Shown: one piece after another, positions 1 through 64,000 of the stretch | How the letters are laid out: each line of letters starts with the position of its first letter | How positions within the stretch are numbered: the first letter of the stretch is position 1 | From: a virus | DNA: 64,000 nt | IMG/VR virus record: IMGVR_UViG_3300042197_001007 | Direction: 5' to 3' (one strand) | Notes under the pieces: model-generated | What the model was told of the DNA's origin: nothing | The model's input: the letters and a program-made list of their open reading frames with translations, nothing else | Database searches by the model: none | Translations under genes and position numbers: made by a program

Positions 1-135
1 TACCATATTTATTCTTTGAAATAAAGGCATCTCACAAGCATCTTCCCATTCTGGTTCATACAATGGACAAGGTTCTTCCATTAGTACATCGTTTTTGATT
101 TTTATGATTTGTTCGTATAGTTGATCAAATTCCAT
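1..135 (-). CDS. hypothetical protein, runs off window edge (MEFDQLYEQIIKIKNDVLMEEPCPLYEPEWED...)
   Basis: Manual translation; ATG at 135 directly after the stop of the upstream small ORF; open to position 1. Confidence 0.55.
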   Translation of the reverse strand, partial: MEFDQLYEQIIKIKNDVLMEEPCPLYEPEWEDACEMPLFQRINMV

Positions 136-136
136 T

Positions 137-304
137 TTAAGAGTGATATTCGTTTATAAAATCTAAGAGTTCATTTAGAACCCATTGTGCTCCTGCTTTT
201 TTATCTTCTGAGCAATTGAAGCATATTTCATTGTTATGTAGAGATGTTTTTAACTTATAAATTTTGCTTTGAATATCAACCTTAGACAGGCGACCTCTTG
301 ACAT
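137..304 (-). CDS. 55-aa hypothetical protein downstream of gp23 (MSRGRLSKVDIQSKIYKLK...)
   Basis: Manual translation, below ORF-track cutoff; TAAATA late-promoter motif upstream at 328-333. Confidence 0.7.
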   Translation of the reverse strand: MSRGRLSKVDIQSKIYKLKTSLHNNEICFNCSEDKKAGAQWVLNELLDFINEYHS

Positions 305-335
305 TGGAGATTATTGAATGCTAAATCTATTTAAT

Positions 336-361
336 AAAAAAGGGACCCCTCTCGGGGTCCC
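336..361 (-). terminator. Rho-independent terminator after gp23
   Basis: Minus strand GGGACCCC-GAGA-GGGGTCCC followed by TTTTTT; GNRA loop. Confidence 0.92.
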
Positions 362-383
362 CAGTATTAATGTGTGAATTAAC

Positions 384-1829
384 TCACATTAGGTTAGCAA
401 CACGTACTCTTCTGTAGTACTGGTTGCGGTTTGCGGTTAGAGCTTCAGCATCTGGAGTGCCATTCGACTGAACGACGAATGGGTTAGCAACCATACCGTA
501 ACGGGTCTTGAAGCCAATCTTTGGCTGGAAGGTGTCAGGGTCAATGCTGCGTAGCATCTGGAGGGGAACATATGGGCAGTAGAATAGTCCTGCGTCATAT
601 GGAGAAGAACCCTTGTAACCAACAACATAGTAGTGAGTGTTGGAAACGTTTGCCGAATAAGGATCAACGTAGACCTTAATTCTGCCGTTCATGGTTCCGA
701 CAAGGAGGTTACCGGTGTCATCTACTTCACCGATCTGAGGACCACCAGCTCCGGATAGACCAGAGGTATAGTCAAGAGTTCCGCTCATTGCGAGAGCAGA
801 AGCAACGTCAGCAGAAGTGATGATGAAGTTGCCCTTTCCTCTACGAGTTTGCTGAGCAATAGCGTTAGCATCGCGCTCAACTTGGAACATAAGACCCTTG
901 AACTTCTCAACTGACCAACGACCATTGCTGTCAACGTCAAGGTCAAATACGCCTGCGTTAGCAACATTGTTCTGAGCACCGCTCTTAGCAATGGTGTATA
1001 CAGTACGTACAACCTCACGGTTGATTTCAGCAAGGATCTCGCTGGAGAGAAGGTTAGCAAGCTCTTGCTCAGCGTCAAGACCATGGATTGCCTTAAGGTC
1101 TTGTGCTAGCTCAAGAGTGTACTCTGCCTTGAGTGCTCTGGTCTTAGCAGTAACGGCAGTCTTCTCGATGCTGAAGGTCATCTCGTTGAAGAGAGTTGCT
1201 CCAGAACCAAGAGTTTCAGCAACGTTACGAGCCATAGCAGTTGTGCCACGCTCATAGTTACCAGCAGTTGTACCACCACCAGTTGTATCGTTTAGAAGAC
1301 CTGGGTTAGCATCGGTAGTACCACCGTCGCCAAGAGGATATACGTCATCGGTTCCGAGTGGATCGTTGTCGTAATCAGCAGGACCTCTTGAAGAAGCAGA
1401 GAAGTTGCTATCTGGCTCGTTGTAGAGAGCTTCACGACCAGCACGGAGGCTAGCGTCGTTCTCAGCCTGATAGTGTGACTTCATTGCGAAGATTAGTCCA
1501 GTAGGACCGGTCATTGGTTGAACACCGCAGATGTCATAAGCAACGAGGTTAGGCATTGCTCTGCGGATTAGGGAGATCATGACAGGATCGAAACCTGCGA
1601 GACCACCAGTTTTGGTGTCGAGACCTGAACCTGAAAGTGCGTTGGTTCCAATGGCACCAGCACTGTTGATGGTTTCAGTCATCATACCACGCTCTTCGCG
1701 TAGTGACTTTTCTGTGTTTTCTAAGAGAACAGCGGTAACAGCCTTTCTATAGTTGTCTTTGATGGCACCAGCGCCTTCGTGACCTAGAACAGGTGACCAC
1801 TTTTCTGTTAGAGCTTTAGCGTTAAACAT
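384..1829 (-). CDS. gp23: major capsid protein
   Basis: T4 gp23 motifs: FDPVMISLIRRAMPNL, CGVQPMTGPTGLIFAM, RALKAEYTLELAQDLKAIHGLDAE, FQPKIGFKTRYG. Confidence 0.98.
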   Translation of the reverse strand: MFNAKALTEKWSPVLGHEGAGAIKDNYRKAVTAVLLENTEKSLREERGMMTETINSAGAIGTNALSGSGLDTKTGGLAGFDPVMISLIRRAMPNLVAYDICGVQPMTGPTGLIFAMKSHYQAENDASLRAGREALYNEPDSNFSASSRGPADYDNDPLGTDDVYPLGDGGTTDANPGLLNDTTGGGTTAGNYERGTTAMARNVAETLGSGATLFNEMTFSIEKTAVTAKTRALKAEYTLELAQDLKAIHGLDAEQELANLLSSEILAEINREVVRTVYTIAKSGAQNNVANAGVFDLDVDSNGRWSVEKFKGLMFQVERDANAIAQQTRRGKGNFIITSADVASALAMSGTLDYTSGLSGAGGPQIGEVDDTGNLLVGTMNGRIKVYVDPYSANVSNTHYYVVGYKGSSPYDAGLFYCPYVPLQMLRSIDPDTFQPKIGFKTRYGMVANPFVVQSNGTPDAEALTANRNQYYRRVRVANLM

Positions 1830-1862
1830 TTGTTTGCTCCGGAAAGAAATTTGGATTTATTA

Positions 1863-3020
1863 TTATGACCAGCGGTTAAGTGCTTGGAGATATGCTGCCA
1901 TTACTGGAGTTACCTCTTGACCTTCTACTGGGGTTTCGTCAGCAGCATCACTAGGAATTGTGATTGTTTCTTTGAAATATGACTCCTTGATAGTCTTCAC
2001 TTTCTTGGAGAAATCTTCTTCTGAAACAAATTCAATGCCCTCAGCAAGTGCGGCGAGTTTTTCCTTCTGAGTGTCTGCGAGACCTTCTGACACAACGGAC
2101 AGAATATTGATTTTGGCAGCCTCATTCAGGCGGTTTTGTAATTTCACGTTCGCCTTAACCTGTTCGTCCAGGCGCTCTTCCATCTCACGAATCTGATCAA
2201 CCATACCTTCTACTACTTCAACTTTTTCATCAGGAATAGAGATATAGTGCTCTTCAAAGAGATTCTTAAGACCTGCGATGAAGTCTTCAGTAATCTCATT
2301 TCTGATACCACGGTCAATGGCGACTTGGTTCTCTTCCATCCACTGACCAATGGCGTAGTTCACAGTGCCGTTAACTTCTTCAGATAGTTCTGCTTTGGCA
2401 GTCTCTACCTGCTTGTCAAGTTCGTTAGCAAAGTGCTCTACAAGTCTGTCGTACTCTTCAGAAATTTTTGCCTTTACAGCAGCTTCAAAGATTGTCTTTG
2501 CTTTATCGGCAAACTCTTCTGAGAGTTCTGTTCCCTCAAGGAGGGCATTGATATCATCGGAAACATCAAGATCTTCAAATGAAGGCTTGATTGGGTAAGT
2601 AACTGCTCCACCCATCTTAGTTCCATAGGCAACCTCAACACCAACGGTTGGTTGAGTTCCTTGATCACCAGCATCTTTCTTAGAAGAAAGTTGAGGATCA
2701 CCTGAAATCTGAGAGATAGGCGCTGCTGCTTTTGCTCCAGGATTTTCTTCACCATCTTCATTATCGCTATGAAGTGGACCAGAAGAAGAACCGCCAAGAT
2801 CAGTTGCTGCCTTTTGACCAGGAGCTACTGATGGTTGAACGGTTGGCATAGGATCCTTTCCGCCAGCTTTAGCAGTCTGTGCGTCAGAAACCTGAGAAGG
2901 ATCGCTGCCAGCACCAGGGATCACAGACGCGGAAACTGTTGGCATTGGATCGCCAGCTTCCAAAATGATATCTTGCTTAGCAACAAACTCCTCAAACTTT
3001 TCGTTTAGCATATCTGACAT
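1863..3020 (-). CDS. gp22: prohead core scaffolding protein
   Basis: LSEEFADKAKTIFEAAV, acidic coiled coil, FEEHYISIPDEK; between gp21 and gp23. Confidence 0.93.
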   Translation of the reverse strand: MSDMLNEKFEEFVAKQDIILEAGDPMPTVSASVIPGAGSDPSQVSDAQTAKAGGKDPMPTVQPSVAPGQKAATDLGGSSSGPLHSDNEDGEENPGAKAAAPISQISGDPQLSSKKDAGDQGTQPTVGVEVAYGTKMGGAVTYPIKPSFEDLDVSDDINALLEGTELSEEFADKAKTIFEAAVKAKISEEYDRLVEHFANELDKQVETAKAELSEEVNGTVNYAIGQWMEENQVAIDRGIRNEITEDFIAGLKNLFEEHYISIPDEKVEVVEGMVDQIREMEERLDEQVKANVKLQNRLNEAAKINILSVVSEGLADTQKEKLAALAEGIEFVSEEDFSKKVKTIKESYFKETITIPSDAADETPVEGQEVTPVMAAYLQALNRWS

Positions 3021-3061
3021 TTGAGTTTACCCCTTTAATTTCCTTATGATTAATCTAAAAT

Positions 3062-3068
3062 TATTTAT
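3062..3068 (-). promoter_or_regulatory. T4-type late (gp55) promoter ATAAATA upstream of gp22
   Basis: Match to TATAAATA core in intergenic gap. Confidence 0.7.
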
Positions 3069-3072
3069 TAAT

Positions 3073-3717
3073 TCAAATATTTGAGAGAAAGTCTTCAAAC
3101 ACTTTGAGGACCTTCTCTTCTAATTTGCGGCTTGATGCCTCATCAATATATTTACGATATTTATCAAGTTTCGCTTCTTTTAAAATACCGTTTTCCCAAA
3201 TCCATTCTTTTCCTTCCATGATGCCATTGACAAAAGCATCTGGTGCTGAAGGATCTGCTACAATATCAGCAGCAGTAGTTAGCATGAAGTCGTCGCGGAC
3301 AATCGCAATATCTTCTCTCTTATCAATGCTTCCCATACCACGAGAAGAAACTCCAAGTTGAACTCCTTCTTCTAAGAGTGATCTTGCGATCCTTCCCATT
3401 GGAGTATCAAGAATTTGTGCCTTACCGTAGAAGTTGTGACCTTCTGCTCTCAATTCTGTAATTCTATGAGATACTCTATCTAAGTTTACAGTTGGTCCAT
3501 CTGGGTGACCAAGTTCTCCAAGAGCTCTCTTAGTTTTTACATATTCTTCAGTATATCTTTCAACTTCTCTATTGAGAATGTCAAAAGGATACATACGACC
3601 ATTACGGTTCTTTAGTTCAGATTGAAGAAAAACTCCCTCAATATACAGGAGTTTTTTTCCATCTTTCTCTTCTGTGAGAACTTTTACGTCCTCAATCTGT
3701 TCCGTTATCAGTTTCAT
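3073..3717 (-). CDS. gp21: prohead core protease (likely start MKLITEQIED at 3717)
   Basis: IEGVFLQSELKNRNGRMYP, ALGELGHP, GVSSRGMGS, DIVADPSAPDAFV. Confidence 0.96.
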   Translation of the reverse strand: MKLITEQIEDVKVLTEEKDGKKLLYIEGVFLQSELKNRNGRMYPFDILNREVERYTEEYVKTKRALGELGHPDGPTVNLDRVSHRITELRAEGHNFYGKAQILDTPMGRIARSLLEEGVQLGVSSRGMGSIDKREDIAIVRDDFMLTTAADIVADPSAPDAFVNGIMEGKEWIWENGILKEAKLDKYRKYIDEASSRKLEEKVLKVFEDFLSNI

Positions 3718-3913
3718 CTGTAGTTTCTTTGGTAGGTTCTTCGGTAGGTTCATCAAAAAATGTATCTGCTACAATCTGCTTATACTGTGCCATCGCATCA
3801 GATGCTCTGGCAAAAAGCAAATCGTGAATAGCATCAATTGCTGATGCCCTATCACTGTCGTTGATTTTGTTTACAATATCAACCACACCAGTTTCTTGAT
3901 TATTTTCAGACAT
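3692..3913 (-). CDS. small prohead core protein (gp67/gp68-like)
   Basis: 73 aa, acidic, syntenic between portal and protease. Confidence 0.6.
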   Translation of the reverse strand: MSENNQETGVVDIVNKINDSDRASAIDAIHDLLFARASDAMAQYKQIVADTFFDEPTEEPTKETTDETDNGTD

Positions 3914-3933
3914 GATATTAAGACAATATATGT

Positions 3934-5637
3934 CTATTTATTGTTTTCTGATGTTTTCGGTTGTGCTTTCGCTCTTTCCATCTCTCTTTCCATATTGGCA
4001 TCCGCAGCTTCTTGTTCTCTGGCAGCACTATCATCTGCTTGAATACCTTGTAATTCTGGACCAAACGCAGTGTTTTGTTGCTGCATTGTATCCATCATAT
4101 TTGTCTGGACTGGATCAACAGCAAGACCAGATGCGATCTCTCCCTTTATCTGCTTATCAATTTCCTTGAATTCTTTTTCAGTTTGATTGAGAATATTCTT
4201 ACGAATGTATTCAACAGAGAAATACTTACCAGCAAAAGGATCCATCTGTGTAACAATAGCAACACGCTGGTTCATCATTTCAATTTGCTTTAGTTCATTG
4301 AAATGATTATCAAACAAGAAGTCATATTGAATATGCTCCTTCATGTCATCCCAATCTTCTGGTGAGATTACACCTTTAAGAATTAATTGGGTCTTGAGAA
4401 TATCTTGGAATAGTTCGCTGAAACGCTTGCGGAGACGACCGATAAACTTAGCAAACTTGAGTTCATCCCTGAGAACCTCTGTGGTCTTACCAAGATTAAA
4501 CCCCTTGTTGTCATCCGTAAGGCGGGAAGGTGGTAGGTTGAGTGAGTTGTAAAGTTTCTTTTTGAAATACTCAACATCCTTGAGCTCACCAAGGTTTTGA
4601 CCGCCAGGGAGTGTAGTGATCTCAGTTCCTCTGCCACCTTCACGACGAGGTAACCAGAAGTCCTCAAGCATTGACATATGCTTTTTATCATCGCGCATCT
4701 CTCCAGTGTTAGCATCATAAACAAGCTTATTTCTGTAACGAGACATTACATCACGAAGGTATTGCTCTGCTTTTACCTTTGGAAGATTGCCTACATCAAT
4801 GTAAAAAATTCTACGTTCTGGTGCGCGTGACAATCTGTAGATTACCAAACTATCTTCAATCATTCTGAGTTGATTGAGAGATTTGATTGCTTTATGAAGG
4901 AAGCTCAACACCATTCTTTTGTTAAGATCCTGAAGTCCAGATGTAACAAAAGTAATCGCATCAGTTGAGATCTTAACTCCTTGTGAAAGAGACATATCTC
5001 CAATTGGTCCAAGAACACCGCCTTGATAAAAACCCTTTGGATTGAAGAGATAATAATCAACAAATGTGCCATACTCATATTCAAGTGCTGTTCCTTTTAT
5101 CGCAGCACGAGTAAGACTATCTTTTGCTTTGTTGTCTAATTTTTGGCGAACTTTTTTGATCTTCAGTGGATCAATGTAGCGAAGTTCTAAAATTCCTTTT
5201 TTAGGATTGTCTAAATCTATAACTTTATGATAAAATAAACGACCATCAATATACCAATTACGCACAATCTCATGTGCTCTATTGTCAAAATTTAGAAGTT
5301 TTTTGATGTGATCAAATTCATTTCTGATCTTATTCTTTACACCAGAACCAACTTCTAAATTATCAAGATTGATTTCTACTGGACTGTCGTGAGCATCACT
5401 GACAACAAACTCATTCACAACTTCATCAACGGCACTATCAACTTCTGGATGAAGAGCCATATCACGATATCTATGAATGAGATCATACTCGTTACGAGCA
5501 GAATGATCTGTATCTACATATGTTCCGAAATAACCACCAGCAGCAACGGCGATGGGTTCGTCAGCAGAAGGAGGCACAGGGGACTGACCCTTCTGTGCCT
5601 CCTTGCGATTAATTTGGAAGCCAAATAGTTGACTCAT
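3934..5637 (-). CDS. gp20: portal vertex protein
   Basis: YRDMALHPEVDSAV, LVIYRLSRAPERRIFYIDVGNLPKVKAEQY, EDFWLPRREGGRGTEITTLPGG. Confidence 0.98.
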   Translation of the reverse strand: MSQLFGFQINRKEAQKGQSPVPPSADEPIAVAAGGYFGTYVDTDHSARNEYDLIHRYRDMALHPEVDSAVDEVVNEFVVSDAHDSPVEINLDNLEVGSGVKNKIRNEFDHIKKLLNFDNRAHEIVRNWYIDGRLFYHKVIDLDNPKKGILELRYIDPLKIKKVRQKLDNKAKDSLTRAAIKGTALEYEYGTFVDYYLFNPKGFYQGGVLGPIGDMSLSQGVKISTDAITFVTSGLQDLNKRMVLSFLHKAIKSLNQLRMIEDSLVIYRLSRAPERRIFYIDVGNLPKVKAEQYLRDVMSRYRNKLVYDANTGEMRDDKKHMSMLEDFWLPRREGGRGTEITTLPGGQNLGELKDVEYFKKKLYNSLNLPPSRLTDDNKGFNLGKTTEVLRDELKFAKFIGRLRKRFSELFQDILKTQLILKGVISPEDWDDMKEHIQYDFLFDNHFNELKQIEMMNQRVAIVTQMDPFAGKYFSVEYIRKNILNQTEKEFKEIDKQIKGEIASGLAVDPVQTNMMDTMQQQNTAFGPELQGIQADDSAAREQEAADANMEREMERAKAQPKTSENNK

Positions 5638-5666
5638 AATTACTTATTCAACTCTGTTAGTCAAAC

Positions 5667-5673
5667 TATTTAT
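5667..5673 (-). promoter_or_regulatory. late promoter ATAAATA upstream of gp20
   Basis: Motif match at the gp19/gp20 junction. Confidence 0.65.
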
Positions 5674-6260
5674 CAGACTACTGGAAGCGCGGAAACTCCC
5701 TGTCTTGTTCCTGGTTGAGCAGTGAAGTACGAATACTGCCACTCAACGGTGAATTCTTCAATCTGATCATTGCTATCATAAGCAATGTCAATTTGAGAAA
5801 CGTTGGTTGGGAAGCAATACTTGAGAGTATATGATCTGAGAATAGCTCCCTCTTCGCTGGCATCTTTTTCCAGTTGCTTGACAGAAAGATCTGCCATGTA
5901 ACCAGTAGAGTTGTTAGGAACGAAAAGTGGTGCTGTGTTTGCTTCGTGTGTATTGATGCTGTTTGCCCACTGCTCAAAGAACGAACGGAGTTTGAAATCC
6001 TTATCGTTGAAGAATGTGGTAGTCCAAGTATCAAAGGTGCGATCACCTGCGATCTTAACTGTTCTTCCACGGAAAGGAACTTCGATAACACCCAAGTTTG
6101 AACCTGGGAGTGCCGCTGACTTACAAAGTAGATTTGTAAGATTTTGATCTTCGGTTTGCTTTGAAAGTGTAGCAGGGAACTGAACGTCGATCAGGAACAT
6201 ATTGGGCTTTACGCCCTGACCGATAGTTTGTAGAAACTGACTTACGTTTGATAATGCCAT
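5673..6260 (-). CDS. gp19: tail tube protein
   Basis: LCKSAALPGS, VPFRGRTVKIAGDRTFDTW, DQIEEFTVEWQY. Confidence 0.96.
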   Translation of the reverse strand: MALSNVSQFLQTIGQGVKPNMFLIDVQFPATLSKQTEDQNLTNLLCKSAALPGSNLGVIEVPFRGRTVKIAGDRTFDTWTTTFFNDKDFKLRSFFEQWANSINTHEANTAPLFVPNNSTGYMADLSVKQLEKDASEEGAILRSYTLKYCFPTNVSQIDIAYDSNDQIEEFTVEWQYSYFTAQPGTRQGVSALPVV

Positions 6261-6298
6261 TAGTGGTTACCTCTGTGATGTTTATGTTCTATTACTAA

Positions 6299-8482
6299 TT
6301 ATCTACCAATTACTTCCGAGAAGGAAACGCCCGTTCTGGTAGCAGTTACTGTCACAGTAACATAATTGATTGAGCGGGTTGGCTTGAGGTAGAGTTCAGC
6401 AACAAACTCATTTCTATCAATGACTTCTGGAGTATTGTTTGTTTCGTCACAAACAACGAGGAAGTCAGTTACACCTCTACGTGCTTGAACTTCTGACAAG
6501 TAAGAAGAAATTGAAGCAGTGAAGTTACTACGGGTTGTGCTATCGTTTTGCTCAAAGAGTACTCCTTCAGCAAGACCCTTAACTCTCTTCTCAACATTGA
6601 GGAATAGACGACGAACGTTAATTCTGTCAAATGCTGATGGCGAAGCGAGAGCAGTCTTATCTCCAAAGAGAACAGGACCAGAACCAGGAAGTGAAACGAT
6701 TGGGTTAATTCTATTGCTGTAAAGATCGTCTCTTTGTGCCTTGTTAGGATTGAAAGCAAGCTTTACAACATTCTGAATTCCACCGCGATTTAGACCAGCT
6801 GGTGAATACCAGTCATCTAAAATTGCTGAAGTTGAAACACAAACACCAGCAACATCGCCATTACAACCGATGTAACGATACTTGTCGTTGAAACGATCGT
6901 AGGTATACTTGACGCCACTATCAAAAACAACATATGAGCTAGAAGCAATGTTGTCAAAGAATGCGATTGTATTTGAAAGTTGTGTTGCTGGAGTAATCGC
7001 AGCACCACCAGAAGTAGCTACCTGATTACCAACATATGGCGAGAGGAAAGCAACACAATCCTTTCTGCTATTTGCGATAGCAGCAACTGCTTGTGCCTTA
7101 GCAATGGTATCAGTTTCGTTGCTCATTGAACCACCCATTAGAACAAAGTCAATCTGGGTTTCTTCTGTATCAAGGAAAGCATCGTATGCTGCTTGAATTT
7201 CTCCGGAACTGTATGCGTAATCATCAAGACCACCCGATAGAGTTCCACCAGCAGTTTGAAGAATTCTTGATAGTTCTTTTGGAGCACCAGAAGTTGCTGC
7301 GTATGAAGCAGCAGTTCCACCAGGATTTTCACCAGCAGTTGTGATCTCAGCAGAAGTTAATTCTTGACCAGCATAAATGTAGTTTGAAAACTCATTGATT
7401 GCTGACTTCCAGTATGTTGAATTTCCTTCTGGTGACTTAGCATCAGAGATCTTTGAAAGATATGTGAAACGCTCAACAACTGTGTTGTCTCTCTCATCAA
7501 TTACAGCAACATGAACTTCGTCATATGAAATATAACGCTCTGCTGCCCAAGGTGAAGTGCCAGGACGAGGACCGATTGCCTTGAATGCTAAACCTGTAGA
7601 TCCAATTACTTCAGCATTCCAATCAGAATTGGTATATGCTGAAACTGTAGATGCTACGGTAACAACTGTAGCAGCATCAAATGTTAGATCGTTTGCTGGA
7701 GAAGCTCCACCCAAAGCGGTTCCAAGAATTGTGAAAGTGTCTCCAACAGCATATCCAGATCCACCACCAGATACGGTAACAGTGTATGCTGTAGCAGAAC
7801 GAGAGATATTAAATGTTGCTCCAGTTCCAGCAGCACTATCGGTTGTATAAGCAACGTTGGTATAAGAAGCAGATCCAGCAGCAGCAGTTCCATTAACCGA
7901 ATTGGTTGTTAGAATTTTTCCTGTTGGAATTGATGTTGGTACTGCGCTTCCTTTTACGATAGTGAAGTTATTAGCATCAACAACATCATAGACTTCGTGA
8001 GCAACACCAGCGTTATCTGTAAAAGTGCCACCAACTGAAAGACCGTGACTTACTTTTGCTACCTTGTAATCGGCACCGCGATCAAGGATAACTACACGAT
8101 AGTAATTCCCTTCGGTTCCCGCATAGCGAGCAAGGAATTTTTCTGTTGTAACACCAGCATCAAATGCGTCTTTGTCGGAAACAAGAACACCTGTGCCACT
8201 CTTGGTTGCGTTCTTTACGGTTGTTGCTGCGCGAAGAACAGCAAGCTGTCCTCCATAGCGTAGAAACTCTGCTGCGACCAACCAATCGGAAGCATTAGCC
8301 TCGTCTGGTGTTCCGAAAGTATCAATTAGTTCTCTTTCTGAATTTACGTTAATTACTTTGCCTACTGGTCCAGTGCGGAATGTTGAAGCAAAAGCAGCAC
8401 GGATAGCGAGTGCTCCTGTAACAACGGCATTGGATAAATCACGCTCTTTAATAACAACACCAGGCGAGACTTGACTTGCCAT
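6299..8482 (-). CDS. gp18: tail sheath protein with inserted domain
   Basis: SPGVVIKERDLS, WYSPAGLNRG, LFGDKT, AFDRINVRRLF, KPTRSINYV. Confidence 0.97.
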   Translation of the reverse strand: MASQVSPGVVIKERDLSNAVVTGALAIRAAFASTFRTGPVGKVINVNSERELIDTFGTPDEANASDWLVAAEFLRYGGQLAVLRAATTVKNATKSGTGVLVSDKDAFDAGVTTEKFLARYAGTEGNYYRVVILDRGADYKVAKVSHGLSVGGTFTDNAGVAHEVYDVVDANNFTIVKGSAVPTSIPTGKILTTNSVNGTAAAGSASYTNVAYTTDSAAGTGATFNISRSATAYTVTVSGGGSGYAVGDTFTILGTALGGASPANDLTFDAATVVTVASTVSAYTNSDWNAEVIGSTGLAFKAIGPRPGTSPWAAERYISYDEVHVAVIDERDNTVVERFTYLSKISDAKSPEGNSTYWKSAINEFSNYIYAGQELTSAEITTAGENPGGTAASYAATSGAPKELSRILQTAGGTLSGGLDDYAYSSGEIQAAYDAFLDTEETQIDFVLMGGSMSNETDTIAKAQAVAAIANSRKDCVAFLSPYVGNQVATSGGAAITPATQLSNTIAFFDNIASSSYVVFDSGVKYTYDRFNDKYRYIGCNGDVAGVCVSTSAILDDWYSPAGLNRGGIQNVVKLAFNPNKAQRDDLYSNRINPIVSLPGSGPVLFGDKTALASPSAFDRINVRRLFLNVEKRVKGLAEGVLFEQNDSTTRSNFTASISSYLSEVQARRGVTDFLVVCDETNNTPEVIDRNEFVAELYLKPTRSINYVTVTVTATRTGVSFSEVIGR

Positions 8483-8517
8483 TTTTTTACCTCTTAGATA
8501 TCAAATTTATCTAAAAG

Positions 8518-8524
8518 TATTTAG
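8518..8524 (-). promoter_or_regulatory. late promoter CTAAATA upstream of gp18
   Basis: Motif match in intergenic gap. Confidence 0.65.
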
Positions 8525-8561
8525 AAATTTGATTACTTCAAATGGGGAAACCGCGCATGAA

Positions 8562-8798
8562 CTACCAGTCAGGATATGCCCACAAAGTTTTCTCAGCTTT
8601 TTTAGCATTGGATACCCGTTTTTTGGTACATTCCTTACACTCATATGAGTATGCCGATGGGAATATTTTCTTGTGCTTCCTGATCAAATAATACCCATCT
8701 ATTAAGTCTTTTGTCTGCCCACAAACTCGGCAAGTTCTTTCTACAAATAATAAGTGTTCTAATGAAAACTGTTCATCTAATTCCATTAGTAATTCCAC
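8562..8798 (-). CDS. small Zn-ribbon protein (two CxxC)
   Basis: RTCRVCG...YECKEC; overlaps gp17 stop. Confidence 0.7.
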   Translation of the reverse strand: MELLMELDEQFSLEHLLFVERTCRVCGQTKDLIDGYYLIRKHKKIFPSAYSYECKECTKKRVSNAKKAEKTLWAYPDW

Positions 8799-10438
8799 AT
8801 GTAACTGACTTGTTCTTGAGTATTACCATACTCCCATAGAGTTCCATCAGCATCAACGAATGTATTATCTCCCAATCCATCGTCAATAAATCCGAAAGGT
8901 GCCATGTCCTGTTCAATTTGATTTCTTTGTTCTTCATAGATACGACGACGAACATCTTGGTCTGTCATCTCTTTGAAGTATTCCTGCATGACCAACCACG
9001 CAAAAAGAACCAGACACATCACAAGGTCATCATGATATCCTTCGTCTGCTTCCCATGCCATCTTCTTCTGGATGAATGTAGTGAGCTCTTGTAGGATCTC
9101 AAAATCACCAAACATTAATTTATCTTCTTCAATAATTGCTTTGAGATTGGCGCAACCCAATTTCTTAACTGTCACACTCATCTTCACACCAAGTTGAGTT
9201 TTGGTTCCAGAGAAACCAGTTCCAACAATTTGCCCTGCCCTACCTCTCATGGCACACATCAGAACATTGGGATACTCTAAATCGTAGTTCAATGTAGCAG
9301 CAATACTATCACCAATATCGTTAACTTCTACTAAGATATATGGTAAATTGTATTCCTTCGCTACTTGTAAGATTACCGAGGGAAACAGTACAGGTTTAAT
9401 CTCATTATTTCTGTACTTTGCCACGATCTTATACGGCAATGTGGTGATATCAAACACGACAAAAGCACTGTAGTCGCCACCAATTCCTCTGGCAACATCA
9501 ACAGTAATAATGTATTCGTGATCTTTTTGTACTCTTTCGTGAATATCAAGTCCTGCATTGGATGTAATTGGGTCAGAAAATGGTATGTTTTGAAGCTTGG
9601 ATGGACTGATAAGCGTATCAGCAGAACCAAGGAAATCACATTCAAACTCTTGTGCGAACTGTCTGGCAGATGTATTCTTGAGTGTCTCTTCTTTCCATTT
9701 AGCATCTCTACCAGGAACTTGAGACCAATGAACCTCATTCATTACATAACCATTCTTTCCGTTCTTAGCATCCATCCACATCTTGTAGAAGTGGTTCATG
9801 CCATTCGGCGTTGAAATGATTATGACTTTTGTGCTCTTACCAGAAGTAATAGTAGGATAAACAGAGGCAAAGAATTGCTCCGCAACATGGTTTGGAACGA
9901 AAGCGAATTCGTCGAGGAACAAGATATTAAAAGACATGCCTCGGACAGCAGACGCAGATGTAGAAGATGCCAGAATTTTTGATCCATTTTCAAGTTCGAC
10001 ATTACCTTTGTTCCAAACAACTACACCGTGCTGCATCCACTTTGGTAAGTTCTCATAAGCAAGTTGAAGTCTGCTTAAGAGTTCCCTTGATGTGGAAGCC
10101 TTGTTAGCCAGAATGCCAATATTAACGCTATCAAAGAATATTGCGTAATAAAGCAGATAAGCAACAACCGTAGTGGATTTTCCGGTTTGTCTTGGGAGTT
10201 TTGCGATGCTAAATCTGTTTTTATGGAAGTCTCTTAAAATCTTCTTTTGAAAATCATACATCTCAAATGGCACCAAGCCTTCATCAAGAGAGATAATCTT
10301 AATATAGTTCTCAGCAAAATAGACTGGATCATTTTTACACTTGATCCATTCATTGATTTGTTTCTTGGTGAAGTTAATGGGAGTTCCTACTTTCTTTAAG
10401 TTAGGATTACCCAAATAGACATCATTACCAGCTGCCAC
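8786..10438 (-). CDS. gp17: terminase large subunit
   Basis: Walker A PRQTGKST, Walker B LFLDEFAF, ISTPNG, nuclease DVARG and HDDLVM motifs; no intein-size insertion. Confidence 0.98.
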   Translation of the reverse strand: MAAGNDVYLGNPNLKKVGTPINFTKKQINEWIKCKNDPVYFAENYIKIISLDEGLVPFEMYDFQKKILRDFHKNRFSIAKLPRQTGKSTTVVAYLLYYAIFFDSVNIGILANKASTSRELLSRLQLAYENLPKWMQHGVVVWNKGNVELENGSKILASSTSASAVRGMSFNILFLDEFAFVPNHVAEQFFASVYPTITSGKSTKVIIISTPNGMNHFYKMWMDAKNGKNGYVMNEVHWSQVPGRDAKWKEETLKNTSARQFAQEFECDFLGSADTLISPSKLQNIPFSDPITSNAGLDIHERVQKDHEYIITVDVARGIGGDYSAFVVFDITTLPYKIVAKYRNNEIKPVLFPSVILQVAKEYNLPYILVEVNDIGDSIAATLNYDLEYPNVLMCAMRGRAGQIVGTGFSGTKTQLGVKMSVTVKKLGCANLKAIIEEDKLMFGDFEILQELTTFIQKKMAWEADEGYHDDLVMCLVLFAWLVMQEYFKEMTDQDVRRRIYEEQRNQIEQDMAPFGFIDDGLGDNTFVDADGTLWEYGNTQEQVSYMWNY

Positions 10439-10464
10439 AATAAATCACAGTCACTACTTGATAT

Positions 10465-10677
10465 TTATGGATGGTCTTCGTCAAGTTCCTTCAATCTCTT
10501 CTCCCATGTAACGCCACCTTCTTTACCACGGCAGGGATTAATACAAGTATCATCACCAAGTTTATTACATACTAACCCCGCCAGGTCAAGTTCGTTGCCT
10601 GGCTTGTTTGTTCCCGTCCAGTAGTGCTGATCATTGATCCAATTAGCACCACACTTAGGGCAGGTCTTCGTGTTCAT
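10465..10677 (-). CDS. Cys-rich hypothetical protein
   Basis: CPKCGANW...ELDLAGLVCN; overlaps upstream ORF end. Confidence 0.75.
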   Translation of the reverse strand: MNTKTCPKCGANWINDQHYWTGTNKPGNELDLAGLVCNKLGDDTCINPCRGKEGGVTWEKRLKELDEDHP

Positions 10678-10885
10678 TTTCGTAATTTGCGAGGAACTTT
10701 TTGAAATCGGTTGTGTCTCTCACAAGTTGCCTCTTGAGTTTCCAACCCATCCATCTCATCTGAACTCTTACAAACGCATAGCGTAGTTGAAGATCAGCAT
10801 AAGCAAAGAGTTTCATAGTTTCCTCAATCCCAGCATATGCTACCAGGATCGCAAAAAACACAACAATGAAATAAGTCCCGTACAT
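10655..10885 (-). CDS. hypothetical membrane-anchored protein
   Basis: N-terminal hydrophobic helix; host-type TATAAT at 10907-10912 upstream. Confidence 0.75.
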   Translation of the reverse strand: MYGTYFIVVFFAILVAYAGIEETMKLFAYADLQLRYAFVRVQMRWMGWKLKRQLVRDTTDFKKFLANYENEHEDLP

Positions 10886-10906
10886 ATGTAACTCTCTGCT
10901 ACATTC

Positions 10907-10951
10907 ATTATAAGATATGTAGGAAAAAATAGTGTTACAATATGTTAAGAT
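10907..10951 (-). promoter_or_regulatory. host sigma70-type -10 (TATAAT) with HLR1-like direct repeat GTTACAAT-AT-GTTAAGAT upstream
   Basis: TATAAT at 10907-10912 (minus); repeat at 10934-10951 (plus) fits (G/T)TTACA(T/A)(T/A)-N2 consensus with 0 and 2 mismatches. Confidence 0.5.
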
Positions 10952-10981
10952 TTAATAAGAATAACTTTACACTTGTATAAA

Positions 10982-11104
10982 TTATTCTTCCTCTTTTTTT
11001 CTATGGATGTATTGAATACCAAGAATAGGAACTACGATAACTCCAAATCCGCATAATCCTAACCAGATTTGACTTTCTGCTAAATGTTCAATGAGGGTAA
11101 GCAT
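10982..11104 (-). CDS. 40-aa single-TM micro-protein (MLTLIEHLAESQIWLGLCGFGVIVVPILGIQYIHRKKEEE)
   Basis: Manual translation; overlaps upstream ORF; TM helix plus charged tail. Confidence 0.6.
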   Translation of the reverse strand: MLTLIEHLAESQIWLGLCGFGVIVVPILGIQYIHRKKEEE

Positions 11105-11177
11105 TTGTAAGTCCCCAGTAAATGAAAAATGCTATAGCGGAAAAAAGCACTATAGCATTGAAGATTGTATTATTCAT
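11088..11177 (-). CDS. 29-aa single-TM micro-protein (MNNTIFNAIVLFSAIAFFIYWGLTNAYPH)
   Basis: Manual translation; start overlaps the stop of the 52-aa ORF. Confidence 0.55.
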   Translation of the reverse strand: MNNTIFNAIVLFSAIAFFIYWGLTNAYPH

Positions 11178-11328
11178 CGTTTGTGGAATATTGTTCCAAA
11201 TATGTTTTGAGTTTCCCTACAAGTTCATTGTATTCATCCCAAATATACTCAGATCCTGTACTATCTTTATAAAGTTCGCAGGCAAGAATAAGCCTCACTA
11301 CATCTTCTTCTTTCAGTCTCATTTTCAT
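11170..11328 (-). CDS. 52-aa hypothetical protein (MKMRLKEEDVVRLILACELYKDSTGSEYIWDEY...)
   Basis: Manual translation; resembles small proteins recalled from other cyanomyoviruses. Confidence 0.65.
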   Translation of the reverse strand: MKMRLKEEDVVRLILACELYKDSTGSEYIWDEYNELVGKLKTYLEQYSTNDE

Positions 11329-11382
11329 TTGAGAGATCTCAAAACTAATTATAATAATTTAAATTTTATCGGCGGGTGTTTG

Positions 11383-11814
11383 TCAGCAATTCCACGCACG
11401 AAGCGATTTGTTGATCCTGCTATCTGGATCTCTGGCAGTTTTCTTACTGGTGAGCTTTGATTTCATGCCCTTCATTCTGGCACAAAATGACGCCCTGCGG
11501 GGATTTCCAACTTTCTTTGAAGGTGCCTTAAGGTCGCTTCCAGGATTAGCTCTTTCATATGACTTTCTACCTTTCTCGTTGAGACCACCATTCTTGTTTT
11601 GACCCTCCTTTCGTGTCCAAGCAGCTTCGTCTAATTCTACCTCTTCTTTCTTGACTGACTTGATGGGAACAGCAAAACGATCCCATGCTTTCTCTCCATA
11701 GGAACATTCACTTCTGGTCTCTGGTTTTTGACAGAGCTTACAGAAACGCTTTTCTTCTTGCTCTTTTTTCTTTGCTTCTTCAGCAAGATGTTTGATTTCT
11801 TTAAAGTTTTTCAT
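11383..11814 (-). CDS. basic hypothetical protein (DUF6321-like C-terminus)
   Basis: AAWTRKEGQNKNGGLNEKGRKSYE...RRASFCARMKG; TAATG coupling puts the start at 11814. Confidence 0.75.
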   Translation of the reverse strand: MKNFKEIKHLAEEAKKKEQEEKRFCKLCQKPETRSECSYGEKAWDRFAVPIKSVKKEEVELDEAAWTRKEGQNKNGGLNEKGRKSYERANPGSDLKAPSKKVGNPRRASFCARMKGMKSKLTSKKTARDPDSRINKSLRAWNC

Positions 11815-13205
11815 TAGTAAATCTCCCTCCATTGGATAGTAGCGGCAGCATTAGCAGTAGCATTACTAGCAGTACTAATAGTTTTTACAGCAATAACAAA
11901 CACTTCGGAATTTGTCGAGTCTAAATTCTGAACGATAATATTTTTCTTCGCCGTCGTTAGACCACCAGATGCCACTGGAGTTAGTGAGTTTGGTGATGCT
12001 CCAGCAGTTACGATGCCAGCAGCAAATACATCAACACTTCCAGTAATTGCTTCAGCATTTACACAATATTGAACACCACTATCATCATCAGCATCGGTCC
12101 AAGTCAAAGTGCCACCATTTAAAGATGTAGTTAATTGACTGGCATTTGATAGTTTGATTAACTCATAATAGCAATCACCAGATTGAGCAAAAATACCAAT
12201 CGTGTTTGGTCTTACACTAATTCTATTTGGATAACCTTTGAAATCATTTTTCAGACGAATTGCCATTAGAGGAAATCTTGTTCCCCCAGGAGCAATACTT
12301 GTTCTGATTGCTGGAGAAGTAACCGCCCAGTCAATACCACTTTCAACATATCCACCTTCAGACATTACTGTAGAACAAATCTGATCCATAGATCCACCAG
12401 TAGTTGTTCCAGTATTTCTAATCTCGCATCTTACTGGGAGATTGGGATTTGACATATAAACTTCTGATAGTTCGTTGGAGCAGTAGTATTCATGTGCTAA
12501 AACAATCTGACCATCATGAACAAATCCACAGCGAATTCTACCAACTCCAAGCCACTGGAAGTCAATATAAACTAGTTGAGTTTTTGAAGTATTGATATTG
12601 AACTTGGAAGGACCAGTTCCATCACAAGGATCAATATTCCATTCTGATTGAGGAACTCTTCTCTTGTAATTTCCTACTGTTGCTTCACTAGCACTACCGA
12701 TAGTATAAGAACGAACTACAAAATTGAGTGTGCCGTTGTTTGTTCCGTTAGCAGTAGCACCACCAACTTGCTCGAAGTAAATGCCATCTCTATCATCAAA
12801 GTATCCAGTTCTCTTGGTTACATTCTGCTGGGCGTAACCAAAGCACACAGAACTGAAGATAACTTGTGATTTGCCTGGTTGGTAATGATGATAGAACTTT
12901 GTTTGATGGACAGCACTAGAAGCAGTATTGGATGTTGTAGTCATCGTGGCAGCTGCTTTGTTGGTGGTAAATTGAATATCACCGCCATTTGCTTTTACAT
13001 CAAGAAAGTTTGGGTCAATCGCATAGATGTGCTTATAGTCACCAAGAGTAAATGTCTCGGCAACTCTCAAACGACCAAAGGCATCAGTAGCAGTTGCTCC
13101 AGTTCCAGCAGTAAGTTTGCCGAAGTTATCGGCAATCATAACTACTTCAAAGTTTGTTTTTTCCTGCGGTAGGAAATCTTCGTAGTGTTTACTATACTGT
13201 GCCAT
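11814..13205 (-). CDS. probable virion structural protein, beta-sandwich rich
   Basis: 463 aa; TDAFGRLRV, YQPGKSQ, IDFQWLGVGRIRCGF motifs typical of phage structural proteins. Confidence 0.6.
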   Translation of the reverse strand: MAQYSKHYEDFLPQEKTNFEVVMIADNFGKLTAGTGATATDAFGRLRVAETFTLGDYKHIYAIDPNFLDVKANGGDIQFTTNKAAATMTTTSNTASSAVHQTKFYHHYQPGKSQVIFSSVCFGYAQQNVTKRTGYFDDRDGIYFEQVGGATANGTNNGTLNFVVRSYTIGSASEATVGNYKRRVPQSEWNIDPCDGTGPSKFNINTSKTQLVYIDFQWLGVGRIRCGFVHDGQIVLAHEYYCSNELSEVYMSNPNLPVRCEIRNTGTTTGGSMDQICSTVMSEGGYVESGIDWAVTSPAIRTSIAPGGTRFPLMAIRLKNDFKGYPNRISVRPNTIGIFAQSGDCYYELIKLSNASQLTTSLNGGTLTWTDADDDSGVQYCVNAEAITGSVDVFAAGIVTAGASPNSLTPVASGGLTTAKKNIIVQNLDSTNSEVFVIAVKTISTASNATANAAATIQWREIY

Positions 13206-13483
13206 TATGCTAATACTGCGGTATTGGTTTCATCATAACGTTGATAATCAGCAGGAGTTCTAACAGTATTATCGTAGTTCCTTGCTTGAAATGTGCCGGG
13301 TGTTCTCACCGTATTATCATAATTTCTGGCAACATAATCACCGTTGAAATCTTTGTATTGAAATGCCGTCCAACCCTCGGTACTATTGAATACATCAATA
13401 GTAGTTGAAGCAGGTTGTGTTACTAATGGATCACAATTTATGTCATTTCTGACATAGTTTGTATTAGTTGTTGGAACCGACAT
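13205..13483 (-). CDS. 92-aa protein with tandem ARNYDNTVRTP repeat
   Basis: Two identical 11-aa cores 16 aa apart. Confidence 0.7.
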   Translation of the reverse strand: MSVPTTNTNYVRNDINCDPLVTQPASTTIDVFNSTEGWTAFQYKDFNGDYVARNYDNTVRTPGTFQARNYDNTVRTPADYQRYDETNTAVLA

Positions 13484-13501
13484 TTTCCGACCACATATAT
13501 T

Positions 13502-13711
13502 TTATTTATTTCTATGAAATCCTTCCGGTTCTGTCGCATGGATCCAATCTTTTAATGATCTAACGTAGTCTCTTAATTTTTCTGCTTGAATTTCGTGAAA
13601 CCTATCGCCGGTTTCTATGTAAATTTGTGTGTGGAGATCTGCGCCATCTAAACACCTCTTAATGATAGGGTTCCACGGTTCCCTAAACGAGGTATTCCAT
13701 TCGCGTGGCAT
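13502..13711 (-). CDS. hypothetical protein
   Basis: MPREWNTSFREPWN; late promoter ATAAATA at 13738-13744 upstream. Confidence 0.7.
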   Translation of the reverse strand: MPREWNTSFREPWNPIIKRCLDGADLHTQIYIETGDRFHEIQAEKLRDYVRSLKDWIHATEPEGFHRNK

Positions 13712-13740
13712 ATAAAGTTGTCACAACGGTAACAACTTAT

Positions 13741-14154
13741 TTATCTTTTGTTGCCACCCATCTGTTTGAGCATCTTCTGTAGCTCTGTGGTGCTGCCAAC
13801 AAACATCGCATTGTTTGTAACATTTGTGACCTTCTTGTTCTCCGCATCAAGATCTTTCATTTTCTTCTGAAGATCTACAAGCTTGTCAGTCATGTCTGCT
13901 ACCTGCTTCATGGCGTTCACAGCGACTTCATACGCTCTTGGGTGCCCACTCTCCTGTGCGACCTCTAAAGCGCCTTGTACCGCCTCCTGACCCTTGCTGA
14001 TGAGGTTGTATAATTCTCCTCTCGTATATTCATAATCTTTTAATCTATCTTGAAGAGGATCAATGCTTTCAACGACCTCTTTTTTTGGCAAGCATTCAAC
14101 ATCCTGAACTTCAATGTTCAGAATGTTTTCCATGTTTTTTTCTAAGTCTTCCAT
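13741..14154 (-). CDS. gp16: terminase small subunit
   Basis: DYEYTRGELYNL, HPRAYEV, TNNAMFVGSTTELQK. Confidence 0.92.
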   Translation of the reverse strand: MEDLEKNMENILNIEVQDVECLPKKEVVESIDPLQDRLKDYEYTRGELYNLISKGQEAVQGALEVAQESGHPRAYEVAVNAMKQVADMTDKLVDLQKKMKDLDAENKKVTNVTNNAMFVGSTTELQKMLKQMGGNKR

Positions 14155-14156
14155 AA

Positions 14157-14960
14157 TTAATAGATCGTAATACCTTCATTAAATCCAAAATCATCATCAG
14201 CAGTTACAATTGCTGTATCAGCCGCATCTACATCATTATCACCATCAAGGTCTGTAGTGGCAACAGGAGTATATGTTCTGGTAATTGCTCTTCTGTTGAC
14301 AGCAGCATCACCAACGGTCTCGTGAATGATTGCCTGCCTGATGATGTCAGAAGTGCTGTATGGACCATAGAAGTATGTTCTGGCAGTAAATCTTAAAGTG
14401 TAGACAATAAATCTACGCTGCATGTAGTCATCTTCCCACTCATCTTCATACGAGATATCATTTAATACGATGGCAACATCTTTCTTTTCATTCATATCTG
14501 GGATCATATTCAACGTCACAGAAAATGATGGTTGGAAATATGGAATGATTTGTTCAACAATTTGTAGCGCATCATCTTGTGACTTTGCGATGATACCAAG
14601 ATCAAAGTTCATGTTATAAGGAACAGGAACATACTGAACTCTGACTTCATCACCATCATTGTTGATGACTGTCTTATACTTTTGAATTGGAGATGTTTTA
14701 CGGGAAGCATCATATTCAATGCCAGTCATCTCAAAATATAAACGTGGCAATGTGATCGCTACCTTTCTGCCAACCTCTGGATTTTGTTCTAAGCGAGCAA
14801 GAAACTTTTGCTTTGGACCATAAGCCAAAGGAACTTTCTCTTCCTCTAATACATCACCGTTTGCTGGATTTTTCTTTCTCAGTGTGATGTTGTTAAAAAG
14901 AGTTCCAAACGCAATGATGTTCTTGCGCGTGATTTCGTTGTAAAAATGAGATCCTAACAT
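14157..14960 (-). CDS. gp15: tail sheath terminator/stabilizer
   Basis: FYNEITRKNIIAFGTLFN, VPLAYGPKQKF, VPVPYN, QIVEQIIPYFQP. Confidence 0.93.
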   Translation of the reverse strand: MLGSHFYNEITRKNIIAFGTLFNNITLRKKNPANGDVLEEEKVPLAYGPKQKFLARLEQNPEVGRKVAITLPRLYFEMTGIEYDASRKTSPIQKYKTVINNDGDEVRVQYVPVPYNMNFDLGIIAKSQDDALQIVEQIIPYFQPSFSVTLNMIPDMNEKKDVAIVLNDISYEDEWEDDYMQRRFIVYTLRFTARTYFYGPYSTSDIIRQAIIHETVGDAAVNRRAITRTYTPVATTDLDGDNDVDAADTAIVTADDDFGFNEGITIY

Positions 14961-15844
14961 CAGATGCTACCTGTATAATTTCCAAATTCACCAAATGGAT
15001 TTTTTTCAGTCCAATTTATGATATTATCAGCTTCGTCTTCAATTTCTCTATTTTGATCGTATTCGCTGTTTGTATTATTTAGAGTGTCAAATGATCCAAG
15101 AACCCATACAGCATTACTATCATCGCCAGTAATTGTTTCAGTCGCTACAAAAGTTCCTGTTCGATTGATGACCTGAAGAGTTCTGGTAGCAGCAGTCCAA
15201 GACTTAACTGTAGCTTCTGTATTGCTTGTTCCGCCAGTGACCAACTCACCCACAGTAAATGTTCCAGTACCACCTGTATTCATTACCAACGATATCGCAG
15301 AACTGAATAGTGTTTCTATCTCATCAATATCAGCAATACCGGTATCAATGAGATCATTTCCAACCTCATAGATCTCAGCAGTTATAATCAGAAACTGAAT
15401 TTTACCAAACTGATAGAATGGAGTTTCTCTTTCTACAAATTTGATTTCGTAGATATCCTTTGTGAGAGGGAAATACAAAAGATCTCCTTCGTTTGGTCTT
15501 CCAGGAACAGTGAGCGTTGGAGTGTATTGTGCTTCCGCCTGGTCCCATCTTCTGGAAGAAACAATAAATTTTACTTCATCAGTAATACGAATGCCAAACT
15601 TACTGATGAATTCTGATTGAGCACCAAAACCTTCTACATTCTGTAGAAGCATCTCTACTTGAAATTGATCTTGATACTTAGAATAGATAACATCATCAAG
15701 TGTGTTATCTCTAAGAATAGTCCTCGGTAGATAATAGATATCTGTTCCGAACAGCTTGATCTGTTCGTCAGCAAGATCCTGTGCCAGGTTCTGTTCTCCT
15801 GGGTGACCTTGATAGTAGGTAGGAAAATAAGGACTGGTAGGCAT
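14960..15844 (-). CDS. gp14: neck protein
   Basis: EQIKLFGTDIYYLPR, SKFGIRITDEV, RPNEGDLLYFP, NPFG. Confidence 0.93.
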   Translation of the reverse strand: MPTSPYFPTYYQGHPGEQNLAQDLADEQIKLFGTDIYYLPRTILRDNTLDDVIYSKYQDQFQVEMLLQNVEGFGAQSEFISKFGIRITDEVKFIVSSRRWDQAEAQYTPTLTVPGRPNEGDLLYFPLTKDIYEIKFVERETPFYQFGKIQFLIITAEIYEVGNDLIDTGIADIDEIETLFSSAISLVMNTGGTGTFTVGELVTGGTSNTEATVKSWTAATRTLQVINRTGTFVATETITGDDSNAVWVLGSFDTLNNTNSEYDQNREIEDEADNIINWTEKNPFGEFGNYTGSI

Positions 15845-15845
15845 C

Positions 15846-16646
15846 TTATCCGATCATATCCATAGGTGGTTCGGCATACTTACTGAGGACTTCACTCTCT
15901 ATCTTTTCAATTTCACCAATCGCATCCTCATACAACTGCCTACCATTTAATGTTAATCCACCAGGCAATTGAACATTATTGTATTTGATGAGGTTCTGCC
16001 CCCACTGCTTTTTCATAAGGGCAGTGGCATAACGCTTCACAAACATATCATTGTACATTTCAGTAGCATCATTTGGATTGACAAGACGGTGTGCTTCAAT
16101 CAACAACCACTGACCTTCTTGTAGAAAATCCTTATCCACATCAAGATACAAACGATCACGACGCATCGTGTATCTAAACTGTTGAAATGATCCATTGTTC
16201 AAAACCATATCCAGAGTTTCCAGATATTGTTTTGTCATATAATAATTCAGAATGTCAAGTGATCCAAAAGCATAGAGGTCATTAAGGAAGATCTGATATT
16301 CAATACCAAATAAATTACTGCGAATGCTATTTCCAACCACTCCAAACACTCTGCTAACACCCACGACATGATCTGGAATTGGAATATAATTTGTTGCCTC
16401 TTCCCAATTTGTAGTTCCATTCGTGGTTGTAACTTCACCTTCCAATCTTGTCTTATCATCAGCATTAATTTCGTGTCTTAGGTAGCAACGCTCCATACCG
16501 TTATAGCAGTTCTCTTGGAAGAACTGAATAGTATCATCAATAACGTTACTGACCTGCTCATCATCAATGTTAATCTGAAGGACAGGTTCACCAAGCTGCC
16601 TCTTACAGTATGTGATGAGTTCGGATCGTGAGCTTGGTTTTGCCAT
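15846..16646 (-). CDS. gp13: neck protein (likely start MAKPSS at 16646)
   Basis: YCKRQLGEPVLQIN, KKQWGQNLIKYNNVQLPGGLTLNG. Confidence 0.94.
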   Translation of the reverse strand: MAKPSSRSELITYCKRQLGEPVLQINIDDEQVSNVIDDTIQFFQENCYNGMERCYLRHEINADDKTRLEGEVTTTNGTTNWEEATNYIPIPDHVVGVSRVFGVVGNSIRSNLFGIEYQIFLNDLYAFGSLDILNYYMTKQYLETLDMVLNNGSFQQFRYTMRRDRLYLDVDKDFLQEGQWLLIEAHRLVNPNDATEMYNDMFVKRYATALMKKQWGQNLIKYNNVQLPGGLTLNGRQLYEDAIGEIEKIESEVLSKYAEPPMDMIG

Positions 16647-16650
16647 TAGA

Positions 16651-16691
16651 CACAAAAAATCCCTTCATACCTATTTAGTAAGAAGGGATTT
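16651..16691 (-). terminator. terminator hairpin whose loop holds the gp13 late promoter
   Basis: AAATCCCTTC...GAAGGGATTT stem plus T-run; inner TAC/GTA pairs; 7-nt loop TAAATAG. Confidence 0.8.
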
Positions 16692-16694
16692 AAT

Positions 16695-17219
16695 CTAAAT
16701 GTAGTTTGTATTTATTAAAACTCTTGATTTATTTTTTGATGGAGAATGACCAGTATGAGGTATATCACCAGAAAAAACTAATAATCTATTTTCTACTGGT
16801 TCGACTTCTTGTAATACATTATCATTCAAATCATATAATAATGTATTACCATCACTATCATTTAAATAAAAAATAGTGGTAATATTATCAATTTCTTTTG
16901 GCAAATCTATATGAATTTCGTGTCTATATTTATTTGGATTATAAACAGTCATATCAATCCTAGATCTTAAAATTTGATTTTTATTCGTTTTTTCTTGTAT
17001 TTGATATAAAAGACCTTTTAACAAAGTAGCGGGATAAGTATTTTGGAAATTTCCATGATCGCAAATTCCGATACTAAATCCAAAAGATTGAATATTTTCT
17101 TCAGTATTTCCATACGTCATTGATGGCATATACGTCCACTGAGCATTTCCACCAATAAAATAATTTTGAATATCTCTCAGATAATTTTTTGATATTAAAT
17201 TGTCATATACTTCAATCAT
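16695..17219 (-). CDS. 2OG-Fe(II) oxygenase superfamily protein
   Basis: H-x-D (HID), TTIFYLNDSDGNT, distal His (IPHTG), Arg (SRVLIN). Confidence 0.85.
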   Translation of the reverse strand: MIEVYDNLISKNYLRDIQNYFIGGNAQWTYMPSMTYGNTEENIQSFGFSIGICDHGNFQNTYPATLLKGLLYQIQEKTNKNQILRSRIDMTVYNPNKYRHEIHIDLPKEIDNITTIFYLNDSDGNTLLYDLNDNVLQEVEPVENRLLVFSGDIPHTGHSPSKNKSRVLINTNYI

Positions 17220-17407
17220 TACGAAGGTTCAGAGGCAGTTTCTTCTTCTGCTGCTGGTTCTTCTAGGAGACTTAGAGTTTCTAGACCACCTTGTAACTTA
17301 AGCTTGTATTCTTTTGCTTTAGTGAGGTTTTCTTCTAGTTCAGCAATTTGCTTATCAGTAGTAGCAATTTGCTCTTCGAAATTTTTCTTTAGTGCTGCGG
17401 GATCCAT
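17219..17407 (-). CDS. small coiled-coil protein (possible fibre chaperone)
   Basis: Heptad pattern LKKNFEEQIATTDKQIAELEENL; late promoter at 17436-17442. Confidence 0.7.
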   Translation of the reverse strand: MDPAALKKNFEEQIATTDKQIAELEENLTKAKEYKLKLQGGLETLSLLEEPAAEEETASEPS

Positions 17408-17448
17408 AGTTATCACAAGTAATGGTGTGTACGATTATTTATTATACC

Positions 17449-17817
17449 TCAATTTGGATGATGTAATGCTATAGCATTTTTAATATAATTCAAAGATCTG
17501 ATTTTAAAAATCGTATCCTCATCTTCCCCACCATAAACAATATCTTCTGTTGTTGTATATTCTTCCAAATCAATTTCTTTGTTATGTAATTTGTTGGCAA
17601 TTTCTAAAAATATTGCTGCTTTTTCGGAAACAAATTCATTCTCTTGATTGACTAGTTTTTCGATATTTTGTATGTATTTTACATATGTTTTTACAGCACC
17701 ATTACGACGACTTACAATTTCGTTATATTCATCCTCTGTAATATCAATATTATACTTACCTTTTCTGTAATTAATAATTAAATTAAATTCTTCTTCTGTG
17801 AGATCTATATTAATCAT
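17449..17817 (-). CDS. AT-rich hypothetical protein with internal N-terminal repeat
   Basis: NIDLTEEEFNLII / NIDITEDEYNEIV; start overlaps upstream stop. Confidence 0.65.
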   Translation of the reverse strand: MINIDLTEEEFNLIINYRKGKYNIDITEDEYNEIVSRRNGAVKTYVKYIQNIEKLVNQENEFVSEKAAIFLEIANKLHNKEIDLEEYTTTEDIVYGGEDEDTIFKIRSLNYIKNAIALHHPN

Positions 17818-18794
17818 CTTACATACACCTCTACTCTAGCGGATCTATTGAAACCAGTTACGTTTTGACAGCATCCAATAAAATCACCAGCAGAATAATT
17901 AACCTGACCTTGCTGTGTACCAGTCATACCAATACCGCCAGCAACGTCATCACTTCCTTGGTTTCCATTTGGCCAAAGACCGCCTCCATTTTCGTTCCAA
18001 CCAAATCCCCAACGAACTCTTGCTAAGTTTTGATCATTGGAATAATTAAATCCATAAAATCTAACGTCTGTTTGTCTTGAAAATTGACCAATACCACAGA
18101 AGTTATTAGCATCACGAATAAAATATTCATTAGCAGTATTAAAGAGACTTGTTAATGTAATTCTGGTTCCACTTTGCCAAAAATTATTTTCTAACCAAAT
18201 GTGACCTCTGCTTGTATTAAAACATCCAGAGTTAGCACCAAGGTCTGGCCAAACTGCTAATAGATCTTTAGCAGCAAATCTATTAAATGTTTCAAATTTG
18301 GCGTCTCCATCTGAGGTATTATAAGCAGTTTCATTTAAAGTATTAGTGCTTGTCCAATAACTAGATCCAAAACTAAAAGTAGTTCCTCTAGTTGCTTTCA
18401 TTGCCATCATCCATCCACCACCATCAAATCCACTATCCATAATACAATAAATTTGTTTTGGACCGACAGTAGGTAAGTTAATCCAGTAAATACCATCTGT
18501 AGCACTTGGTTTTACTGTTTTTATTGCTGCTGCCGAATCTGCTGCTAAAGCTGATGTGGATCCATCTTTAACAGCCGCTGCGCCGCTAGTAGCTATAGGA
18601 GCTAAATCTGCTCCAGCGGATTGCCATTTGTATCCATTATCGGGATTTCCAAAATAAATTTGAACCTCCTGAATAGTTGAATTAAAAATCAGCATTCCCG
18701 CTTCTGGAGTTAAAGCATCTCTCTGTGCTGTGGTAAAAACTGGTAATCTTAATCTTTCCGTTGAGACTAAAGATGATACATTTATTCTAGACAT
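17814..18794 (-). CDS. putative adhesin with fibrinogen C-terminal-like domain
   Basis: DGIYWINLP...QIYCIMD..DGGGWMMAMK fibrinogen-like signature; N-terminal docking motif. Confidence 0.7.
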   Translation of the reverse strand: MSRINVSSLVSTERLRLPVFTTAQRDALTPEAGMLIFNSTIQEVQIYFGNPDNGYKWQSAGADLAPIATSGAAAVKDGSTSALAADSAAAIKTVKPSATDGIYWINLPTVGPKQIYCIMDSGFDGGGWMMAMKATRGTTFSFGSSYWTSTNTLNETAYNTSDGDAKFETFNRFAAKDLLAVWPDLGANSGCFNTSRGHIWLENNFWQSGTRITLTSLFNTANEYFIRDANNFCGIGQFSRQTDVRFYGFNYSNDQNLARVRWGFGWNENGGGLWPNGNQGSDDVAGGIGMTGTQQGQVNYSAGDFIGCCQNVTGFNRSARVEVYVR

Positions 18795-18807
18795 ATCTAT
18801 TAAATTC

Positions 18808-19563
18808 CTACACCTTATTTAATCTTAAACGATACATAGCCCACCCACCTCTTGATCCAGTATTTGGATAAGCAACAGGAGATGACTGGTTATCAACACC
18901 TTTGATCATATACCACTGATAACCATAATTATTTGGATTAAATGTTCTAGTGTAAACCGTACAATCACTACTTCCTCCACCAGATCCACCAAAATGTGCT
19001 CTTCCTAGATGTGTCCAATTACTTTCTGTGGTGTAATTTGCTGCTGTAATAGCATTATTACTTCCAAAAAAGTCTACGTTACCAATAGCATTAATATGAG
19101 TTTGCCAATTAATCTGATTTAATACCTTTCCTTTTGTATCTGTAGTAACTTGGATAGCATGATACATTGGCCACCACGCTGGAACTTGGTGACCAGAGTG
19201 ATAACAGAATTGATTACCACCAGGACAACCAGAAGAATATGATAGTTTTGTTGCTCCTTGGTTTGCTCCTTGGTTATCTGTATTTAAAGTATACTGAAGC
19301 ATACTATTATTAGTAAATCCCGTTATATTACTTCCATCAGCACCCTGAGAAATAGACCATCCTTTTCCTCCACCTGTATCTGCTGGAGTTTGCTGAACTG
19401 TTTGCCAAGCAGTTCCAGTATAGACTTCAATGTTTCCTATAGTAGAATTATAGATTAATAACCCTGCTACTGGAGAAGATAGAGCACTTCTTTGAGCTGT
19501 TGTGTAAACAGGTAATTTTAATCTATCTGTAATATTAATGATTTCAGCGTTTATAGTAGACAT
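18808..19563 (-). CDS. putative adhesin, galactose-binding/discoidin-like C-terminus
   Basis: Same N-terminal docking motif; beta-rich aromatic C-terminal domain (NWTHLG, YQWYMI, MYRLRL). Confidence 0.6.
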   Translation of the reverse strand: MSTINAEIINITDRLKLPVYTTAQRSALSSPVAGLLIYNSTIGNIEVYTGTAWQTVQQTPADTGGGKGWSISQGADGSNITGFTNNSMLQYTLNTDNQGANQGATKLSYSSGCPGGNQFCYHSGHQVPAWWPMYHAIQVTTDTKGKVLNQINWQTHINAIGNVDFFGSNNAITAANYTTESNWTHLGRAHFGGSGGGSSDCTVYTRTFNPNNYGYQWYMIKGVDNQSSPVAYPNTGSRGGWAMYRLRLNKV

Positions 19564-19571
19564 AATAGCAA

Positions 19572-20429
19572 TCAGTTAGTAGCAAATTTTGTTTTTAGAG
19601 AAGTATAATTTGATTGTACTTCAGTATCAGTTAAGCGACGATTATAAACAGCAAAAAATTTAATATCTCCCCACCATTGAGAAGCATTATTTACATCGGT
19701 ATTTCCATTATGATAAGCACCAATAGATCCAAAACCTCTATTATATCTAGCGCTAGAATTATTAATTGTCCCTCTTTGTACACCATTTACATTGAGATCA
19801 TATGTTGGAGAATCGCTTGTAGCGTTCCATCTCCAACACAGTACATCAAATGTATTGGTAGAATATCCTGGCAAGGATTGCTGAGAATAACCAGTGCCGA
19901 TAAACCCAGCACCATCATTATCGTACATGCCAATATTCCAACCACCAGACTGAATAATTACATGGTGATCACTAGAATATGATCTAGTTAATGTTCTCCA
20001 TTCTGCTGTACTATTTTTAACTCTAGTTACAGCAACATAGGTAACATCACCAGATAATGAAATATCACTACTATTTTTAGCACAACCGTAACTTCCATTA
20101 AAATCAAAATATTTTCCACTAGAATTATAAGCAGTGGAATTAACATTAAAGTTATTACCAGCACCACTCAGGTCATACCATACTCCTCCAGATCCTGGAT
20201 ATGAAGTGGCCTCACTAGCATCTAGTCTTAGAATTAAATTACTCGTAACAGCAAGACCACCTTTAGTGTCACCTATCCAATACCATTGAGTTCCATCAAA
20301 ATACTTTAAACGTCCATTTACATACACCAATTCCCCAATAGTACCATCTCCTGGGTCATTATCCAAAACAGGAATGACAAGACCAGAAGAAGGATTTATA
20401 TTACCAGCTGTTAATTTTGAAGTTGCCAT
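19572..20429 (-). CDS. putative adhesin with LamG/ConA-like domain
   Basis: LILRLDAS..SYPGSG..WYDLSG, YFDFNG, GDIKFFAVYNRRLTDTEVQSNY. Confidence 0.8.
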   Translation of the reverse strand: MATSKLTAGNINPSSGLVIPVLDNDPGDGTIGELVYVNGRLKYFDGTQWYWIGDTKGGLAVTSNLILRLDASEATSYPGSGGVWYDLSGAGNNFNVNSTAYNSSGKYFDFNGSYGCAKNSSDISLSGDVTYVAVTRVKNSTAEWRTLTRSYSSDHHVIIQSGGWNIGMYDNDGAGFIGTGYSQQSLPGYSTNTFDVLCWRWNATSDSPTYDLNVNGVQRGTINNSSARYNRGFGSIGAYHNGNTDVNNASQWWGDIKFFAVYNRRLTDTEVQSNYTSLKTKFATN

Positions 20430-20438
20430 ATTTATTCT

Positions 20439-23400
20439 TTATACTATATTCCAAGTACCACCAGTTTGAACTGTCACTGTAACTCCACTATTTATAACTA
20501 TAGACCCAGATGATAAAGTGTTTGCTCCATTTGGAATAGTAACATTTTCCGAAACATTATTTCTATTTGATTTAAATATACCAAAACTGTCTAACCATTG
20601 TCTATCGCCATTAGCATAAAGAACAGAATTATTTACTCCACTACTGAAGTTTGTTCCCTGAATATTTAAACCATTATTTCCAGATCCACCAACTTGTAAA
20701 GTCCAAGTAGGATCAGCAACACCAATTCCAACACGAGACAATCTATGAATGTCTGTTCCATTTGTGGATTGAGTCCATCTCGAAGTAACGAATGGTAGAT
20801 TATTTTGATAAACAGTACCATTGATATTAATGTTACCTTGGACATTAAGTTGGTAATTTACAGTAGCGCCTGTAGCAGTGCTGCTAAATGTAGTTGTACC
20901 AAGACCAACTCTACTTGTAGAACCCTGAATTGCTAACGCTGGAGTTGTTGCCCATGTTGACCCACCAGCAGCAGTAGAAGGTGTAATCTCAAAAATATCA
21001 TTACCAACTAACTGGTTACCAATTCTAAAGTTTCTAAAACCAGAAGAACCAAGGAACAACATAGATGCTCCAGAGTTATCAGAAGCATCACGGATTTCTA
21101 ATGAAGTTGAAAACCTACCTTTTCCAGAAACATCTAGATTGTATCCAGTAGAAGGAGTTTTACGAATGCCAACTTCTCCAGTTTGAATTAATCTTAGTGA
21201 TTCATTATTTTGAGTTCCCAAAGCAAGTCCATATTCAGAACCTTCTGGGTTAAACTCAATATAAGCTTGATCTGTTACATCAATTCTTTGTTGAATTCTA
21301 GTTGAAGCAGATCTCCAATCTGTGAAAGTTGTATTGAACTTTCTATTATAGATCAATAATCTACTGTAATTTGATACTGCTGCTTCAAATGAAGCAAGAT
21401 ACAATTTGCTTTCATCTGTAGAACCAAGAGTTCCACCATATACCTGAAGTTTGCTATTTGTGGATGCTGCTGTGCTTGGCACCAATCCAATACCAACAAG
21501 ATTATCTGTAGATTGTACATATAATGTGTTTGTATCTACTATAAGATTGGCAGTTAATGTAGTATTACCAGTAACTCCAAGAGTTCCAGAAACACTTAGG
21601 TTACTTCCAGCACCAGTTAGGGTTAGCGAACCAGTCATAGTGTCGCCAGCTTTCAGAACGTTTGCTGAAGCAGCACCAGTTAGATTTGCTGTGATTGTTC
21701 CAGCAGCAAAGTTACCAGAAGCATCACGAATAACAGCAGTTGAAACAACATTTGTGCTGTTGAATGTTACGTTACCAGCGTTCCAGATTGTATTGCCATT
21801 TAGAGTAAATCCATTAGCATTTACTACCTTGACATCCAGAGTACCGCTGGAAGTTGATCCATTACCACCAGTAGCTACGATAGCAGCATTATAGGTAGCA
21901 GCAAGTGTTGATGAGTTGAAGTATAGTCCAGGTGAAGATGCCTGACCATCTTTTCTACCAAGTCTTAGATTGGCAGTTCCACCATCGCTCTCAAGAGTAG
22001 CAGCAACGAATGATCCATCTGGAATACCATCAGCATTAGAATCTAATGTAGCAATACTAAAGTCTCTAAATGCTTTTTTGTTTGATGTAATACCAATACT
22101 AGTTGCGCCAATAAAATTACCAGTTGTTAAAGTACCAGTAATAATTGTATAGTTATTAAAAGGATCATTCGTATCATTATTTACAGTAACATCTGTAATT
22201 GAAATAACACCAGTTCCCTGATCTAGAGAATTGTAAAGATTAACTGTCAATCCAGGTAGGAAAGGTGATGCCGTTAAAGTTTCATCTGGAATATAAATTC
22301 TATATCTTGGTTGTCCAGTAAATGATAAAACTCTTACTGTGTCTTGAAAATCTTTTCTGGTTTGATACGATGGCAAACGATTATCACTTAAAGTTCCAAA
22401 ATTCATATTGATGGCATTCTGGAACCAAGTGCCTTGACGATTATCAAGTCTATCGGCATCAAGACCAGTACCAGGACCATCATTTAGAGAAGTCCAAACC
22501 TTAGCCCAAGAACCAAATGTATCAACCGCAGTTCCAGAACCACGTAACCACATGTTATCGTTGTCTGTAAATGCTAATTGTTTTACACCACCATCTACAG
22601 TAAATCCAGATCCGCCAGGTCTGATAGAAAGAACAATATTTTTTGTACCACCATCAGACAAACCATTGGCAGAATTATTTCTTGTATCAGCAACAATACC
22701 AACAGAGAAAGCATTTGGGGAAGGATTTGATGTTGGGTTTGTTGTATTTGAAAGAAGACGAATTGTATTACCAGACTGACCAGAAATACTAATGTTATAT
22801 GTTCCAGATAGTCTATCTACAGATACTGTACCAGAGTTTAAGTTTGAAGCATTTAGATAGTAAGAACCTTGTGCTCCATCAAGAAGGTCAGCATCAAGAC
22901 CACTATCAGCACCTGTCTTGAGAACAATAGAACCATTACCAGATTGACCAATCAGGAATTGAGATTTTTTAAATCTGGCAACACCAATTGTACCAAATTC
23001 ATCTGCTGAAATTGTAAGATCAGTTACTCTCTGAATATCAAGAGATGTATTGGCATATTGTCTGCTAACAGTATTAATTTTAGCAGCAAGAACAAGTCCA
23101 GATCCACCGCCAATTTCTGCTGGAGCTGATGAAACGTTAAAGTCTGCTGTATATCCTGTTCCAGAACTTGTAACAGTTACTTCTGTTACTGCTCCATTGG
23201 TAACAATAATATTGGATCTTAGTCCAGTTCCAGATCCACCAGATAGTGGAACATCAAAATATTGTCCATTTGTAAATCCACTTCCTCCGCTAGCAATTAC
23301 AACGTTATCAACAAATCCTCCCTGTGTAAATGATGATTCAAATACAAGAGGAGAGGCACCTCTTCTAAATTCAATAATTGTTCCAGCAGCAAGAGTTGAT

Positions 23401-26400
23401 GTTAAAGGATTATTCAGTGCTACTGTTGTAATACCAGCAGAAGTAACAACACCAGAAATGTTGGTATTTGCTTGAATTCCTGTAATATTATTGACTACTT
23501 CGTGACCAACTAATGTATTAGAGTTAGTAGTAAACAGTAGTTGCGAAGATCCACTGTTTGCCTGCGAGAATAATTTAGCGAAATATCTACTCTCTGCTCC
23601 CTTAATTGATTGGACAACTGGAGCATATGCTTGATCTCCTCGAAGGAATGTGAAGGAGTTAGCAGCGTCTGAGTTATTTGCTAATCTTGATGTGGCAATA
23701 ACACCAGACGTAATATCAGAAGCAGCAATCTGGTTAGTGGAAAGAGATACCCAATTGTTATTATTTGAAGCAGAAGTATTTACAACTCTATTGATGTTAA
23801 TAGTTTCTGCTGGGATGTCACTTGACTGAATTGTGTCGGTTTCAGTTATCTTAATGTTATTAACAATATTTCCATACAATCTGCTTTCAATTAAAGCAAC
23901 ACCAGTTGCTTGTGTTCCAGCACCAGATGGAGCAGAAAATGTCACTGTTGGTGGAGTTGTGTATCCTTTACCACCTCTAAATCCATTAAAGATTTGAATT
24001 GTAACAGTAACAACTTGACCATTAGCAATTGTACATGTTGCTGATGCTGGTACAGAACCTGCCTGTGGAGTTCCTCCAGTAATTGTAATTACTGGAGCAG
24101 ATGTGTATCCAGATCCTGGATCTGTAATATTAATCTGATAAACTACACCTTGACGATATTCTGTTGCTTGAATTTTACCACCAGAAATACTACCAGTAAA
24201 TACATCATTAGCAGTGAATTGTAGAGTTGGATCCACATTGAATGAAACAAATAAACTCGCATTGTCATTATTCAGAATGTATGAAGCAGATGTATCTTGT
24301 TGAATAGCAATATCTCCAGCAAGAGCACCTTCAATCGCAAGACGAGCTGCCTGATCCGCAACAGTAAAGACACTGAATGGTCTGAGTGGTGGGATCTGAT
24401 CAATAGAGATCTTACCACTGTCCGTAAGTTCTACAAGCGCCCTAGGAACAGCGTTTGTGGAGTATGGTTTATTGATGTATGGACCGAGGTTATTTGTGAT
24501 ATAGTCCCTAACTGCTTTCTGAGTTGGCAGTTTGGAGTCGGTTGAGTTAGCACCGCCAAGAGTATTAGAAGCGTCAAATCCAGTAACAACAACGTCTCCA
24601 CCTTTCAGTTTGAGGAATTCAACTTCTGAGATGGTAACCGTACCAGTAAAGGTAATATTACCAGTTCTGTTTTCAATTCTTGCGAATGTACCAACCTTAA
24701 AGTCTCCAAGTTCATCAGTACCAGAAACATATGTTCTACCATAGTTTTCGGAAACTTGTTCATATGCCTCAATTTTGACACCGCCATTTTCTGGTAGAGC
24801 ATTATAGTTTGTACCAGATCCAGCAAATTCCCAAGTGTGTGATGATGAATTGACAATAGATGGACGACGCAATCTAATTGTTTTACCAGTCAAAGTAGAA
24901 TTAGAAACTGCTTGTCCAGTAGCAATTGACTTAAATTCTGCTGGACCACCAGATCCTGATTCAATTGTTACTTGAGCAGAGAAAGGAGGTCCAACTGTTA
25001 CTGCTCCAACTGTATCAATATAATACTCAATTTCTGGATTTACGTTTTCATATCCATCAATTTTGACAACATAGTGCTCAAGTGGTTCTCTTCCAAGACC
25101 ATCAATAGTGAAGATAGTTCTTCCAGTTGGAGTAGAAGAAACATTGGTAATTGTTCCAACGTCAAAAGAATAAGCAAAACTATTGTATCCAGTTGCTCTC
25201 AAAGCAAAGATACCAAAGTTGGTAGCAGAGTTTGTAATAGAAGCATATCCACCACTTTCTGCTAACACACCATCAGTACAGAAAATAACGAATACAGAAA
25301 CTAACTGTACATAACCATCATTGATAATTCTGTATCCAGTTCCACCAAATGAAACAATGGTGAAAGCAGCAGCAACCATTGACTTACCCTGATTTGGGAA
25401 AGTAGCAGAACCATCAAGTTCTAGACCAGGGAATGGGCAGTTTGGTTGTTTGACTTTAGATCCATCAATAAGAGCACCGCCTCCACCTAAGAATGAGATT
25501 ACCGATGCGTTTTGTGTATATGGAGAAGCTTCAATAATTGGATAATCATCATAATCTGAACGTGGAGTATAAATTACACCATCTGCGTCATAAATTGTAC
25601 TATCTGGATAAGTTACAATTCCAACTGTACTATACAAAGTACCAAAGTTTTTAGTCGTTGCTCCAGGAGCAATAGTACCATCTAAAATATCTTCTAGAAG
25701 TGTAAATGAAGTTGTGATTGAAGAAGCAACGTTAGCACAAAGAGGACTTTCTGATGACAGTAGGATATTCCAATCTTCATATTTTGGTATTGGTGAAGTT
25801 AGAGCAGATGTAACTGGGTTGTAGATAATAATAGTTCCATTTGCTAGGGCACTTACAAATGTGTGAGTTGCTCCAGATGCTGTTCCAGCATCTCCAACAT
25901 TAACTGTAACAGTGGTATTTCCACCAGCAGTTGATACATTGGTGATTGTTAAACTCTTACCATAGTTACGATCTGTTGGTGTTGGACTTGCTAGATTTCC
26001 ACCACTACCAGAAGTACAACTGAATGTTAATGCTCCTTCTTTAAAGGCAAGTCTATGGGCAGTTGTAACTGGAGTTGTTGGGTTTGGGAAAGTAACTGTT
26101 AGAACACCAGTTGTTGCGTTGTATGTAGCACCAGTTGGAGTTCTTGTTGCTACTGTACCACCACTCCAGTTACGAATTGCCTGAATGGTTAAATCTCTTA
26201 CTTGATTGAAAGCATAGATTGTTTCATCTCTTTGTGCTTCTGGAATTCCAGTAAGTACTGTGTTTGTAAAATATGATTCGGCAGCAGTAACAATACCAGC
26301 ATTTCCACCAAGAACGAGATCTCTTAACAAACCATCAATGATATAGTTAATGTCTCTACGGCACTTGCTTTCGTTTAGATTTGATAAACCAAGTGATGGA

Positions 26401-29400
26401 TATTGTGTTTTAGTTGCTAGATATGCTTGATCTGCGATTAGATCTCTGTTTCTGGCAATTAGATAAGCACCATCTAGATAAGTTCCAGAAGCATTATTTG
26501 TGAGAACATCAACAAACAGATATGATAGTGTATTAATAGCAGATGCTACGTTAGCACATGCTGGTGATACCAAATCATCAATTACAGTTGGATCAAAGTA
26601 ACGTGTGACTGAAGAATACTGTGGAGTGTAAATTGGATCAGAAGGAGCTCCATTTTTGGTTCTCCACTTTCTCATCGCATAGATTGCTAACTCTCTGGCA
26701 TATTCAATAGCACGAACAGTTTGAATAATCTCGTAATCTACAAGATCAATTTGCCCAGCAGAAATATATTTCTTTGCCGCATCAATTACATTGTAGTTAC
26801 TTCCAAATTCCAAATCTCTACAAATAGCATTTAGGAAGTGACCGATGTCTCTGCGGCACTTAGCATCGCTTACTGGAATATTAAAGCTTGGATACGTCTT
26901 TTGAGTTGTTACTCCATTTATAACGCAACTAACAACAATACCAGCAAGTCTTACGACACTATCCTCTACTAGAGAAGCAACTGGAATTGATGTTGTAATC
27001 GTTGCTTCTCCAGTAACAACATTATCATATGTAAAACCAGTTATATTGTAAGCAGTTCCATTAAATGTTACTGTACCACCACTTACATAAGTATGTGCGA
27101 ATGATGATGGTCCTAGATATATTTTAAATTGAACACCACTAATTCCATATACAGGGAAATATTCTCTCTTAAATTGATCATTGATTTTTCTTACAACTTC
27201 ATCAGCGATGAAGTCAATATTGTTTCTAATCTGTAAGCAAGCATCTTGGTATCTTCTTGCTACTGGAGTTGCGACTGGGAATTTGTTTGGTGAGTTTAGT
27301 AGAGATAGAGTAATTGATTTTGAATATGATTTTACATTAGCAAACTGACCTGGATCAAAGTTTGAATCAAGAGTTACTGTAGTTTTCTTTGGAATGACAA
27401 ATCTTCTCGCTCTACCATCAGCATCTTCAATAACTTTGTAAATTCTTTGTTTTCCATTTAGAAATGAAAGATCTGGTGATGATGTTGGAAGGTTTGAAAT
27501 AAAGATTTCCTGACCTTCTTTAAAGTTATGAGTATTTTGTCTTCCAACCAGAGCATTTGTATAGAATACAATACCACCAAGATCTTCTGGTGTTCCATAA
27601 TCTCCAAAACCACCAGTAGCAACTTCTGGATCACCTTGTTTTGAGAAATCAATTCTTACAATTGGTAAAGCGGAAGTTACATCTTCATTTATGAATACTA
27701 CTTCTCCTTCTGCTCTGATGGAAATAATATCAGTTGAAATAAATTCGTATGCTGCTCTTAAAAATGTGAATACTGCGGTTCCATTCGTAACAGCACCAGT
27801 AGTATGAGATGGAGCAGAAGATGCTGAAGTACCAGCAGTTGTTATAGTATAAACATTATCACCAGTCCAAACCAACTGTCCTAATGTATAAGCAGTATTT
27901 GGAGCAAAACTTACCGAACCAATACCACCATATTGGAATGTTTCACCCGCATTAAAGCTACCGCTAATAACAGTAAAATCAACAGTACCATTTACATAAG
28001 CACTAGCTCCAGTAGTTCTAGTAAATGTTACATCGGTCAAAAGACCAATAGCACCAGTATTAACACCTCTTACTCTTTGTCCAGCCGTTAATTGAGATAA
28101 TCCAGTGTTAGTTTGATAGGTAGCACGGAATTTTTCTGGACCAAAAATTTGATGACCAACTGGGAAATCAACTCCATAATCACCATTTGCTGTTACATCA
28201 ATCTCAATACGCTGTTTGTCATCAAAGACCATCGCGTAATCCCAAGTGGCGACTGGATCACCATTAGAATCAACTTTATCTCTATATGTGACACCAGTTA
28301 CGTAGTTTTTGTCTCCAAACTTAAAGATGTGCTTACGTGGATTATTTGGTCTAATAATAACAAGACGTAAGTTATCACCAACAACTGAAGCATCTGGAGG
28401 AAGTGAAATTGGGTTGTCTTCTACATAATCACCACCAGAAACAACAATTGTTTCCTTTACTCCTGGAGTTGTCCAAGCTAATTGTGCTGCTTTTTTGATA
28501 GTTCTAACTGGATTAACAGCAGAACGACCATCATTTAAATCAGAACCAATTTGTTCTGAAACGTAAATGCGACCACCAACGTCATTTGTAGCAAGATTGA
28601 GAACGTATTCTGTAGTAGCAATTTTATCTGACTTATCACCAAATGATGGAGTAATAGATCTTGGGAAAATTCCTGCTTGACCACCCTGATTGAAATATGG
28701 TCTATTTGAATCAACAGCTCTAATACCAATATGTTTTAACTGAACCTCTCCATTCAACTCAATTCCATCTGTATGTTGTGGAGGAGTTGATCCAAGAGTT
28801 CCAGTATTTAATGCTTGATAAACATTTGTATTATGATAACGATATTGATTTTGCTGTATGATAACTCCCGCAGCCCATGGAGTACCACCAGAGTTCAAGT
28901 ATGTTTTTAAATTTGGTGCTCTAAACTGAGCATCTGGAGTAACAAAATTGTCAATATCAAGATTTAGAATTCTTGCCGTATCAGAAATGATAGAAGTGGA
29001 TGTTCTGATAGCACCATTAATATCAAGTTCAAAATCAACAGTATCAAGAAAAGCAGTCGCAGCAGCTCCTTGTCCATTACCACCAGTAATAGTTACAGAA
29101 GGAGCAGATGTATATCCACGCCCAATATTATCAACCAAGATTGCTACGACAGATCCATCACTAATTACAGCAGAAGCAAGAGCCTGTACTCCACCATTTG
29201 GAGGTGCCGATAAAGTAACTGTTGGTTGTAATGTGTATCCAGAACCTTGTGATGTTACAACAATTCTGTCAATTCTATTACCAGTTCTATTAATACCAAT
29301 GCGAGGCAAAGTAGTTACTGAGTCAAGTTGTGCTCTTAGAACCTCTTTTTCATTAGATCCAGAACCAGAACGAATCGTTAATTCATTACTACCGATTAGA

Positions 29401-29453
29401 GAAGGATTAGTAGCTTTGATTTGTTCTCTATCGGAATTAAACTGAAAACTCAT
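20439..29453 (-). CDS. giant tail fibre protein (beta-helix, phycobiliprotein-like inserts, GSGY beta-sandwich repeats, GLDAD collar repeats)
   Basis: 3004 aa; GLDADLLDG and GLDADRLDN motifs; C-terminal NVTIPNGANTLSSGSIVINSGVTVTVQTGGTWNIV. Confidence 0.85.
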   Translation of the reverse strand: MSFQFNSDREQIKATNPSLIGSNELTIRSGSGSNEKEVLRAQLDSVTTLPRIGINRTGNRIDRIVVTSQGSGYTLQPTVTLSAPPNGGVQALASAVISDGSVVAILVDNIGRGYTSAPSVTITGGNGQGAAATAFLDTVDFELDINGAIRTSTSIISDTARILNLDIDNFVTPDAQFRAPNLKTYLNSGGTPWAAGVIIQQNQYRYHNTNVYQALNTGTLGSTPPQHTDGIELNGEVQLKHIGIRAVDSNRPYFNQGGQAGIFPRSITPSFGDKSDKIATTEYVLNLATNDVGGRIYVSEQIGSDLNDGRSAVNPVRTIKKAAQLAWTTPGVKETIVVSGGDYVEDNPISLPPDASVVGDNLRLVIIRPNNPRKHIFKFGDKNYVTGVTYRDKVDSNGDPVATWDYAMVFDDKQRIEIDVTANGDYGVDFPVGHQIFGPEKFRATYQTNTGLSQLTAGQRVRGVNTGAIGLLTDVTFTRTTGASAYVNGTVDFTVISGSFNAGETFQYGGIGSVSFAPNTAYTLGQLVWTGDNVYTITTAGTSASSAPSHTTGAVTNGTAVFTFLRAAYEFISTDIISIRAEGEVVFINEDVTSALPIVRIDFSKQGDPEVATGGFGDYGTPEDLGGIVFYTNALVGRQNTHNFKEGQEIFISNLPTSSPDLSFLNGKQRIYKVIEDADGRARRFVIPKKTTVTLDSNFDPGQFANVKSYSKSITLSLLNSPNKFPVATPVARRYQDACLQIRNNIDFIADEVVRKINDQFKREYFPVYGISGVQFKIYLGPSSFAHTYVSGGTVTFNGTAYNITGFTYDNVVTGEATITTSIPVASLVEDSVVRLAGIVVSCVINGVTTQKTYPSFNIPVSDAKCRRDIGHFLNAICRDLEFGSNYNVIDAAKKYISAGQIDLVDYEIIQTVRAIEYARELAIYAMRKWRTKNGAPSDPIYTPQYSSVTRYFDPTVIDDLVSPACANVASAINTLSYLFVDVLTNNASGTYLDGAYLIARNRDLIADQAYLATKTQYPSLGLSNLNESKCRRDINYIIDGLLRDLVLGGNAGIVTAAESYFTNTVLTGIPEAQRDETIYAFNQVRDLTIQAIRNWSGGTVATRTPTGATYNATTGVLTVTFPNPTTPVTTAHRLAFKEGALTFSCTSGSGGNLASPTPTDRNYGKSLTITNVSTAGGNTTVTVNVGDAGTASGATHTFVSALANGTIIIYNPVTSALTSPIPKYEDWNILLSSESPLCANVASSITTSFTLLEDILDGTIAPGATTKNFGTLYSTVGIVTYPDSTIYDADGVIYTPRSDYDDYPIIEASPYTQNASVISFLGGGGALIDGSKVKQPNCPFPGLELDGSATFPNQGKSMVAAAFTIVSFGGTGYRIINDGYVQLVSVFVIFCTDGVLAESGGYASITNSATNFGIFALRATGYNSFAYSFDVGTITNVSSTPTGRTIFTIDGLGREPLEHYVVKIDGYENVNPEIEYYIDTVGAVTVGPPFSAQVTIESGSGGPAEFKSIATGQAVSNSTLTGKTIRLRRPSIVNSSSHTWEFAGSGTNYNALPENGGVKIEAYEQVSENYGRTYVSGTDELGDFKVGTFARIENRTGNITFTGTVTISEVEFLKLKGGDVVVTGFDASNTLGGANSTDSKLPTQKAVRDYITNNLGPYINKPYSTNAVPRALVELTDSGKISIDQIPPLRPFSVFTVADQAARLAIEGALAGDIAIQQDTSASYILNNDNASLFVSFNVDPTLQFTANDVFTGSISGGKIQATEYRQGVVYQINITDPGSGYTSAPVITITGGTPQAGSVPASATCTIANGQVVTVTIQIFNGFRGGKGYTTPPTVTFSAPSGAGTQATGVALIESRLYGNIVNNIKITETDTIQSSDIPAETININRVVNTSASNNNNWVSLSTNQIAASDITSGVIATSRLANNSDAANSFTFLRGDQAYAPVVQSIKGAESRYFAKLFSQANSGSSQLLFTTNSNTLVGHEVVNNITGIQANTNISGVVTSAGITTVALNNPLTSTLAAGTIIEFRRGASPLVFESSFTQGGFVDNVVIASGGSGFTNGQYFDVPLSGGSGTGLRSNIIVTNGAVTEVTVTSSGTGYTADFNVSSAPAEIGGGSGLVLAAKINTVSRQYANTSLDIQRVTDLTISADEFGTIGVARFKKSQFLIGQSGNGSIVLKTGADSGLDADLLDGAQGSYYLNASNLNSGTVSVDRLSGTYNISISGQSGNTIRLLSNTTNPTSNPSPNAFSVGIVADTRNNSANGLSDGGTKNIVLSIRPGGSGFTVDGGVKQLAFTDNDNMWLRGSGTAVDTFGSWAKVWTSLNDGPGTGLDADRLDNRQGTWFQNAINMNFGTLSDNRLPSYQTRKDFQDTVRVLSFTGQPRYRIYIPDETLTASPFLPGLTVNLYNSLDQGTGVISITDVTVNNDTNDPFNNYTIITGTLTTGNFIGATSIGITSNKKAFRDFSIATLDSNADGIPDGSFVAATLESDGGTANLRLGRKDGQASSPGLYFNSSTLAATYNAAIVATGGNGSTSSGTLDVKVVNANGFTLNGNTIWNAGNVTFNSTNVVSTAVIRDASGNFAAGTITANLTGAASANVLKAGDTMTGSLTLTGAGSNLSVSGTLGVTGNTTLTANLIVDTNTLYVQSTDNLVGIGLVPSTAASTNSKLQVYGGTLGSTDESKLYLASFEAAVSNYSRLLIYNRKFNTTFTDWRSASTRIQQRIDVTDQAYIEFNPEGSEYGLALGTQNNESLRLIQTGEVGIRKTPSTGYNLDVSGKGRFSTSLEIRDASDNSGASMLFLGSSGFRNFRIGNQLVGNDIFEITPSTAAGGSTWATTPALAIQGSTSRVGLGTTTFSSTATGATVNYQLNVQGNININGTVYQNNLPFVTSRWTQSTNGTDIHRLSRVGIGVADPTWTLQVGGSGNNGLNIQGTNFSSGVNNSVLYANGDRQWLDSFGIFKSNRNNVSENVTIPNGANTLSSGSIVINSGVTVTVQTGGTWNIV

Positions 29454-29491
29454 TGTACTATCCAGCCTCTGCCGTAGGTTTTATTCTTTTC

Positions 29492-29498
29492 TATTTAT
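29492..29498 (-). promoter_or_regulatory. late promoter ATAAATA upstream of tail fibre
   Basis: Motif match next to the stop of the 169-aa ORF. Confidence 0.65.
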
Positions 29499-29500
29499 CA

Positions 29501-30010
29501 TCAAGTCCAAGTGATGCTCACTACTTTCACATAAACGACCCACTTGATATTAATTGTTGTGCCTGCTCTTACTGTAGAATAACTATATCTGTTAGATGCC
29601 CCACTATCAAAAGGTTCTATTGTCCAATTTTGACCTTCTGGAATACTATCTTTGATAATAGTGGTCATTGAAGATAACTCTTGAACTGCTCCAGCAGATC
29701 CTACCGAAACAGCACTCTCAATTTTTGATGATAAGTGACCTCCACCAGTATCATTCACAGCAACAATATTTGCTGTGATAAAATTAATTGTATTTGATGG
29801 CAATATAATTTGAGAACCAACATCATCCAATGAAAGAACAGATGTATTAATTCCCCTTAAAACATAATAAGATGTTGAACTATCTTGATAAAAAGAATTC
29901 TTAATCTCTAAAGAATTCGCATTCTTGATATCTTTTTTATCATTAACTAATGTGGTATTTCCAACAGAAAATCCACCAAATGAATCTAATGTTTGTAAAT
30001 TTGATGCCAT
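29501..30010 (-). CDS. probable virion structural protein
   Basis: FDSFGGFSV-like start (LDSFGGFSV); lies inside the late fibre/baseplate operon. Confidence 0.6.
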   Translation of the reverse strand: MASNLQTLDSFGGFSVGNTTLVNDKKDIKNANSLEIKNSFYQDSSTSYYVLRGINTSVLSLDDVGSQIILPSNTINFITANIVAVNDTGGGHLSSKIESAVSVGSAGAVQELSSMTTIIKDSIPEGQNWTIEPFDSGASNRYSYSTVRAGTTINIKWVVYVKVVSITWT

Positions 30011-30012
30011 TT

Positions 30013-33000
30013 TTACCTCTTGATGATGTTACTGATAACAGTCACTTTTACTACATTTCCAGTGGATAGAGAAGTATTGAGTGTGAATGTAACACGAACG
30101 TTGTTGCTAGCGTTAAAATCAAAAACACAAGAGATTAACTCAGCACCAGTCTTAACATTACCAAAATCGGTAAAGAATATATCAGTACCTTTATCTATAA
30201 CAGAATATTCAATAAACTCTTTATCACCTGTTGTTTCATTATGAGCAATAATTTGTACTTTGGAAGAAGTGTGTAATGCTGGATCATATAATACTGTATT
30301 TCCAGAATTAACAGTTCCACGAGTAAGAGTAACTTTTGTTGTTGATATTTTGTAATCAGCAATTTCTAATTCCTTGAGTTCATTATCAAATACTTTTACT
30401 CCATTATAAACACCTGTTCCAAATCCTAAGTTATAATAAATGTCACCGGTGTCTGATAATCTCAAAAGAGGATCATTTGTTAATCCACTGGAAAGTCCAA
30501 GATCTAAATTGTCTTTCGTTGTAGAGATAAAAGTGCTGGTTAACGAAGATGTGTCAATAGAAGCTGCTGAACTATTGAATGTAATCAGTTGAGCATCTAG
30601 GTTTAGAGTATTTGACGTTACAGAAGTAATAGTATCAATTGTATCTAATTGAATATTATTTTCTGTAACTCTTAATGTGTTACTGCCGTTGTTGTAAAAA
30701 TATAAAATGTTTTCATTGGAACCAGCAGAAAGTTCTGGAATAATATATGTGTTACCATCAACATCACGAACACCTCCAAGAGAAGACCAGTTAGTTCCGT
30801 CATAACCTTCATATTGAGAAATCGTTGTATTAAATCTAACTGAACCCTGTATTGGAGCTCCTCTTCCATTAGTATCTCCAACTGGGAGAACTAATGAAGT
30901 AGCAGCATCAATTGTTACTTTTTTACCTGTGTTTGGTCTAATTAGTAAATCATTTACTTTTGTGGAAATTACATTGGTTGATAGTGTCAATTCATCATTT
31001 ACAACCAATGATGTTCCACCAAGAGGAGCAACTCTAAGTTCCGAAATTTCTTCAAATGTTAGTGGTGATACAGCAGAAACAAAAAATCTTAGTGTTGCTG
31101 TTCCATTAGTAAAATTAGTTCCAGTAGTACTTGTTGGCTCATTACCAGAAGTTCCCGTTGTTCCTCCAGTTATAACCTTATAAATGTTATTTCTGTATTT
31201 TAGATATTCACCAGTAGTGACAGGTGTGCTCGCATTCCAATTTACATAAGAAGGAGCAGATACATTTATAGATCTTACTTTCTTTACATTTACAAACTCT
31301 TGATATTCTGGTGTAAATTTAACTGTATTGATGTTATCGTTATAAAACCATAATGTATTATCATTAGATCCTATTGTTAATTCTGCTGTAATATAAGTAT
31401 TTCCATCTAGATCTCTCACACCTCCAAGAGAAGACCAAGAAGAAGTTGTACCACTATAACCTTCATATTGATTAGTATCAGTATTAAATCTAATAGCCCC
31501 ACTTTCTGCTAAAGCAGATGGTCTTTGAGAAGTATTACCAGATGGAATTACAATCGCCGTTGAAGATGAAACTTTTGTTACTCTATTTGATGGTGGAGTT
31601 AGTGTTATATCTGTTCCAGCAGAAGTAGAAATAATTCCATCATTTATTGATAGTTTATCATTTATATTCAGAGTTCCTGTGGTTTTTATTTGACCAGTTG
31701 TAGTGATATTTCCAGTAATGTTTGCTATTGACACAGCACCAATTGTAGTATCGGCACTTAAATTTAAAGAAGACGCAGAAACATTAATAGATCCAGATGT
31801 CCCTGAATTTATATTTGTTACAACCAAATTTTCTGTTTCGATATCATCAGATAAGATATTTTCTGAAGTGATATCATCAATAATTGCTGAAGATCCAATG
31901 AAAGATTCTGCCGTTATAAATCCTGTGCTAACTTCTGCTTGAATAATATCTGTAGAATCAATTGATGTTGCTGTGGCAATAAAGTTAGATCCAAATATTT
32001 TTGGATTTACTGGATTTATTGTAATAACTGCCTCATTTAAATCTTCTCCTCCTTCATCTTCGTGACCAGAAGTAGAGCAATAATAGTATAAAGTTGGCGT
32101 AGTTTCTGTTACCCTTATTCTAAGATATGAAGAAGTTTTTTCTACTCCAGTGAGATATTCTACTCCTTTAAAATCTAAAATTGTAGATCCTGATACAGTA
32201 GGATTTTTATCTAAAATAATAGTTGTCGAATTTAAAACACTGCTTACTTTTGTTGAAGTTTCTAGAACACCAGATCCAGATCCAATTTGAGAAACAACTT
32301 CCATTCCTGGAAGAATACCAGTACTGTTAGTAACGATAATTTGATTTGATGAGGTGGATAACGTGGTTGATATATTTTGAATTAAACTAGGACTATTTGG
32401 ACCATCTCTAAATTGACTTAGTGAAAATCCATGTCCAGTTAAAGAAGGATCAGTTATATTAAATTGATATGTATCACCAACATACAAAGTCAAATCTGGA
32501 GTAATTATTCCATCTATAAAGAACCTTTCAATAAATTCTGCTGTACTGACGGTAAAACTAGTACTCTGTCCTTGTTTTATAATCGTATCTCCAGGAGAAA
32601 GACCAAGAGATCCATATATTTGTTCTATAATTATGTAAGATAAATTGGAACCAGAAGTCTCTACAGCGTATATTTCTCCTAATATTGGCTGAGCTCCACC
32701 ACCACCAGGAGTAAATTGAATATTATCACCGACCTGAAAATAACTTGCCGAAATAGTTTGGACAAAAGTAATTTTTTGTACATTTGCTAATGTAACATTT
32801 TTTATTATTGGTTGTGTTAAATCTTCTGGATTTACTGTCAATTCATCATTAGTAGAATATCCATTTCCACCATCAAGTATTGAAATAAATTCAATAGCAC
32901 CTAAAGATTGTATTGTATATTCAAAATTTACTGTTGGATTTCCATATGGTTTTGTAAATGTTAGAACAACAGGTCCAGCTAAAGATGGTGATGGAGACAG

Positions 33001-34878
33001 AGTTATAGTATTTGTTGAAGAATCTATAGCACTGACTGTAGTATTATTTGCTAATACTCCACTACCAGAAGTTTTTGTTACTATAGATCCAACAAGAATT
33101 CCACTGGTGGATGATACAACAATTTTATCTAAATCTTCAACTGAACGGAAATTAAGAGTTGAGATACCAGAAGTTGAAGGATTTGCCGATAAAGTTATTT
33201 GAGTTAAACTATCTACTGATAATACTGTAGTTCCAGAAGAAATAAATCCTATATCTGTTATTCCAGTATTTGTTACTGTCATTCCAGCAATAATTCCAGT
33301 AGTATCGGGAAGAGCAACTATTGGAGATGCCGAATCTAATGTTGCAGAAATTCCTGTCACTTCCCCTTTCAAATCTGAACTTATTCCAGTAATTGGAGTT
33401 CCAGAAATTGAAAGTGTATCATTTATAGCATAACCAGTTCCTTTGGTTACAAATTGTAAATTTCTTATTTTTCCTGGTTGACTGCTAATTCTATATTGAA
33501 ATCCAGATCCAGATCCGCCAACAGAAGAATTATTAAATGATAAAGTATCATTGCTTAAGTAGTTTAATCCAATTGATTTTACTGTTACCGACTGAATAGT
33601 TCCATTAAAAGTAATAGAGTTTATTGTATAAACAAATCCAGATCCATTGTTATCAATATCAATATCGCCAGGATAAATTTCTACAGTATCATTTACTTTG
33701 TATTTCTCTCCAGTAGAAGTAAAAGATACACTAGAAACAGATCCTGATGCTACTACAACAGTTCCTGTTAATGATTTACCATATCTTCCAGTTGTTCCAC
33801 TTGAAATATTAATTATACCACCCATTCCATTATGAACAGAACAATCATATCTAATTGCTTCTGTTGGAGTAGATATATCAATTACCAAATAAACACATGC
33901 TCCAGCAGTTCCAGCAGTTCCTTTTGTAATAACTGTATAGTAATTTGAATTTAATGATCCACCAGAAGAAGTTTCAAAAATTAGAGGATGTCCAGAAACT
34001 GAAGGATCGGAAATATCAAATTTATATGTATTTCCTTTTGAAAGAGTTAATGTTTGTTGTGTTGTTCCATTTATTCTATAAACTTGTGCTGGAGGAGGAG
34101 TTCCTGGATTGGTGATTGTGGTTACTGTGTAAGTTGTTGTCGGAACATTTAAAAATTGAATATTATTATATGTTCCATCAGTATAACCAGATCCAGCAGT
34201 AATAGTTCCAGTAATAGAAGATTCTCCAGTAATCACAATATCAGCTGTCGCTCCTGTACCGTTACCACCAGTTAATGGTACATCATAAAAAGTTCCTGGT
34301 GGATAACTAGTGCCAGCATTTAAAACAGAACCAGTAATACCATCTACAGTAAAAGAAATAGTGGATTGTGATCCAGAACCAGATGTAGTTGTTGGAATTA
34401 CACTATAAGATCCTGGAGCATAATTTGATCCTTGATTAGTTACAGACCCAGTAAAAGAACCAACAGTAATAGAAGCAATAGCTCCATCTCCAGTTCCACC
34501 AAGAAGAGATATATTTGTATAAATTCCTGGATCATAATTTGATCCAGAATTTGTCAATATCAATCCATTTGTAGTTAAAATCTTTTTTTGAATTATAATA
34601 TCTTTATAAGAGGATAAAGATGTATCAGAAATATCAAATATTTTTTTTGAATTTGCTACAAATCCTAATGTGCTTATAGTTGGTTTATAAATTCCAAGCG
34701 ATGGATCGGATACAAATGACAGAGATGGTACAGTACGTGTACCATCTCCAAGTTTTAAATTGCCAGTTGAAAGATCACTTCCGCCAGCGGTGATGCTAAA
34801 AAGAGTAGATCCTATCTGATTAATCTTTTGCCTTTGTTGCTCAAAGGTATCAGTTCTAGCGACTTGAATTGCTGGCAT
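30013..34878 (-). CDS. large baseplate/tail-fibre connector-type virion protein with cupredoxin-like domains
   Basis: MPAIQVARTDTFEQQRQKIN start; two G.IRFNT....YEGY.G..WSSLGG motifs; H...CSVHNGM. Confidence 0.7.
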   Translation of the reverse strand: MPAIQVARTDTFEQQRQKINQIGSTLFSITAGGSDLSTGNLKLGDGTRTVPSLSFVSDPSLGIYKPTISTLGFVANSKKIFDISDTSLSSYKDIIIQKKILTTNGLILTNSGSNYDPGIYTNISLLGGTGDGAIASITVGSFTGSVTNQGSNYAPGSYSVIPTTTSGSGSQSTISFTVDGITGSVLNAGTSYPPGTFYDVPLTGGNGTGATADIVITGESSITGTITAGSGYTDGTYNNIQFLNVPTTTYTVTTITNPGTPPPAQVYRINGTTQQTLTLSKGNTYKFDISDPSVSGHPLIFETSSGGSLNSNYYTVITKGTAGTAGACVYLVIDISTPTEAIRYDCSVHNGMGGIINISSGTTGRYGKSLTGTVVVASGSVSSVSFTSTGEKYKVNDTVEIYPGDIDIDNNGSGFVYTINSITFNGTIQSVTVKSIGLNYLSNDTLSFNNSSVGGSGSGFQYRISSQPGKIRNLQFVTKGTGYAINDTLSISGTPITGISSDLKGEVTGISATLDSASPIVALPDTTGIIAGMTVTNTGITDIGFISSGTTVLSVDSLTQITLSANPSTSGISTLNFRSVEDLDKIVVSSTSGILVGSIVTKTSGSGVLANNTTVSAIDSSTNTITLSPSPSLAGPVVLTFTKPYGNPTVNFEYTIQSLGAIEFISILDGGNGYSTNDELTVNPEDLTQPIIKNVTLANVQKITFVQTISASYFQVGDNIQFTPGGGGAQPILGEIYAVETSGSNLSYIIIEQIYGSLGLSPGDTIIKQGQSTSFTVSTAEFIERFFIDGIITPDLTLYVGDTYQFNITDPSLTGHGFSLSQFRDGPNSPSLIQNISTTLSTSSNQIIVTNSTGILPGMEVVSQIGSGSGVLETSTKVSSVLNSTTIILDKNPTVSGSTILDFKGVEYLTGVEKTSSYLRIRVTETTPTLYYYCSTSGHEDEGGEDLNEAVITINPVNPKIFGSNFIATATSIDSTDIIQAEVSTGFITAESFIGSSAIIDDITSENILSDDIETENLVVTNINSGTSGSINVSASSLNLSADTTIGAVSIANITGNITTTGQIKTTGTLNINDKLSINDGIISTSAGTDITLTPPSNRVTKVSSSTAIVIPSGNTSQRPSALAESGAIRFNTDTNQYEGYSGTTSSWSSLGGVRDLDGNTYITAELTIGSNDNTLWFYNDNINTVKFTPEYQEFVNVKKVRSINVSAPSYVNWNASTPVTTGEYLKYRNNIYKVITGGTTGTSGNEPTSTTGTNFTNGTATLRFFVSAVSPLTFEEISELRVAPLGGTSLVVNDELTLSTNVISTKVNDLLIRPNTGKKVTIDAATSLVLPVGDTNGRGAPIQGSVRFNTTISQYEGYDGTNWSSLGGVRDVDGNTYIIPELSAGSNENILYFYNNGSNTLRVTENNIQLDTIDTITSVTSNTLNLDAQLITFNSSAASIDTSSLTSTFISTTKDNLDLGLSSGLTNDPLLRLSDTGDIYYNLGFGTGVYNGVKVFDNELKELEIADYKISTTKVTLTRGTVNSGNTVLYDPALHTSSKVQIIAHNETTGDKEFIEYSVIDKGTDIFFTDFGNVKTGAELISCVFDFNASNNVRVTFTLNTSLSTGNVVKVTVISNIIKR

Positions 34879-35071
34879 TTTTGATTAACTCTCTAAGTAA
34901 AGTTTTGATCTCAGAAACTTCATTCTTCAACATATTTATGTCTTCTAATGCGGAACTGAGGTGTTTTGATTTACGTCTCGCATCAATCGCAGAATCGTCC
35001 AAATTTAAGATAGCACCAGTCTTTTCATCTCTGACAAGACCATCATGACCAGAAACCTTTGTATAATTCAT
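34856..35071 (-). CDS. small hypothetical protein
   Basis: KVSGHDGLVRD..TGAILN plus coiled-coil tail; overlaps next start. Confidence 0.75.
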   Translation of the reverse strand: MNYTKVSGHDGLVRDEKTGAILNLDDSAIDARRKSKHLSSALEDINMLKNEVSEIKTLLRELIKNASNSSR

Positions 35072-35080
35072 ATGCGGAAA

Positions 35081-38000
35081 TCAGAATGAAGCAACAGCAC
35101 GAATGTCTTGGATTTTTGGAACATATGCTGGATCAACAGATTTCATAACAATCTTAATAGCAAAGGATGAATATTCTGGTAGGTTTGAAACACTGTATTT
35201 GAACTCTTGATATGACGACTGCTTTTCTGTAGTTCCGGAAATTGAATTTTCACTTGAAGCAATTTCAAGAGTATCTGGTTCTCCATCGGTATTGAAATAT
35301 ACCCAGTCAATATCGTCAAAGTTCTCCTGACTTGATGCTTTCTTGTATCTGTAGAGAACTTGAATGTTCTTAACATCTTTTACGTTAGCGGTCAAACGAA
35401 CATCAATAGAAGTTGCTGGATTGTTGATAGAGATTTCTTTTGTCACATACTTAGCAACAGCAGAGCTATTCTTTGAAGTGTTGTCGGAGACATAATCAAT
35501 TCCGTTGGTATATGTAATTGATTTTACTTCTAAGAATGAAGCTTCGTCATTTGCTTGATTTGGATACTTGATAAAATCACCAACTCTAAAGATATCAGAG
35601 ATCTGGTCAGCAACATCAGCATTGCGATTGAATGCTGCATTATCAATAATTCTTCCAAAGAAATCATCAAGAATTGGATGTACATCAACTCTCACGATTA
35701 GTTCTTGTGTCTTGTTGTTCCACAATACAGTTTTACCAGTAATAATATTATCATAAGTTTGTAAAATTACTGATGGGTTGCGAGCAATAATTGTAGAAGC
35801 ATCAGCAATTGAAACAAGAATTTGTGATGGGTTGGAATCAATAACTACGTTGGTTAGGGATAATTGATTGCCCAATGTTACTCCTTCTCCTCTTTGGAAG
35901 AATTGACTTGTTTTTACACGAACCCAAACATTGTTCCCACTTACCTTAGCAATTGTTCCAGTTGCTTTTGTAGTCTCACCTGTTATTGTTTGATTGGATT
36001 GAATTTGAGTACCAGCATTTCCAGATAGTTCAAATCTATAGACCGGGTAGAACTCAATGATTTGATCTCTTCTACCATATCTATCTTCCTTACCAGATGC
36101 CGCTTCAACTCTATTTGATACCGTCTTCACACATGCGCTAGACAAATCAATTACGGGAGAGAGATATGACCTTGTAGAAGATAGTGTCATCTTATAAGTT
36201 AATGATCTATCAACACTGTTTAAGGTTTCATTAATCTGAGAAACAATCACTTTCTGATTGGTGAAGTAATGTGGCTCATTTAGGAAAGTCTTTTCATAAT
36301 CTGTTTGTGAATATGAAGTATAATTTGTTGTTGAAGAATCAACAGGGATGATATCTGTTGTTTTTACAAATGTATCAAGTTTGGTTCCAGTAATTGTTAG
36401 ATAATGAATTTGTGGGTATAGAATTTCATACTTTCTGTTGTATGTAGCATATACATTAGATCCTCCTCCAATAGCATTTCCTGATGCTTTTGAAATTGAT
36501 CTGATATTGTAGCTATCAATTCCAGAATTGCTTACCTGGAATAAAGTTGTATTCAAAATATCCGATGTAATTCCAGCAACTTCTTCCGCACTTCTATAAA
36601 ATACATATGAATCTCCAAAACCTTCAAATCCATTATCTCTGTGATTTACTTTGATAATACTATTATTGTTTTTGAATAGTTTTGAAGTTGCGTTTGTATT
36701 CGCACTCGCGTTGGTTTCAAATGGATTTGATCCTAGTAATTCATATCCAAGATTTCTATTTGTCAATAAAAGTTCTGCTGGTCTGCTGATATTAAATTCT
36801 GCTCTATAAAGTTTAAACTTAAGATCCTCAAAGATGTCTTCAGTCCAGTTATCAATATTTTGTGATCTATAAACCGAACCAAGAGATGGTTGTGTTGTGA
36901 TAACGGTACTTGTTGATATATCAATTTCTCCCAAGCGAGAAGCCCATAGTTCATAGTCAACAGAATCTGTTTCTACAACCAAAGCATATTCTGTATCATT
37001 CTGTAAATAAACTGGATACTCAAAATCAAATCTTGTTGGAATGGTTGAATTTGTAACTCCAACGGTATCGGTTGCTACACCCATAACAACAGCAGGGGTA
37101 TCAATCTCAATGAATGTTTCAATTTCACATCCACCCGCTCCATTACCAACTCCCTTAACCACAACAGATGGTGGATCAGTATATCCAAAACCAAATAGCG
37201 AAATCTCGGCGTTGTAGATCTTTCCGTTTGATACTTCAATACGAGCAGTTGCTACAGATCCACCAGGAAGTTGTGGACTTTCAATGGTTAGAATTGCGCT
37301 ACTGTAATTTTGTCCTGGGTTTTTAATTCTGATATCCGATAACTTTCCACTATCTTTAGCAATAGTTAATTTTAGATCTGTGCCATCCGTAGCATTTGCT
37401 AAAGTAACCGATGGAATAATTAGATCTTCATTTTGCTTGAATGATTTGCCATTATGATTACCAAGAACTACAGTATATACTTGTTCGTTGGTTAGTGAAT
37501 ATCTTCCAGATGTTGATGCTGTAAGTTCTACGCCGTTCTTATCAATAATTTTTAATATTGGACCACTAGCAGAAGAACTTGCTCCAGTAACGAGTTCTCC
37601 TTGAGTGACAGAAACATTTCCATTTGCGTAACACTTCAGGAATGTATTTGGATTTAGAACTTTTTCAGAACCTGGGATAACATTTTTTCCTGGCTTTCCA
37701 GATACAACGTCAGTCAAATATACCTTGACTGGAATATTGCTACTCTTCTTAGAGAAGAATAGGTCTAGACCAGTAGTAAATAATCCACCATCGTAGTTTT
37801 CAATTTTGAAAGTTTGTGCCAAAGGATTTGGACGTAGTGGGTTATCAGTATTACTATCAATGACTTGAACTCCTTCATTTGATTTGAAGTAAGATGGTCT
37901 GGTTGATACGATGCTAGCAGGATTTTCTGGTAGCAATCCAGTAGCATAATACTTAACTTCAGCATAGGTATCCACTGTATCTTTCGGAGCATCGGAACCA

Positions 38001-41000
38001 CTTGAAGTAAATCTGAAGGTCAGCACTCCAGTTGTGAGACGAATTTCTTCTCCTGTTGTATCATAATCAATCGTATTGACATCTCCTGTCCAAGTCGCAT
38101 TTTCTCTTGGAGGAACACCAGCAGGAACTAAAATTAAACCACTGGCATTACCATTTTCATCTGTTACAATGTCTCCATTGAACGATGAAAGAGAGTTACC
38201 AGCAGTACCAGTAAATCTTAGGTCTGGATTTACCCAACGATTTACATTTCTTCCTTCTAAGAATACATTTACTTTCGTATTTGGCTTTAATCTTCTAATT
38301 ACATATCTTACTGGAACACTACGAGTGAAGAAAGACAACGCAGTAGATACAAGGTTGCCATTAACCGATTTTGTCTGTACACCCTTTCCAACATCATTAT
38401 TCTGAGGACTAATATTTGAAGAGCTTGCTGTTGAAGCCATGGAGACCGCAGACGTTGCTTGCTGTGTATTAACTTCTCCAAGCGAATTGATTGAAGTAAA
38501 TGCTGGAGCAGTACCAACCCAATTCACAATGAATGAATTGTGTAAACTAGAGAAACTTTCTTTTGAATCATCCTTTGCCAAGAAAATGTTGAATAAACTG
38601 GTGTTCGTGTCAACTACAACTGGATCAATGGATTGATCGTACCAGTGATCAATGTTTGGAGAAATTTCTGCGTCTCCAACATATTGAATAACAACAAATG
38701 GATTTGGATTTAGTTTCTTGGAAGCAAAAGAGTTACCAAGTAATTCTAAATTGGTGTATGGTAATGTAATAACACTGCCCGACTTTTTATATCCAGCAAC
38801 AGATCTTTGATCTTCTCTGGTATTAACTTCTCTTAAAAGAATGGAATCTTCCTTGGACTGTGGACGAAGAACAGATTGCTGACTGTCAACAGCACAGCGA
38901 TAATCTAATGATGATAGATTACCAACTCTATGAGTTTCAAAGTTATCAACAAAAAATCCACTCTTAAATCTATCTAAACCAATTTCATCCTTGACCTGCA
39001 TATTGAGGGCTTGCTGCTCAAGGATACTGAGAGTTGTGTAATACTCCAGACGCTCAATACGCTTTTCAAGTTTTCCAATATCTCTCATCGTATATCTACG
39101 ATTGTCTACTGGAGTAACTCTTACATCTTTGCTTGTCTTTGTGTATGCTGGAACATAGACATAGAAGAGAGAAACAGCATCATCAACGGAATCTGGTTTT
39201 GATGGGTTGAGGGAAGAATTTCCTTCTTTGACAAAAAATTCTCCACGCTTATTCAAGAAAATGCCATCAATACGATCAAGATACTGAACCTGACTAAATG
39301 AAAATGTATAATCAATGTTTGGATCTGGAGCAGGAGTTGCCGCAATCACAGAACCAGATCCAGAGAACTGTCCAGATGTAATCTCTAATGACGAGACATC
39401 TTGGTAACCAGCAATAATAGCATTGTTATCTACTTTTGGTCTAAAATCTAAAACGTTTTTTAATTCAAGATTTCCGTGAACAGACGAATTGAATGCTGGT
39501 ATTTCGTCCTCACCAACTCCAGCTTCATGTAGGTAACTGTCAATTGTACAGAAGTCTCCCTGAGAATGCTCAAAGTAATCAAATGCGATTAAGATTTGAC
39601 CCGAAGTTGGTTCAAATCCTGGTTTTAAAACAATTCTAGAAACATCATAGATCGTGTCTCTTTGACCATCATCAAATGTAAATCTTGATGTAACATCAGT
39701 TCCAGAGATAAGATTACCAGCACTGTCCACGTCAGGTGGTTGAGTGCTAGTTCCCTCATAAACGTATCTTAATTTAAATGCGTCAGAGTAAGAAAGAACT
39801 TCAACAACTTCATTGTCATAATCAGTACCTCTAAATGGAAGAACTCTATCTCCAGAAGAGTTCACCACAATTCTCTTATTTCTAACCACAGTCTTTAATC
39901 TTGGTTTAGCATTGCTTACTTCAAGAGTTGCGGTTAGTTTTAACTTTGGAAACGTTCCATTTGAAGGAATTGTTCCAAAATATGTCGAAGGAAGATTTAA
40001 ACTAATACTTCCAGAAGTTAAACCGCTTGCTGTATCAGTTGAAGATGAAATTTCAATCGCATCTGGATCAATGTAAATAATATCCCCGTTTTGAATATTT
40101 GGAGCATCACCTCTATTCAAAACAGTGATGATGAAATTACTTTCAGTGAATGCTGAAAATCTTTGTGTTCCGAAAGGCAATTGAGCAGCAAATGTAATTG
40201 TTCCACCACTAGCAGAAGCGGTAGTAACAAAATCTCTTCTGAAATAATATTTGATTTTTGTGTCGTCCCCACCAGCAGAAATTTTTTCTACTTGCTTGCT
40301 TCCGGTTGGGAATAGTAAAGTTCCGGAATTTGGGTTTTGTAGTTTTGGTCTCAAACGTACAATACTGGTATTGCTAACATCTCCAGGAAGAACAGTATCT
40401 AGATAAACCCTTGTCTTAGAAGATCCAGATGGTTTTGTTGCGTATTGAACAATTGCTCTAACCAGATTATTATCTACATCAGAGAATTGAACCATATCTC
40501 CCTGTACTAACAGTGAGCTAGCATCAGCACTAAAACTGGTTGATTCGATGAAATCATAACCCTGCGAACCAAAGAATGTAAAATCAGTTACAGATTTAAT
40601 TTCTGAAAAATCTTGATCATCAATTAGGACATCGGCACTAAATGCGTTTGCGTTTCCGGATCCATATCTACAACCAATTGATTTAACATTCTGTGGAGTG
40701 TATGTAACAACAGCGTCTCTGAATAAGACAGGGACAATTGCTGCGCCAGCATTTGGAGGTGTTGCTCCATCTGGATTTTTTACACTTACTGCTGGTGGTT
40801 GAGAATATTCAACATTAAGGGCACTTCTATTATTAATAATAGCTTTGTATACTTTTCCATCACCAGTCAAAGATAATTGTACTTTGGATGAATCAAATTC
40901 TAAACCATTAATAATGATTGTTGCTCCAGCAGAATAACCGAGACCTCTATTCTGAATAATAAAATGAGAAATGGTATTTTCCCTGGCAATCTTGATTGTG

Positions 41001-43177
41001 TTGCCAGATTCATCCCTAATCGTTTCTCCTGGTAAAAATCTTCCTGATAGTGTCTTTACAAACAGGAGATTACTTGTAGTGTATACACCAGACGCAGTGC
41101 CCTCTACAACGCCATATGCGCCGCTAGTAAGACCGAACACGTACTTTCCTTCATCAAAAGCGTCGGCGCCTGTTATAACCGATTCTAAAGTAATCTTCGT
41201 AAAGAATTGGGGATCAAAGTAAGAAAATCCAAAAATAGAATTGTAAGCAGAAGATCCTCTAGAAAGACGACCTTTTGATAAAATGATATCAGAATCTGAG
41301 TTAAATCCAGGTCCTCTTTTCTGTAGATAAAAATTACTTGGTTTTACTTTGCCAACGACTGGGGTAATGGTTTGGCGATAATCAACAATAAATCCAAATT
41401 CATTGTCATCACTTTGAGCATCATTCTCTGACAAGAATAATCTTCTTCTAAATTCACTATCTCCATTATCATATTCTAGAAGCAATAACTCTAATTCATC
41501 CTTTGGACCAACAACAGTAAGTTCCAAGAATTGAACCGATACGGATGGATTGATCAGTGGCTTATTAACAGTTGCGTATGATAGAGAAGTAAATCTTCCA
41601 ACAGATGTTGGCGATCCTACATCGCTTCTTGACTTGATATAATACAATGTTCCGATCAAATTCTGGAAAGTGCCGTCAGTGATGGAACCAATTAATGTGG
41701 TTGTGCTACTTACCTGAATAGTAATCGTTTTGATAGCATCATTAGAATTAAAAATCAGTCCTCTTCTATTGAGAGTTTGTCTGTGATCTGATGGAAGTTC
41801 TGTATTGTTTAATCCAATAGATCCATCATTAAAACTGGAGTATAGAAATACATCTGGGTATGCTGTAAGATCTGCCCCCTCTTTGTTTAATGGGACGCTA
41901 CCAAATACGTTAGTAACACTAAAGGTTGGCAAACCCTTTGATTTTAATGTTACGTTATCACTACTAAGACTTTCTCTTGCTTTGTTAATTTCAAGATATT
42001 TTGTTTCTTTATTGACGATTTCGTATCCCTTGATATATGCTTTACCAGGACCAATACTAGCAATCATCTTGCGCGAAGCTTCGCCAGAGGTAATTCCATT
42101 GAACAACCCAAACTCATCAGCAGAGTATATACCTCTGTTACCATCTTTTTGAGCATACTCTCGGACATCAATGGAGAAATTATCTACAACATAATCTCCA
42201 CTTTCATCAAAGGTTCTTCTTGCTAGTGTTTCTTCTAGAAGATTGTAATCAGTTGGTGATACTTTCTTTTGAATAACTCCTCTTGAAACAGTTAGGAGTT
42301 GAATAAAGTTTTTATCTGTAATTGCGTTTAGATCAAACTCTTTTAGTGAAAGAGAAATTTTTAATCTGTGTGCGCCAGGAGCAGTATAATTTGAAGATCC
42401 AATCGCATTATCATATAAAGAATTATCTTCTTCTGGAGTTACAATTTGCTCATTAATGACAAAACCAACCTTAGCGGATGGTTTATCATAATACTCTTCA
42501 ATTACAAGAAGATCAGCATCATTCCTTACAAAATATCCATTAACAAAATAAATTCCTTCTTCTACCTTTACAGCAGAAGCATATCCCATTGCTGGACTTT
42601 CTAAAGAAGTAATTTCTCCAGTGTCTGGATTTGTAACACTAATGCTTGTTGGAAGAACGCTACCATCGGTTCCAACGACCAGCAGGGGAGTGTTAACACC
42701 ATCAACGACTTCTAGTGTCTCACCCTGCCTAAAAGTCTCTTCTGTGGTTGAATTACCACTTGTTAAGTAATTTACAAAAATAGTATCAGCAGAAAATTCT
42801 GTTGCTTCTTTGGTTGCTAGAATTGTTCCAATAACACCAGAAGTTAAACCAATCAGTTGTTGTCCAACTAGTTGTGAAATATCATATTTTTTGTAAACAA
42901 TATCGTTTCCTTCGCTTACTGCTACTTCAGAAACAGATGATAGTTTAACGTAGTCTAATTTTGTGTTAAGACCAACCTCACCGGGGATAACCATTTCTCC
43001 TTGCTTGAAAGCATATTTTCCAAAGCTTTCAATTTGATTTTGGAGAGTTGATTGTAATTGTGTTAATTCCCTGCCTTGAATAGAGTAACCAGGACGAAAG
43101 AGAATCTTGTAAAAATTCTTTTTCTCATCAAAGTCCTCGTAGTAAGGATTTACGTTAAGGTTGGTCTTCTGTGGCAT
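35081..43177 (-). CDS. giant virion structural protein (DUF4815-like)
   Basis: NLNVNPYYEDFD, ILFRPGYSIQGRELTQLQS, RRYTMRDIGKLEKRIERLEYYT, RFKSGFFVDNF. Confidence 0.85.
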   Translation of the reverse strand: MPQKTNLNVNPYYEDFDEKKNFYKILFRPGYSIQGRELTQLQSTLQNQIESFGKYAFKQGEMVIPGEVGLNTKLDYVKLSSVSEVAVSEGNDIVYKKYDISQLVGQQLIGLTSGVIGTILATKEATEFSADTIFVNYLTSGNSTTEETFRQGETLEVVDGVNTPLLVVGTDGSVLPTSISVTNPDTGEITSLESPAMGYASAVKVEEGIYFVNGYFVRNDADLLVIEEYYDKPSAKVGFVINEQIVTPEEDNSLYDNAIGSSNYTAPGAHRLKISLSLKEFDLNAITDKNFIQLLTVSRGVIQKKVSPTDYNLLEETLARRTFDESGDYVVDNFSIDVREYAQKDGNRGIYSADEFGLFNGITSGEASRKMIASIGPGKAYIKGYEIVNKETKYLEINKARESLSSDNVTLKSKGLPTFSVTNVFGSVPLNKEGADLTAYPDVFLYSSFNDGSIGLNNTELPSDHRQTLNRRGLIFNSNDAIKTITIQVSSTTTLIGSITDGTFQNLIGTLYYIKSRSDVGSPTSVGRFTSLSYATVNKPLINPSVSVQFLELTVVGPKDELELLLLEYDNGDSEFRRRLFLSENDAQSDDNEFGFIVDYRQTITPVVGKVKPSNFYLQKRGPGFNSDSDIILSKGRLSRGSSAYNSIFGFSYFDPQFFTKITLESVITGADAFDEGKYVFGLTSGAYGVVEGTASGVYTTSNLLFVKTLSGRFLPGETIRDESGNTIKIARENTISHFIIQNRGLGYSAGATIIINGLEFDSSKVQLSLTGDGKVYKAIINNRSALNVEYSQPPAVSVKNPDGATPPNAGAAIVPVLFRDAVVTYTPQNVKSIGCRYGSGNANAFSADVLIDDQDFSEIKSVTDFTFFGSQGYDFIESTSFSADASSLLVQGDMVQFSDVDNNLVRAIVQYATKPSGSSKTRVYLDTVLPGDVSNTSIVRLRPKLQNPNSGTLLFPTGSKQVEKISAGGDDTKIKYYFRRDFVTTASASGGTITFAAQLPFGTQRFSAFTESNFIITVLNRGDAPNIQNGDIIYIDPDAIEISSSTDTASGLTSGSISLNLPSTYFGTIPSNGTFPKLKLTATLEVSNAKPRLKTVVRNKRIVVNSSGDRVLPFRGTDYDNEVVEVLSYSDAFKLRYVYEGTSTQPPDVDSAGNLISGTDVTSRFTFDDGQRDTIYDVSRIVLKPGFEPTSGQILIAFDYFEHSQGDFCTIDSYLHEAGVGEDEIPAFNSSVHGNLELKNVLDFRPKVDNNAIIAGYQDVSSLEITSGQFSGSGSVIAATPAPDPNIDYTFSFSQVQYLDRIDGIFLNKRGEFFVKEGNSSLNPSKPDSVDDAVSLFYVYVPAYTKTSKDVRVTPVDNRRYTMRDIGKLEKRIERLEYYTTLSILEQQALNMQVKDEIGLDRFKSGFFVDNFETHRVGNLSSLDYRCAVDSQQSVLRPQSKEDSILLREVNTREDQRSVAGYKKSGSVITLPYTNLELLGNSFASKKLNPNPFVVIQYVGDAEISPNIDHWYDQSIDPVVVDTNTSLFNIFLAKDDSKESFSSLHNSFIVNWVGTAPAFTSINSLGEVNTQQATSAVSMASTASSSNISPQNNDVGKGVQTKSVNGNLVSTALSFFTRSVPVRYVIRRLKPNTKVNVFLEGRNVNRWVNPDLRFTGTAGNSLSSFNGDIVTDENGNASGLILVPAGVPPRENATWTGDVNTIDYDTTGEEIRLTTGVLTFRFTSSGSDAPKDTVDTYAEVKYYATGLLPENPASIVSTRPSYFKSNEGVQVIDSNTDNPLRPNPLAQTFKIENYDGGLFTTGLDLFFSKKSSNIPVKVYLTDVVSGKPGKNVIPGSEKVLNPNTFLKCYANGNVSVTQGELVTGASSSASGPILKIIDKNGVELTASTSGRYSLTNEQVYTVVLGNHNGKSFKQNEDLIIPSVTLANATDGTDLKLTIAKDSGKLSDIRIKNPGQNYSSAILTIESPQLPGGSVATARIEVSNGKIYNAEISLFGFGYTDPPSVVVKGVGNGAGGCEIETFIEIDTPAVVMGVATDTVGVTNSTIPTRFDFEYPVYLQNDTEYALVVETDSVDYELWASRLGEIDISTSTVITTQPSLGSVYRSQNIDNWTEDIFEDLKFKLYRAEFNISRPAELLLTNRNLGYELLGSNPFETNASANTNATSKLFKNNNSIIKVNHRDNGFEGFGDSYVFYRSAEEVAGITSDILNTTLFQVSNSGIDSYNIRSISKASGNAIGGGSNVYATYNRKYEILYPQIHYLTITGTKLDTFVKTTDIIPVDSSTTNYTSYSQTDYEKTFLNEPHYFTNQKVIVSQINETLNSVDRSLTYKMTLSSTRSYLSPVIDLSSACVKTVSNRVEAASGKEDRYGRRDQIIEFYPVYRFELSGNAGTQIQSNQTITGETTKATGTIAKVSGNNVWVRVKTSQFFQRGEGVTLGNQLSLTNVVIDSNPSQILVSIADASTIIARNPSVILQTYDNIITGKTVLWNNKTQELIVRVDVHPILDDFFGRIIDNAAFNRNADVADQISDIFRVGDFIKYPNQANDEASFLEVKSITYTNGIDYVSDNTSKNSSAVAKYVTKEISINNPATSIDVRLTANVKDVKNIQVLYRYKKASSQENFDDIDWVYFNTDGEPDTLEIASSENSISGTTEKQSSYQEFKYSVSNLPEYSSFAIKIVMKSVDPAYVPKIQDIRAVASF

Positions 43178-43235
43178 TGTACCTCGCCAATAATACTAGC
43201 ATTCTCGTTGAAGTATTTAGCGAAGTTTTGAAAGA

Positions 43236-45062
43236 TCAGAACTCAATTACGAGTTTGATATCTTCAATTTGGTCAGGTGCGCGAGTGATGAGACGACGGT
43301 TCTCAATATAGATTACTTCACCTGAATTATTCTTAACTTCTGGATTTGCCAATCCATTGCTAAACGTAGAACCAAGGAGAGAAGAACTATATGAAGTATT
43401 TACAGTTCCAGAAGCACTAGACAACTGACCAGTGATTGCGTTAGCTCCATTGCTCTCAAATGCTCTCACAACACCAGAATCGGTGTGAGCATCGTTTGTT
43501 TGAATGTACTTAAGAACACCCGCAGTCGTTGAACCAGAATCAAGGGTCCAAGAAACGACAGTACCATAAGCAGTACCACCAGTTACAGTTTGTTGAATTC
43601 TTTCGTCAGGAATATAATCGGCAGTAGCTCCACTGATCTTAACTGCTCTTAGACCAGAGAGGGTATCCGCTGTAGAGAAAGTTGTTGTTCCAAAGTTTTG
43701 TGGATCCTTAAGAATACCAATTCTACGGAAATCGTTATCAACTGGGAAGTCACCAGAACCTTCAGCATAAGTTAGACGAATGTTCGTCATAACTCTCTTA
43801 GCATTGAGTTCTTCCTCATGGTCACTGCCATGACCACCAAGAGGAGGAAGAATTGCCTCAATAGCACCCTTCCAACCGCTTGACGTGGCAACAGCAGTTG
43901 TCAAACCAACATTGCTGAATAGGTTTCCGTTCCCAAGAAGAACATTGGCATAAGTGTATCCAGATCCTCTTGCTTCAATTTCTGCTGAGGTAATAGTACC
44001 GCTTCCATTTGTTACAAACTTAACAATACCACCTGTTCCATCACCTTTAATTGATGTGTAGAGGGTTTGTGAAGCAGGAAGACCAGATCCAGCATCTTCA
44101 ATAGTTACTACATCAATTGCTCCGTCAACTGCTGCTGCTACCACTGCTTGGCGCGAAGAGTTTGATGGAAGAACAATTGGCATAAAATCCGATGAAAGGA
44201 ATCTTAGAACATCATCGGTGGGCATTGTATACATATACTTCCAGATGTATCCTGCGCCTGTTGTTTCCTTGTAAAGACCGGTTCCTGCGGTATAGTTAGC
44301 ACCAGTAGTGATTGGTTCTTCTGTTGCGTTTTGTCCGCTGGCATTTGCTGGATTTTCTCCGTTATAAAGGCACTTAAATACTTCATATGCGGAATTCATT
44401 ACATAGAATTTCGCATCTGCGATTGATGTTGCGCCAGTTGCGGTTGTTTTGCCGATCTGACCACCGCCACCTGGAGTAGCAGAGTAGTCTGGCTTCCACA
44501 TATCAAACTTGGGGTTAGCAACCAAGTCCCAATTGTAACGACGAACTACTGCTCTTGCGAAAGCATCTGTGACACGCTTCGCAGCAATAATTTCATCATA
44601 AATGGCAATTTTCTCTGCCTGGTTGTCTAAAGGAAGTGGTGGCACATCTTCTGTAGCATAACGATATACACCAGTCTTTGCTGTTGCGTTGGTGACAATC
44701 GTTGCTCCGTTGTCAGCAGTGGCAGTAATTGTGCTTCCAAGTGCTGGAACTGAATTAACTCCGCTTGTTCCAAACACGTCGGTTAACAAGATAGCAGAGT
44801 CATAAACAGCTGCGATTGTCGCTTTAAACGCAGAAGCAGCATATTGACCAGCAGTTGTTCCAACAAATACTTTGTGTCCAACTGTAAAATTAACTGTGCC
44901 TTTAGAATAGATCTCTAAGTATGCTCTCCAAGGTTGAGGGCGACCAACAAAGAAATACATTCTAGTACGCTCGGAACCAGTGTCCGTAGCACCTTCAGTT
45001 AGCGATTCTAAGAATTGCTTCGCGTTAAAAATTCTAAATTTATCAGAGATAATAGCAGCCAT
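43236..45062 (-). CDS. gp8: baseplate wedge subunit
   Basis: MAAIISDKFRIFNAKQF, GYIWKYMYT, DFPVDNDFRRIGILKDP, EDIKLVIEF. Confidence 0.9.
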   Translation of the reverse strand: MAAIISDKFRIFNAKQFLESLTEGATDTGSERTRMYFFVGRPQPWRAYLEIYSKGTVNFTVGHKVFVGTTAGQYAASAFKATIAAVYDSAILLTDVFGTSGVNSVPALGSTITATADNGATIVTNATAKTGVYRYATEDVPPLPLDNQAEKIAIYDEIIAAKRVTDAFARAVVRRYNWDLVANPKFDMWKPDYSATPGGGGQIGKTTATGATSIADAKFYVMNSAYEVFKCLYNGENPANASGQNATEEPITTGANYTAGTGLYKETTGAGYIWKYMYTMPTDDVLRFLSSDFMPIVLPSNSSRQAVVAAAVDGAIDVVTIEDAGSGLPASQTLYTSIKGDGTGGIVKFVTNGSGTITSAEIEARGSGYTYANVLLGNGNLFSNVGLTTAVATSSGWKGAIEAILPPLGGHGSDHEEELNAKRVMTNIRLTYAEGSGDFPVDNDFRRIGILKDPQNFGTTTFSTADTLSGLRAVKISGATADYIPDERIQQTVTGGTAYGTVVSWTLDSGSTTAGVLKYIQTNDAHTDSGVVRAFESNGANAITGQLSSASGTVNTSYSSSLLGSTFSNGLANPEVKNNSGEVIYIENRRLITRAPDQIEDIKLVIEF

Positions 45063-45096
45063 TGGTTTTTCGTTCCGACGTGATTTGTGCCAAAGT

Positions 45097-45104
45097 TATT
45101 TATA
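45097..45104 (-). promoter_or_regulatory. perfect T4 late promoter TATAAATA (in a cluster of three TAAATA) upstream of gp8
   Basis: Exact consensus match. Confidence 0.8.
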
Positions 45105-45117
45105 TTTATGTGTTTAT

Positions 45118-48100
45118 TTATGTTATTTGGAATGGAATGATTGTCGTTCCAGTATTTGAAACAGCAGCATCTCCAACAACAGATATTGATAGGTTATTTG
45201 AACTTCTATCTCTTATTGAATTTCCTTGACATGTTAGTAAAGATGTTCCAGAAATATTTGTTATTTGAGATGGAACAGTAAAGTTTGTACCAGCGTATAA
45301 AGAAGTTCCTTTTACAACACGCAAACTGTTAATTCTGCCGGAAATAGGGGAACCAGCAGTCCAAGAAGCTCCAATTCTAAATGGTTTAGAAGCATAATTG
45401 TTGGCATCGGTGTATGTTGATGCTGTAGTTACAGTTCCATTAATAGCAACTCTTGTAGTTCCAGAAGATCTGTATATAGCAACATGATTGAATTGAGATG
45501 TGCTACACGTATTTGAAGATGTAATTCTGTAAGACCCATTAACAAACACTCTGATATTTCCGGTAGAATTCATTTCAACATAAATTGAAACATCTGTTGA
45601 TGCGGTTCTTTGATCTATCAAAACTTGTGTTCCACTGAGAGCATTTGGTCTCCAATAGAACTCTATAGTAAAGTCTCCAGTTCCATAATTGAAAGCACTA
45701 TTTGAAGCGATATTTAAGTAATCTCCGGTTCCATCAAAGATCACAGAATTTCCTAATAATGCTGTTGATCCTCTTACGAAAGTACATCCAGTAAATGATG
45801 TAGATGTTTTTCCAGTATATTGAATTAAACCACCATTTTCTGTATATAAGTATCCACTCGTTGGGAAGAATGTGGTTGTTGGGACCTCAATAGTAGATGC
45901 TATAGATCCAGTTGAGAATGGAACTGCTACTGGATTTTGAATAGATGGTGGAAGAAGATTGAAGTAATCTCCTGATAATGTGTAGCTGGAATTTGCTCTA
46001 TCTACAAAGTCTTGTAAAGTTAAAGATGGATAGTAGGTGTCTAGTTCTTGGATGGAAATTCCAGAAACTCTCGCATATCCATCATCGAATATTCCAGAAA
46101 AATGACTAATTCTGTGACCAACATTAGTTTTTTCATATGTTCCAATATAGTTTGTGCCACTACCAAATAAAACATTTCTTATTAAAATATCAGATAATGA
46201 TCTTCTACCAACAAAATACTGTCCATTTATATCGTCCAATTCTACAAAACCATTCGACCTTGTGAAAATCGGATCACTTAATAGAGAACTTTCTTCATAT
46301 CCATCAACTGCTCCTGTTGGGGGAGGAATAATCAATACCTCTGTTTGATTAATGTAAAGCTGCGATAATTCAGTATGAATACTTTGTATAGTGATTGACG
46401 CATTAAATTCTGTATCTACAATTGAATTGATAATACTGAATACTTGTGTTGCTACTTCAGATTGGTGTGTAGATGTGGTAGTTACTACTGAATTATAATA
46501 GACAAAAGGAGAAACAGAAATATTTACAAGTTTTTCTGAAACTAAGAATTCTGATAATTGAATTCCCTCTTTCTTTATTTCACCTCTCAATTCTGTTGCT
46601 GAATATCTTAGATCAAAACCAGATACAATATTTGTAGATCCTGCTTCAATAATTCTATTTCCACCACTAATAAAAATAGAAGATATAGATTCAATTGAAA
46701 TTTCTGGTTGTAATTCTGCTACGATACAAATAGAAGTCGTTGTTATTGAAGTTGAAGGAGTAATGATTTGGAATTGTGTTTTTCTTTCTTCAATTCCCTG
46801 TATTTCTGATGTTCCGCCCTTAACAGTTACAACTTGTGATTGCGATTCAACAACAGATACTCCACCAAATACGATAGATACTGGATCTGGAATTTGACGC
46901 AAGAATGTTCCTGCTGTCCAAGACTTAGCAATTGTATTTGATTGACCTCTTTGTACCTTAAGGAAACGATCGGTGAGTTTTCTGTAGTATCTAACAATCT
47001 CGTCACCAATTAATAGATAACCATTTGTCTTAAACTTGCTTGTATCAGCAACATAAACAATATTATCAGATACACCAAGATCAACATCAAGATACGCACC
47101 AGTAGCATAGTAATTAACGTTAGAAAGGGCATCATTAGGAATTAGATTTTCAAACGTTGTAGTAATTTGACGATTTGTAGAAATTGTCGTATTTGAAACA
47201 ATGTCCTGAATTTGGGCAATTATTAATGTTGGTTCTTCAGAAACTGTTACAATTTTTACTTCATCTAACGCGGGTTCTACTGTATCCAAGAACTCTATGT
47301 GTTCTCTACTTAAATTATCTCCAGTATTTCTAACTAGTTGAACAATAGCAGTAATTACTCTATCTGAACTTATTGGACTATCAAAGAATATAGAAGTAAA
47401 CGAATTAACACCTGAAACTTGATTTCCTAAAGCATCAACTATAGATACAATTGTTAAACTCTGAAGCTCTACAAAAGAATTAACACCAACATTAATCAAA
47501 GAAACTCCAATATCTCTTTCTGTTAATAAATCATATCCTCTAGATACAACTACTTTTGGTGCTTTTGTATATCCAGAACCACCATCAATCAGATCAACGC
47601 TGATGACCTGACCTTTGCTTACTAAAACGTTTGCTCTGGCACCGCCACCATTTCCATCAAGAGAGATGAAGTTTAATACAGGAGGAATATAATATTGATA
47701 TGCTGTTGGTTGTGTTAATGGATCATAGCTTCTTTGGTTCCACTCAAGATCAATAACTTTACCATTTTCTATTTTTGCTACAACACTAAGACCTTCGCCG
47801 CGAGTAACTCCATTGTAAGTCTCAACATCAACAGTTCCATATAAAGAATTAGAAACTTGTTGATTGCTTCTATTTTCTTTACTTGTTGTTATTCCTGGAA
47901 GTCGTTTAATTTTTCTGAATGTATCTTCACCATCAATTCTGATTAAATCATTATTTGATAAGAAGACAAATGGTTTTTTATAAGTTTTTCCTAAAACAGT
48001 GCCAGACCAGATTTGATTTAAATCCGAAAGCAATAATCTGTTGTTATCATCTTTTTCAAACACAACGGTGGCATTTGAAATAGAAATGGAAGTATTAAGA

Positions 48101-51100
48101 TTATAAAATCCACTAACAGCAAATCCTATATCTTCATCCTCATCAATTTCGTATTTGTTGCCAAAAACATCAAATTCTAATGTGCTTCCACCATTCACAT
48201 AAACATTTGAAATTTCACCAATCATTTTATATGTGCCATCTCCATTCATCTGATATGCGTGAATTGGAGAACCAATCTTATCGCCCATCCATCCGTAGTT
48301 GATGAATTGTAGCAACCCATTTGTTACTTGTAAAGAAACTTTCGATTTTGCGTAATAACTATCAGGGTTAAAATCGTAAATATTGAGAACTTGTCCGATA
48401 TCTCTTCCATACAAATATCGCATATCAATCTTCATTTCTTCAAGAATTGGAACATTGAAGAAAATATTTGGACCAGAAATTGTATATGAATAACCTTCTC
48501 TTTGTAATACACCATCAAGGAAAACATACAAGAATTCAGGTTCTTCTATATTTTGTACGGTTAAATCTTCAACATCCAATATTAAGAATGGACCGGATCT
48601 TGTACCATCAACTAAGTTGTAATCAATCGTCAATCTCTTGTAATTACCAACACCAATACCTACAACTTTTTCAACAGCAGTTGGTTCTCCAATACTCTTG
48701 GCACTAAAATCTTGATCCCATATTGGAGCTACATCAAATACCAATTGGTTTGGTATTACGTCTCTCTTGATGTAATAAGAATCAAATCTTGGATAGTCTT
48801 CTGTATATTTTGGTCTCTGTAAAACAGCATTAATTGTTAGGAAAAGATCTTCATCTTCATCTGTGATGACTTCATCGCCGTTTTCCCAATAAAGATCAAA
48901 TACTTTATTTTCACCATCAACATAATCAGGAAGAGATCTTGTTACTGTCTTTTTGTCTAAAATATCCTTTACATTTAGATAAAGAGAATTGAGAGATGAA
49001 GCAACATCATTACATTCTTGTGAAAGAAGCAATGGATCATCAATGAGGTTATAATTTGAGTAAGTTTCTGTGTTTGACCAATATCCGGTTTTGTTTTGAT
49101 TTACTTCTGTAATTTCTACACTTCCAGCACCATCTGCTATAATTTCCTTAACGATATCAATCATCGTGTTGATGCTTGAAGCAACTTCTTGACAAACAGG
49201 AGAAATAGGATCAGTTAGAACAGTATTATCAATTACTGGAGAGATTGATGTATAAGCACCTGCGGTTAATTGATTTCTCATAGCAGCAATCATCAATGAA
49301 CCTAAGTTCTCCCAGGCATCAATCGCAGCTGTTGTTTCTTCAACACTTCTGTTAATATATGTTAATTCTTCTCCATATGGATAACCAGCATTTGTGTAAT
49401 AAGATCTGGCAAATTCTACAACTTTTCTATTTCCACCGAACTTTAAGTGATAAGTGATAGCATCAATGAGATATCCGAGATCTCTCTTACACTTTTGCTT
49501 ATCTGTTGGTGGTAAAGTATAATTATCATAAATGTATTCACCAATTTCATCTTGTAAGTATGCTTTGTTTGCTTGAATTAAATTAGAAGCATCGTAGAAC
49601 GTACCGTTATTAATACCACTGAGATAGAATGTGATTTGATCAGATGCCGAAGATGCTAATGCGGCATTTGATACTGTTACTTGTGTTGCGCTGGTAATTG
49701 CTGTTATTCTTGTATTTGAGGGAAATGCCCTACCACAACTAACATACATTCCTACAGCAACTCGGTTTGTATCACCAATTGTAATCGTGGTTGATCCTAA
49801 ATTATAGACAACATTGCTTTCAACAATGTCCCAATTTCTCATCGCAAGAGTTGCTAAATTTGTGGTATATCTAAAGATATCTACAGAACTTACTTTGTTC
49901 TTTGTGATATACTCATATTCACTATTATTGTTAAAAATATTGACATAATCAATAGTTTTTACATTTCCACCAAATCTTATATCGTGTTGATAAGCATCTA
50001 AGATATATCCAATATCTTCTTGATAATCATCAATTTTAGAGCTCCAATCAAGTGCTGGATATTTTGCTTTTCCATATCCAATCACCTCTTCAATGATAAA
50101 AGTTCTATTTCTTTCAATTTGATTAGCAGCATCTAACCATCTACCACTTCTTTGGTAAATATTTCTAATTTTTCTTAGATATCTTGTGTTATATTGATTA
50201 TCTTTAAAAGCAAAATATTTGCCGTAGAAAGTTACTCCTCTGTAAGAAGTAAGATCATTAAGATCGTTGCCAGTTCTTTCTGTTCCAGGACCAAGTGGCG
50301 GTTTTGAAAATACAATTGTATCTCCCTGAACAGTATACGCCACTTCTGGTTCTTGAAGAATTCCATCTAAAGTAATAATTAAACTCTTGGCACTAATTGG
50401 ACTGAATGGCACTCCATTAGCATCTCTTACTTGAAATACTGTTCTTCCTTGTAATCTTCCATCACTATCATAATACCCATTAAATGCTTGAGCGAGAGAT
50501 ACAGTAAAAGCACGATATTCACTGAAATTAAATTCTGATGGAGATGCTGAACCAAAACCTCTTCGTATTCTTTGGTTCTCTACTTTCTGTATTGTTTGTG
50601 TTAGAATTCTTCTTGTGTTTTCAATCGTAATAACATTTTTCTCTGGATCCCACAATTGGATGATTGAAAAATGACCGCTCTTTGCCGCTTGCTGAGGCAT
50701 TGATGTTGAACTATTTGTTTCAACATCAACCTGACCAAATAGTTTAAATCCAGCTGGGTGAGTTGTTGATTTAATTAACTCTCTCCACTGATCAATTGGA
50801 GTTTTTGATTTGATGACGTAGGAATAATCTTGATAAAAATCACTATCTAAAAGTTTCTGGTTGGCAACACCAAGTTTTCCTTTATCTGATCCATAGTATC
50901 CAAGATTATTATAAAAACTTGTGATTTCTGGAGATAGTTCAGTCACAAATATTGATTTAATTGTACCATATGAAATGGCATCAATTGATGAAATAGTGTA
51001 ACCAGTTCTAAAAATACCAGTTATATTTTCTACTTTTAGTAGATTTGATCCTGGTCTCCATTCCGATACTCTACCTCTGGCAACTTCAACTCCAGAAATT

Positions 51101-54100
51101 TTTTGAACTACGAGTTCCCCTCTTTGAAATTCACCAGAAAAATTAGTAAGGGAAAAAACAGTTTTTGAAGTAAAGTCTGATGATACTGTTTTATCAAGAT
51201 GAAAAGCACCACCATTTTGTATAATAGAAATACTTTGAGGAACTCCAATTGAGTTGCTGTTAACATAAGCCTGTATATTTCCTTCAACAATTTCAATTTC
51301 TGGAGCAAATGTATAATTTTTGCCTGGATTATCTACAGTAATTGAAAAAATTCTTCCCTGTCTAACAATAATGTTAAACTGAGCATTAATTCCATCTCCA
51401 TTTGTTATCACAACTTTTGGATTATAATAATTAGAACCTTCGTTATCAATTCTAACTCCGGTTATAGTTTTTGTTGTTTGGTCAAACAATACCGTTGCTT
51501 CTGCTTTAAATGAAGTCGTTGGATCGCACCCAACGATAATTGGAGACTTCTTATAATTTAAACCAGAATTGATAACACTAAAAGAGTTGATTGTTCCGAT
51601 AGCAAATTGCCCAGTTGTAGTGTATGTAATTGATCCAGAACCATCCCAAAGAGGAATAGAAGATAATTGATAGACAAATCTATTTGGAGTTACATATGTA
51701 ATCGTTTTATTTCCCTGTAATGGGTCAGAAATAATCTTTAAATACTTTCCATCAGAATTTATAATTTGATTTTTATCAAAATAGTAAAAATTAGCAAATT
51801 GTGTTTGAATTTTTTGTGAATATGAATTCGCAGATAGTCTTGGACCAAATCCAAATTTTACATCTGTAAATGATCCTGGGTTTCCTGGTAAAATTGTTGT
51901 CGTTATCTTTTCTTCAGTTACAATATTGTAATTCTTGCTTGGACTTAAATCAAAATAAGTACCAGTTAAAGAAGAATGTGAGGTATCAAATTTATATTTG
52001 TAATATTCCTGAATATCAATATTTGGATTAGAAACAAAGTTTACATTATCGGTAGAAAATTCAAATTTATATTCAACAACATTGGCAGTTTCAACAGAAA
52101 CTAATTTTGCTGGAGTGCTACTATCAAAGAAATTTGTGCTTATCTTTACATCTTCAGCATTTGTTTTTTCTGTTGAATAGTTAAAAACAATTACAGCTTC
52201 TTGTGTATTTGGATCATATGATTTGATAAATCCAGAAAAACTTGAAGAAGAAATTTGATAATTATTGGCAAAATTATAACGTGGTTTGTATAAAGAAACT
52301 TCTTGACCATCATAATGATCTATATTTTGAGTTCCTTCCCTCGCTCTGATTACAGTAATTCTGTTATTTGTAATCGAAGATACTTGTACTATCTCATTGC
52401 CAATCTTCAGCAAATCACCGTTAGAAACGCCAATTGCGCTATCAACAATCAGAGATGTAGATCCGGCAGCAAATCCAACGTGATCAATATAAAGAACCAA
52501 TCTGGCATTTCCAAGAGAACCGAGAGATCTTACAAGATCTTCATCATCAACACTTAGATAATCTGCTTTCTTATATCCAGAACCACCATTCTGAATAACA
52601 ACTGAAGAAACAACACCAGCAGAAGACACAATAATTGTAGCCGTTGCGCCAGATCCAGATCCTCCAGTCAACGAAACATTTGTATAAGTTCCTGGTGTAT
52701 AATCAGCACCACCATTAAAAATTTCAAATCTACCAACACCAGTATAATTAATATTTGATGTATAATCAGGAGATATAAATTTTACTGTTTGATAAAGTCT
52801 TTTTCTCAAATAATATGTTTTTGTTTTAGTGGCATCATTTGGAAAGATATTGACATTAATTTGATCGCCAATTCCCAGTCCGTGCTCTTGTGCCGTTTCA
52901 ATTAAAGCAACATTTTGATTGATATCAAACGGTTCTAAGTTATCACTCAAAGAAGTGAGAGTTATAATTCTTGATCCCGAAGTGTTGAATAAATCATTTG
53001 ATTGAATAAAGTAATCATCATTAACTACCCAAGTGCCAGTTAATACTTTGATTTTTACAACATTCTGTCTCGATGTTCCCTCTAAGACTTCTCCTGTAGC
53101 AATGGGGGTATTAATACCATCAGTAAGAGATAGTATAGCTCCCTTTGTATAATTGCTATCTTGATCAATCAATATTGAGAATGTTTTAATATCTGCTGAA
53201 AATGTTCCTGTTGTGTTAAATGTTCCGGAAACATTTTTGAGCACAATTGTATTATCATTGGTAACAGTTCCAACGATTTCTCCATATGCTCCAGAGGCTG
53301 GTTGTCTTAGTGTGTCATTCGCAAACAAATACGCACTTTGTATCGTTGTTAATTGTACAACCTTTGTCTCTTTACTCTGTAGATAATTTACAGTTTTTCC
53401 GTTTACGGATGATACTATAACCTCAGCATCTTGCCCTTCTGTTCCAGAATTATCAAAATAAAGTTTTGAATTTACGGAGAAGTTGTTAGAAGAATTTTCA
53501 ATTGAAACCGAATCAACTACTCCTGGTCTTACCTCGGCAATTTGAGCAATAACTCCTTCACCATTTCTTGGCATTCCTGGAGAAAAAAGTCTTCTTGATT
53601 TTTTTGGAATATCATTTTGATTGATATCAGAATTGTAGTTACTATCAACTGGAAGAGAATAAAAATTCTCTCCAATAAAATATGGAAACTGTGGTACTTG
53701 ATTACTATCAACAGTCAAGAAATAAGCGTATGTTCCATTTGGATAATCTGGAGTTACACAAAATCTACCATTGTTTTGATCCAGTGTTCCACTCTTGTGT
53801 ACATATCTGTAATCATTAACAAAAGTTCCCAGCGGATAAGTAGATGTTGATGGCCCTTTTTGTCTATTGTTGTTCAAAGAATAACTTGAAGTCATTCTAA
53901 CAATAGATGATTGTGAATTGAGTGGATCTTGATATCCAAAAGGACCATAGATTGGATTTCCATCATAAGCAAATCCAATAATCGGAGAGTGAGTTTTAGT
54001 GGTTGGTTCTGTTCCAGCTCCGTTTAAATTATCATTTAGTAATACTCTGAGTGCCTTAGGGTTGCCGACATGACCATATCCATACTTCAATGCTTGATTA

Positions 54101-56253
54101 TAATTTTCAAAGACATATCCATATTCAGTATCTAATGTATTTGCTAGTTTTGTAAATCTATTTTTATTCCATTCCTTGAGATATGGGATACCAGATGCTC
54201 CACTGCCAACAGGAATAATATCTACGATTACTGTACTTTGATTATAAAAATTTCCTTCATCATTTTTAATAAATCCAGTAATATTACCATCTGTGTTAAC
54301 AATGGCGGTATAATCAGCAAATCTTCCTCTACCGGCATTATCTCTAATTCTAACGATCGGAGGGGAAGAATAATACTCTCCAGGATTATCAATAATTAAA
54401 CTGGTCACTTTTCCACCAGTAACTACAGCACGAACAACAGCTCCTCGTCCAGATGTAATTGTAACTTCCGGAGTTCTTGGAAATACAGTTGTTGTATCAA
54501 CGATAATTCTTTCAACTACCTGTCCAGATAGAACTGCTCTTGCCTGATTTGGAACATCGTCAAGAAGAACAAATGGAGGATTTACATATCCTGTTCCTTG
54601 ATTATCAACTGCGATACTTTCAAGAATACCAAAACGAATACTTTCTTCATCACGAAAACTATAAATTGGAACTCCATTCAAAAGGATGCCAACGTCACGT
54701 TTTGGAGTTTTATAAACCTCTGTGGTCTTGGTTGCTTCTTTTCTTATGATACGAAGTATCTTCTGATCTTTTACTTCTTGAGTTACTGTAGATCCATCTA
54801 AAATTTTGTAAGATGGATAGCTTGAACTCGTAATGTAATAATATTGCTCGTCCTCAAAAATAGCAGATACATCTGTAGATACTTCATTCAATGCTGTTGA
54901 AATTGAAGTATTTGTTGGAGTAAATACTGGATCTCCATCTCCAACAACCCAACGAGTTTGATTTGTTCCGGAAAGAACTATTTTTGGATCAGCAGTTTCA
55001 AATCCTGGTTGTGAAACTTGAATTTGATCGCCAACAGAGGCATATGGATGTGCGTCTTGTGGAGATAAGTTATAAACAACGCCAAGGGTCAATAATGATA
55101 TACCAGATCCTTCTAAAATAACCGGTTTATAAACTGTTGATCCTTCAGCGTGTAATACGGGAGTTGTTCCTCTTGATTGAATAACAAACTGAGTGATATT
55201 CTTATCACTAAAAGAGATCTTCTCTTCGTTGATTAATACCTCTCCAGATATATCCCATCCAATTGTGGAAAATACATCAATTCTTTTTCCAGACCCACTT
55301 GATGCCTGTAAATCTTTTTCTAGGCGAGTTTTTGTTGAGATTGAAAACGCACCATTTACGGTTTCTGGAGCAAGAACAATGTTCCAGATCTGTTCTCCAT
55401 CAAATGTTCCATCCGCAAAAACATTATCTACTGTAGCAGAAGCATATCCATATTCACTTGTTGGGGACTGTACGATTTTCTTTCCAATCAGTGCCTTTGG
55501 ATTTCCAGAAATAACCTTTACTTTTAAAGCATAAACACTAACCCAGTCTGCTTCAGATGCTTTGTATGTAAAATCTCTTGGTTTGTAGACAGATGGTTTA
55601 TTGTCTGCTTCTTTTGCTACGATTGTGTTAAAAATGAACTTGATTGAACTATCAGTTCCCTTTGCCTTATAAAACTTTTGAATGTTCTTGATCAGAGTTC
55701 TTTTGTCAACTTCTCCTTTTAAATACTTCTCTGGAAAAGAACCCAAATATTGCGATTCAAAGTTTCTAACGAACGCATAAAGAAATAGATTGCTGATATT
55801 GTAAACAATCTCTCCAGATATATGAGATGCTGCTTCTGTACTCTGGAAATCTGAACTGTCGTATAGATCTCCTAAAGTTGTGTTACCACTTACACCCCTG
55901 GAACAATTCTGAAGTTGATTATTTGTTCTTGTGGCATAGAAGATGATTTCATTGCCAATTCTAATGTATCCGTTTTTCTCTGGAAAAGAACTGGCATCAA
56001 TCAAATAAATTGATGTGTCTGAAGAAGAAATACTAGAAGCTAAAACATCCGTTTGCTTCAATAAATTCTTTTCATAAAAATCAATGTCCAAATATTTTTG
56101 GACATTATTGATGATGTCAAGTGTTCCACCTTGTACTTCTAGAGATTCGTAGTATTTCTCTACAAACTTTCCAAATAGTTCATATTCATTTGAAATGAAC
56201 TCTGGAAGTTGTGACTCAATAAGAGTAGAAATTCTTTTGGTCTTGACTGCCAT
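45118..56253 (-). CDS. gp7: baseplate wedge initiator, greatly expanded (phycobiliprotein-like domains, C-terminal LamG)
   Basis: LIESQLPEFI, FYKAKGT, SPIIGFAYDGNPIYGP, KLLDSDFYQDYSYVIKS, THPAGFKLFG; downstream of gp6. Confidence 0.85.
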   Translation of the reverse strand: MAVKTKRISTLIESQLPEFISNEYELFGKFVEKYYESLEVQGGTLDIINNVQKYLDIDFYEKNLLKQTDVLASSISSSDTSIYLIDASSFPEKNGYIRIGNEIIFYATRTNNQLQNCSRGVSGNTTLGDLYDSSDFQSTEAASHISGEIVYNISNLFLYAFVRNFESQYLGSFPEKYLKGEVDKRTLIKNIQKFYKAKGTDSSIKFIFNTIVAKEADNKPSVYKPRDFTYKASEADWVSVYALKVKVISGNPKALIGKKIVQSPTSEYGYASATVDNVFADGTFDGEQIWNIVLAPETVNGAFSISTKTRLEKDLQASSGSGKRIDVFSTIGWDISGEVLINEEKISFSDKNITQFVIQSRGTTPVLHAEGSTVYKPVILEGSGISLLTLGVVYNLSPQDAHPYASVGDQIQVSQPGFETADPKIVLSGTNQTRWVVGDGDPVFTPTNTSISTALNEVSTDVSAIFEDEQYYYITSSSYPSYKILDGSTVTQEVKDQKILRIIRKEATKTTEVYKTPKRDVGILLNGVPIYSFRDEESIRFGILESIAVDNQGTGYVNPPFVLLDDVPNQARAVLSGQVVERIIVDTTTVFPRTPEVTITSGRGAVVRAVVTGGKVTSLIIDNPGEYYSSPPIVRIRDNAGRGRFADYTAIVNTDGNITGFIKNDEGNFYNQSTVIVDIIPVGSGASGIPYLKEWNKNRFTKLANTLDTEYGYVFENYNQALKYGYGHVGNPKALRVLLNDNLNGAGTEPTTKTHSPIIGFAYDGNPIYGPFGYQDPLNSQSSIVRMTSSYSLNNNRQKGPSTSTYPLGTFVNDYRYVHKSGTLDQNNGRFCVTPDYPNGTYAYFLTVDSNQVPQFPYFIGENFYSLPVDSNYNSDINQNDIPKKSRRLFSPGMPRNGEGVIAQIAEVRPGVVDSVSIENSSNNFSVNSKLYFDNSGTEGQDAEVIVSSVNGKTVNYLQSKETKVVQLTTIQSAYLFANDTLRQPASGAYGEIVGTVTNDNTIVLKNVSGTFNTTGTFSADIKTFSILIDQDSNYTKGAILSLTDGINTPIATGEVLEGTSRQNVVKIKVLTGTWVVNDDYFIQSNDLFNTSGSRIITLTSLSDNLEPFDINQNVALIETAQEHGLGIGDQINVNIFPNDATKTKTYYLRKRLYQTVKFISPDYTSNINYTGVGRFEIFNGGADYTPGTYTNVSLTGGSGSGATATIIVSSAGVVSSVVIQNGGSGYKKADYLSVDDEDLVRSLGSLGNARLVLYIDHVGFAAGSTSLIVDSAIGVSNGDLLKIGNEIVQVSSITNNRITVIRAREGTQNIDHYDGQEVSLYKPRYNFANNYQISSSSFSGFIKSYDPNTQEAVIVFNYSTEKTNAEDVKISTNFFDSSTPAKLVSVETANVVEYKFEFSTDNVNFVSNPNIDIQEYYKYKFDTSHSSLTGTYFDLSPSKNYNIVTEEKITTTILPGNPGSFTDVKFGFGPRLSANSYSQKIQTQFANFYYFDKNQIINSDGKYLKIISDPLQGNKTITYVTPNRFVYQLSSIPLWDGSGSITYTTTGQFAIGTINSFSVINSGLNYKKSPIIVGCDPTTSFKAEATVLFDQTTKTITGVRIDNEGSNYYNPKVVITNGDGINAQFNIIVRQGRIFSITVDNPGKNYTFAPEIEIVEGNIQAYVNSNSIGVPQSISIIQNGGAFHLDKTVSSDFTSKTVFSLTNFSGEFQRGELVVQKISGVEVARGRVSEWRPGSNLLKVENITGIFRTGYTISSIDAISYGTIKSIFVTELSPEITSFYNNLGYYGSDKGKLGVANQKLLDSDFYQDYSYVIKSKTPIDQWRELIKSTTHPAGFKLFGQVDVETNSSTSMPQQAAKSGHFSIIQLWDPEKNVITIENTRRILTQTIQKVENQRIRRGFGSASPSEFNFSEYRAFTVSLAQAFNGYYDSDGRLQGRTVFQVRDANGVPFSPISAKSLIITLDGILQEPEVAYTVQGDTIVFSKPPLGPGTERTGNDLNDLTSYRGVTFYGKYFAFKDNQYNTRYLRKIRNIYQRSGRWLDAANQIERNRTFIIEEVIGYGKAKYPALDWSSKIDDYQEDIGYILDAYQHDIRFGGNVKTIDYVNIFNNNSEYEYITKNKVSSVDIFRYTTNLATLAMRNWDIVESNVVYNLGSTTITIGDTNRVAVGMYVSCGRAFPSNTRITAITSATQVTVSNAALASSASDQITFYLSGINNGTFYDASNLIQANKAYLQDEIGEYIYDNYTLPPTDKQKCKRDLGYLIDAITYHLKFGGNRKVVEFARSYYTNAGYPYGEELTYINRSVEETTAAIDAWENLGSLMIAAMRNQLTAGAYTSISPVIDNTVLTDPISPVCQEVASSINTMIDIVKEIIADGAGSVEITEVNQNKTGYWSNTETYSNYNLIDDPLLLSQECNDVASSLNSLYLNVKDILDKKTVTRSLPDYVDGENKVFDLYWENGDEVITDEDEDLFLTINAVLQRPKYTEDYPRFDSYYIKRDVIPNQLVFDVAPIWDQDFSAKSIGEPTAVEKVVGIGVGNYKRLTIDYNLVDGTRSGPFLILDVEDLTVQNIEEPEFLYVFLDGVLQREGYSYTISGPNIFFNVPILEEMKIDMRYLYGRDIGQVLNIYDFNPDSYYAKSKVSLQVTNGLLQFINYGWMGDKIGSPIHAYQMNGDGTYKMIGEISNVYVNGGSTLEFDVFGNKYEIDEDEDIGFAVSGFYNLNTSISISNATVVFEKDDNNRLLLSDLNQIWSGTVLGKTYKKPFVFLSNNDLIRIDGEDTFRKIKRLPGITTSKENRSNQQVSNSLYGTVDVETYNGVTRGEGLSVVAKIENGKVIDLEWNQRSYDPLTQPTAYQYYIPPVLNFISLDGNGGGARANVLVSKGQVISVDLIDGGSGYTKAPKVVVSRGYDLLTERDIGVSLINVGVNSFVELQSLTIVSIVDALGNQVSGVNSFTSIFFDSPISSDRVITAIVQLVRNTGDNLSREHIEFLDTVEPALDEVKIVTVSEEPTLIIAQIQDIVSNTTISTNRQITTTFENLIPNDALSNVNYYATGAYLDVDLGVSDNIVYVADTSKFKTNGYLLIGDEIVRYYRKLTDRFLKVQRGQSNTIAKSWTAGTFLRQIPDPVSIVFGGVSVVESQSQVVTVKGGTSEIQGIEERKTQFQIITPSTSITTTSICIVAELQPEISIESISSIFISGGNRIIEAGSTNIVSGFDLRYSATELRGEIKKEGIQLSEFLVSEKLVNISVSPFVYYNSVVTTTSTHQSEVATQVFSIINSIVDTEFNASITIQSIHTELSQLYINQTEVLIIPPPTGAVDGYEESSLLSDPIFTRSNGFVELDDINGQYFVGRRSLSDILIRNVLFGSGTNYIGTYEKTNVGHRISHFSGIFDDGYARVSGISIQELDTYYPSLTLQDFVDRANSSYTLSGDYFNLLPPSIQNPVAVPFSTGSIASTIEVPTTTFFPTSGYLYTENGGLIQYTGKTSTSFTGCTFVRGSTALLGNSVIFDGTGDYLNIASNSAFNYGTGDFTIEFYWRPNALSGTQVLIDQRTASTDVSIYVEMNSTGNIRVFVNGSYRITSSNTCSTSQFNHVAIYRSSGTTRVAINGTVTTASTYTDANNYASKPFRIGASWTAGSPISGRINSLRVVKGTSLYAGTNFTVPSQITNISGTSLLTCQGNSIRDRSSNNLSISVVGDAAVSNTGTTIIPFQIT

Positions 56254-56257
56254 CTAC

Positions 56258-58054
56258 TTACTCTTTGTACGCATTGAAGGTGGAATTTGCTATATCAACA
56301 TCGAGATAAACCTCTCTTACCGCCTTGATATCATTAGACAGAGGTTTAACTCTAACTGAAATTCTGTTATCAAAGAAGCTTCCCTTAATGATAGTTAGAT
56401 TATACATCTTCAATTCACCATTCACATAATCAATATCGCCAACTTCCCTATCTAGGACAATCTTTTCACCAGTTATAGCGTCTAGTCTATATAGGACAAT
56501 TTTGCCACCTCTATCTTCAAGATAGACATCAAAATTTGGATATTCTGTAACTCTAAATCCAGTTGACGACAAGACTGGATCATCGCAATCTTCATCGAAA
56601 GAATTCTGAAAACAGATCTCATAATAGAACGTCGAATTCAACTGAGGATAAAAATCTTTCCTCATAATCACAGATGTGAGATTGGAATTGATGCTCTTGT
56701 CAGCATCGTCAATCACACCAACTGCTTTACTGTGACGGAACTTACCATTGAACTTTTCAGTATCAGATGTTTCAATGTAACTCTGTAACGATGTGATTAC
56801 TTTGTCTCTGATCTGTGCCGGTGTCTGATCTGTAATCTGACTGTTGTAATAGATCTTACTATCTAACTCAACATAAAGAATTGAAGGATCAACTAATACT
56901 GGTTCAACAGAAGCAACAACGTATCTCTTTAACTGCGATACAATTTCTTGCTTTGTAATGGAAGTTAGATATGCCGCATCTGCTGGTTTGAGCACAATAA
57001 AGACTTTACCATACTGTGGAGGAACCTGATCCTCGCCTCCAAAGATAATAATGTCACTTGTGGCAGGATAGATGTTACGAACGATCGCAGCATAGTCCTG
57101 AGAGGTCACTGCACGGTCCTGTGTGCCGTATGACTTGGGGGCATTGTATTTGATCTTCTTCGTAGTTTCAATCTCCTCACCGCCTGCCGCAGCAACCGTA
57201 GAATTGATTGTAAGAGTAAACCCACCAGGAGTTGCGCCATCCTGATTTTCTAATACACCAGAAAATACAAATGTTTTTACTCCATTTGATGCTGGTCCTG
57301 ATGTAACAAGATAAGAAACTTCAACAACTGTGTTGTTTTCTAATTTTTTTCCTAATACTCCATCGCCAAAGATGATTTCGTAGCGTTCATCTTCGATTTC
57401 ATTCAAAAAGAAGATTTTTGAACTTCCATCAACACCAAGAATGTTATCAGACACCAAATAAGGCTCGGAGAAAGATCCCCCAGCAGGAAATACTTTCACT
57501 CTGATGGTGTTCGTGTCAATATTTGAATTATCAAGAATAAATTTCTGTGACGCGAGTGCTGTATTCACAGTAAATGTATTCGTGAGTTGTGTTCCCTCTT
57601 TAATTGGAACATTAAGGAATGTAGCTACACCGTTTGATACTTGTGCCTTTGCGTCATCTAAAACAACATATTGATAAAGAACATTATCATAAGAAGCAAC
57701 AAATCCTGTTCCTTTTTTCAGAATTAACTGTGTATCCGTTGTAGAATTCGTATATGTAACAGTAAATGAGATGTAAGCAGTCGGTGAGGTTGCGCTCTTG
57801 GGTCTGTACCCTAATTGCTTCGCAATTGCCACTACATTGTCTCTCAAGGTGGCAGAATCAATGAAGAGTTCATTGACTACCATGTTGGTATTAAATGCCG
57901 TGTAGTAGGTGTTATAGGCAAGCAGATCGAGTAAGTTCGATAATGCCGAACCCTCAAAATCATAATCAGTGAATTCGGACTGACCTCTGAGATAATCCTT
58001 CAGAGCAGTTTTAATATCCGTGAAATCCAGATTGGCAAGTTGAGTGTAAGGCAT
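56258..58054 (-). CDS. gp6: baseplate wedge subunit
   Basis: LDFTDIK, DYDFEGSAL, FIDSATLRDNV, QDRAVTSQDY, PPQYGKVFI. Confidence 0.95.
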   Translation of the reverse strand: MPYTQLANLDFTDIKTALKDYLRGQSEFTDYDFEGSALSNLLDLLAYNTYYTAFNTNMVVNELFIDSATLRDNVVAIAKQLGYRPKSATSPTAYISFTVTYTNSTTDTQLILKKGTGFVASYDNVLYQYVVLDDAKAQVSNGVATFLNVPIKEGTQLTNTFTVNTALASQKFILDNSNIDTNTIRVKVFPAGGSFSEPYLVSDNILGVDGSSKIFFLNEIEDERYEIIFGDGVLGKKLENNTVVEVSYLVTSGPASNGVKTFVFSGVLENQDGATPGGFTLTINSTVAAAGGEEIETTKKIKYNAPKSYGTQDRAVTSQDYAAIVRNIYPATSDIIIFGGEDQVPPQYGKVFIVLKPADAAYLTSITKQEIVSQLKRYVVASVEPVLVDPSILYVELDSKIYYNSQITDQTPAQIRDKVITSLQSYIETSDTEKFNGKFRHSKAVGVIDDADKSINSNLTSVIMRKDFYPQLNSTFYYEICFQNSFDEDCDDPVLSSTGFRVTEYPNFDVYLEDRGGKIVLYRLDAITGEKIVLDREVGDIDYVNGELKMYNLTIIKGSFFDNRISVRVKPLSNDIKAVREVYLDVDIANSTFNAYKE

Positions 58055-58446
58055 TATCGTGTACGCTCTAAGAAGAATTCGACTGCGATTGGTGTGTCTT
58101 CTCTACCACGCACAGCATAAGTGACTTCAACTGAGTAACCATTGGTATCAAATTCTGGTGATACGATCACATTGATTAAAATAATTCTTGGTTCGTATCG
58201 TTCCAGAACATCAATCACAGAAGATCTAATGATACCGGCAGTACCATAGTCCAATGGTTCAAACAGTGTGGCATATATTCCAGAACCCAAATTTGGTTGA
58301 AATACACGCTCGCCCTTGTTCGTAAGAAGCAAATTGACAATTGATTGTGTAATCGCAGCTTTATCCTTCACGATGACAAGATCATCAGTGACTGGATGCT
58401 TCTTAAAAGTAACGCTCAAATCTTTGAACGTCTGAAATTCGGGCAT
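58054..58446 (-). CDS. gp25: baseplate wedge subunit, gp25/lysozyme-like
   Basis: FKDLS, LLLTNKGERVFQPNLGS, LERYEPRI. Confidence 0.93.
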   Translation of the reverse strand: MPEFQTFKDLSVTFKKHPVTDDLVIVKDKAAITQSIVNLLLTNKGERVFQPNLGSGIYATLFEPLDYGTAGIIRSSVIDVLERYEPRIILINVIVSPEFDTNGYSVEVTYAVRGREDTPIAVEFFLERTR

Positions 58447-58475
58447 TTAGACACAGCAAGGCTGCTATTATTTAT

Positions 58476-58679
58476 TCACTCGTGCCAACGCTCTACAAAG
58501 TCATCAAATCCACCAGAACCACCACAATGACGTTCATAACGATCTTCTGGAATTGGGTAGAGCTCATCTTTTTTCTTTTTCTTTGAGAGTTGTAAATATC
58601 TCTCACTGTCTGTTTCAGTAATTAACGTTTTTCCTTGTTTAATAAAATCTTTACTTTTGTCAACTGGATGTAGTCCCAT
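58476..58679 (-). CDS. hypothetical protein (likely start MGLHPVDKS)
   Basis: ORF track frame; LITETDSERYL, CGGSGGFDDFVERW. Confidence 0.7.
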   Translation of the reverse strand: MGLHPVDKSKDFIKQGKTLITETDSERYLQLSKKKKKDELYPIPEDRYERHCGGSGGFDDFVERWHE

Positions 58680-58738
58680 TGTTCTCCTAAAATTAAGGTA
58701 AACAGAACTTTTTACGGGGTTTCTATCCCGTTCGGCGT

Positions 58739-59242
58739 TCAGGTCCAGTGATTGTTTGGTCTCTCCCACCAAAAATGTAAATCTTCAATCATATCATCAT
58801 AGTACAAAGAAACCATTTCACTTTTGTATACACTTCCAATGTTCTCACACAATGCTACGGTGTGATACATGTTTGGAGCAGTTTTTCTCATTGCTTCTGT
58901 GATCCATGTATAATTACTCCCACGAATAACGCCAGCTTCAATTAGAACAAAATTTTCCCATCGTTCAGACCATTCCTGGTAATTTATACGAAAATCAATT
59001 TTATACTTTTGTGAACACTCGTCTGGAAAGGGAACGTTCACTGCTTCAACATGAAAAATCTCTCTACCCATTGATAATGAGTGAGAGAGATGTTGCGTTA
59101 CAATTCCTGAATAATCAGGAGAGACACACAAAAAGCATGTCTTGCTTGGGTGAATATCCCAATCCGACATTTTGATTTTGTATGACATCTCCTGAATGAG
59201 TGCCATTTCTTTATCTTGTGAAATGAACAATAATTTTTTCAT
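58739..59242 (-). CDS. phosphoribosyltransferase-fold protein (Gpt-like, degenerate PRPP loop)
   Basis: FVLIEAGVIRGSNY at the position of VLxVDDxxxTG; C-terminal LHFWWE like Gpt W.xFPWE. Confidence 0.5.
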   Translation of the reverse strand: MKKLLFISQDKEMALIQEMSYKIKMSDWDIHPSKTCFLCVSPDYSGIVTQHLSHSLSMGREIFHVEAVNVPFPDECSQKYKIDFRINYQEWSERWENFVLIEAGVIRGSNYTWITEAMRKTAPNMYHTVALCENIGSVYKSEMVSLYYDDMIEDLHFWWERPNNHWT

Positions 59243-59388
59243 TACCTTCCTTGACCACGATAACGCTTCTTGCGACCGTTGCGTGAGCTAGCACCAAGAT
59301 GAGTGTTCTGTGAACGACCTTGACGGGTCTTCTTGGGTGCTCCTTCGATATATCCACTCTTGGACAAACCACCTGTTGCTTTTGCCAT
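59242..59388 (-). CDS. 48-aa highly basic protein (MAKATGGLSKSGY...KKTRQGRSQNTH...KKRYRGQGR)
   Basis: Manual translation; TAATG coupling to next gene; possible DNA-binding core protein. Confidence 0.75.
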   Translation of the reverse strand: MAKATGGLSKSGYIEGAPKKTRQGRSQNTHLGASSRNGRKKRYRGQGR

Positions 59389-59400
59389 TGATCAATTCTC

Positions 59401-59778
59401 CTATACTTTTCTTGTACCAATCTTTATTGTAGGATAACTATACGGTCCTGTCAAGGTCCTTGGTGTTGTTGCTCCAAGAATTAAATCTGCTTCATCACCA
59501 GTAACTGCGAAAAGCTGACCATTAATCAACACACTATTGTTAATTACCGGTTCAATTCTTCGTATGCCTGGTTGACATGGAACAGGTATCGCAGGATTGA
59601 TTTTTAAACCATTCACAGATGAAGGTAAATTAGTAGAATTGTAAAACTTTACTTGTTGCCCTTCCATTTTTACATTAGGAGACACAAAGGGCGATCCTCC
59701 TAATGCTTTTGCTGGATACAAACAATTACCATCTGTACTGGATGTATCAACTGTATCTGGTCCTACAATATTAGGCAT
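59401..59778 (-). CDS. divergent PAAR-like (gp5.4-type) spike tip protein
   Basis: SPNVKMEGQ, NSVLINGQLFAVTGD, TIKIG; near gp25. Confidence 0.55.
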   Translation of the reverse strand: MPNIVGPDTVDTSSTDGNCLYPAKALGGSPFVSPNVKMEGQQVKFYNSTNLPSSVNGLKINPAIPVPCQPGIRRIEPVINNSVLINGQLFAVTGDEADLILGATTPRTLTGPYSYPTIKIGTRKV

Positions 59779-60008
59779 TATACTGTCTGGGCAACTCTAA
59801 TGAGATCTTTCTTAATTCCTTCTACATTATTATGTAGATAATCCAATGTGTCAGACAAACTTTCGTAATTCTTACTCTCCGGGCGACGATACATCAATGT
59901 AGGTCTCTCCAACTGTGATATCCGTTGGTCCAGGTTCTGTAACCTCTCTGACAGCATTAGGAGTGCTTGTTCCAATTTCTGCTGTTGCTCTTGTAACTTT
60001 TCCATCAT
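59778..60008 (-). CDS. coiled-coil hypothetical protein (MMEKLQEQQQKLEQ...)
   Basis: Heptad pattern; TAATG coupling to the PAAR-like gene. Confidence 0.65.
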   Translation of the reverse strand: MMEKLQEQQQKLEQALLMLSERLQNLDQRISQLERPTLMYRRPESKNYESLSDTLDYLHNNVEGIKKDLIRVAQTV

Positions 60009-60117
60009 TCTGATCTCCACGTAAAAATGCTTCAGCTGCGCGACTTTCAAACTCGTCACAGAAGGCATCGAAGTTGCTTAGTATAGTATCAAAACTATCG
60101 AAATCGGGTTTTTCCAT
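59872..60117 (-). CDS. acidic hypothetical protein (MEKPDFDSFD...NFDAFCDEFESRAAEAF)
   Basis: First ORF after late promoter 60178-60184; 3' part overlaps next gene in another frame. Confidence 0.6.
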   Translation of the reverse strand: MEKPDFDSFDTILSNFDAFCDEFESRAAEAFLRGDQNDGKVTRATAEIGTSTPNAVREVTEPGPTDITVGETYIDVSSPGE

Positions 60118-60177
60118 AATTTTTTCTGGCGGAAATTTTTTTATTACCGAGGTTTTCAAAAAACCATTTTCAAAAAG

Positions 60178-60184
60178 TATTTAT
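60178..60184 (-). promoter_or_regulatory. late promoter ATAAATA at head of the structural region
   Basis: Motif match; sits inside an 8-bp stem AAAAGTAT/ATACTTTT. Confidence 0.65.
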
Positions 60185-60269
60185 CGCTCGTCTGGATACT
60201 TTTGTAGGTTAGGGGAGGTGCTGTATGGGACCCGCTCGGCCGCCCCGTTATAACAAAGGGGGGGCATTT

Positions 60270-60449
60270 TCACTGCCCCACTGTCACTAACTGCTTGGCG
60301 ATGTTGCGTCCTACGAAGTCACGAACTTGATAGGGGATTGTGATTTGTTTGCCCGCATCTTCGTGGCGATAGATGTAATGCTTGCTGCCGTTTCTATGTA
60401 ACACCCAACCATTGATCTTTGCGATCTTCTGGAGTTGTTTGGTTGTCAT
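60270..60449 (-). CDS. hicA: HicA-like mRNA interferase (likely start MTTKQLQK)
   Basis: LQKIAKINGWVLHRNGSKHYIYRHEDAGKQITIP matches HicA G[WF]...R..GSH..[YF].H.....[VI]T[VI]P. Confidence 0.7.
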   Translation of the reverse strand: MTTKQLQKIAKINGWVLHRNGSKHYIYRHEDAGKQITIPYQVRDFVGRNIAKQLVTVGQ

Positions 60450-60490
60450 GGGGTGAGTGTAGAGAAATGGGGGTGTGGTAGGATGGGGGG

Positions 60491-60679
60491 TCACCCGAAG
60501 GTGGGGAGTTTGGCGATCGCTTCCTCGTTGTAGCGGTCAGCGTGGCATCCTGCCCACCACCAACCCTCAGCGGGGTTGATCTGTCCAGCATAGCGGGTCT
60601 GGGGAGCGGTCTCTGTCTTGCGAGCGACCCACATGGTCTCGCGGGTCTGGAGGTCGCTGCACTGAGAGTAGATTGCCAT
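60491..60679 (-). CDS. early hypothetical protein
   Basis: Preceded by promoter cassette (TAGACT at 60706-60711). Confidence 0.7.
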   Translation of the reverse strand: MAIYSQCSDLQTRETMWVARKTETAPQTRYAGQINPAEGWWWAGCHADRYNEEAIAKLPTFG

Positions 60680-60724
60680 GGGTTGGGTTCGTTTGGTATG
60701 TGGTTAGTCTAGACGGTCTGCCGC

Positions 60725-60889
60725 TCAGTGGCGGTCGCTGATGTACCAGTTGCCCGATTGGACTTCAGGGGGAGCGATCTCACCGCTGCGGACCTTCTGG
60801 CGGTACTCTGCCTCTGCTGCCATCTTGGCGGTGTACTCTGCCATCACCATGGCGATCAGTTCTTCGTGGGTCATCTTGGTTTTGTTCAT
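60725..60889 (-). CDS. 54-aa early protein (MNKTKMTHEELIAMVMAEY...SGNWYISDRH)
   Basis: Manual translation; ATG 6 nt after TAGACT (leaderless geometry). Confidence 0.7.
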   Translation of the reverse strand: MNKTKMTHEELIAMVMAEYTAKMAAEAEYRQKVRSGEIAPPEVQSGNWYISDRH

Positions 60890-60950
60890 GCTGTTAGTCT
60901 ACAGGGTCAGGCGGCAGGATCGGGGGGCAGTTGTGCCACCCCTTTGACCG

Positions 60951-61211
60951 TCACAGCTCTGCCATCATCTCGTTGATCTGGCGGTCGTTGATCTTGGCGC
61001 TATCCCAGCGAACCCCATCCTTAGTCTGTACAAGGTGGCGCCCGATGATACCATCAGTCATGCAGCGCACGAACTTATCAAACGGGGTCTCATTGTCGCC
61101 ACAATACTCTACACATGCCTTGGCAGTGTTGTAGAGGAACTCATCGTTCTGAATCCACAGAGCGACATTCCAGGTTTCGTAGTTTGTCCAACCGTTGTAG
61201 TCGAGTGCCAT
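60951..61211 (-). CDS. early hypothetical protein (YNGWTNYETWNVALW family)
   Basis: Recognisable N-terminal motif of a widespread phage protein; cassette upstream. Confidence 0.8.
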   Translation of the reverse strand: MALDYNGWTNYETWNVALWIQNDEFLYNTAKACVEYCGDNETPFDKFVRCMTDGIIGRHLVQTKDGVRWDSAKINDRQINEMMAEL

Positions 61212-61286
61212 GGTTTGGGTTCGTTTGTTGATGTGATCAGTATAGAGGGTCAGCGGTGCCCTTTGGGGTGGTTGGTGGACAGTGCC

Positions 61287-61472
61287 TCAGTTGGCACAGA
61301 GGGCGGACTCCATGCAGACCTCCCGCACCTCCAGCAGGGTATAGTCTACACCCAACTGCTTCTGCAGTTCCAGTTCATAATCCTCAGCAGCGGAGCGGCA
61401 ATCGAACAGGCGCAGGGAGTCAAAGGATTGCCCTTCGTAGTCGGTTCCAGCGATGACAGCGTAGACTTTCAT
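61287..61472 (-). CDS. early hypothetical protein
   Basis: Cassette upstream (TATACT at 61497-61502). Confidence 0.75.
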   Translation of the reverse strand: MKVYAVIAGTDYEGQSFDSLRLFDCRSAAEDYELELQKQLGVDYTLLEVREVCMESALCAN

Positions 61473-61536
61473 GGTCGGTTGTTTGTTGATGTGATCAGTA
61501 TAGAGGGTCAGTGGCGCCCGATGGGGGCAGCAGTGG

Positions 61537-61713
61537 TCACTTGCTCATCTGGCACCCGCCGGGGGTGATCTCGTTGATCTGTTGGCAGGTCATGGCGCTA
61601 CGATGGTCGATCAGGTCCCGGACCTTCAGGGCGGCATCCATCGCATGGGCACCTGCCACGATGGTCACGCTGCCCATCAGCATGATCAGGATCGCCTTAG
61701 CAAAATTGGTCAT
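61537..61713 (-). CDS. 58-aa early protein with N-terminal TM/signal segment (MTNFAKAILIMLMGSVTIVAG...)
   Basis: Manual translation; cassette upstream; ORF track shows only the antisense shadow. Confidence 0.7.
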   Translation of the reverse strand: MTNFAKAILIMLMGSVTIVAGAHAMDAALKVRDLIDHRSAMTCQQINEITPGGCQMSK

Positions 61714-61782
61714 GGGTCGTTTTGTTTTGATGTGATCAGTCTACAGGGTCACCAGCGCCCATAGGGGCAGCTGGTGGACAGT

Positions 61783-61971
61783 TCAGAGATTGCCCATCAA
61801 GGCGCTGGCGATGATCTCAGCGGCGCCGCAGAGGTCATCCCGAACGATCAGGCGCAGCGTCTCAGCACCCTCGGGCGTCTGGTGAAGCATCCGAACGTGA
61901 CCGTTGGCAGCGTTGGGGCAGTTGCTGTGAACCACGGCGATGGCAAGGGCGGTCGCTTCGATTTTGGTCAT
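61783..61971 (-). CDS. early hypothetical protein
   Basis: Cassette upstream. Confidence 0.7.
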   Translation of the reverse strand: MTKIEATALAIAVVHSNCPNAANGHVRMLHQTPEGAETLRLIVRDDLCGAAEIIASALMGNL

Positions 61972-61998
61972 GGGTCGTTTTGTTTTGATGTGATCAGT

Positions 61999-62100
61999 CT
62001 ACAGCATACCCAGGCGGTTCAGCGCCCACATGTAGACCAGTTCGGCAAGCGTCACACGTTGGCGGATGACAGGCAGGCAAGGCATCGTAAAGTGTGACAT
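61999..62100 (-). CDS. 33-aa micro-ORF (MSHFTMPCLPVIRQRVTLAELVYMWALNRLGML) encoded largely by a promoter cassette
   Basis: Manual translation; AC-rich leader; stop TAG is the first half of the -10 box TAGACT. Confidence 0.45.
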   Translation of the reverse strand: MSHFTMPCLPVIRQRVTLAELVYMWALNRLGML

Positions 62101-62138
62101 TGTGGGTTTGTGAGTTGTTGTTAGTTTGTGAGTGTGAT

Positions 62139-62450
62139 CTAAACGAATTCGATCACACTGTTGACGGCAGAGATCAGTACAGCTTCCTGCCTGAATGCGG
62201 TTTTGTAGCAGTTAGCAATCTGCTCAAACTTAGCGGTCATCTCTTCTACATCACTGGGGGGAATGTCAACATAAAGAATCTTGGTCAATTCTTGCTCACC
62301 TTTCCAGTAACCCACACCGTCGATGATAGTACAGAACTCAAGCACAGGTCCGATAAACTCACGAGTGAAATGATCGAACATGGCATCAGTAACCTTACCA
62401 GCGTCGGGAATGTTGCGACCCATCGCCATTTCGAGTCTGATCGTGTCCAT
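62139..62450 (-). CDS. DUF3574-like protein (likely start MDTIRLE)
   Basis: MGRNIP..VTDAMF..F.RE.I.P, TIIDGVGYWKGEQE.TKIL, YKTAFRQEAVL. Confidence 0.65.
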   Translation of the reverse strand: MDTIRLEMAMGRNIPDAGKVTDAMFDHFTREFIGPVLEFCTIIDGVGYWKGEQELTKILYVDIPPSDVEEMTAKFEQIANCYKTAFRQEAVLISAVNSVIEFV

Positions 62451-62529
62451 TTGTTTGTTGTTTGTTGATGTTGTTAGTATGGCACCCCCAGAGGCAGTCT
62501 GGGGGGATTGGTGGACAGTTCTCAGACTG

Positions 62530-62709
62530 TCACCGCCACTCAAGGAAGGTGGAGGGGTTGCCGTACTCTCCAATCACGATGCCATTCTGGCGGACCTCAG
62601 CGTACCCATACTCCTCAGACAGCGAGTAGCACAGGTCCCAGGCACGGTCCTCATCAGTGGTAGTGTTCTCCCAGGGGGCAGAGGGGCAGATCACGTCAAG
62701 GCGGTTCAT
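62530..62709 (-). CDS. early hypothetical protein (MNRLDVICPSAPWENTT...)
   Basis: Start set by cassette leader. Confidence 0.75.
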   Translation of the reverse strand: MNRLDVICPSAPWENTTTDEDRAWDLCYSLSEEYGYAEVRQNGIVIGEYGNPSTFLEWR

Positions 62710-62811
62710 TGGTTCGTTTCGTTTGATGCCCTTAGTATGGCAGCAGATGGGGGGCAATGGGGCAGTTGGTGGACAGTCTGGCAGCTGGCACACGGGCGGC
62801 TGACCAGTTAG

Positions 62812-63009
62812 CTATACCAACACATGACGATAATCAATGGATTTGATACACCAACCCGTGGCACATGTGATCTCTTCGATTAGATCATCTTCATCACATG
62901 CTTCCCAGATTTGACCAATGGTTTCGGATGTGATGAGGTCTTTATCATACGCATCCATCTCATCTTCACCATCAAAATCAAACTCAATGTAGAGGATTTG
63001 ATACAACAT
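62812..63009 (-). CDS. acidic early hypothetical protein
   Basis: DEDDLIEEITCATGWCIKSIDY; ATGA coupling region. Confidence 0.75.
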   Translation of the reverse strand: MLYQILYIEFDFDGEDEMDAYDKDLITSETIGQIWEACDEDDLIEEITCATGWCIKSIDYRHVLV

Positions 63010-63011
63010 GA

Positions 63012-63194
63012 TCAGTCAAGAAGATCGGGATAGTAAGACTCAACCTCTGAAATCAGTTCATCATCAGTATAGCTGGCGATGTTTTCTTCCATCTGGTCAC
63101 CAACAATCTGAAGCAAATCTTTGGTGCTCATGTTATCAAGCAAACGATCAATGTATGCTTCAACGAGTGCTTGACGATCAAAAGAGTTTGTCAT
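63012..63194 (-). CDS. acidic early hypothetical protein
   Basis: YIDRLLDNMSTKDL; ATGA overlap with upstream ORF. Confidence 0.75.
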   Translation of the reverse strand: MTNSFDRQALVEAYIDRLLDNMSTKDLLQIVGDQMEENIASYTDDELISEVESYYPDLLD

Positions 63195-63316
63195 TTCCGA
63201 AGGGGAGAATTGTAGTAACGAGTGAAGGCAGTTACGATGATAATCGCAGTGGAGATGACACCTACTAACCCGAGGAAAGTAACAGCGTCACCAGTGAAAG
63301 TGTAAGTGTCTGGCAT
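63191..63316 (-). CDS. 41-aa single-TM early protein (MPDTYTFTGDAVTFLGLVGVISTAIIIVTAFTRYYNSPLRK)
   Basis: Manual translation; cassette upstream. Confidence 0.7.
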   Translation of the reverse strand: MPDTYTFTGDAVTFLGLVGVISTAIIIVTAFTRYYNSPLRK

Positions 63317-63383
63317 TGTTTTGTGTTGACGATGTTAGTATGGCATGGATTAGGGGGGCAATCAATCCCCCCTGTGCCACTAA

Positions 63384-63563
63384 TCAAACTGTCACAGAAG
63401 GAAAGTTAGCACAAACGGCATCACATAGAGTTTTGATTAACTCATTCTGTTCATCAACAAATTCATCACCCCAGGTATCATAAAAGAAACTCTCAATGAT
63501 ACATTCAACGTCGCTCATCAGTTGTTCACGAGCAGACAACATCTCAAGGTGTGCGTTAAACAT
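63384..63563 (-). CDS. 59-aa early hypothetical protein (MFNAHLEMLSAREQLMSD...LCDAVCANFP)
   Basis: Manual translation; cassette upstream. Confidence 0.7.
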   Translation of the reverse strand: MFNAHLEMLSAREQLMSDVECIIESFFYDTWGDEFVDEQNELIKTLCDAVCANFPSVTV

Positions 63564-63662
63564 TTGTTTTGTGTTGTTGATGTTAGTATGGCATCAAACT
63601 GTGCCAGTTTCAAGTGATAGTGGACAGTTCAGAAACTGGCACAAATATACTTGACTGATATA

Positions 63663-63794
63663 CTATTCTTGAGTAGTGTAGTCTATATCAAGAATAGTAT
63701 AGAAATCATCGTAGATATCTTGATCAGTATATCCATTCAGTGTATCTTCTATCTGTTGATTTACAATCTCTTGATACATCTCTTGAATAGTCAT
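63663..63794 (-). CDS. 43-aa acidic protein (MTIQEMYQEIVNQQIEDTLNGYTDQDIYDDFYTILDIDYTTQE)
   Basis: Manual translation; AAGGAG Shine-Dalgarno; extended -10 TGTTATAAT at 63820-63828. Confidence 0.7.
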   Translation of the reverse strand: MTIQEMYQEIVNQQIEDTLNGYTDQDIYDDFYTILDIDYTTQE

Positions 63795-63855
63795 ACTAAT
63801 CTCCTTTGTATAGTTATTAATTATAACATATAAGCTATAATTTATCTTTAAATTT

Positions 63856-63919
63856 AAAAAATTGAAAAAATTGAAAAAATTAGAAATCTCAATATTTTTA
63901 ATTTATTGAGATTTCTAAT
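63856..63919. repeat. AT-rich A6TTG tandem repeats plus perfect 16-bp inverted repeat
   Basis: AAAAAATT(G) x3 at 63856-63881; ATTAGAAATCTCAATA (63879-63894) / TATTGAGATTTCTAAT (63904-63919). Confidence 0.85.
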
Positions 63920-64000
63920 ATTTTGAGATTTTACTAATTCAGTCGCATACCAGAAAAGAAAGGAACAGTAACTTTCTGATTTTTGGCATCAGTGAAAGTC

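Follow-up and report, generated by a model that had tools for sequence, protein, structure and literature searches.

A giant baseplate protein encoded in the viral DNA analysed here (64,000 nucleotides in all; hereafter the window) carries two domains, R3 and R4, that on sequence and modelled structure are globin-fold members of the phycobiliprotein (bilin-binding globin) superfamily. R4 appears to be nested within R3, and its bilin-attachment motif is intact. Such an arrangement would place a host-derived pigment-protein domain at the host-contact end of the virion, a proposition that can be tested at the bench. It would also clearly exemplify how a virus can convert a metabolic protein of its host into an insertable virion module, with domain-in-domain nesting at the B-E and G-H loops. 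Our literature searches found no earlier description of phycobiliprotein-like domains in a cyanophage baseplate.

Results

Both domains lie in a single ORF on the minus strand.

45118..56253, (-): giant virion/baseplate protein, 3,711 aa, in the T4 gp7 slot (ORF; PHROG and Pfam matches)

This ORF matches phrog_4406 (E 0) and phrog_2885/708, baseplate wedge subunit (E 6.9e-212 for phrog_2885). Its Pfam domains are YHYH (aa 726-854) and, at the C-terminus, Laminin_G_3 (aa 3507-3648), and there is a weak, sub-threshold match to Baseplate_wedge (PF23786; 19.2 bits versus a cut-off of 27). The neighbours matched by PHROG families are gp6-like (56258-58054), gp25-like (58054-58446) and gp8-like (43236-45062), so that the gene order is gp25-gp6-X-gp8, with the ORF as X in the position typical of T4 gp7. 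Judged by these matches and this order, the ORF is the baseplate protein that fills the gp7 slot in a T4-like cyanomyovirus. It shares with T4 gp7 the slot between gp6 and gp8 and the matching PHROG baseplate-wedge families. T4 gp7, however, has 1,032 aa, whereas the present protein is about 3.6 times as long and adds the YHYH, phycobiliprotein-like and LamG domains.

The features of the R3-R4 segment, which was modelled as P0002, are the following.

49837..50151, (-): N-terminal part of R3, helices A-G, aa 2035-2139 (AF2 helices 19-119 of P0002; R4 profile match)
50023..50025, (-): Tyr2077 codon, at the position in R3 of the bilin-attachment Cys (Cys84 equivalent) (alignment, census)
49621..49830, (-): small beta domain, aa 2142-2211, with which the insert in the R3 G-H loop begins (AF2 strands 123-191)
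49123..49620, (-): R4, aa 2212-2377, predicted complete globin domain with helices A, B, E, F, G and H (AF2 helices 198-355)
49489..49491, (-): Cys2255 codon of R4, in K-C-K-R-D (HMMER places it on Cys84 of phycocyanin alpha)
49192..49194, (-): Cys2354 codon, N-terminus of R4 helix H, in SPVCQEVAS (Cys is P0002 residue 335; helix H from 336)
49021..49122, (-): linker from R4 to R3, aa 2378-2411, mostly coil (AF2 secondary structure)
48949..49020, (-): R3 helix H, aa 2412-2435, QECNDVASSLNSLYLNVKDIL, predicted to close the R3 globin fold after the insert (AF2 helix 393-413)
49012..49014, (-): Cys2414 codon, first turn of R3 helix H (P0002 residue 395 in the model)

All strings and cysteine coordinates quoted for this segment in a first-pass annotation of the same DNA proved correct and fall within the one ORF. 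In R3, RWLDAANQIERN begins at aa 2038 (nt 50142) and YQEDIGYILDA at aa 2077, where a Tyr takes the place of the Cys84 equivalent that the annotation had already found to be missing. In R4, FYDASNLIQANK begins at aa 2219 and KCKRDLGY at aa 2254, which puts Cys2255 at nt 49489-49491. The two helix-H-like segments that had been pointed out, PVCQEVASSI and QECNDVASSL, are correctly located and contain Cys2354 (PVCQEV, nt 49192-49194) and Cys2414 (QECNDV, nt 49012-49014).

In sequence, the likeness of R3 and R4 to each other is far beyond chance. When R4 was compared by phmmer with all ORFs of the window, the N-terminal half of R3 was matched (E 2.5e-8), and R3 is matched by the R4 profile as two pieces that complement each other, with profile positions 5-115 at aa 2036-2141 (E 5.6e-20) and 114-161 at aa 2385-2434. 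The AlphaFold (AF2) model of the segment, built on a 67-sequence alignment, has pLDDT 86.8 and pTM 0.81, and single-sequence AlphaFold gave pLDDT 34. Globin structures align to R3 over model residues 13..417 at about 133 positions, skipping the insert. Because of the model, the split profile match and the globin alignments that jump the insert, nesting is supported: the G-H loop of R3 would hold the beta domain and the whole of R4, and the last R3 helix would come after the insert. The annotation had proposed structure prediction as a check on its claim that R4 is inserted in R3; the nesting survives this check, but what is inserted is the beta domain together with R4 and not R4 alone. The small beta domain itself resembles the decoration protein of phage Bridgette (8eci; Z 9.2, rmsd 1.7, 67 aligned), and its other structural matches are to tailspike, tail-tube and baseplate insert domains.

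On helix E, R3 has D-Y-Q-E-D where R4 has K-C-K-R-D. Lys, Cys and Arg have been lost in the R3 of this lineage, and deeper relatives carry EKCSRDI at the site. Among 67 orthologues, Cys2255 is nearly invariant and Cys2354 invariant (67/67), and Cys2414 is invariant as well (67/67) even though R3 has no helix-E Cys in this clade. The R3 motif HD.RFGGN is invariant in 67 sequences.

Two further copies are found in a second virion gene, 20439..29453(-), which encodes 3,004 aa.

26487..27260, (-): R1, with KCRRD and SPACANVAS
25671..26495, (-): R2, with KCRRD and SPLCANVAS (split profile match)

The R4 profile detects R1 at E 8.5e-21 and R2 at E 2.1e-22, in agreement with the annotation's statement that the same domain occurs in two virion genes. 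R1 has a beta-rich insert of about 85 aa in its B-E loop, and R2 has an insert of about 105 aa in its G-H loop, which is the insertion site of R3, and is matched by R4-profile pieces 5-125 and 114-160. Elsewhere the domain is repeated in tandem arrays; a single fibre protein has as many as 35 matched stretches. The notion of a mobile module is borne out by this recurrence of an insertable domain in two genes of the window and in arrays elsewhere. The helix-H Cys is present in four of the four copies (SPACANVAS in R1, SPLCANVAS in R2, QECNDVAS in R3 and PVCQEVAS in R4), as had been claimed. Its description as a beta-155-type Cys is only topological: in the model it lies at the N-terminus of helix H (P0002 residues 335 and 395), global hhalign gave no sensible alignment of helices F-H, and beta subunits are weakly similar (24%). 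A census with a helix-H mini-profile (Cys in 218/218) was circular and was set aside as evidence.

The relationship to phycobiliproteins that had been proposed for these domains holds in both sequence and fold. All 30 of the phmmer matches in PDB with E < 1 were phycobiliproteins (best E 0.0027), and phycocyanin alpha accounted for 29 of these; profile searches of PDB returned almost exclusively phycobiliprotein alpha subunits, with E 6e-4 and 5e-4 over alpha residues 35-105. HMMER pairs KCKRDLGYLIDAITYHLKFGG with a segment of PDB 6xwk that is exactly the phycocyanin string which the annotation had given as resembling R4. On P0002 the sole Pfam match is PF00502, at 19.2 bits (E 0.0013) and thus below the gathering threshold of 22.2; a relative, P0095, scores above the cut-off (33.7 bits), and several homologues carry precomputed PF00502 matches. 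With hhalign, R4 gave 92% probability and P 5.8e-7 against 10 Synechococcus phycobiliproteins taken from a Synechococcus MAG. Bit scores by subunit were 18.8 for CpcA, 15.7 for CpeA and at most 7.3 for beta subunits, with reversed controls at 2.7 or less. Detectable sequence homology is confined to helices B-E (62 columns) and is nearer to alpha than to beta subunits.

Structural comparison points the same way. Among 48,161 chains, the top VIA-align structures for R4 were 5aqd_M (phycoerythrin; Z 14.5), ApcE 4xxi_A (Z 13.1) and 8or7_A (Z 12.7), although Z 13-14 can arise by chance in VIA-align with all-helical models. The ApcE bilin domain 4xxi_A fits R4 with rmsd 2.3 over 117 aligned residues (model 197..355). 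Foldseek gave phycobiliproteins a probability of 0.99-1.0 and TM 0.5-0.59 by target, with weak E-values (0.13-0.4). The annotation had named a lack of structural similarity to phycobiliproteins as fatal to its reading, and similarity is what the 5aqd_M and ApcE matches indicate. In the ESM Atlas, a shape search with the whole model found only TM < 0.3, and a feature search with R4 gave scores of at most 0.80 with Imm5-like names, which we treated as noise. Most of what a search of short proteins yielded was fragments; judged by database-wide E-values, neither a phycobiliprotein nor an intermediate standing alone was among them.

It is extremely improbable, in our view, that all this reflects chance or the convergent likeness of an all-helical phage domain. 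Single E-values are borderline (5e-4 to 3e-3) and for helical models a chance Z of about 13 is common, but phmmer, two profile searches, Pfam, hhalign, Foldseek and VIA-align all rank phycobiliproteins top, the aligned Cys, Arg and Asp coincide with Cys84, Arg86 and Asp87, and the reversed controls stay low.

With phycobiliprotein alpha subunits (CpcA, CpeA, MpeA; PF00502), R4 shares the globin-like A-B-E-F-G-H fold, alignable helices B and E, and both K-C-x-R-D-x-G-[YF] and the GG turn, with its Cys, Arg and Asp aligned to Cys84, Arg86 and Asp87. Unlike them, it has a sub-threshold PF00502 match, a long G-H loop and an extra invariant helix-H Cys, and it is without the N-terminal X-Y helix hairpin through which the alpha-beta heterodimer is formed: no hairpin was seen in the low-rmsd alignments, which start at target residue 34-50 or so, and in the model R4 begins directly after the beta domain. 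R3 and R4, known from sequence and model, also differ in lying within a 3,711-aa virion protein, one copy nested in the other. The best low-rmsd structural match to R4 is the PB domain of the core-membrane linker ApcE (4xxi / 7sc7_BD), likewise a phycobiliprotein domain with a loop insertion inside a large multidomain protein. ApcE attaches its bilin without a lyase. It is, however, a host antenna protein, its loop insert is not another globin domain, and its attachment Cys is not at the Cys84-equivalent position.

An origin elsewhere in the same superfamily, in an older bilin-binding globin (of the BBAG or photoglobin type) or a phage-borne globin, would reduce the likeness to phycocyanin alpha to shared ancestry; we consider this unlikely. 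BBAGs and photoglobins are, by description, non-antenna globins related to phycobiliproteins, as R4 is, but each is a bacterial protein in its own right, encoded in a cluster with bilin-synthesis genes (PMC10151467). BBAG-1 and BBAG-3 have the CXRD motif and attach bilins to themselves (PMC10151467), and the best structures for R3 include a photocobilin globin (8j2w_B, Z 10.4) and a sensor globin (4zva_A, Z 11.1). By contrast, rod alpha subunits rank first in the sequence searches, in a comparison set from which BBAGs were absent, the alpha-type K-C-x-R-D-x-G-[YF] and GG turn are held in common, and the domain is restricted to phages of phycobiliprotein-bearing hosts. Still less probable, to the point of being highly unlikely, is a receptor-binding or sensing module unrelated to bilins whose ligand is a molecule on the host surface or else haem, the ligand of globin-coupled sensors. 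The nearest structures to R3 are haem-binding sensor globins (DosC 4zva_A; 4uiq_A, Z 11.0), and the protein sits in the baseplate, at the end of the virion that contacts the host; yet the motif that is conserved, CXRD, is of the bilin type, we noted no proximal-His pattern that was conserved, and the sequence relatives are phycobiliproteins, not haem globins.

In phycobiliproteins, the K-C-x-R-D of helix E provides the thioether Cys along with an Arg and an Asp that keep the bilin in place. Bilin binding by way of CXRD is common to phycobiliproteins and self-attaching BBAGs (PMC10151467). On helix E, C-x-R-D is present in R4 (KCKRD) and in R1 and R2 (KCRRD), and absent from R3 (DYQED). In a census of 490 copies from 120 proteins, those with the Cys had the Arg in 374 of 380 cases (98%) and the Asp in 380 of 380, for a domain family with a mean column identity of 28%. 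Where the Cys had been lost, the Arg was kept in 50 of 110 copies (45%), a coupling that comes mostly from one lineage (R3 of gp7 orthologues), whose copies are not independent, so that a Fisher P overstates it. Retention of the helix-E Arg with the Cys, and its relaxation once the Cys is lost, is a sign that the site works as one unit.

These figures bear on a plausible alternative, to which we would give somewhat less than an even chance, that the domain is a pigment-free structural or adhesion module. The captured fold would then be a compact helical spacer or knob, with K-C-x-R-D and the helix-H Cys needed for the protein to fold, for contacts between domains or for cross-linking after lysis. 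The tandem arrays, in which one protein can have as many as 35 matched stretches, do resemble shaft building blocks, R3 is strongly conserved after loss of its Cys, which implies that the fold is valuable without the site, no X-Y hairpin was seen, and we know of no report of coloured or pigmented cyanophage particles. However, conservation of Arg and Asp in Cys-bearing copies, and relaxation of Arg after Cys loss, in so divergent a family speak against it. So does the improbability of a helix-E/helix-H disulfide, which is unlikely because the helix-H Cys is invariant in R3, where the helix-E partner is missing.

The domain family is large and insertable and, among sequenced phages, is confined by sequence searches to cyanophages. 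Clustering at 50% identity divides it into at least 1,339 clusters, and no Pfam model is dedicated to it. Homologous repeats common in non-cyanobacterial phages, which the annotation had regarded as telling against it, did not appear: tblastn of 50,697 phage genomes gave 278 and 318 positive records, all cyanophages, and neither this search nor BFVD contained homologues from phages of non-cyanobacterial hosts. Long BFVD matches were to cyanophages or uncultured phages only, and the non-cyanophage matches cover just the small beta domain of about 70 aa. A contig scan with a single gp7-specific pattern picked up nothing but a cyanophage contig that had been binned into a Synechococcus MAG, the one from which the phycobiliproteins for hhalign were taken.

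Discussion

The explanation that we prefer overall has, in our estimation, an even chance of being correct. The ancestor would be a host phycobiliprotein, nearest in sequence to rod alpha subunits, and R4 would gain a covalent bilin at Cys2255 during assembly in the bilin-rich cyanobacterial cytoplasm. For this pairing of host descent with a covalent bilin on R4 Cys2255, which we infer, the chance may be even or slightly below. Attachment might be autocatalytic, as in ApcE and BBAGs, or might depend on host or phage lyases, for example the phage T-type lyase CpeT, and the invariant helix-H Cys2354 and Cys2414 would be possible further attachment sites. R3 would act as a pigment-free scaffold presenting R4 at the baseplate periphery.

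Two extensions of this preferred explanation are doubtful. One is that the pigment makes the conformation of the baseplate or fibre responsive to light; this would be the reason why adsorption depends on light in some cyanomyoviruses. The other, equally unlikely, is that cyanomyovirus particles are biliproteins, whose baseplate and fibre domains carry covalent bilins made by host or phage at the C-x-R-D Cys and possibly, via CpeT, at the helix-H Cys, forming a virion photoreceptor that gates adsorption or baseplate triggering. If true, such a photoreceptor would account for the dependence of adsorption on light and also for the presence of cpeT in phages, so far unexplained.

Why phages carry bilin-synthesis and lyase genes is an open question for which these domains offer a candidate answer. 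Such genes occur even in phages of Prochlorococcus, which is without phycobilisomes (PMC2984593). Both cpeT and the domain are present in P-HM2 and in a close relative (G002, 96% complete), and neither was found in P-SSM2 or P-SSP7; within the 64-kb window, cpeT was not found. The same relative has no match to PF05996 or PF01126 (bilin reductase, haem oxygenase), and P-SSM2 has a bilin reductase and no domain, so phage bilin synthesis is not tied to the domain.

A second open question for which the domains are a candidate is why certain cyanomyoviruses need light, though not host photosynthesis, in order to adsorb. P-HM1 and P-HM2 adsorb in light only, whereas P-SSM2 and P-SSP7 adsorb in the dark, and light-sensitive tail fibres have been proposed to explain light-only adsorption (PMC6628666). 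P-HM2 has the domain and the dark-adsorbing P-SSM2 and P-SSP7 are without it, in a correlation that spans only four genomes. Adsorption of S-PM2 is cited as light-dependent and independent of host photosynthesis (in PMC6628666), and S-PM2 has the fold, as judged by a BFVD match.

The gp7-slot protein and its genomic setting

From 384 to ~59.8 kb, the window is a single minus-strand block of T4-like late genes, with four giant ORFs inside it. The features discussed here are as follows.

384-1829, minus strand: major head protein, within the late-gene block
6299-8482, minus strand: tail sheath, within the late-gene block
20439..29453, minus strand: second virion gene, 3,004 aa, with domain copies R1 and R2
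43236-45062, minus strand: gp8-like gene, flanking the gp7 slot
45118..56253, minus strand: gp7-slot ORF, 3,711 aa, holding domain copies R3 and R4
56258-58054, minus strand: gp6-like gene, flanking the gp7 slot
58054-58446, minus strand: gp25-like gene, beyond the gp6-like gene
60270-60494, minus strand: HicA-toxin-like ORF (PF07927, 31 bits), in a GC-rich island
60951-61211, minus strand: DUF7249 ORF, in the same island
62139-62573, minus strand: DUF3574 ORF, in the same island

The 3,711-aa product matches phrog_4406 end to end, and baseplate-wedge PHROGs are matched as well. It carries a YHYH domain (aa 726-854, PF14240, E 2.9e-33) and, at its C-terminus, a concanavalin/LamG-type domain (aa 3507-3648, PF13385, E 8e-18), the latter likely a carbohydrate- or receptor-binding tip. 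Among isolates, the nearest match to the R4 region belongs to Synechococcus phage S-B43, at 68% identity across R4, and one IMG/VR contig is 100% identical to the window across the R3-R4 segment. The GC-rich island (60400-62800; 52-59% GC against ~37% elsewhere) holds small minus-strand genes, and the best isolate-phage DNA matches listed cover only its first ~500 bp.

Relationship to phycobiliproteins

The first-pass annotation had proposed a nested pair of phycobiliprotein-like domains in the gp7-slot ORF, and its motifs and coordinates for R3 and R4 all proved right on rechecking. The likeness itself is borne out by sequence searches and structural matches. When the segment was compared with all PDB chains by phmmer, all 30 matches at E < 1 were phycobiliproteins (29 phycocyanin alpha, one allophycocyanin beta; best E 0.0027). 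Profiles built from 67 sequences of the segment, taken from IMG/VR relatives, and from a domain-only alignment matched phycobiliprotein alpha subunits in 45 of 46 (E 6e-4) and 47 of 48 cases (E 5e-4), respectively, over alpha residues 35-105, which correspond to helix B through helix E. PF00502, the sole Pfam family touching the segment, scores below threshold there (19.2 bits, cut-off 22.2) and above it in a relative with more copies (33.7 bits). With hhalign, the domain-only alignment matched ten phycobiliproteins from a Synechococcus MAG at 92% probability (P 5.8e-7, 62 columns), with alpha subunits at 90% (P 1.6e-6) and beta subunits at 24%. HMM scores were 18.8 bits for CpcA, 15.7 for CpeA, 10.2 for MpeA and at most 7.3 for beta subunits, compared with at most 2.7 for reversed-sequence controls.

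In a structural search against representatives, the top neighbours of R4 were phycobiliproteins, namely phycoerythrin (5aqd_M, Z 14.5), the ApcE bilin domain (4xxi_A, Z 13.1, rmsd 2.3 A) and far-red allophycocyanin (8or7_A, Z 12.7). Foldseek returned dozens of phycobiliproteins (prob 0.99-1.0, TM 0.5-0.59), with weak E-values. A single register holds across methods, placing Cys on Cys84, Arg on Arg86 and Asp on Asp87. Individual scores are not overwhelming; independent methods nevertheless concur. We regard the relationship of R3 and R4 to phycobiliproteins as real, and the domain is very probably homologous to them. Unlike phycobiliproteins, the phage domain lacks the X-Y hairpin and has a long G-H loop, and sequence similarity is detectable in helices B-E alone. 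A literature search found no description of phycobiliprotein-like domains in phage virion proteins.

The first-pass reading also depended on homologues not being common in non-cyanobacterial phages, and tblastn against 50,697 phage genomes found none there. R4 (E <=1e-3) matched 278 records and R2 (E <=0.1) 318, all named as Synechococcus or Prochlorococcus phages or 'Cyanophage', bar one named 'Marine'. Long structural matches in BFVD are restricted to cyanophages or uncultured phages; Bordetella, Arthrobacter and Burkholderia phages match the 70-aa beta insert only. A profile scan of 1.84 billion representatives gave 1,339 clusters; giant proteins make up most of them, and a single protein can hold as many as 35 matched stretches.

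Nesting of R4 within R3

An AlphaFold model of the segment from the 67-sequence alignment (pLDDT 86.8, pTM 0.81) has the following order, in residues of the segment.

19-119: helices, N-terminal part of R3
123-191: beta domain
198-355: six helices, R4, followed by coil
393-413: single helix after the coil, distal part of R3

The proposed insertion of R4 into R3 is upheld by this prediction, by a split profile match and by globin alignments that span the insert. R4 and R3 are paralogous far above chance (E 2.5e-8 for single sequences, 5.6e-20 with a profile), and the R4 profile covers R3 in two stretches that complement each other, its positions 5-115 falling on aa 2036-2141 and 114-161 on aa 2385-2434. 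Solved globin domains align across model residues 13..417 over 118-138 positions (4zva_A, Z 11.1; 4uiq_A, Z 11.0; 8j2w_B, Z 10.4); the N-terminal part of R3 has only ~105 residues, so the distal helix must complete its fold. As modelled, R3 has a globin fold, with the beta domain and the entire R4 lodged in its G-H loop. The window thereby contributes a clean two-level nesting in a gp7-slot protein.

The G-H loop is likewise broken in R2, by ~105 aa, and the B-E loop of R1 is broken by ~85 aa of beta-rich sequence (R1 and R2 region, 25671-27260, minus strand). The gp7-slot protein and proteins related to it take their insertions at these two loops as well. An IMG/VR relative (L072, 1001-2896) reaches three nesting levels: its R4 accommodates, in the B-E loop, a third globin-like domain that has a C-x-R-D (SKCERDL) and a helix-H Cys (VPECSNV) of its own. 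Nesting therefore recurs in this domain family. Most relatives also have a variable Gly-rich segment of ~50 aa (GGGGAP.G.T...) where the beta domain (columns ~241-300 of the alignment with relatives) ends at its C-terminal side, directly before R4; it is absent from the window's clade (the window, L002, L003 and L005).

State of the predicted bilin site

CXRD is a recognised bilin-binding motif in phycobiliproteins and self-attaching BBAG globins (PMC10151467). K-C-x-R-D is found in R1, R2 and R4, and D-Y-Q-E-D in R3. In a count of 490 copies of the domain, drawn from 120 giant proteins, the 380 with Cys have Arg in 374 and Asp in 380, and the 110 without Cys have Arg in 50 and Asp in 96; the Fisher P of 4e-39 for Cys/Arg coupling is overstated, as the losses are phylogenetically linked. 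The Cys-less copies are, in essence, the R3 domains of gp7 orthologues, in which Tyr replaces Cys; the residues that have come in for Arg there are T, I, K, E, L, V and N. EKCSRDI is still present in R3 of deeper gp7 relatives; the site was therefore lost in the window's clade, and the partner residue relaxed afterwards. Judged from these sequences, Cys loss followed by Arg relaxation is what a functional unit would show. The window adds R3 as a natural 'knock-out' of the site, with its partner Arg relaxed. A different state occurs in a second giant P-HM2 protein (GU075905.1, 78380-89425), in which copies with C-x-D-D (NCVDD, QCIDD) keep Cys and have Asp for Arg.

All four copies do have the Cys at the beginning of the final helix that the first-pass annotation called beta-155-type, but that label holds as a topological analogy only. 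This Cys is invariant in R3 and R4 of 67/67 orthologues, including where R3 lacks the helix-E Cys, which argues against a plain disulfide between helices E and H. T-type lyases, the kind that phages encode, act on the beta-155 site (PMC10452541), and the topological match of the helix-H Cys to this site, an analogy, is suggestive. Chromophore binding by the domain is a well-motivated hypothesis rather than a result, and we give it slightly less than even chances.

Co-occurrence with cpeT and light-dependent adsorption

Four whole genomes were checked for the domain, cpeT and bilin reductase.

Close relative of the window (G002): 14 domain matches; cpeT present; bilin reductase absent
P-HM2: 6 domain matches, gp7 with KCARD and KCIRD; cpeT present; bilin reductase present
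P-SSM2 (T4-like, AY939844.2): no domain matches; cpeT absent; bilin reductase present
P-SSP7: no domain matches; cpeT absent; bilin reductase absent

In these genomes cpeT tracks the domain, whereas bilin reductase does not. An unfiltered six-frame HMM search of the whole P-SSM2 genome left the domain undetected (best 7 bits). Darkness prevents adsorption of P-HM1 and P-HM2, whereas P-SSM2 and P-SSP7 can adsorb without light; the light dependence of S-PM2 adsorption is independent of host photosynthesis, and fibres sensitive to light have been proposed (PMC6628666). The fold is present in S-PM2 (BFVD structural match) and the domain in P-HM1 gp7 (tblastn). Domain presence matches light-dependent adsorption perfectly, but in very few phages, which makes it a lead and not a test. 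The contrast among P-HM2, P-SSM2 and P-SSP7 is also newly added here. In G002 (186 kb), a fibre-like gene (10254-13296) with at least seven phycobiliprotein-like domain matches has a cpeT lyase gene (6766-7269) ~3 kb upstream.
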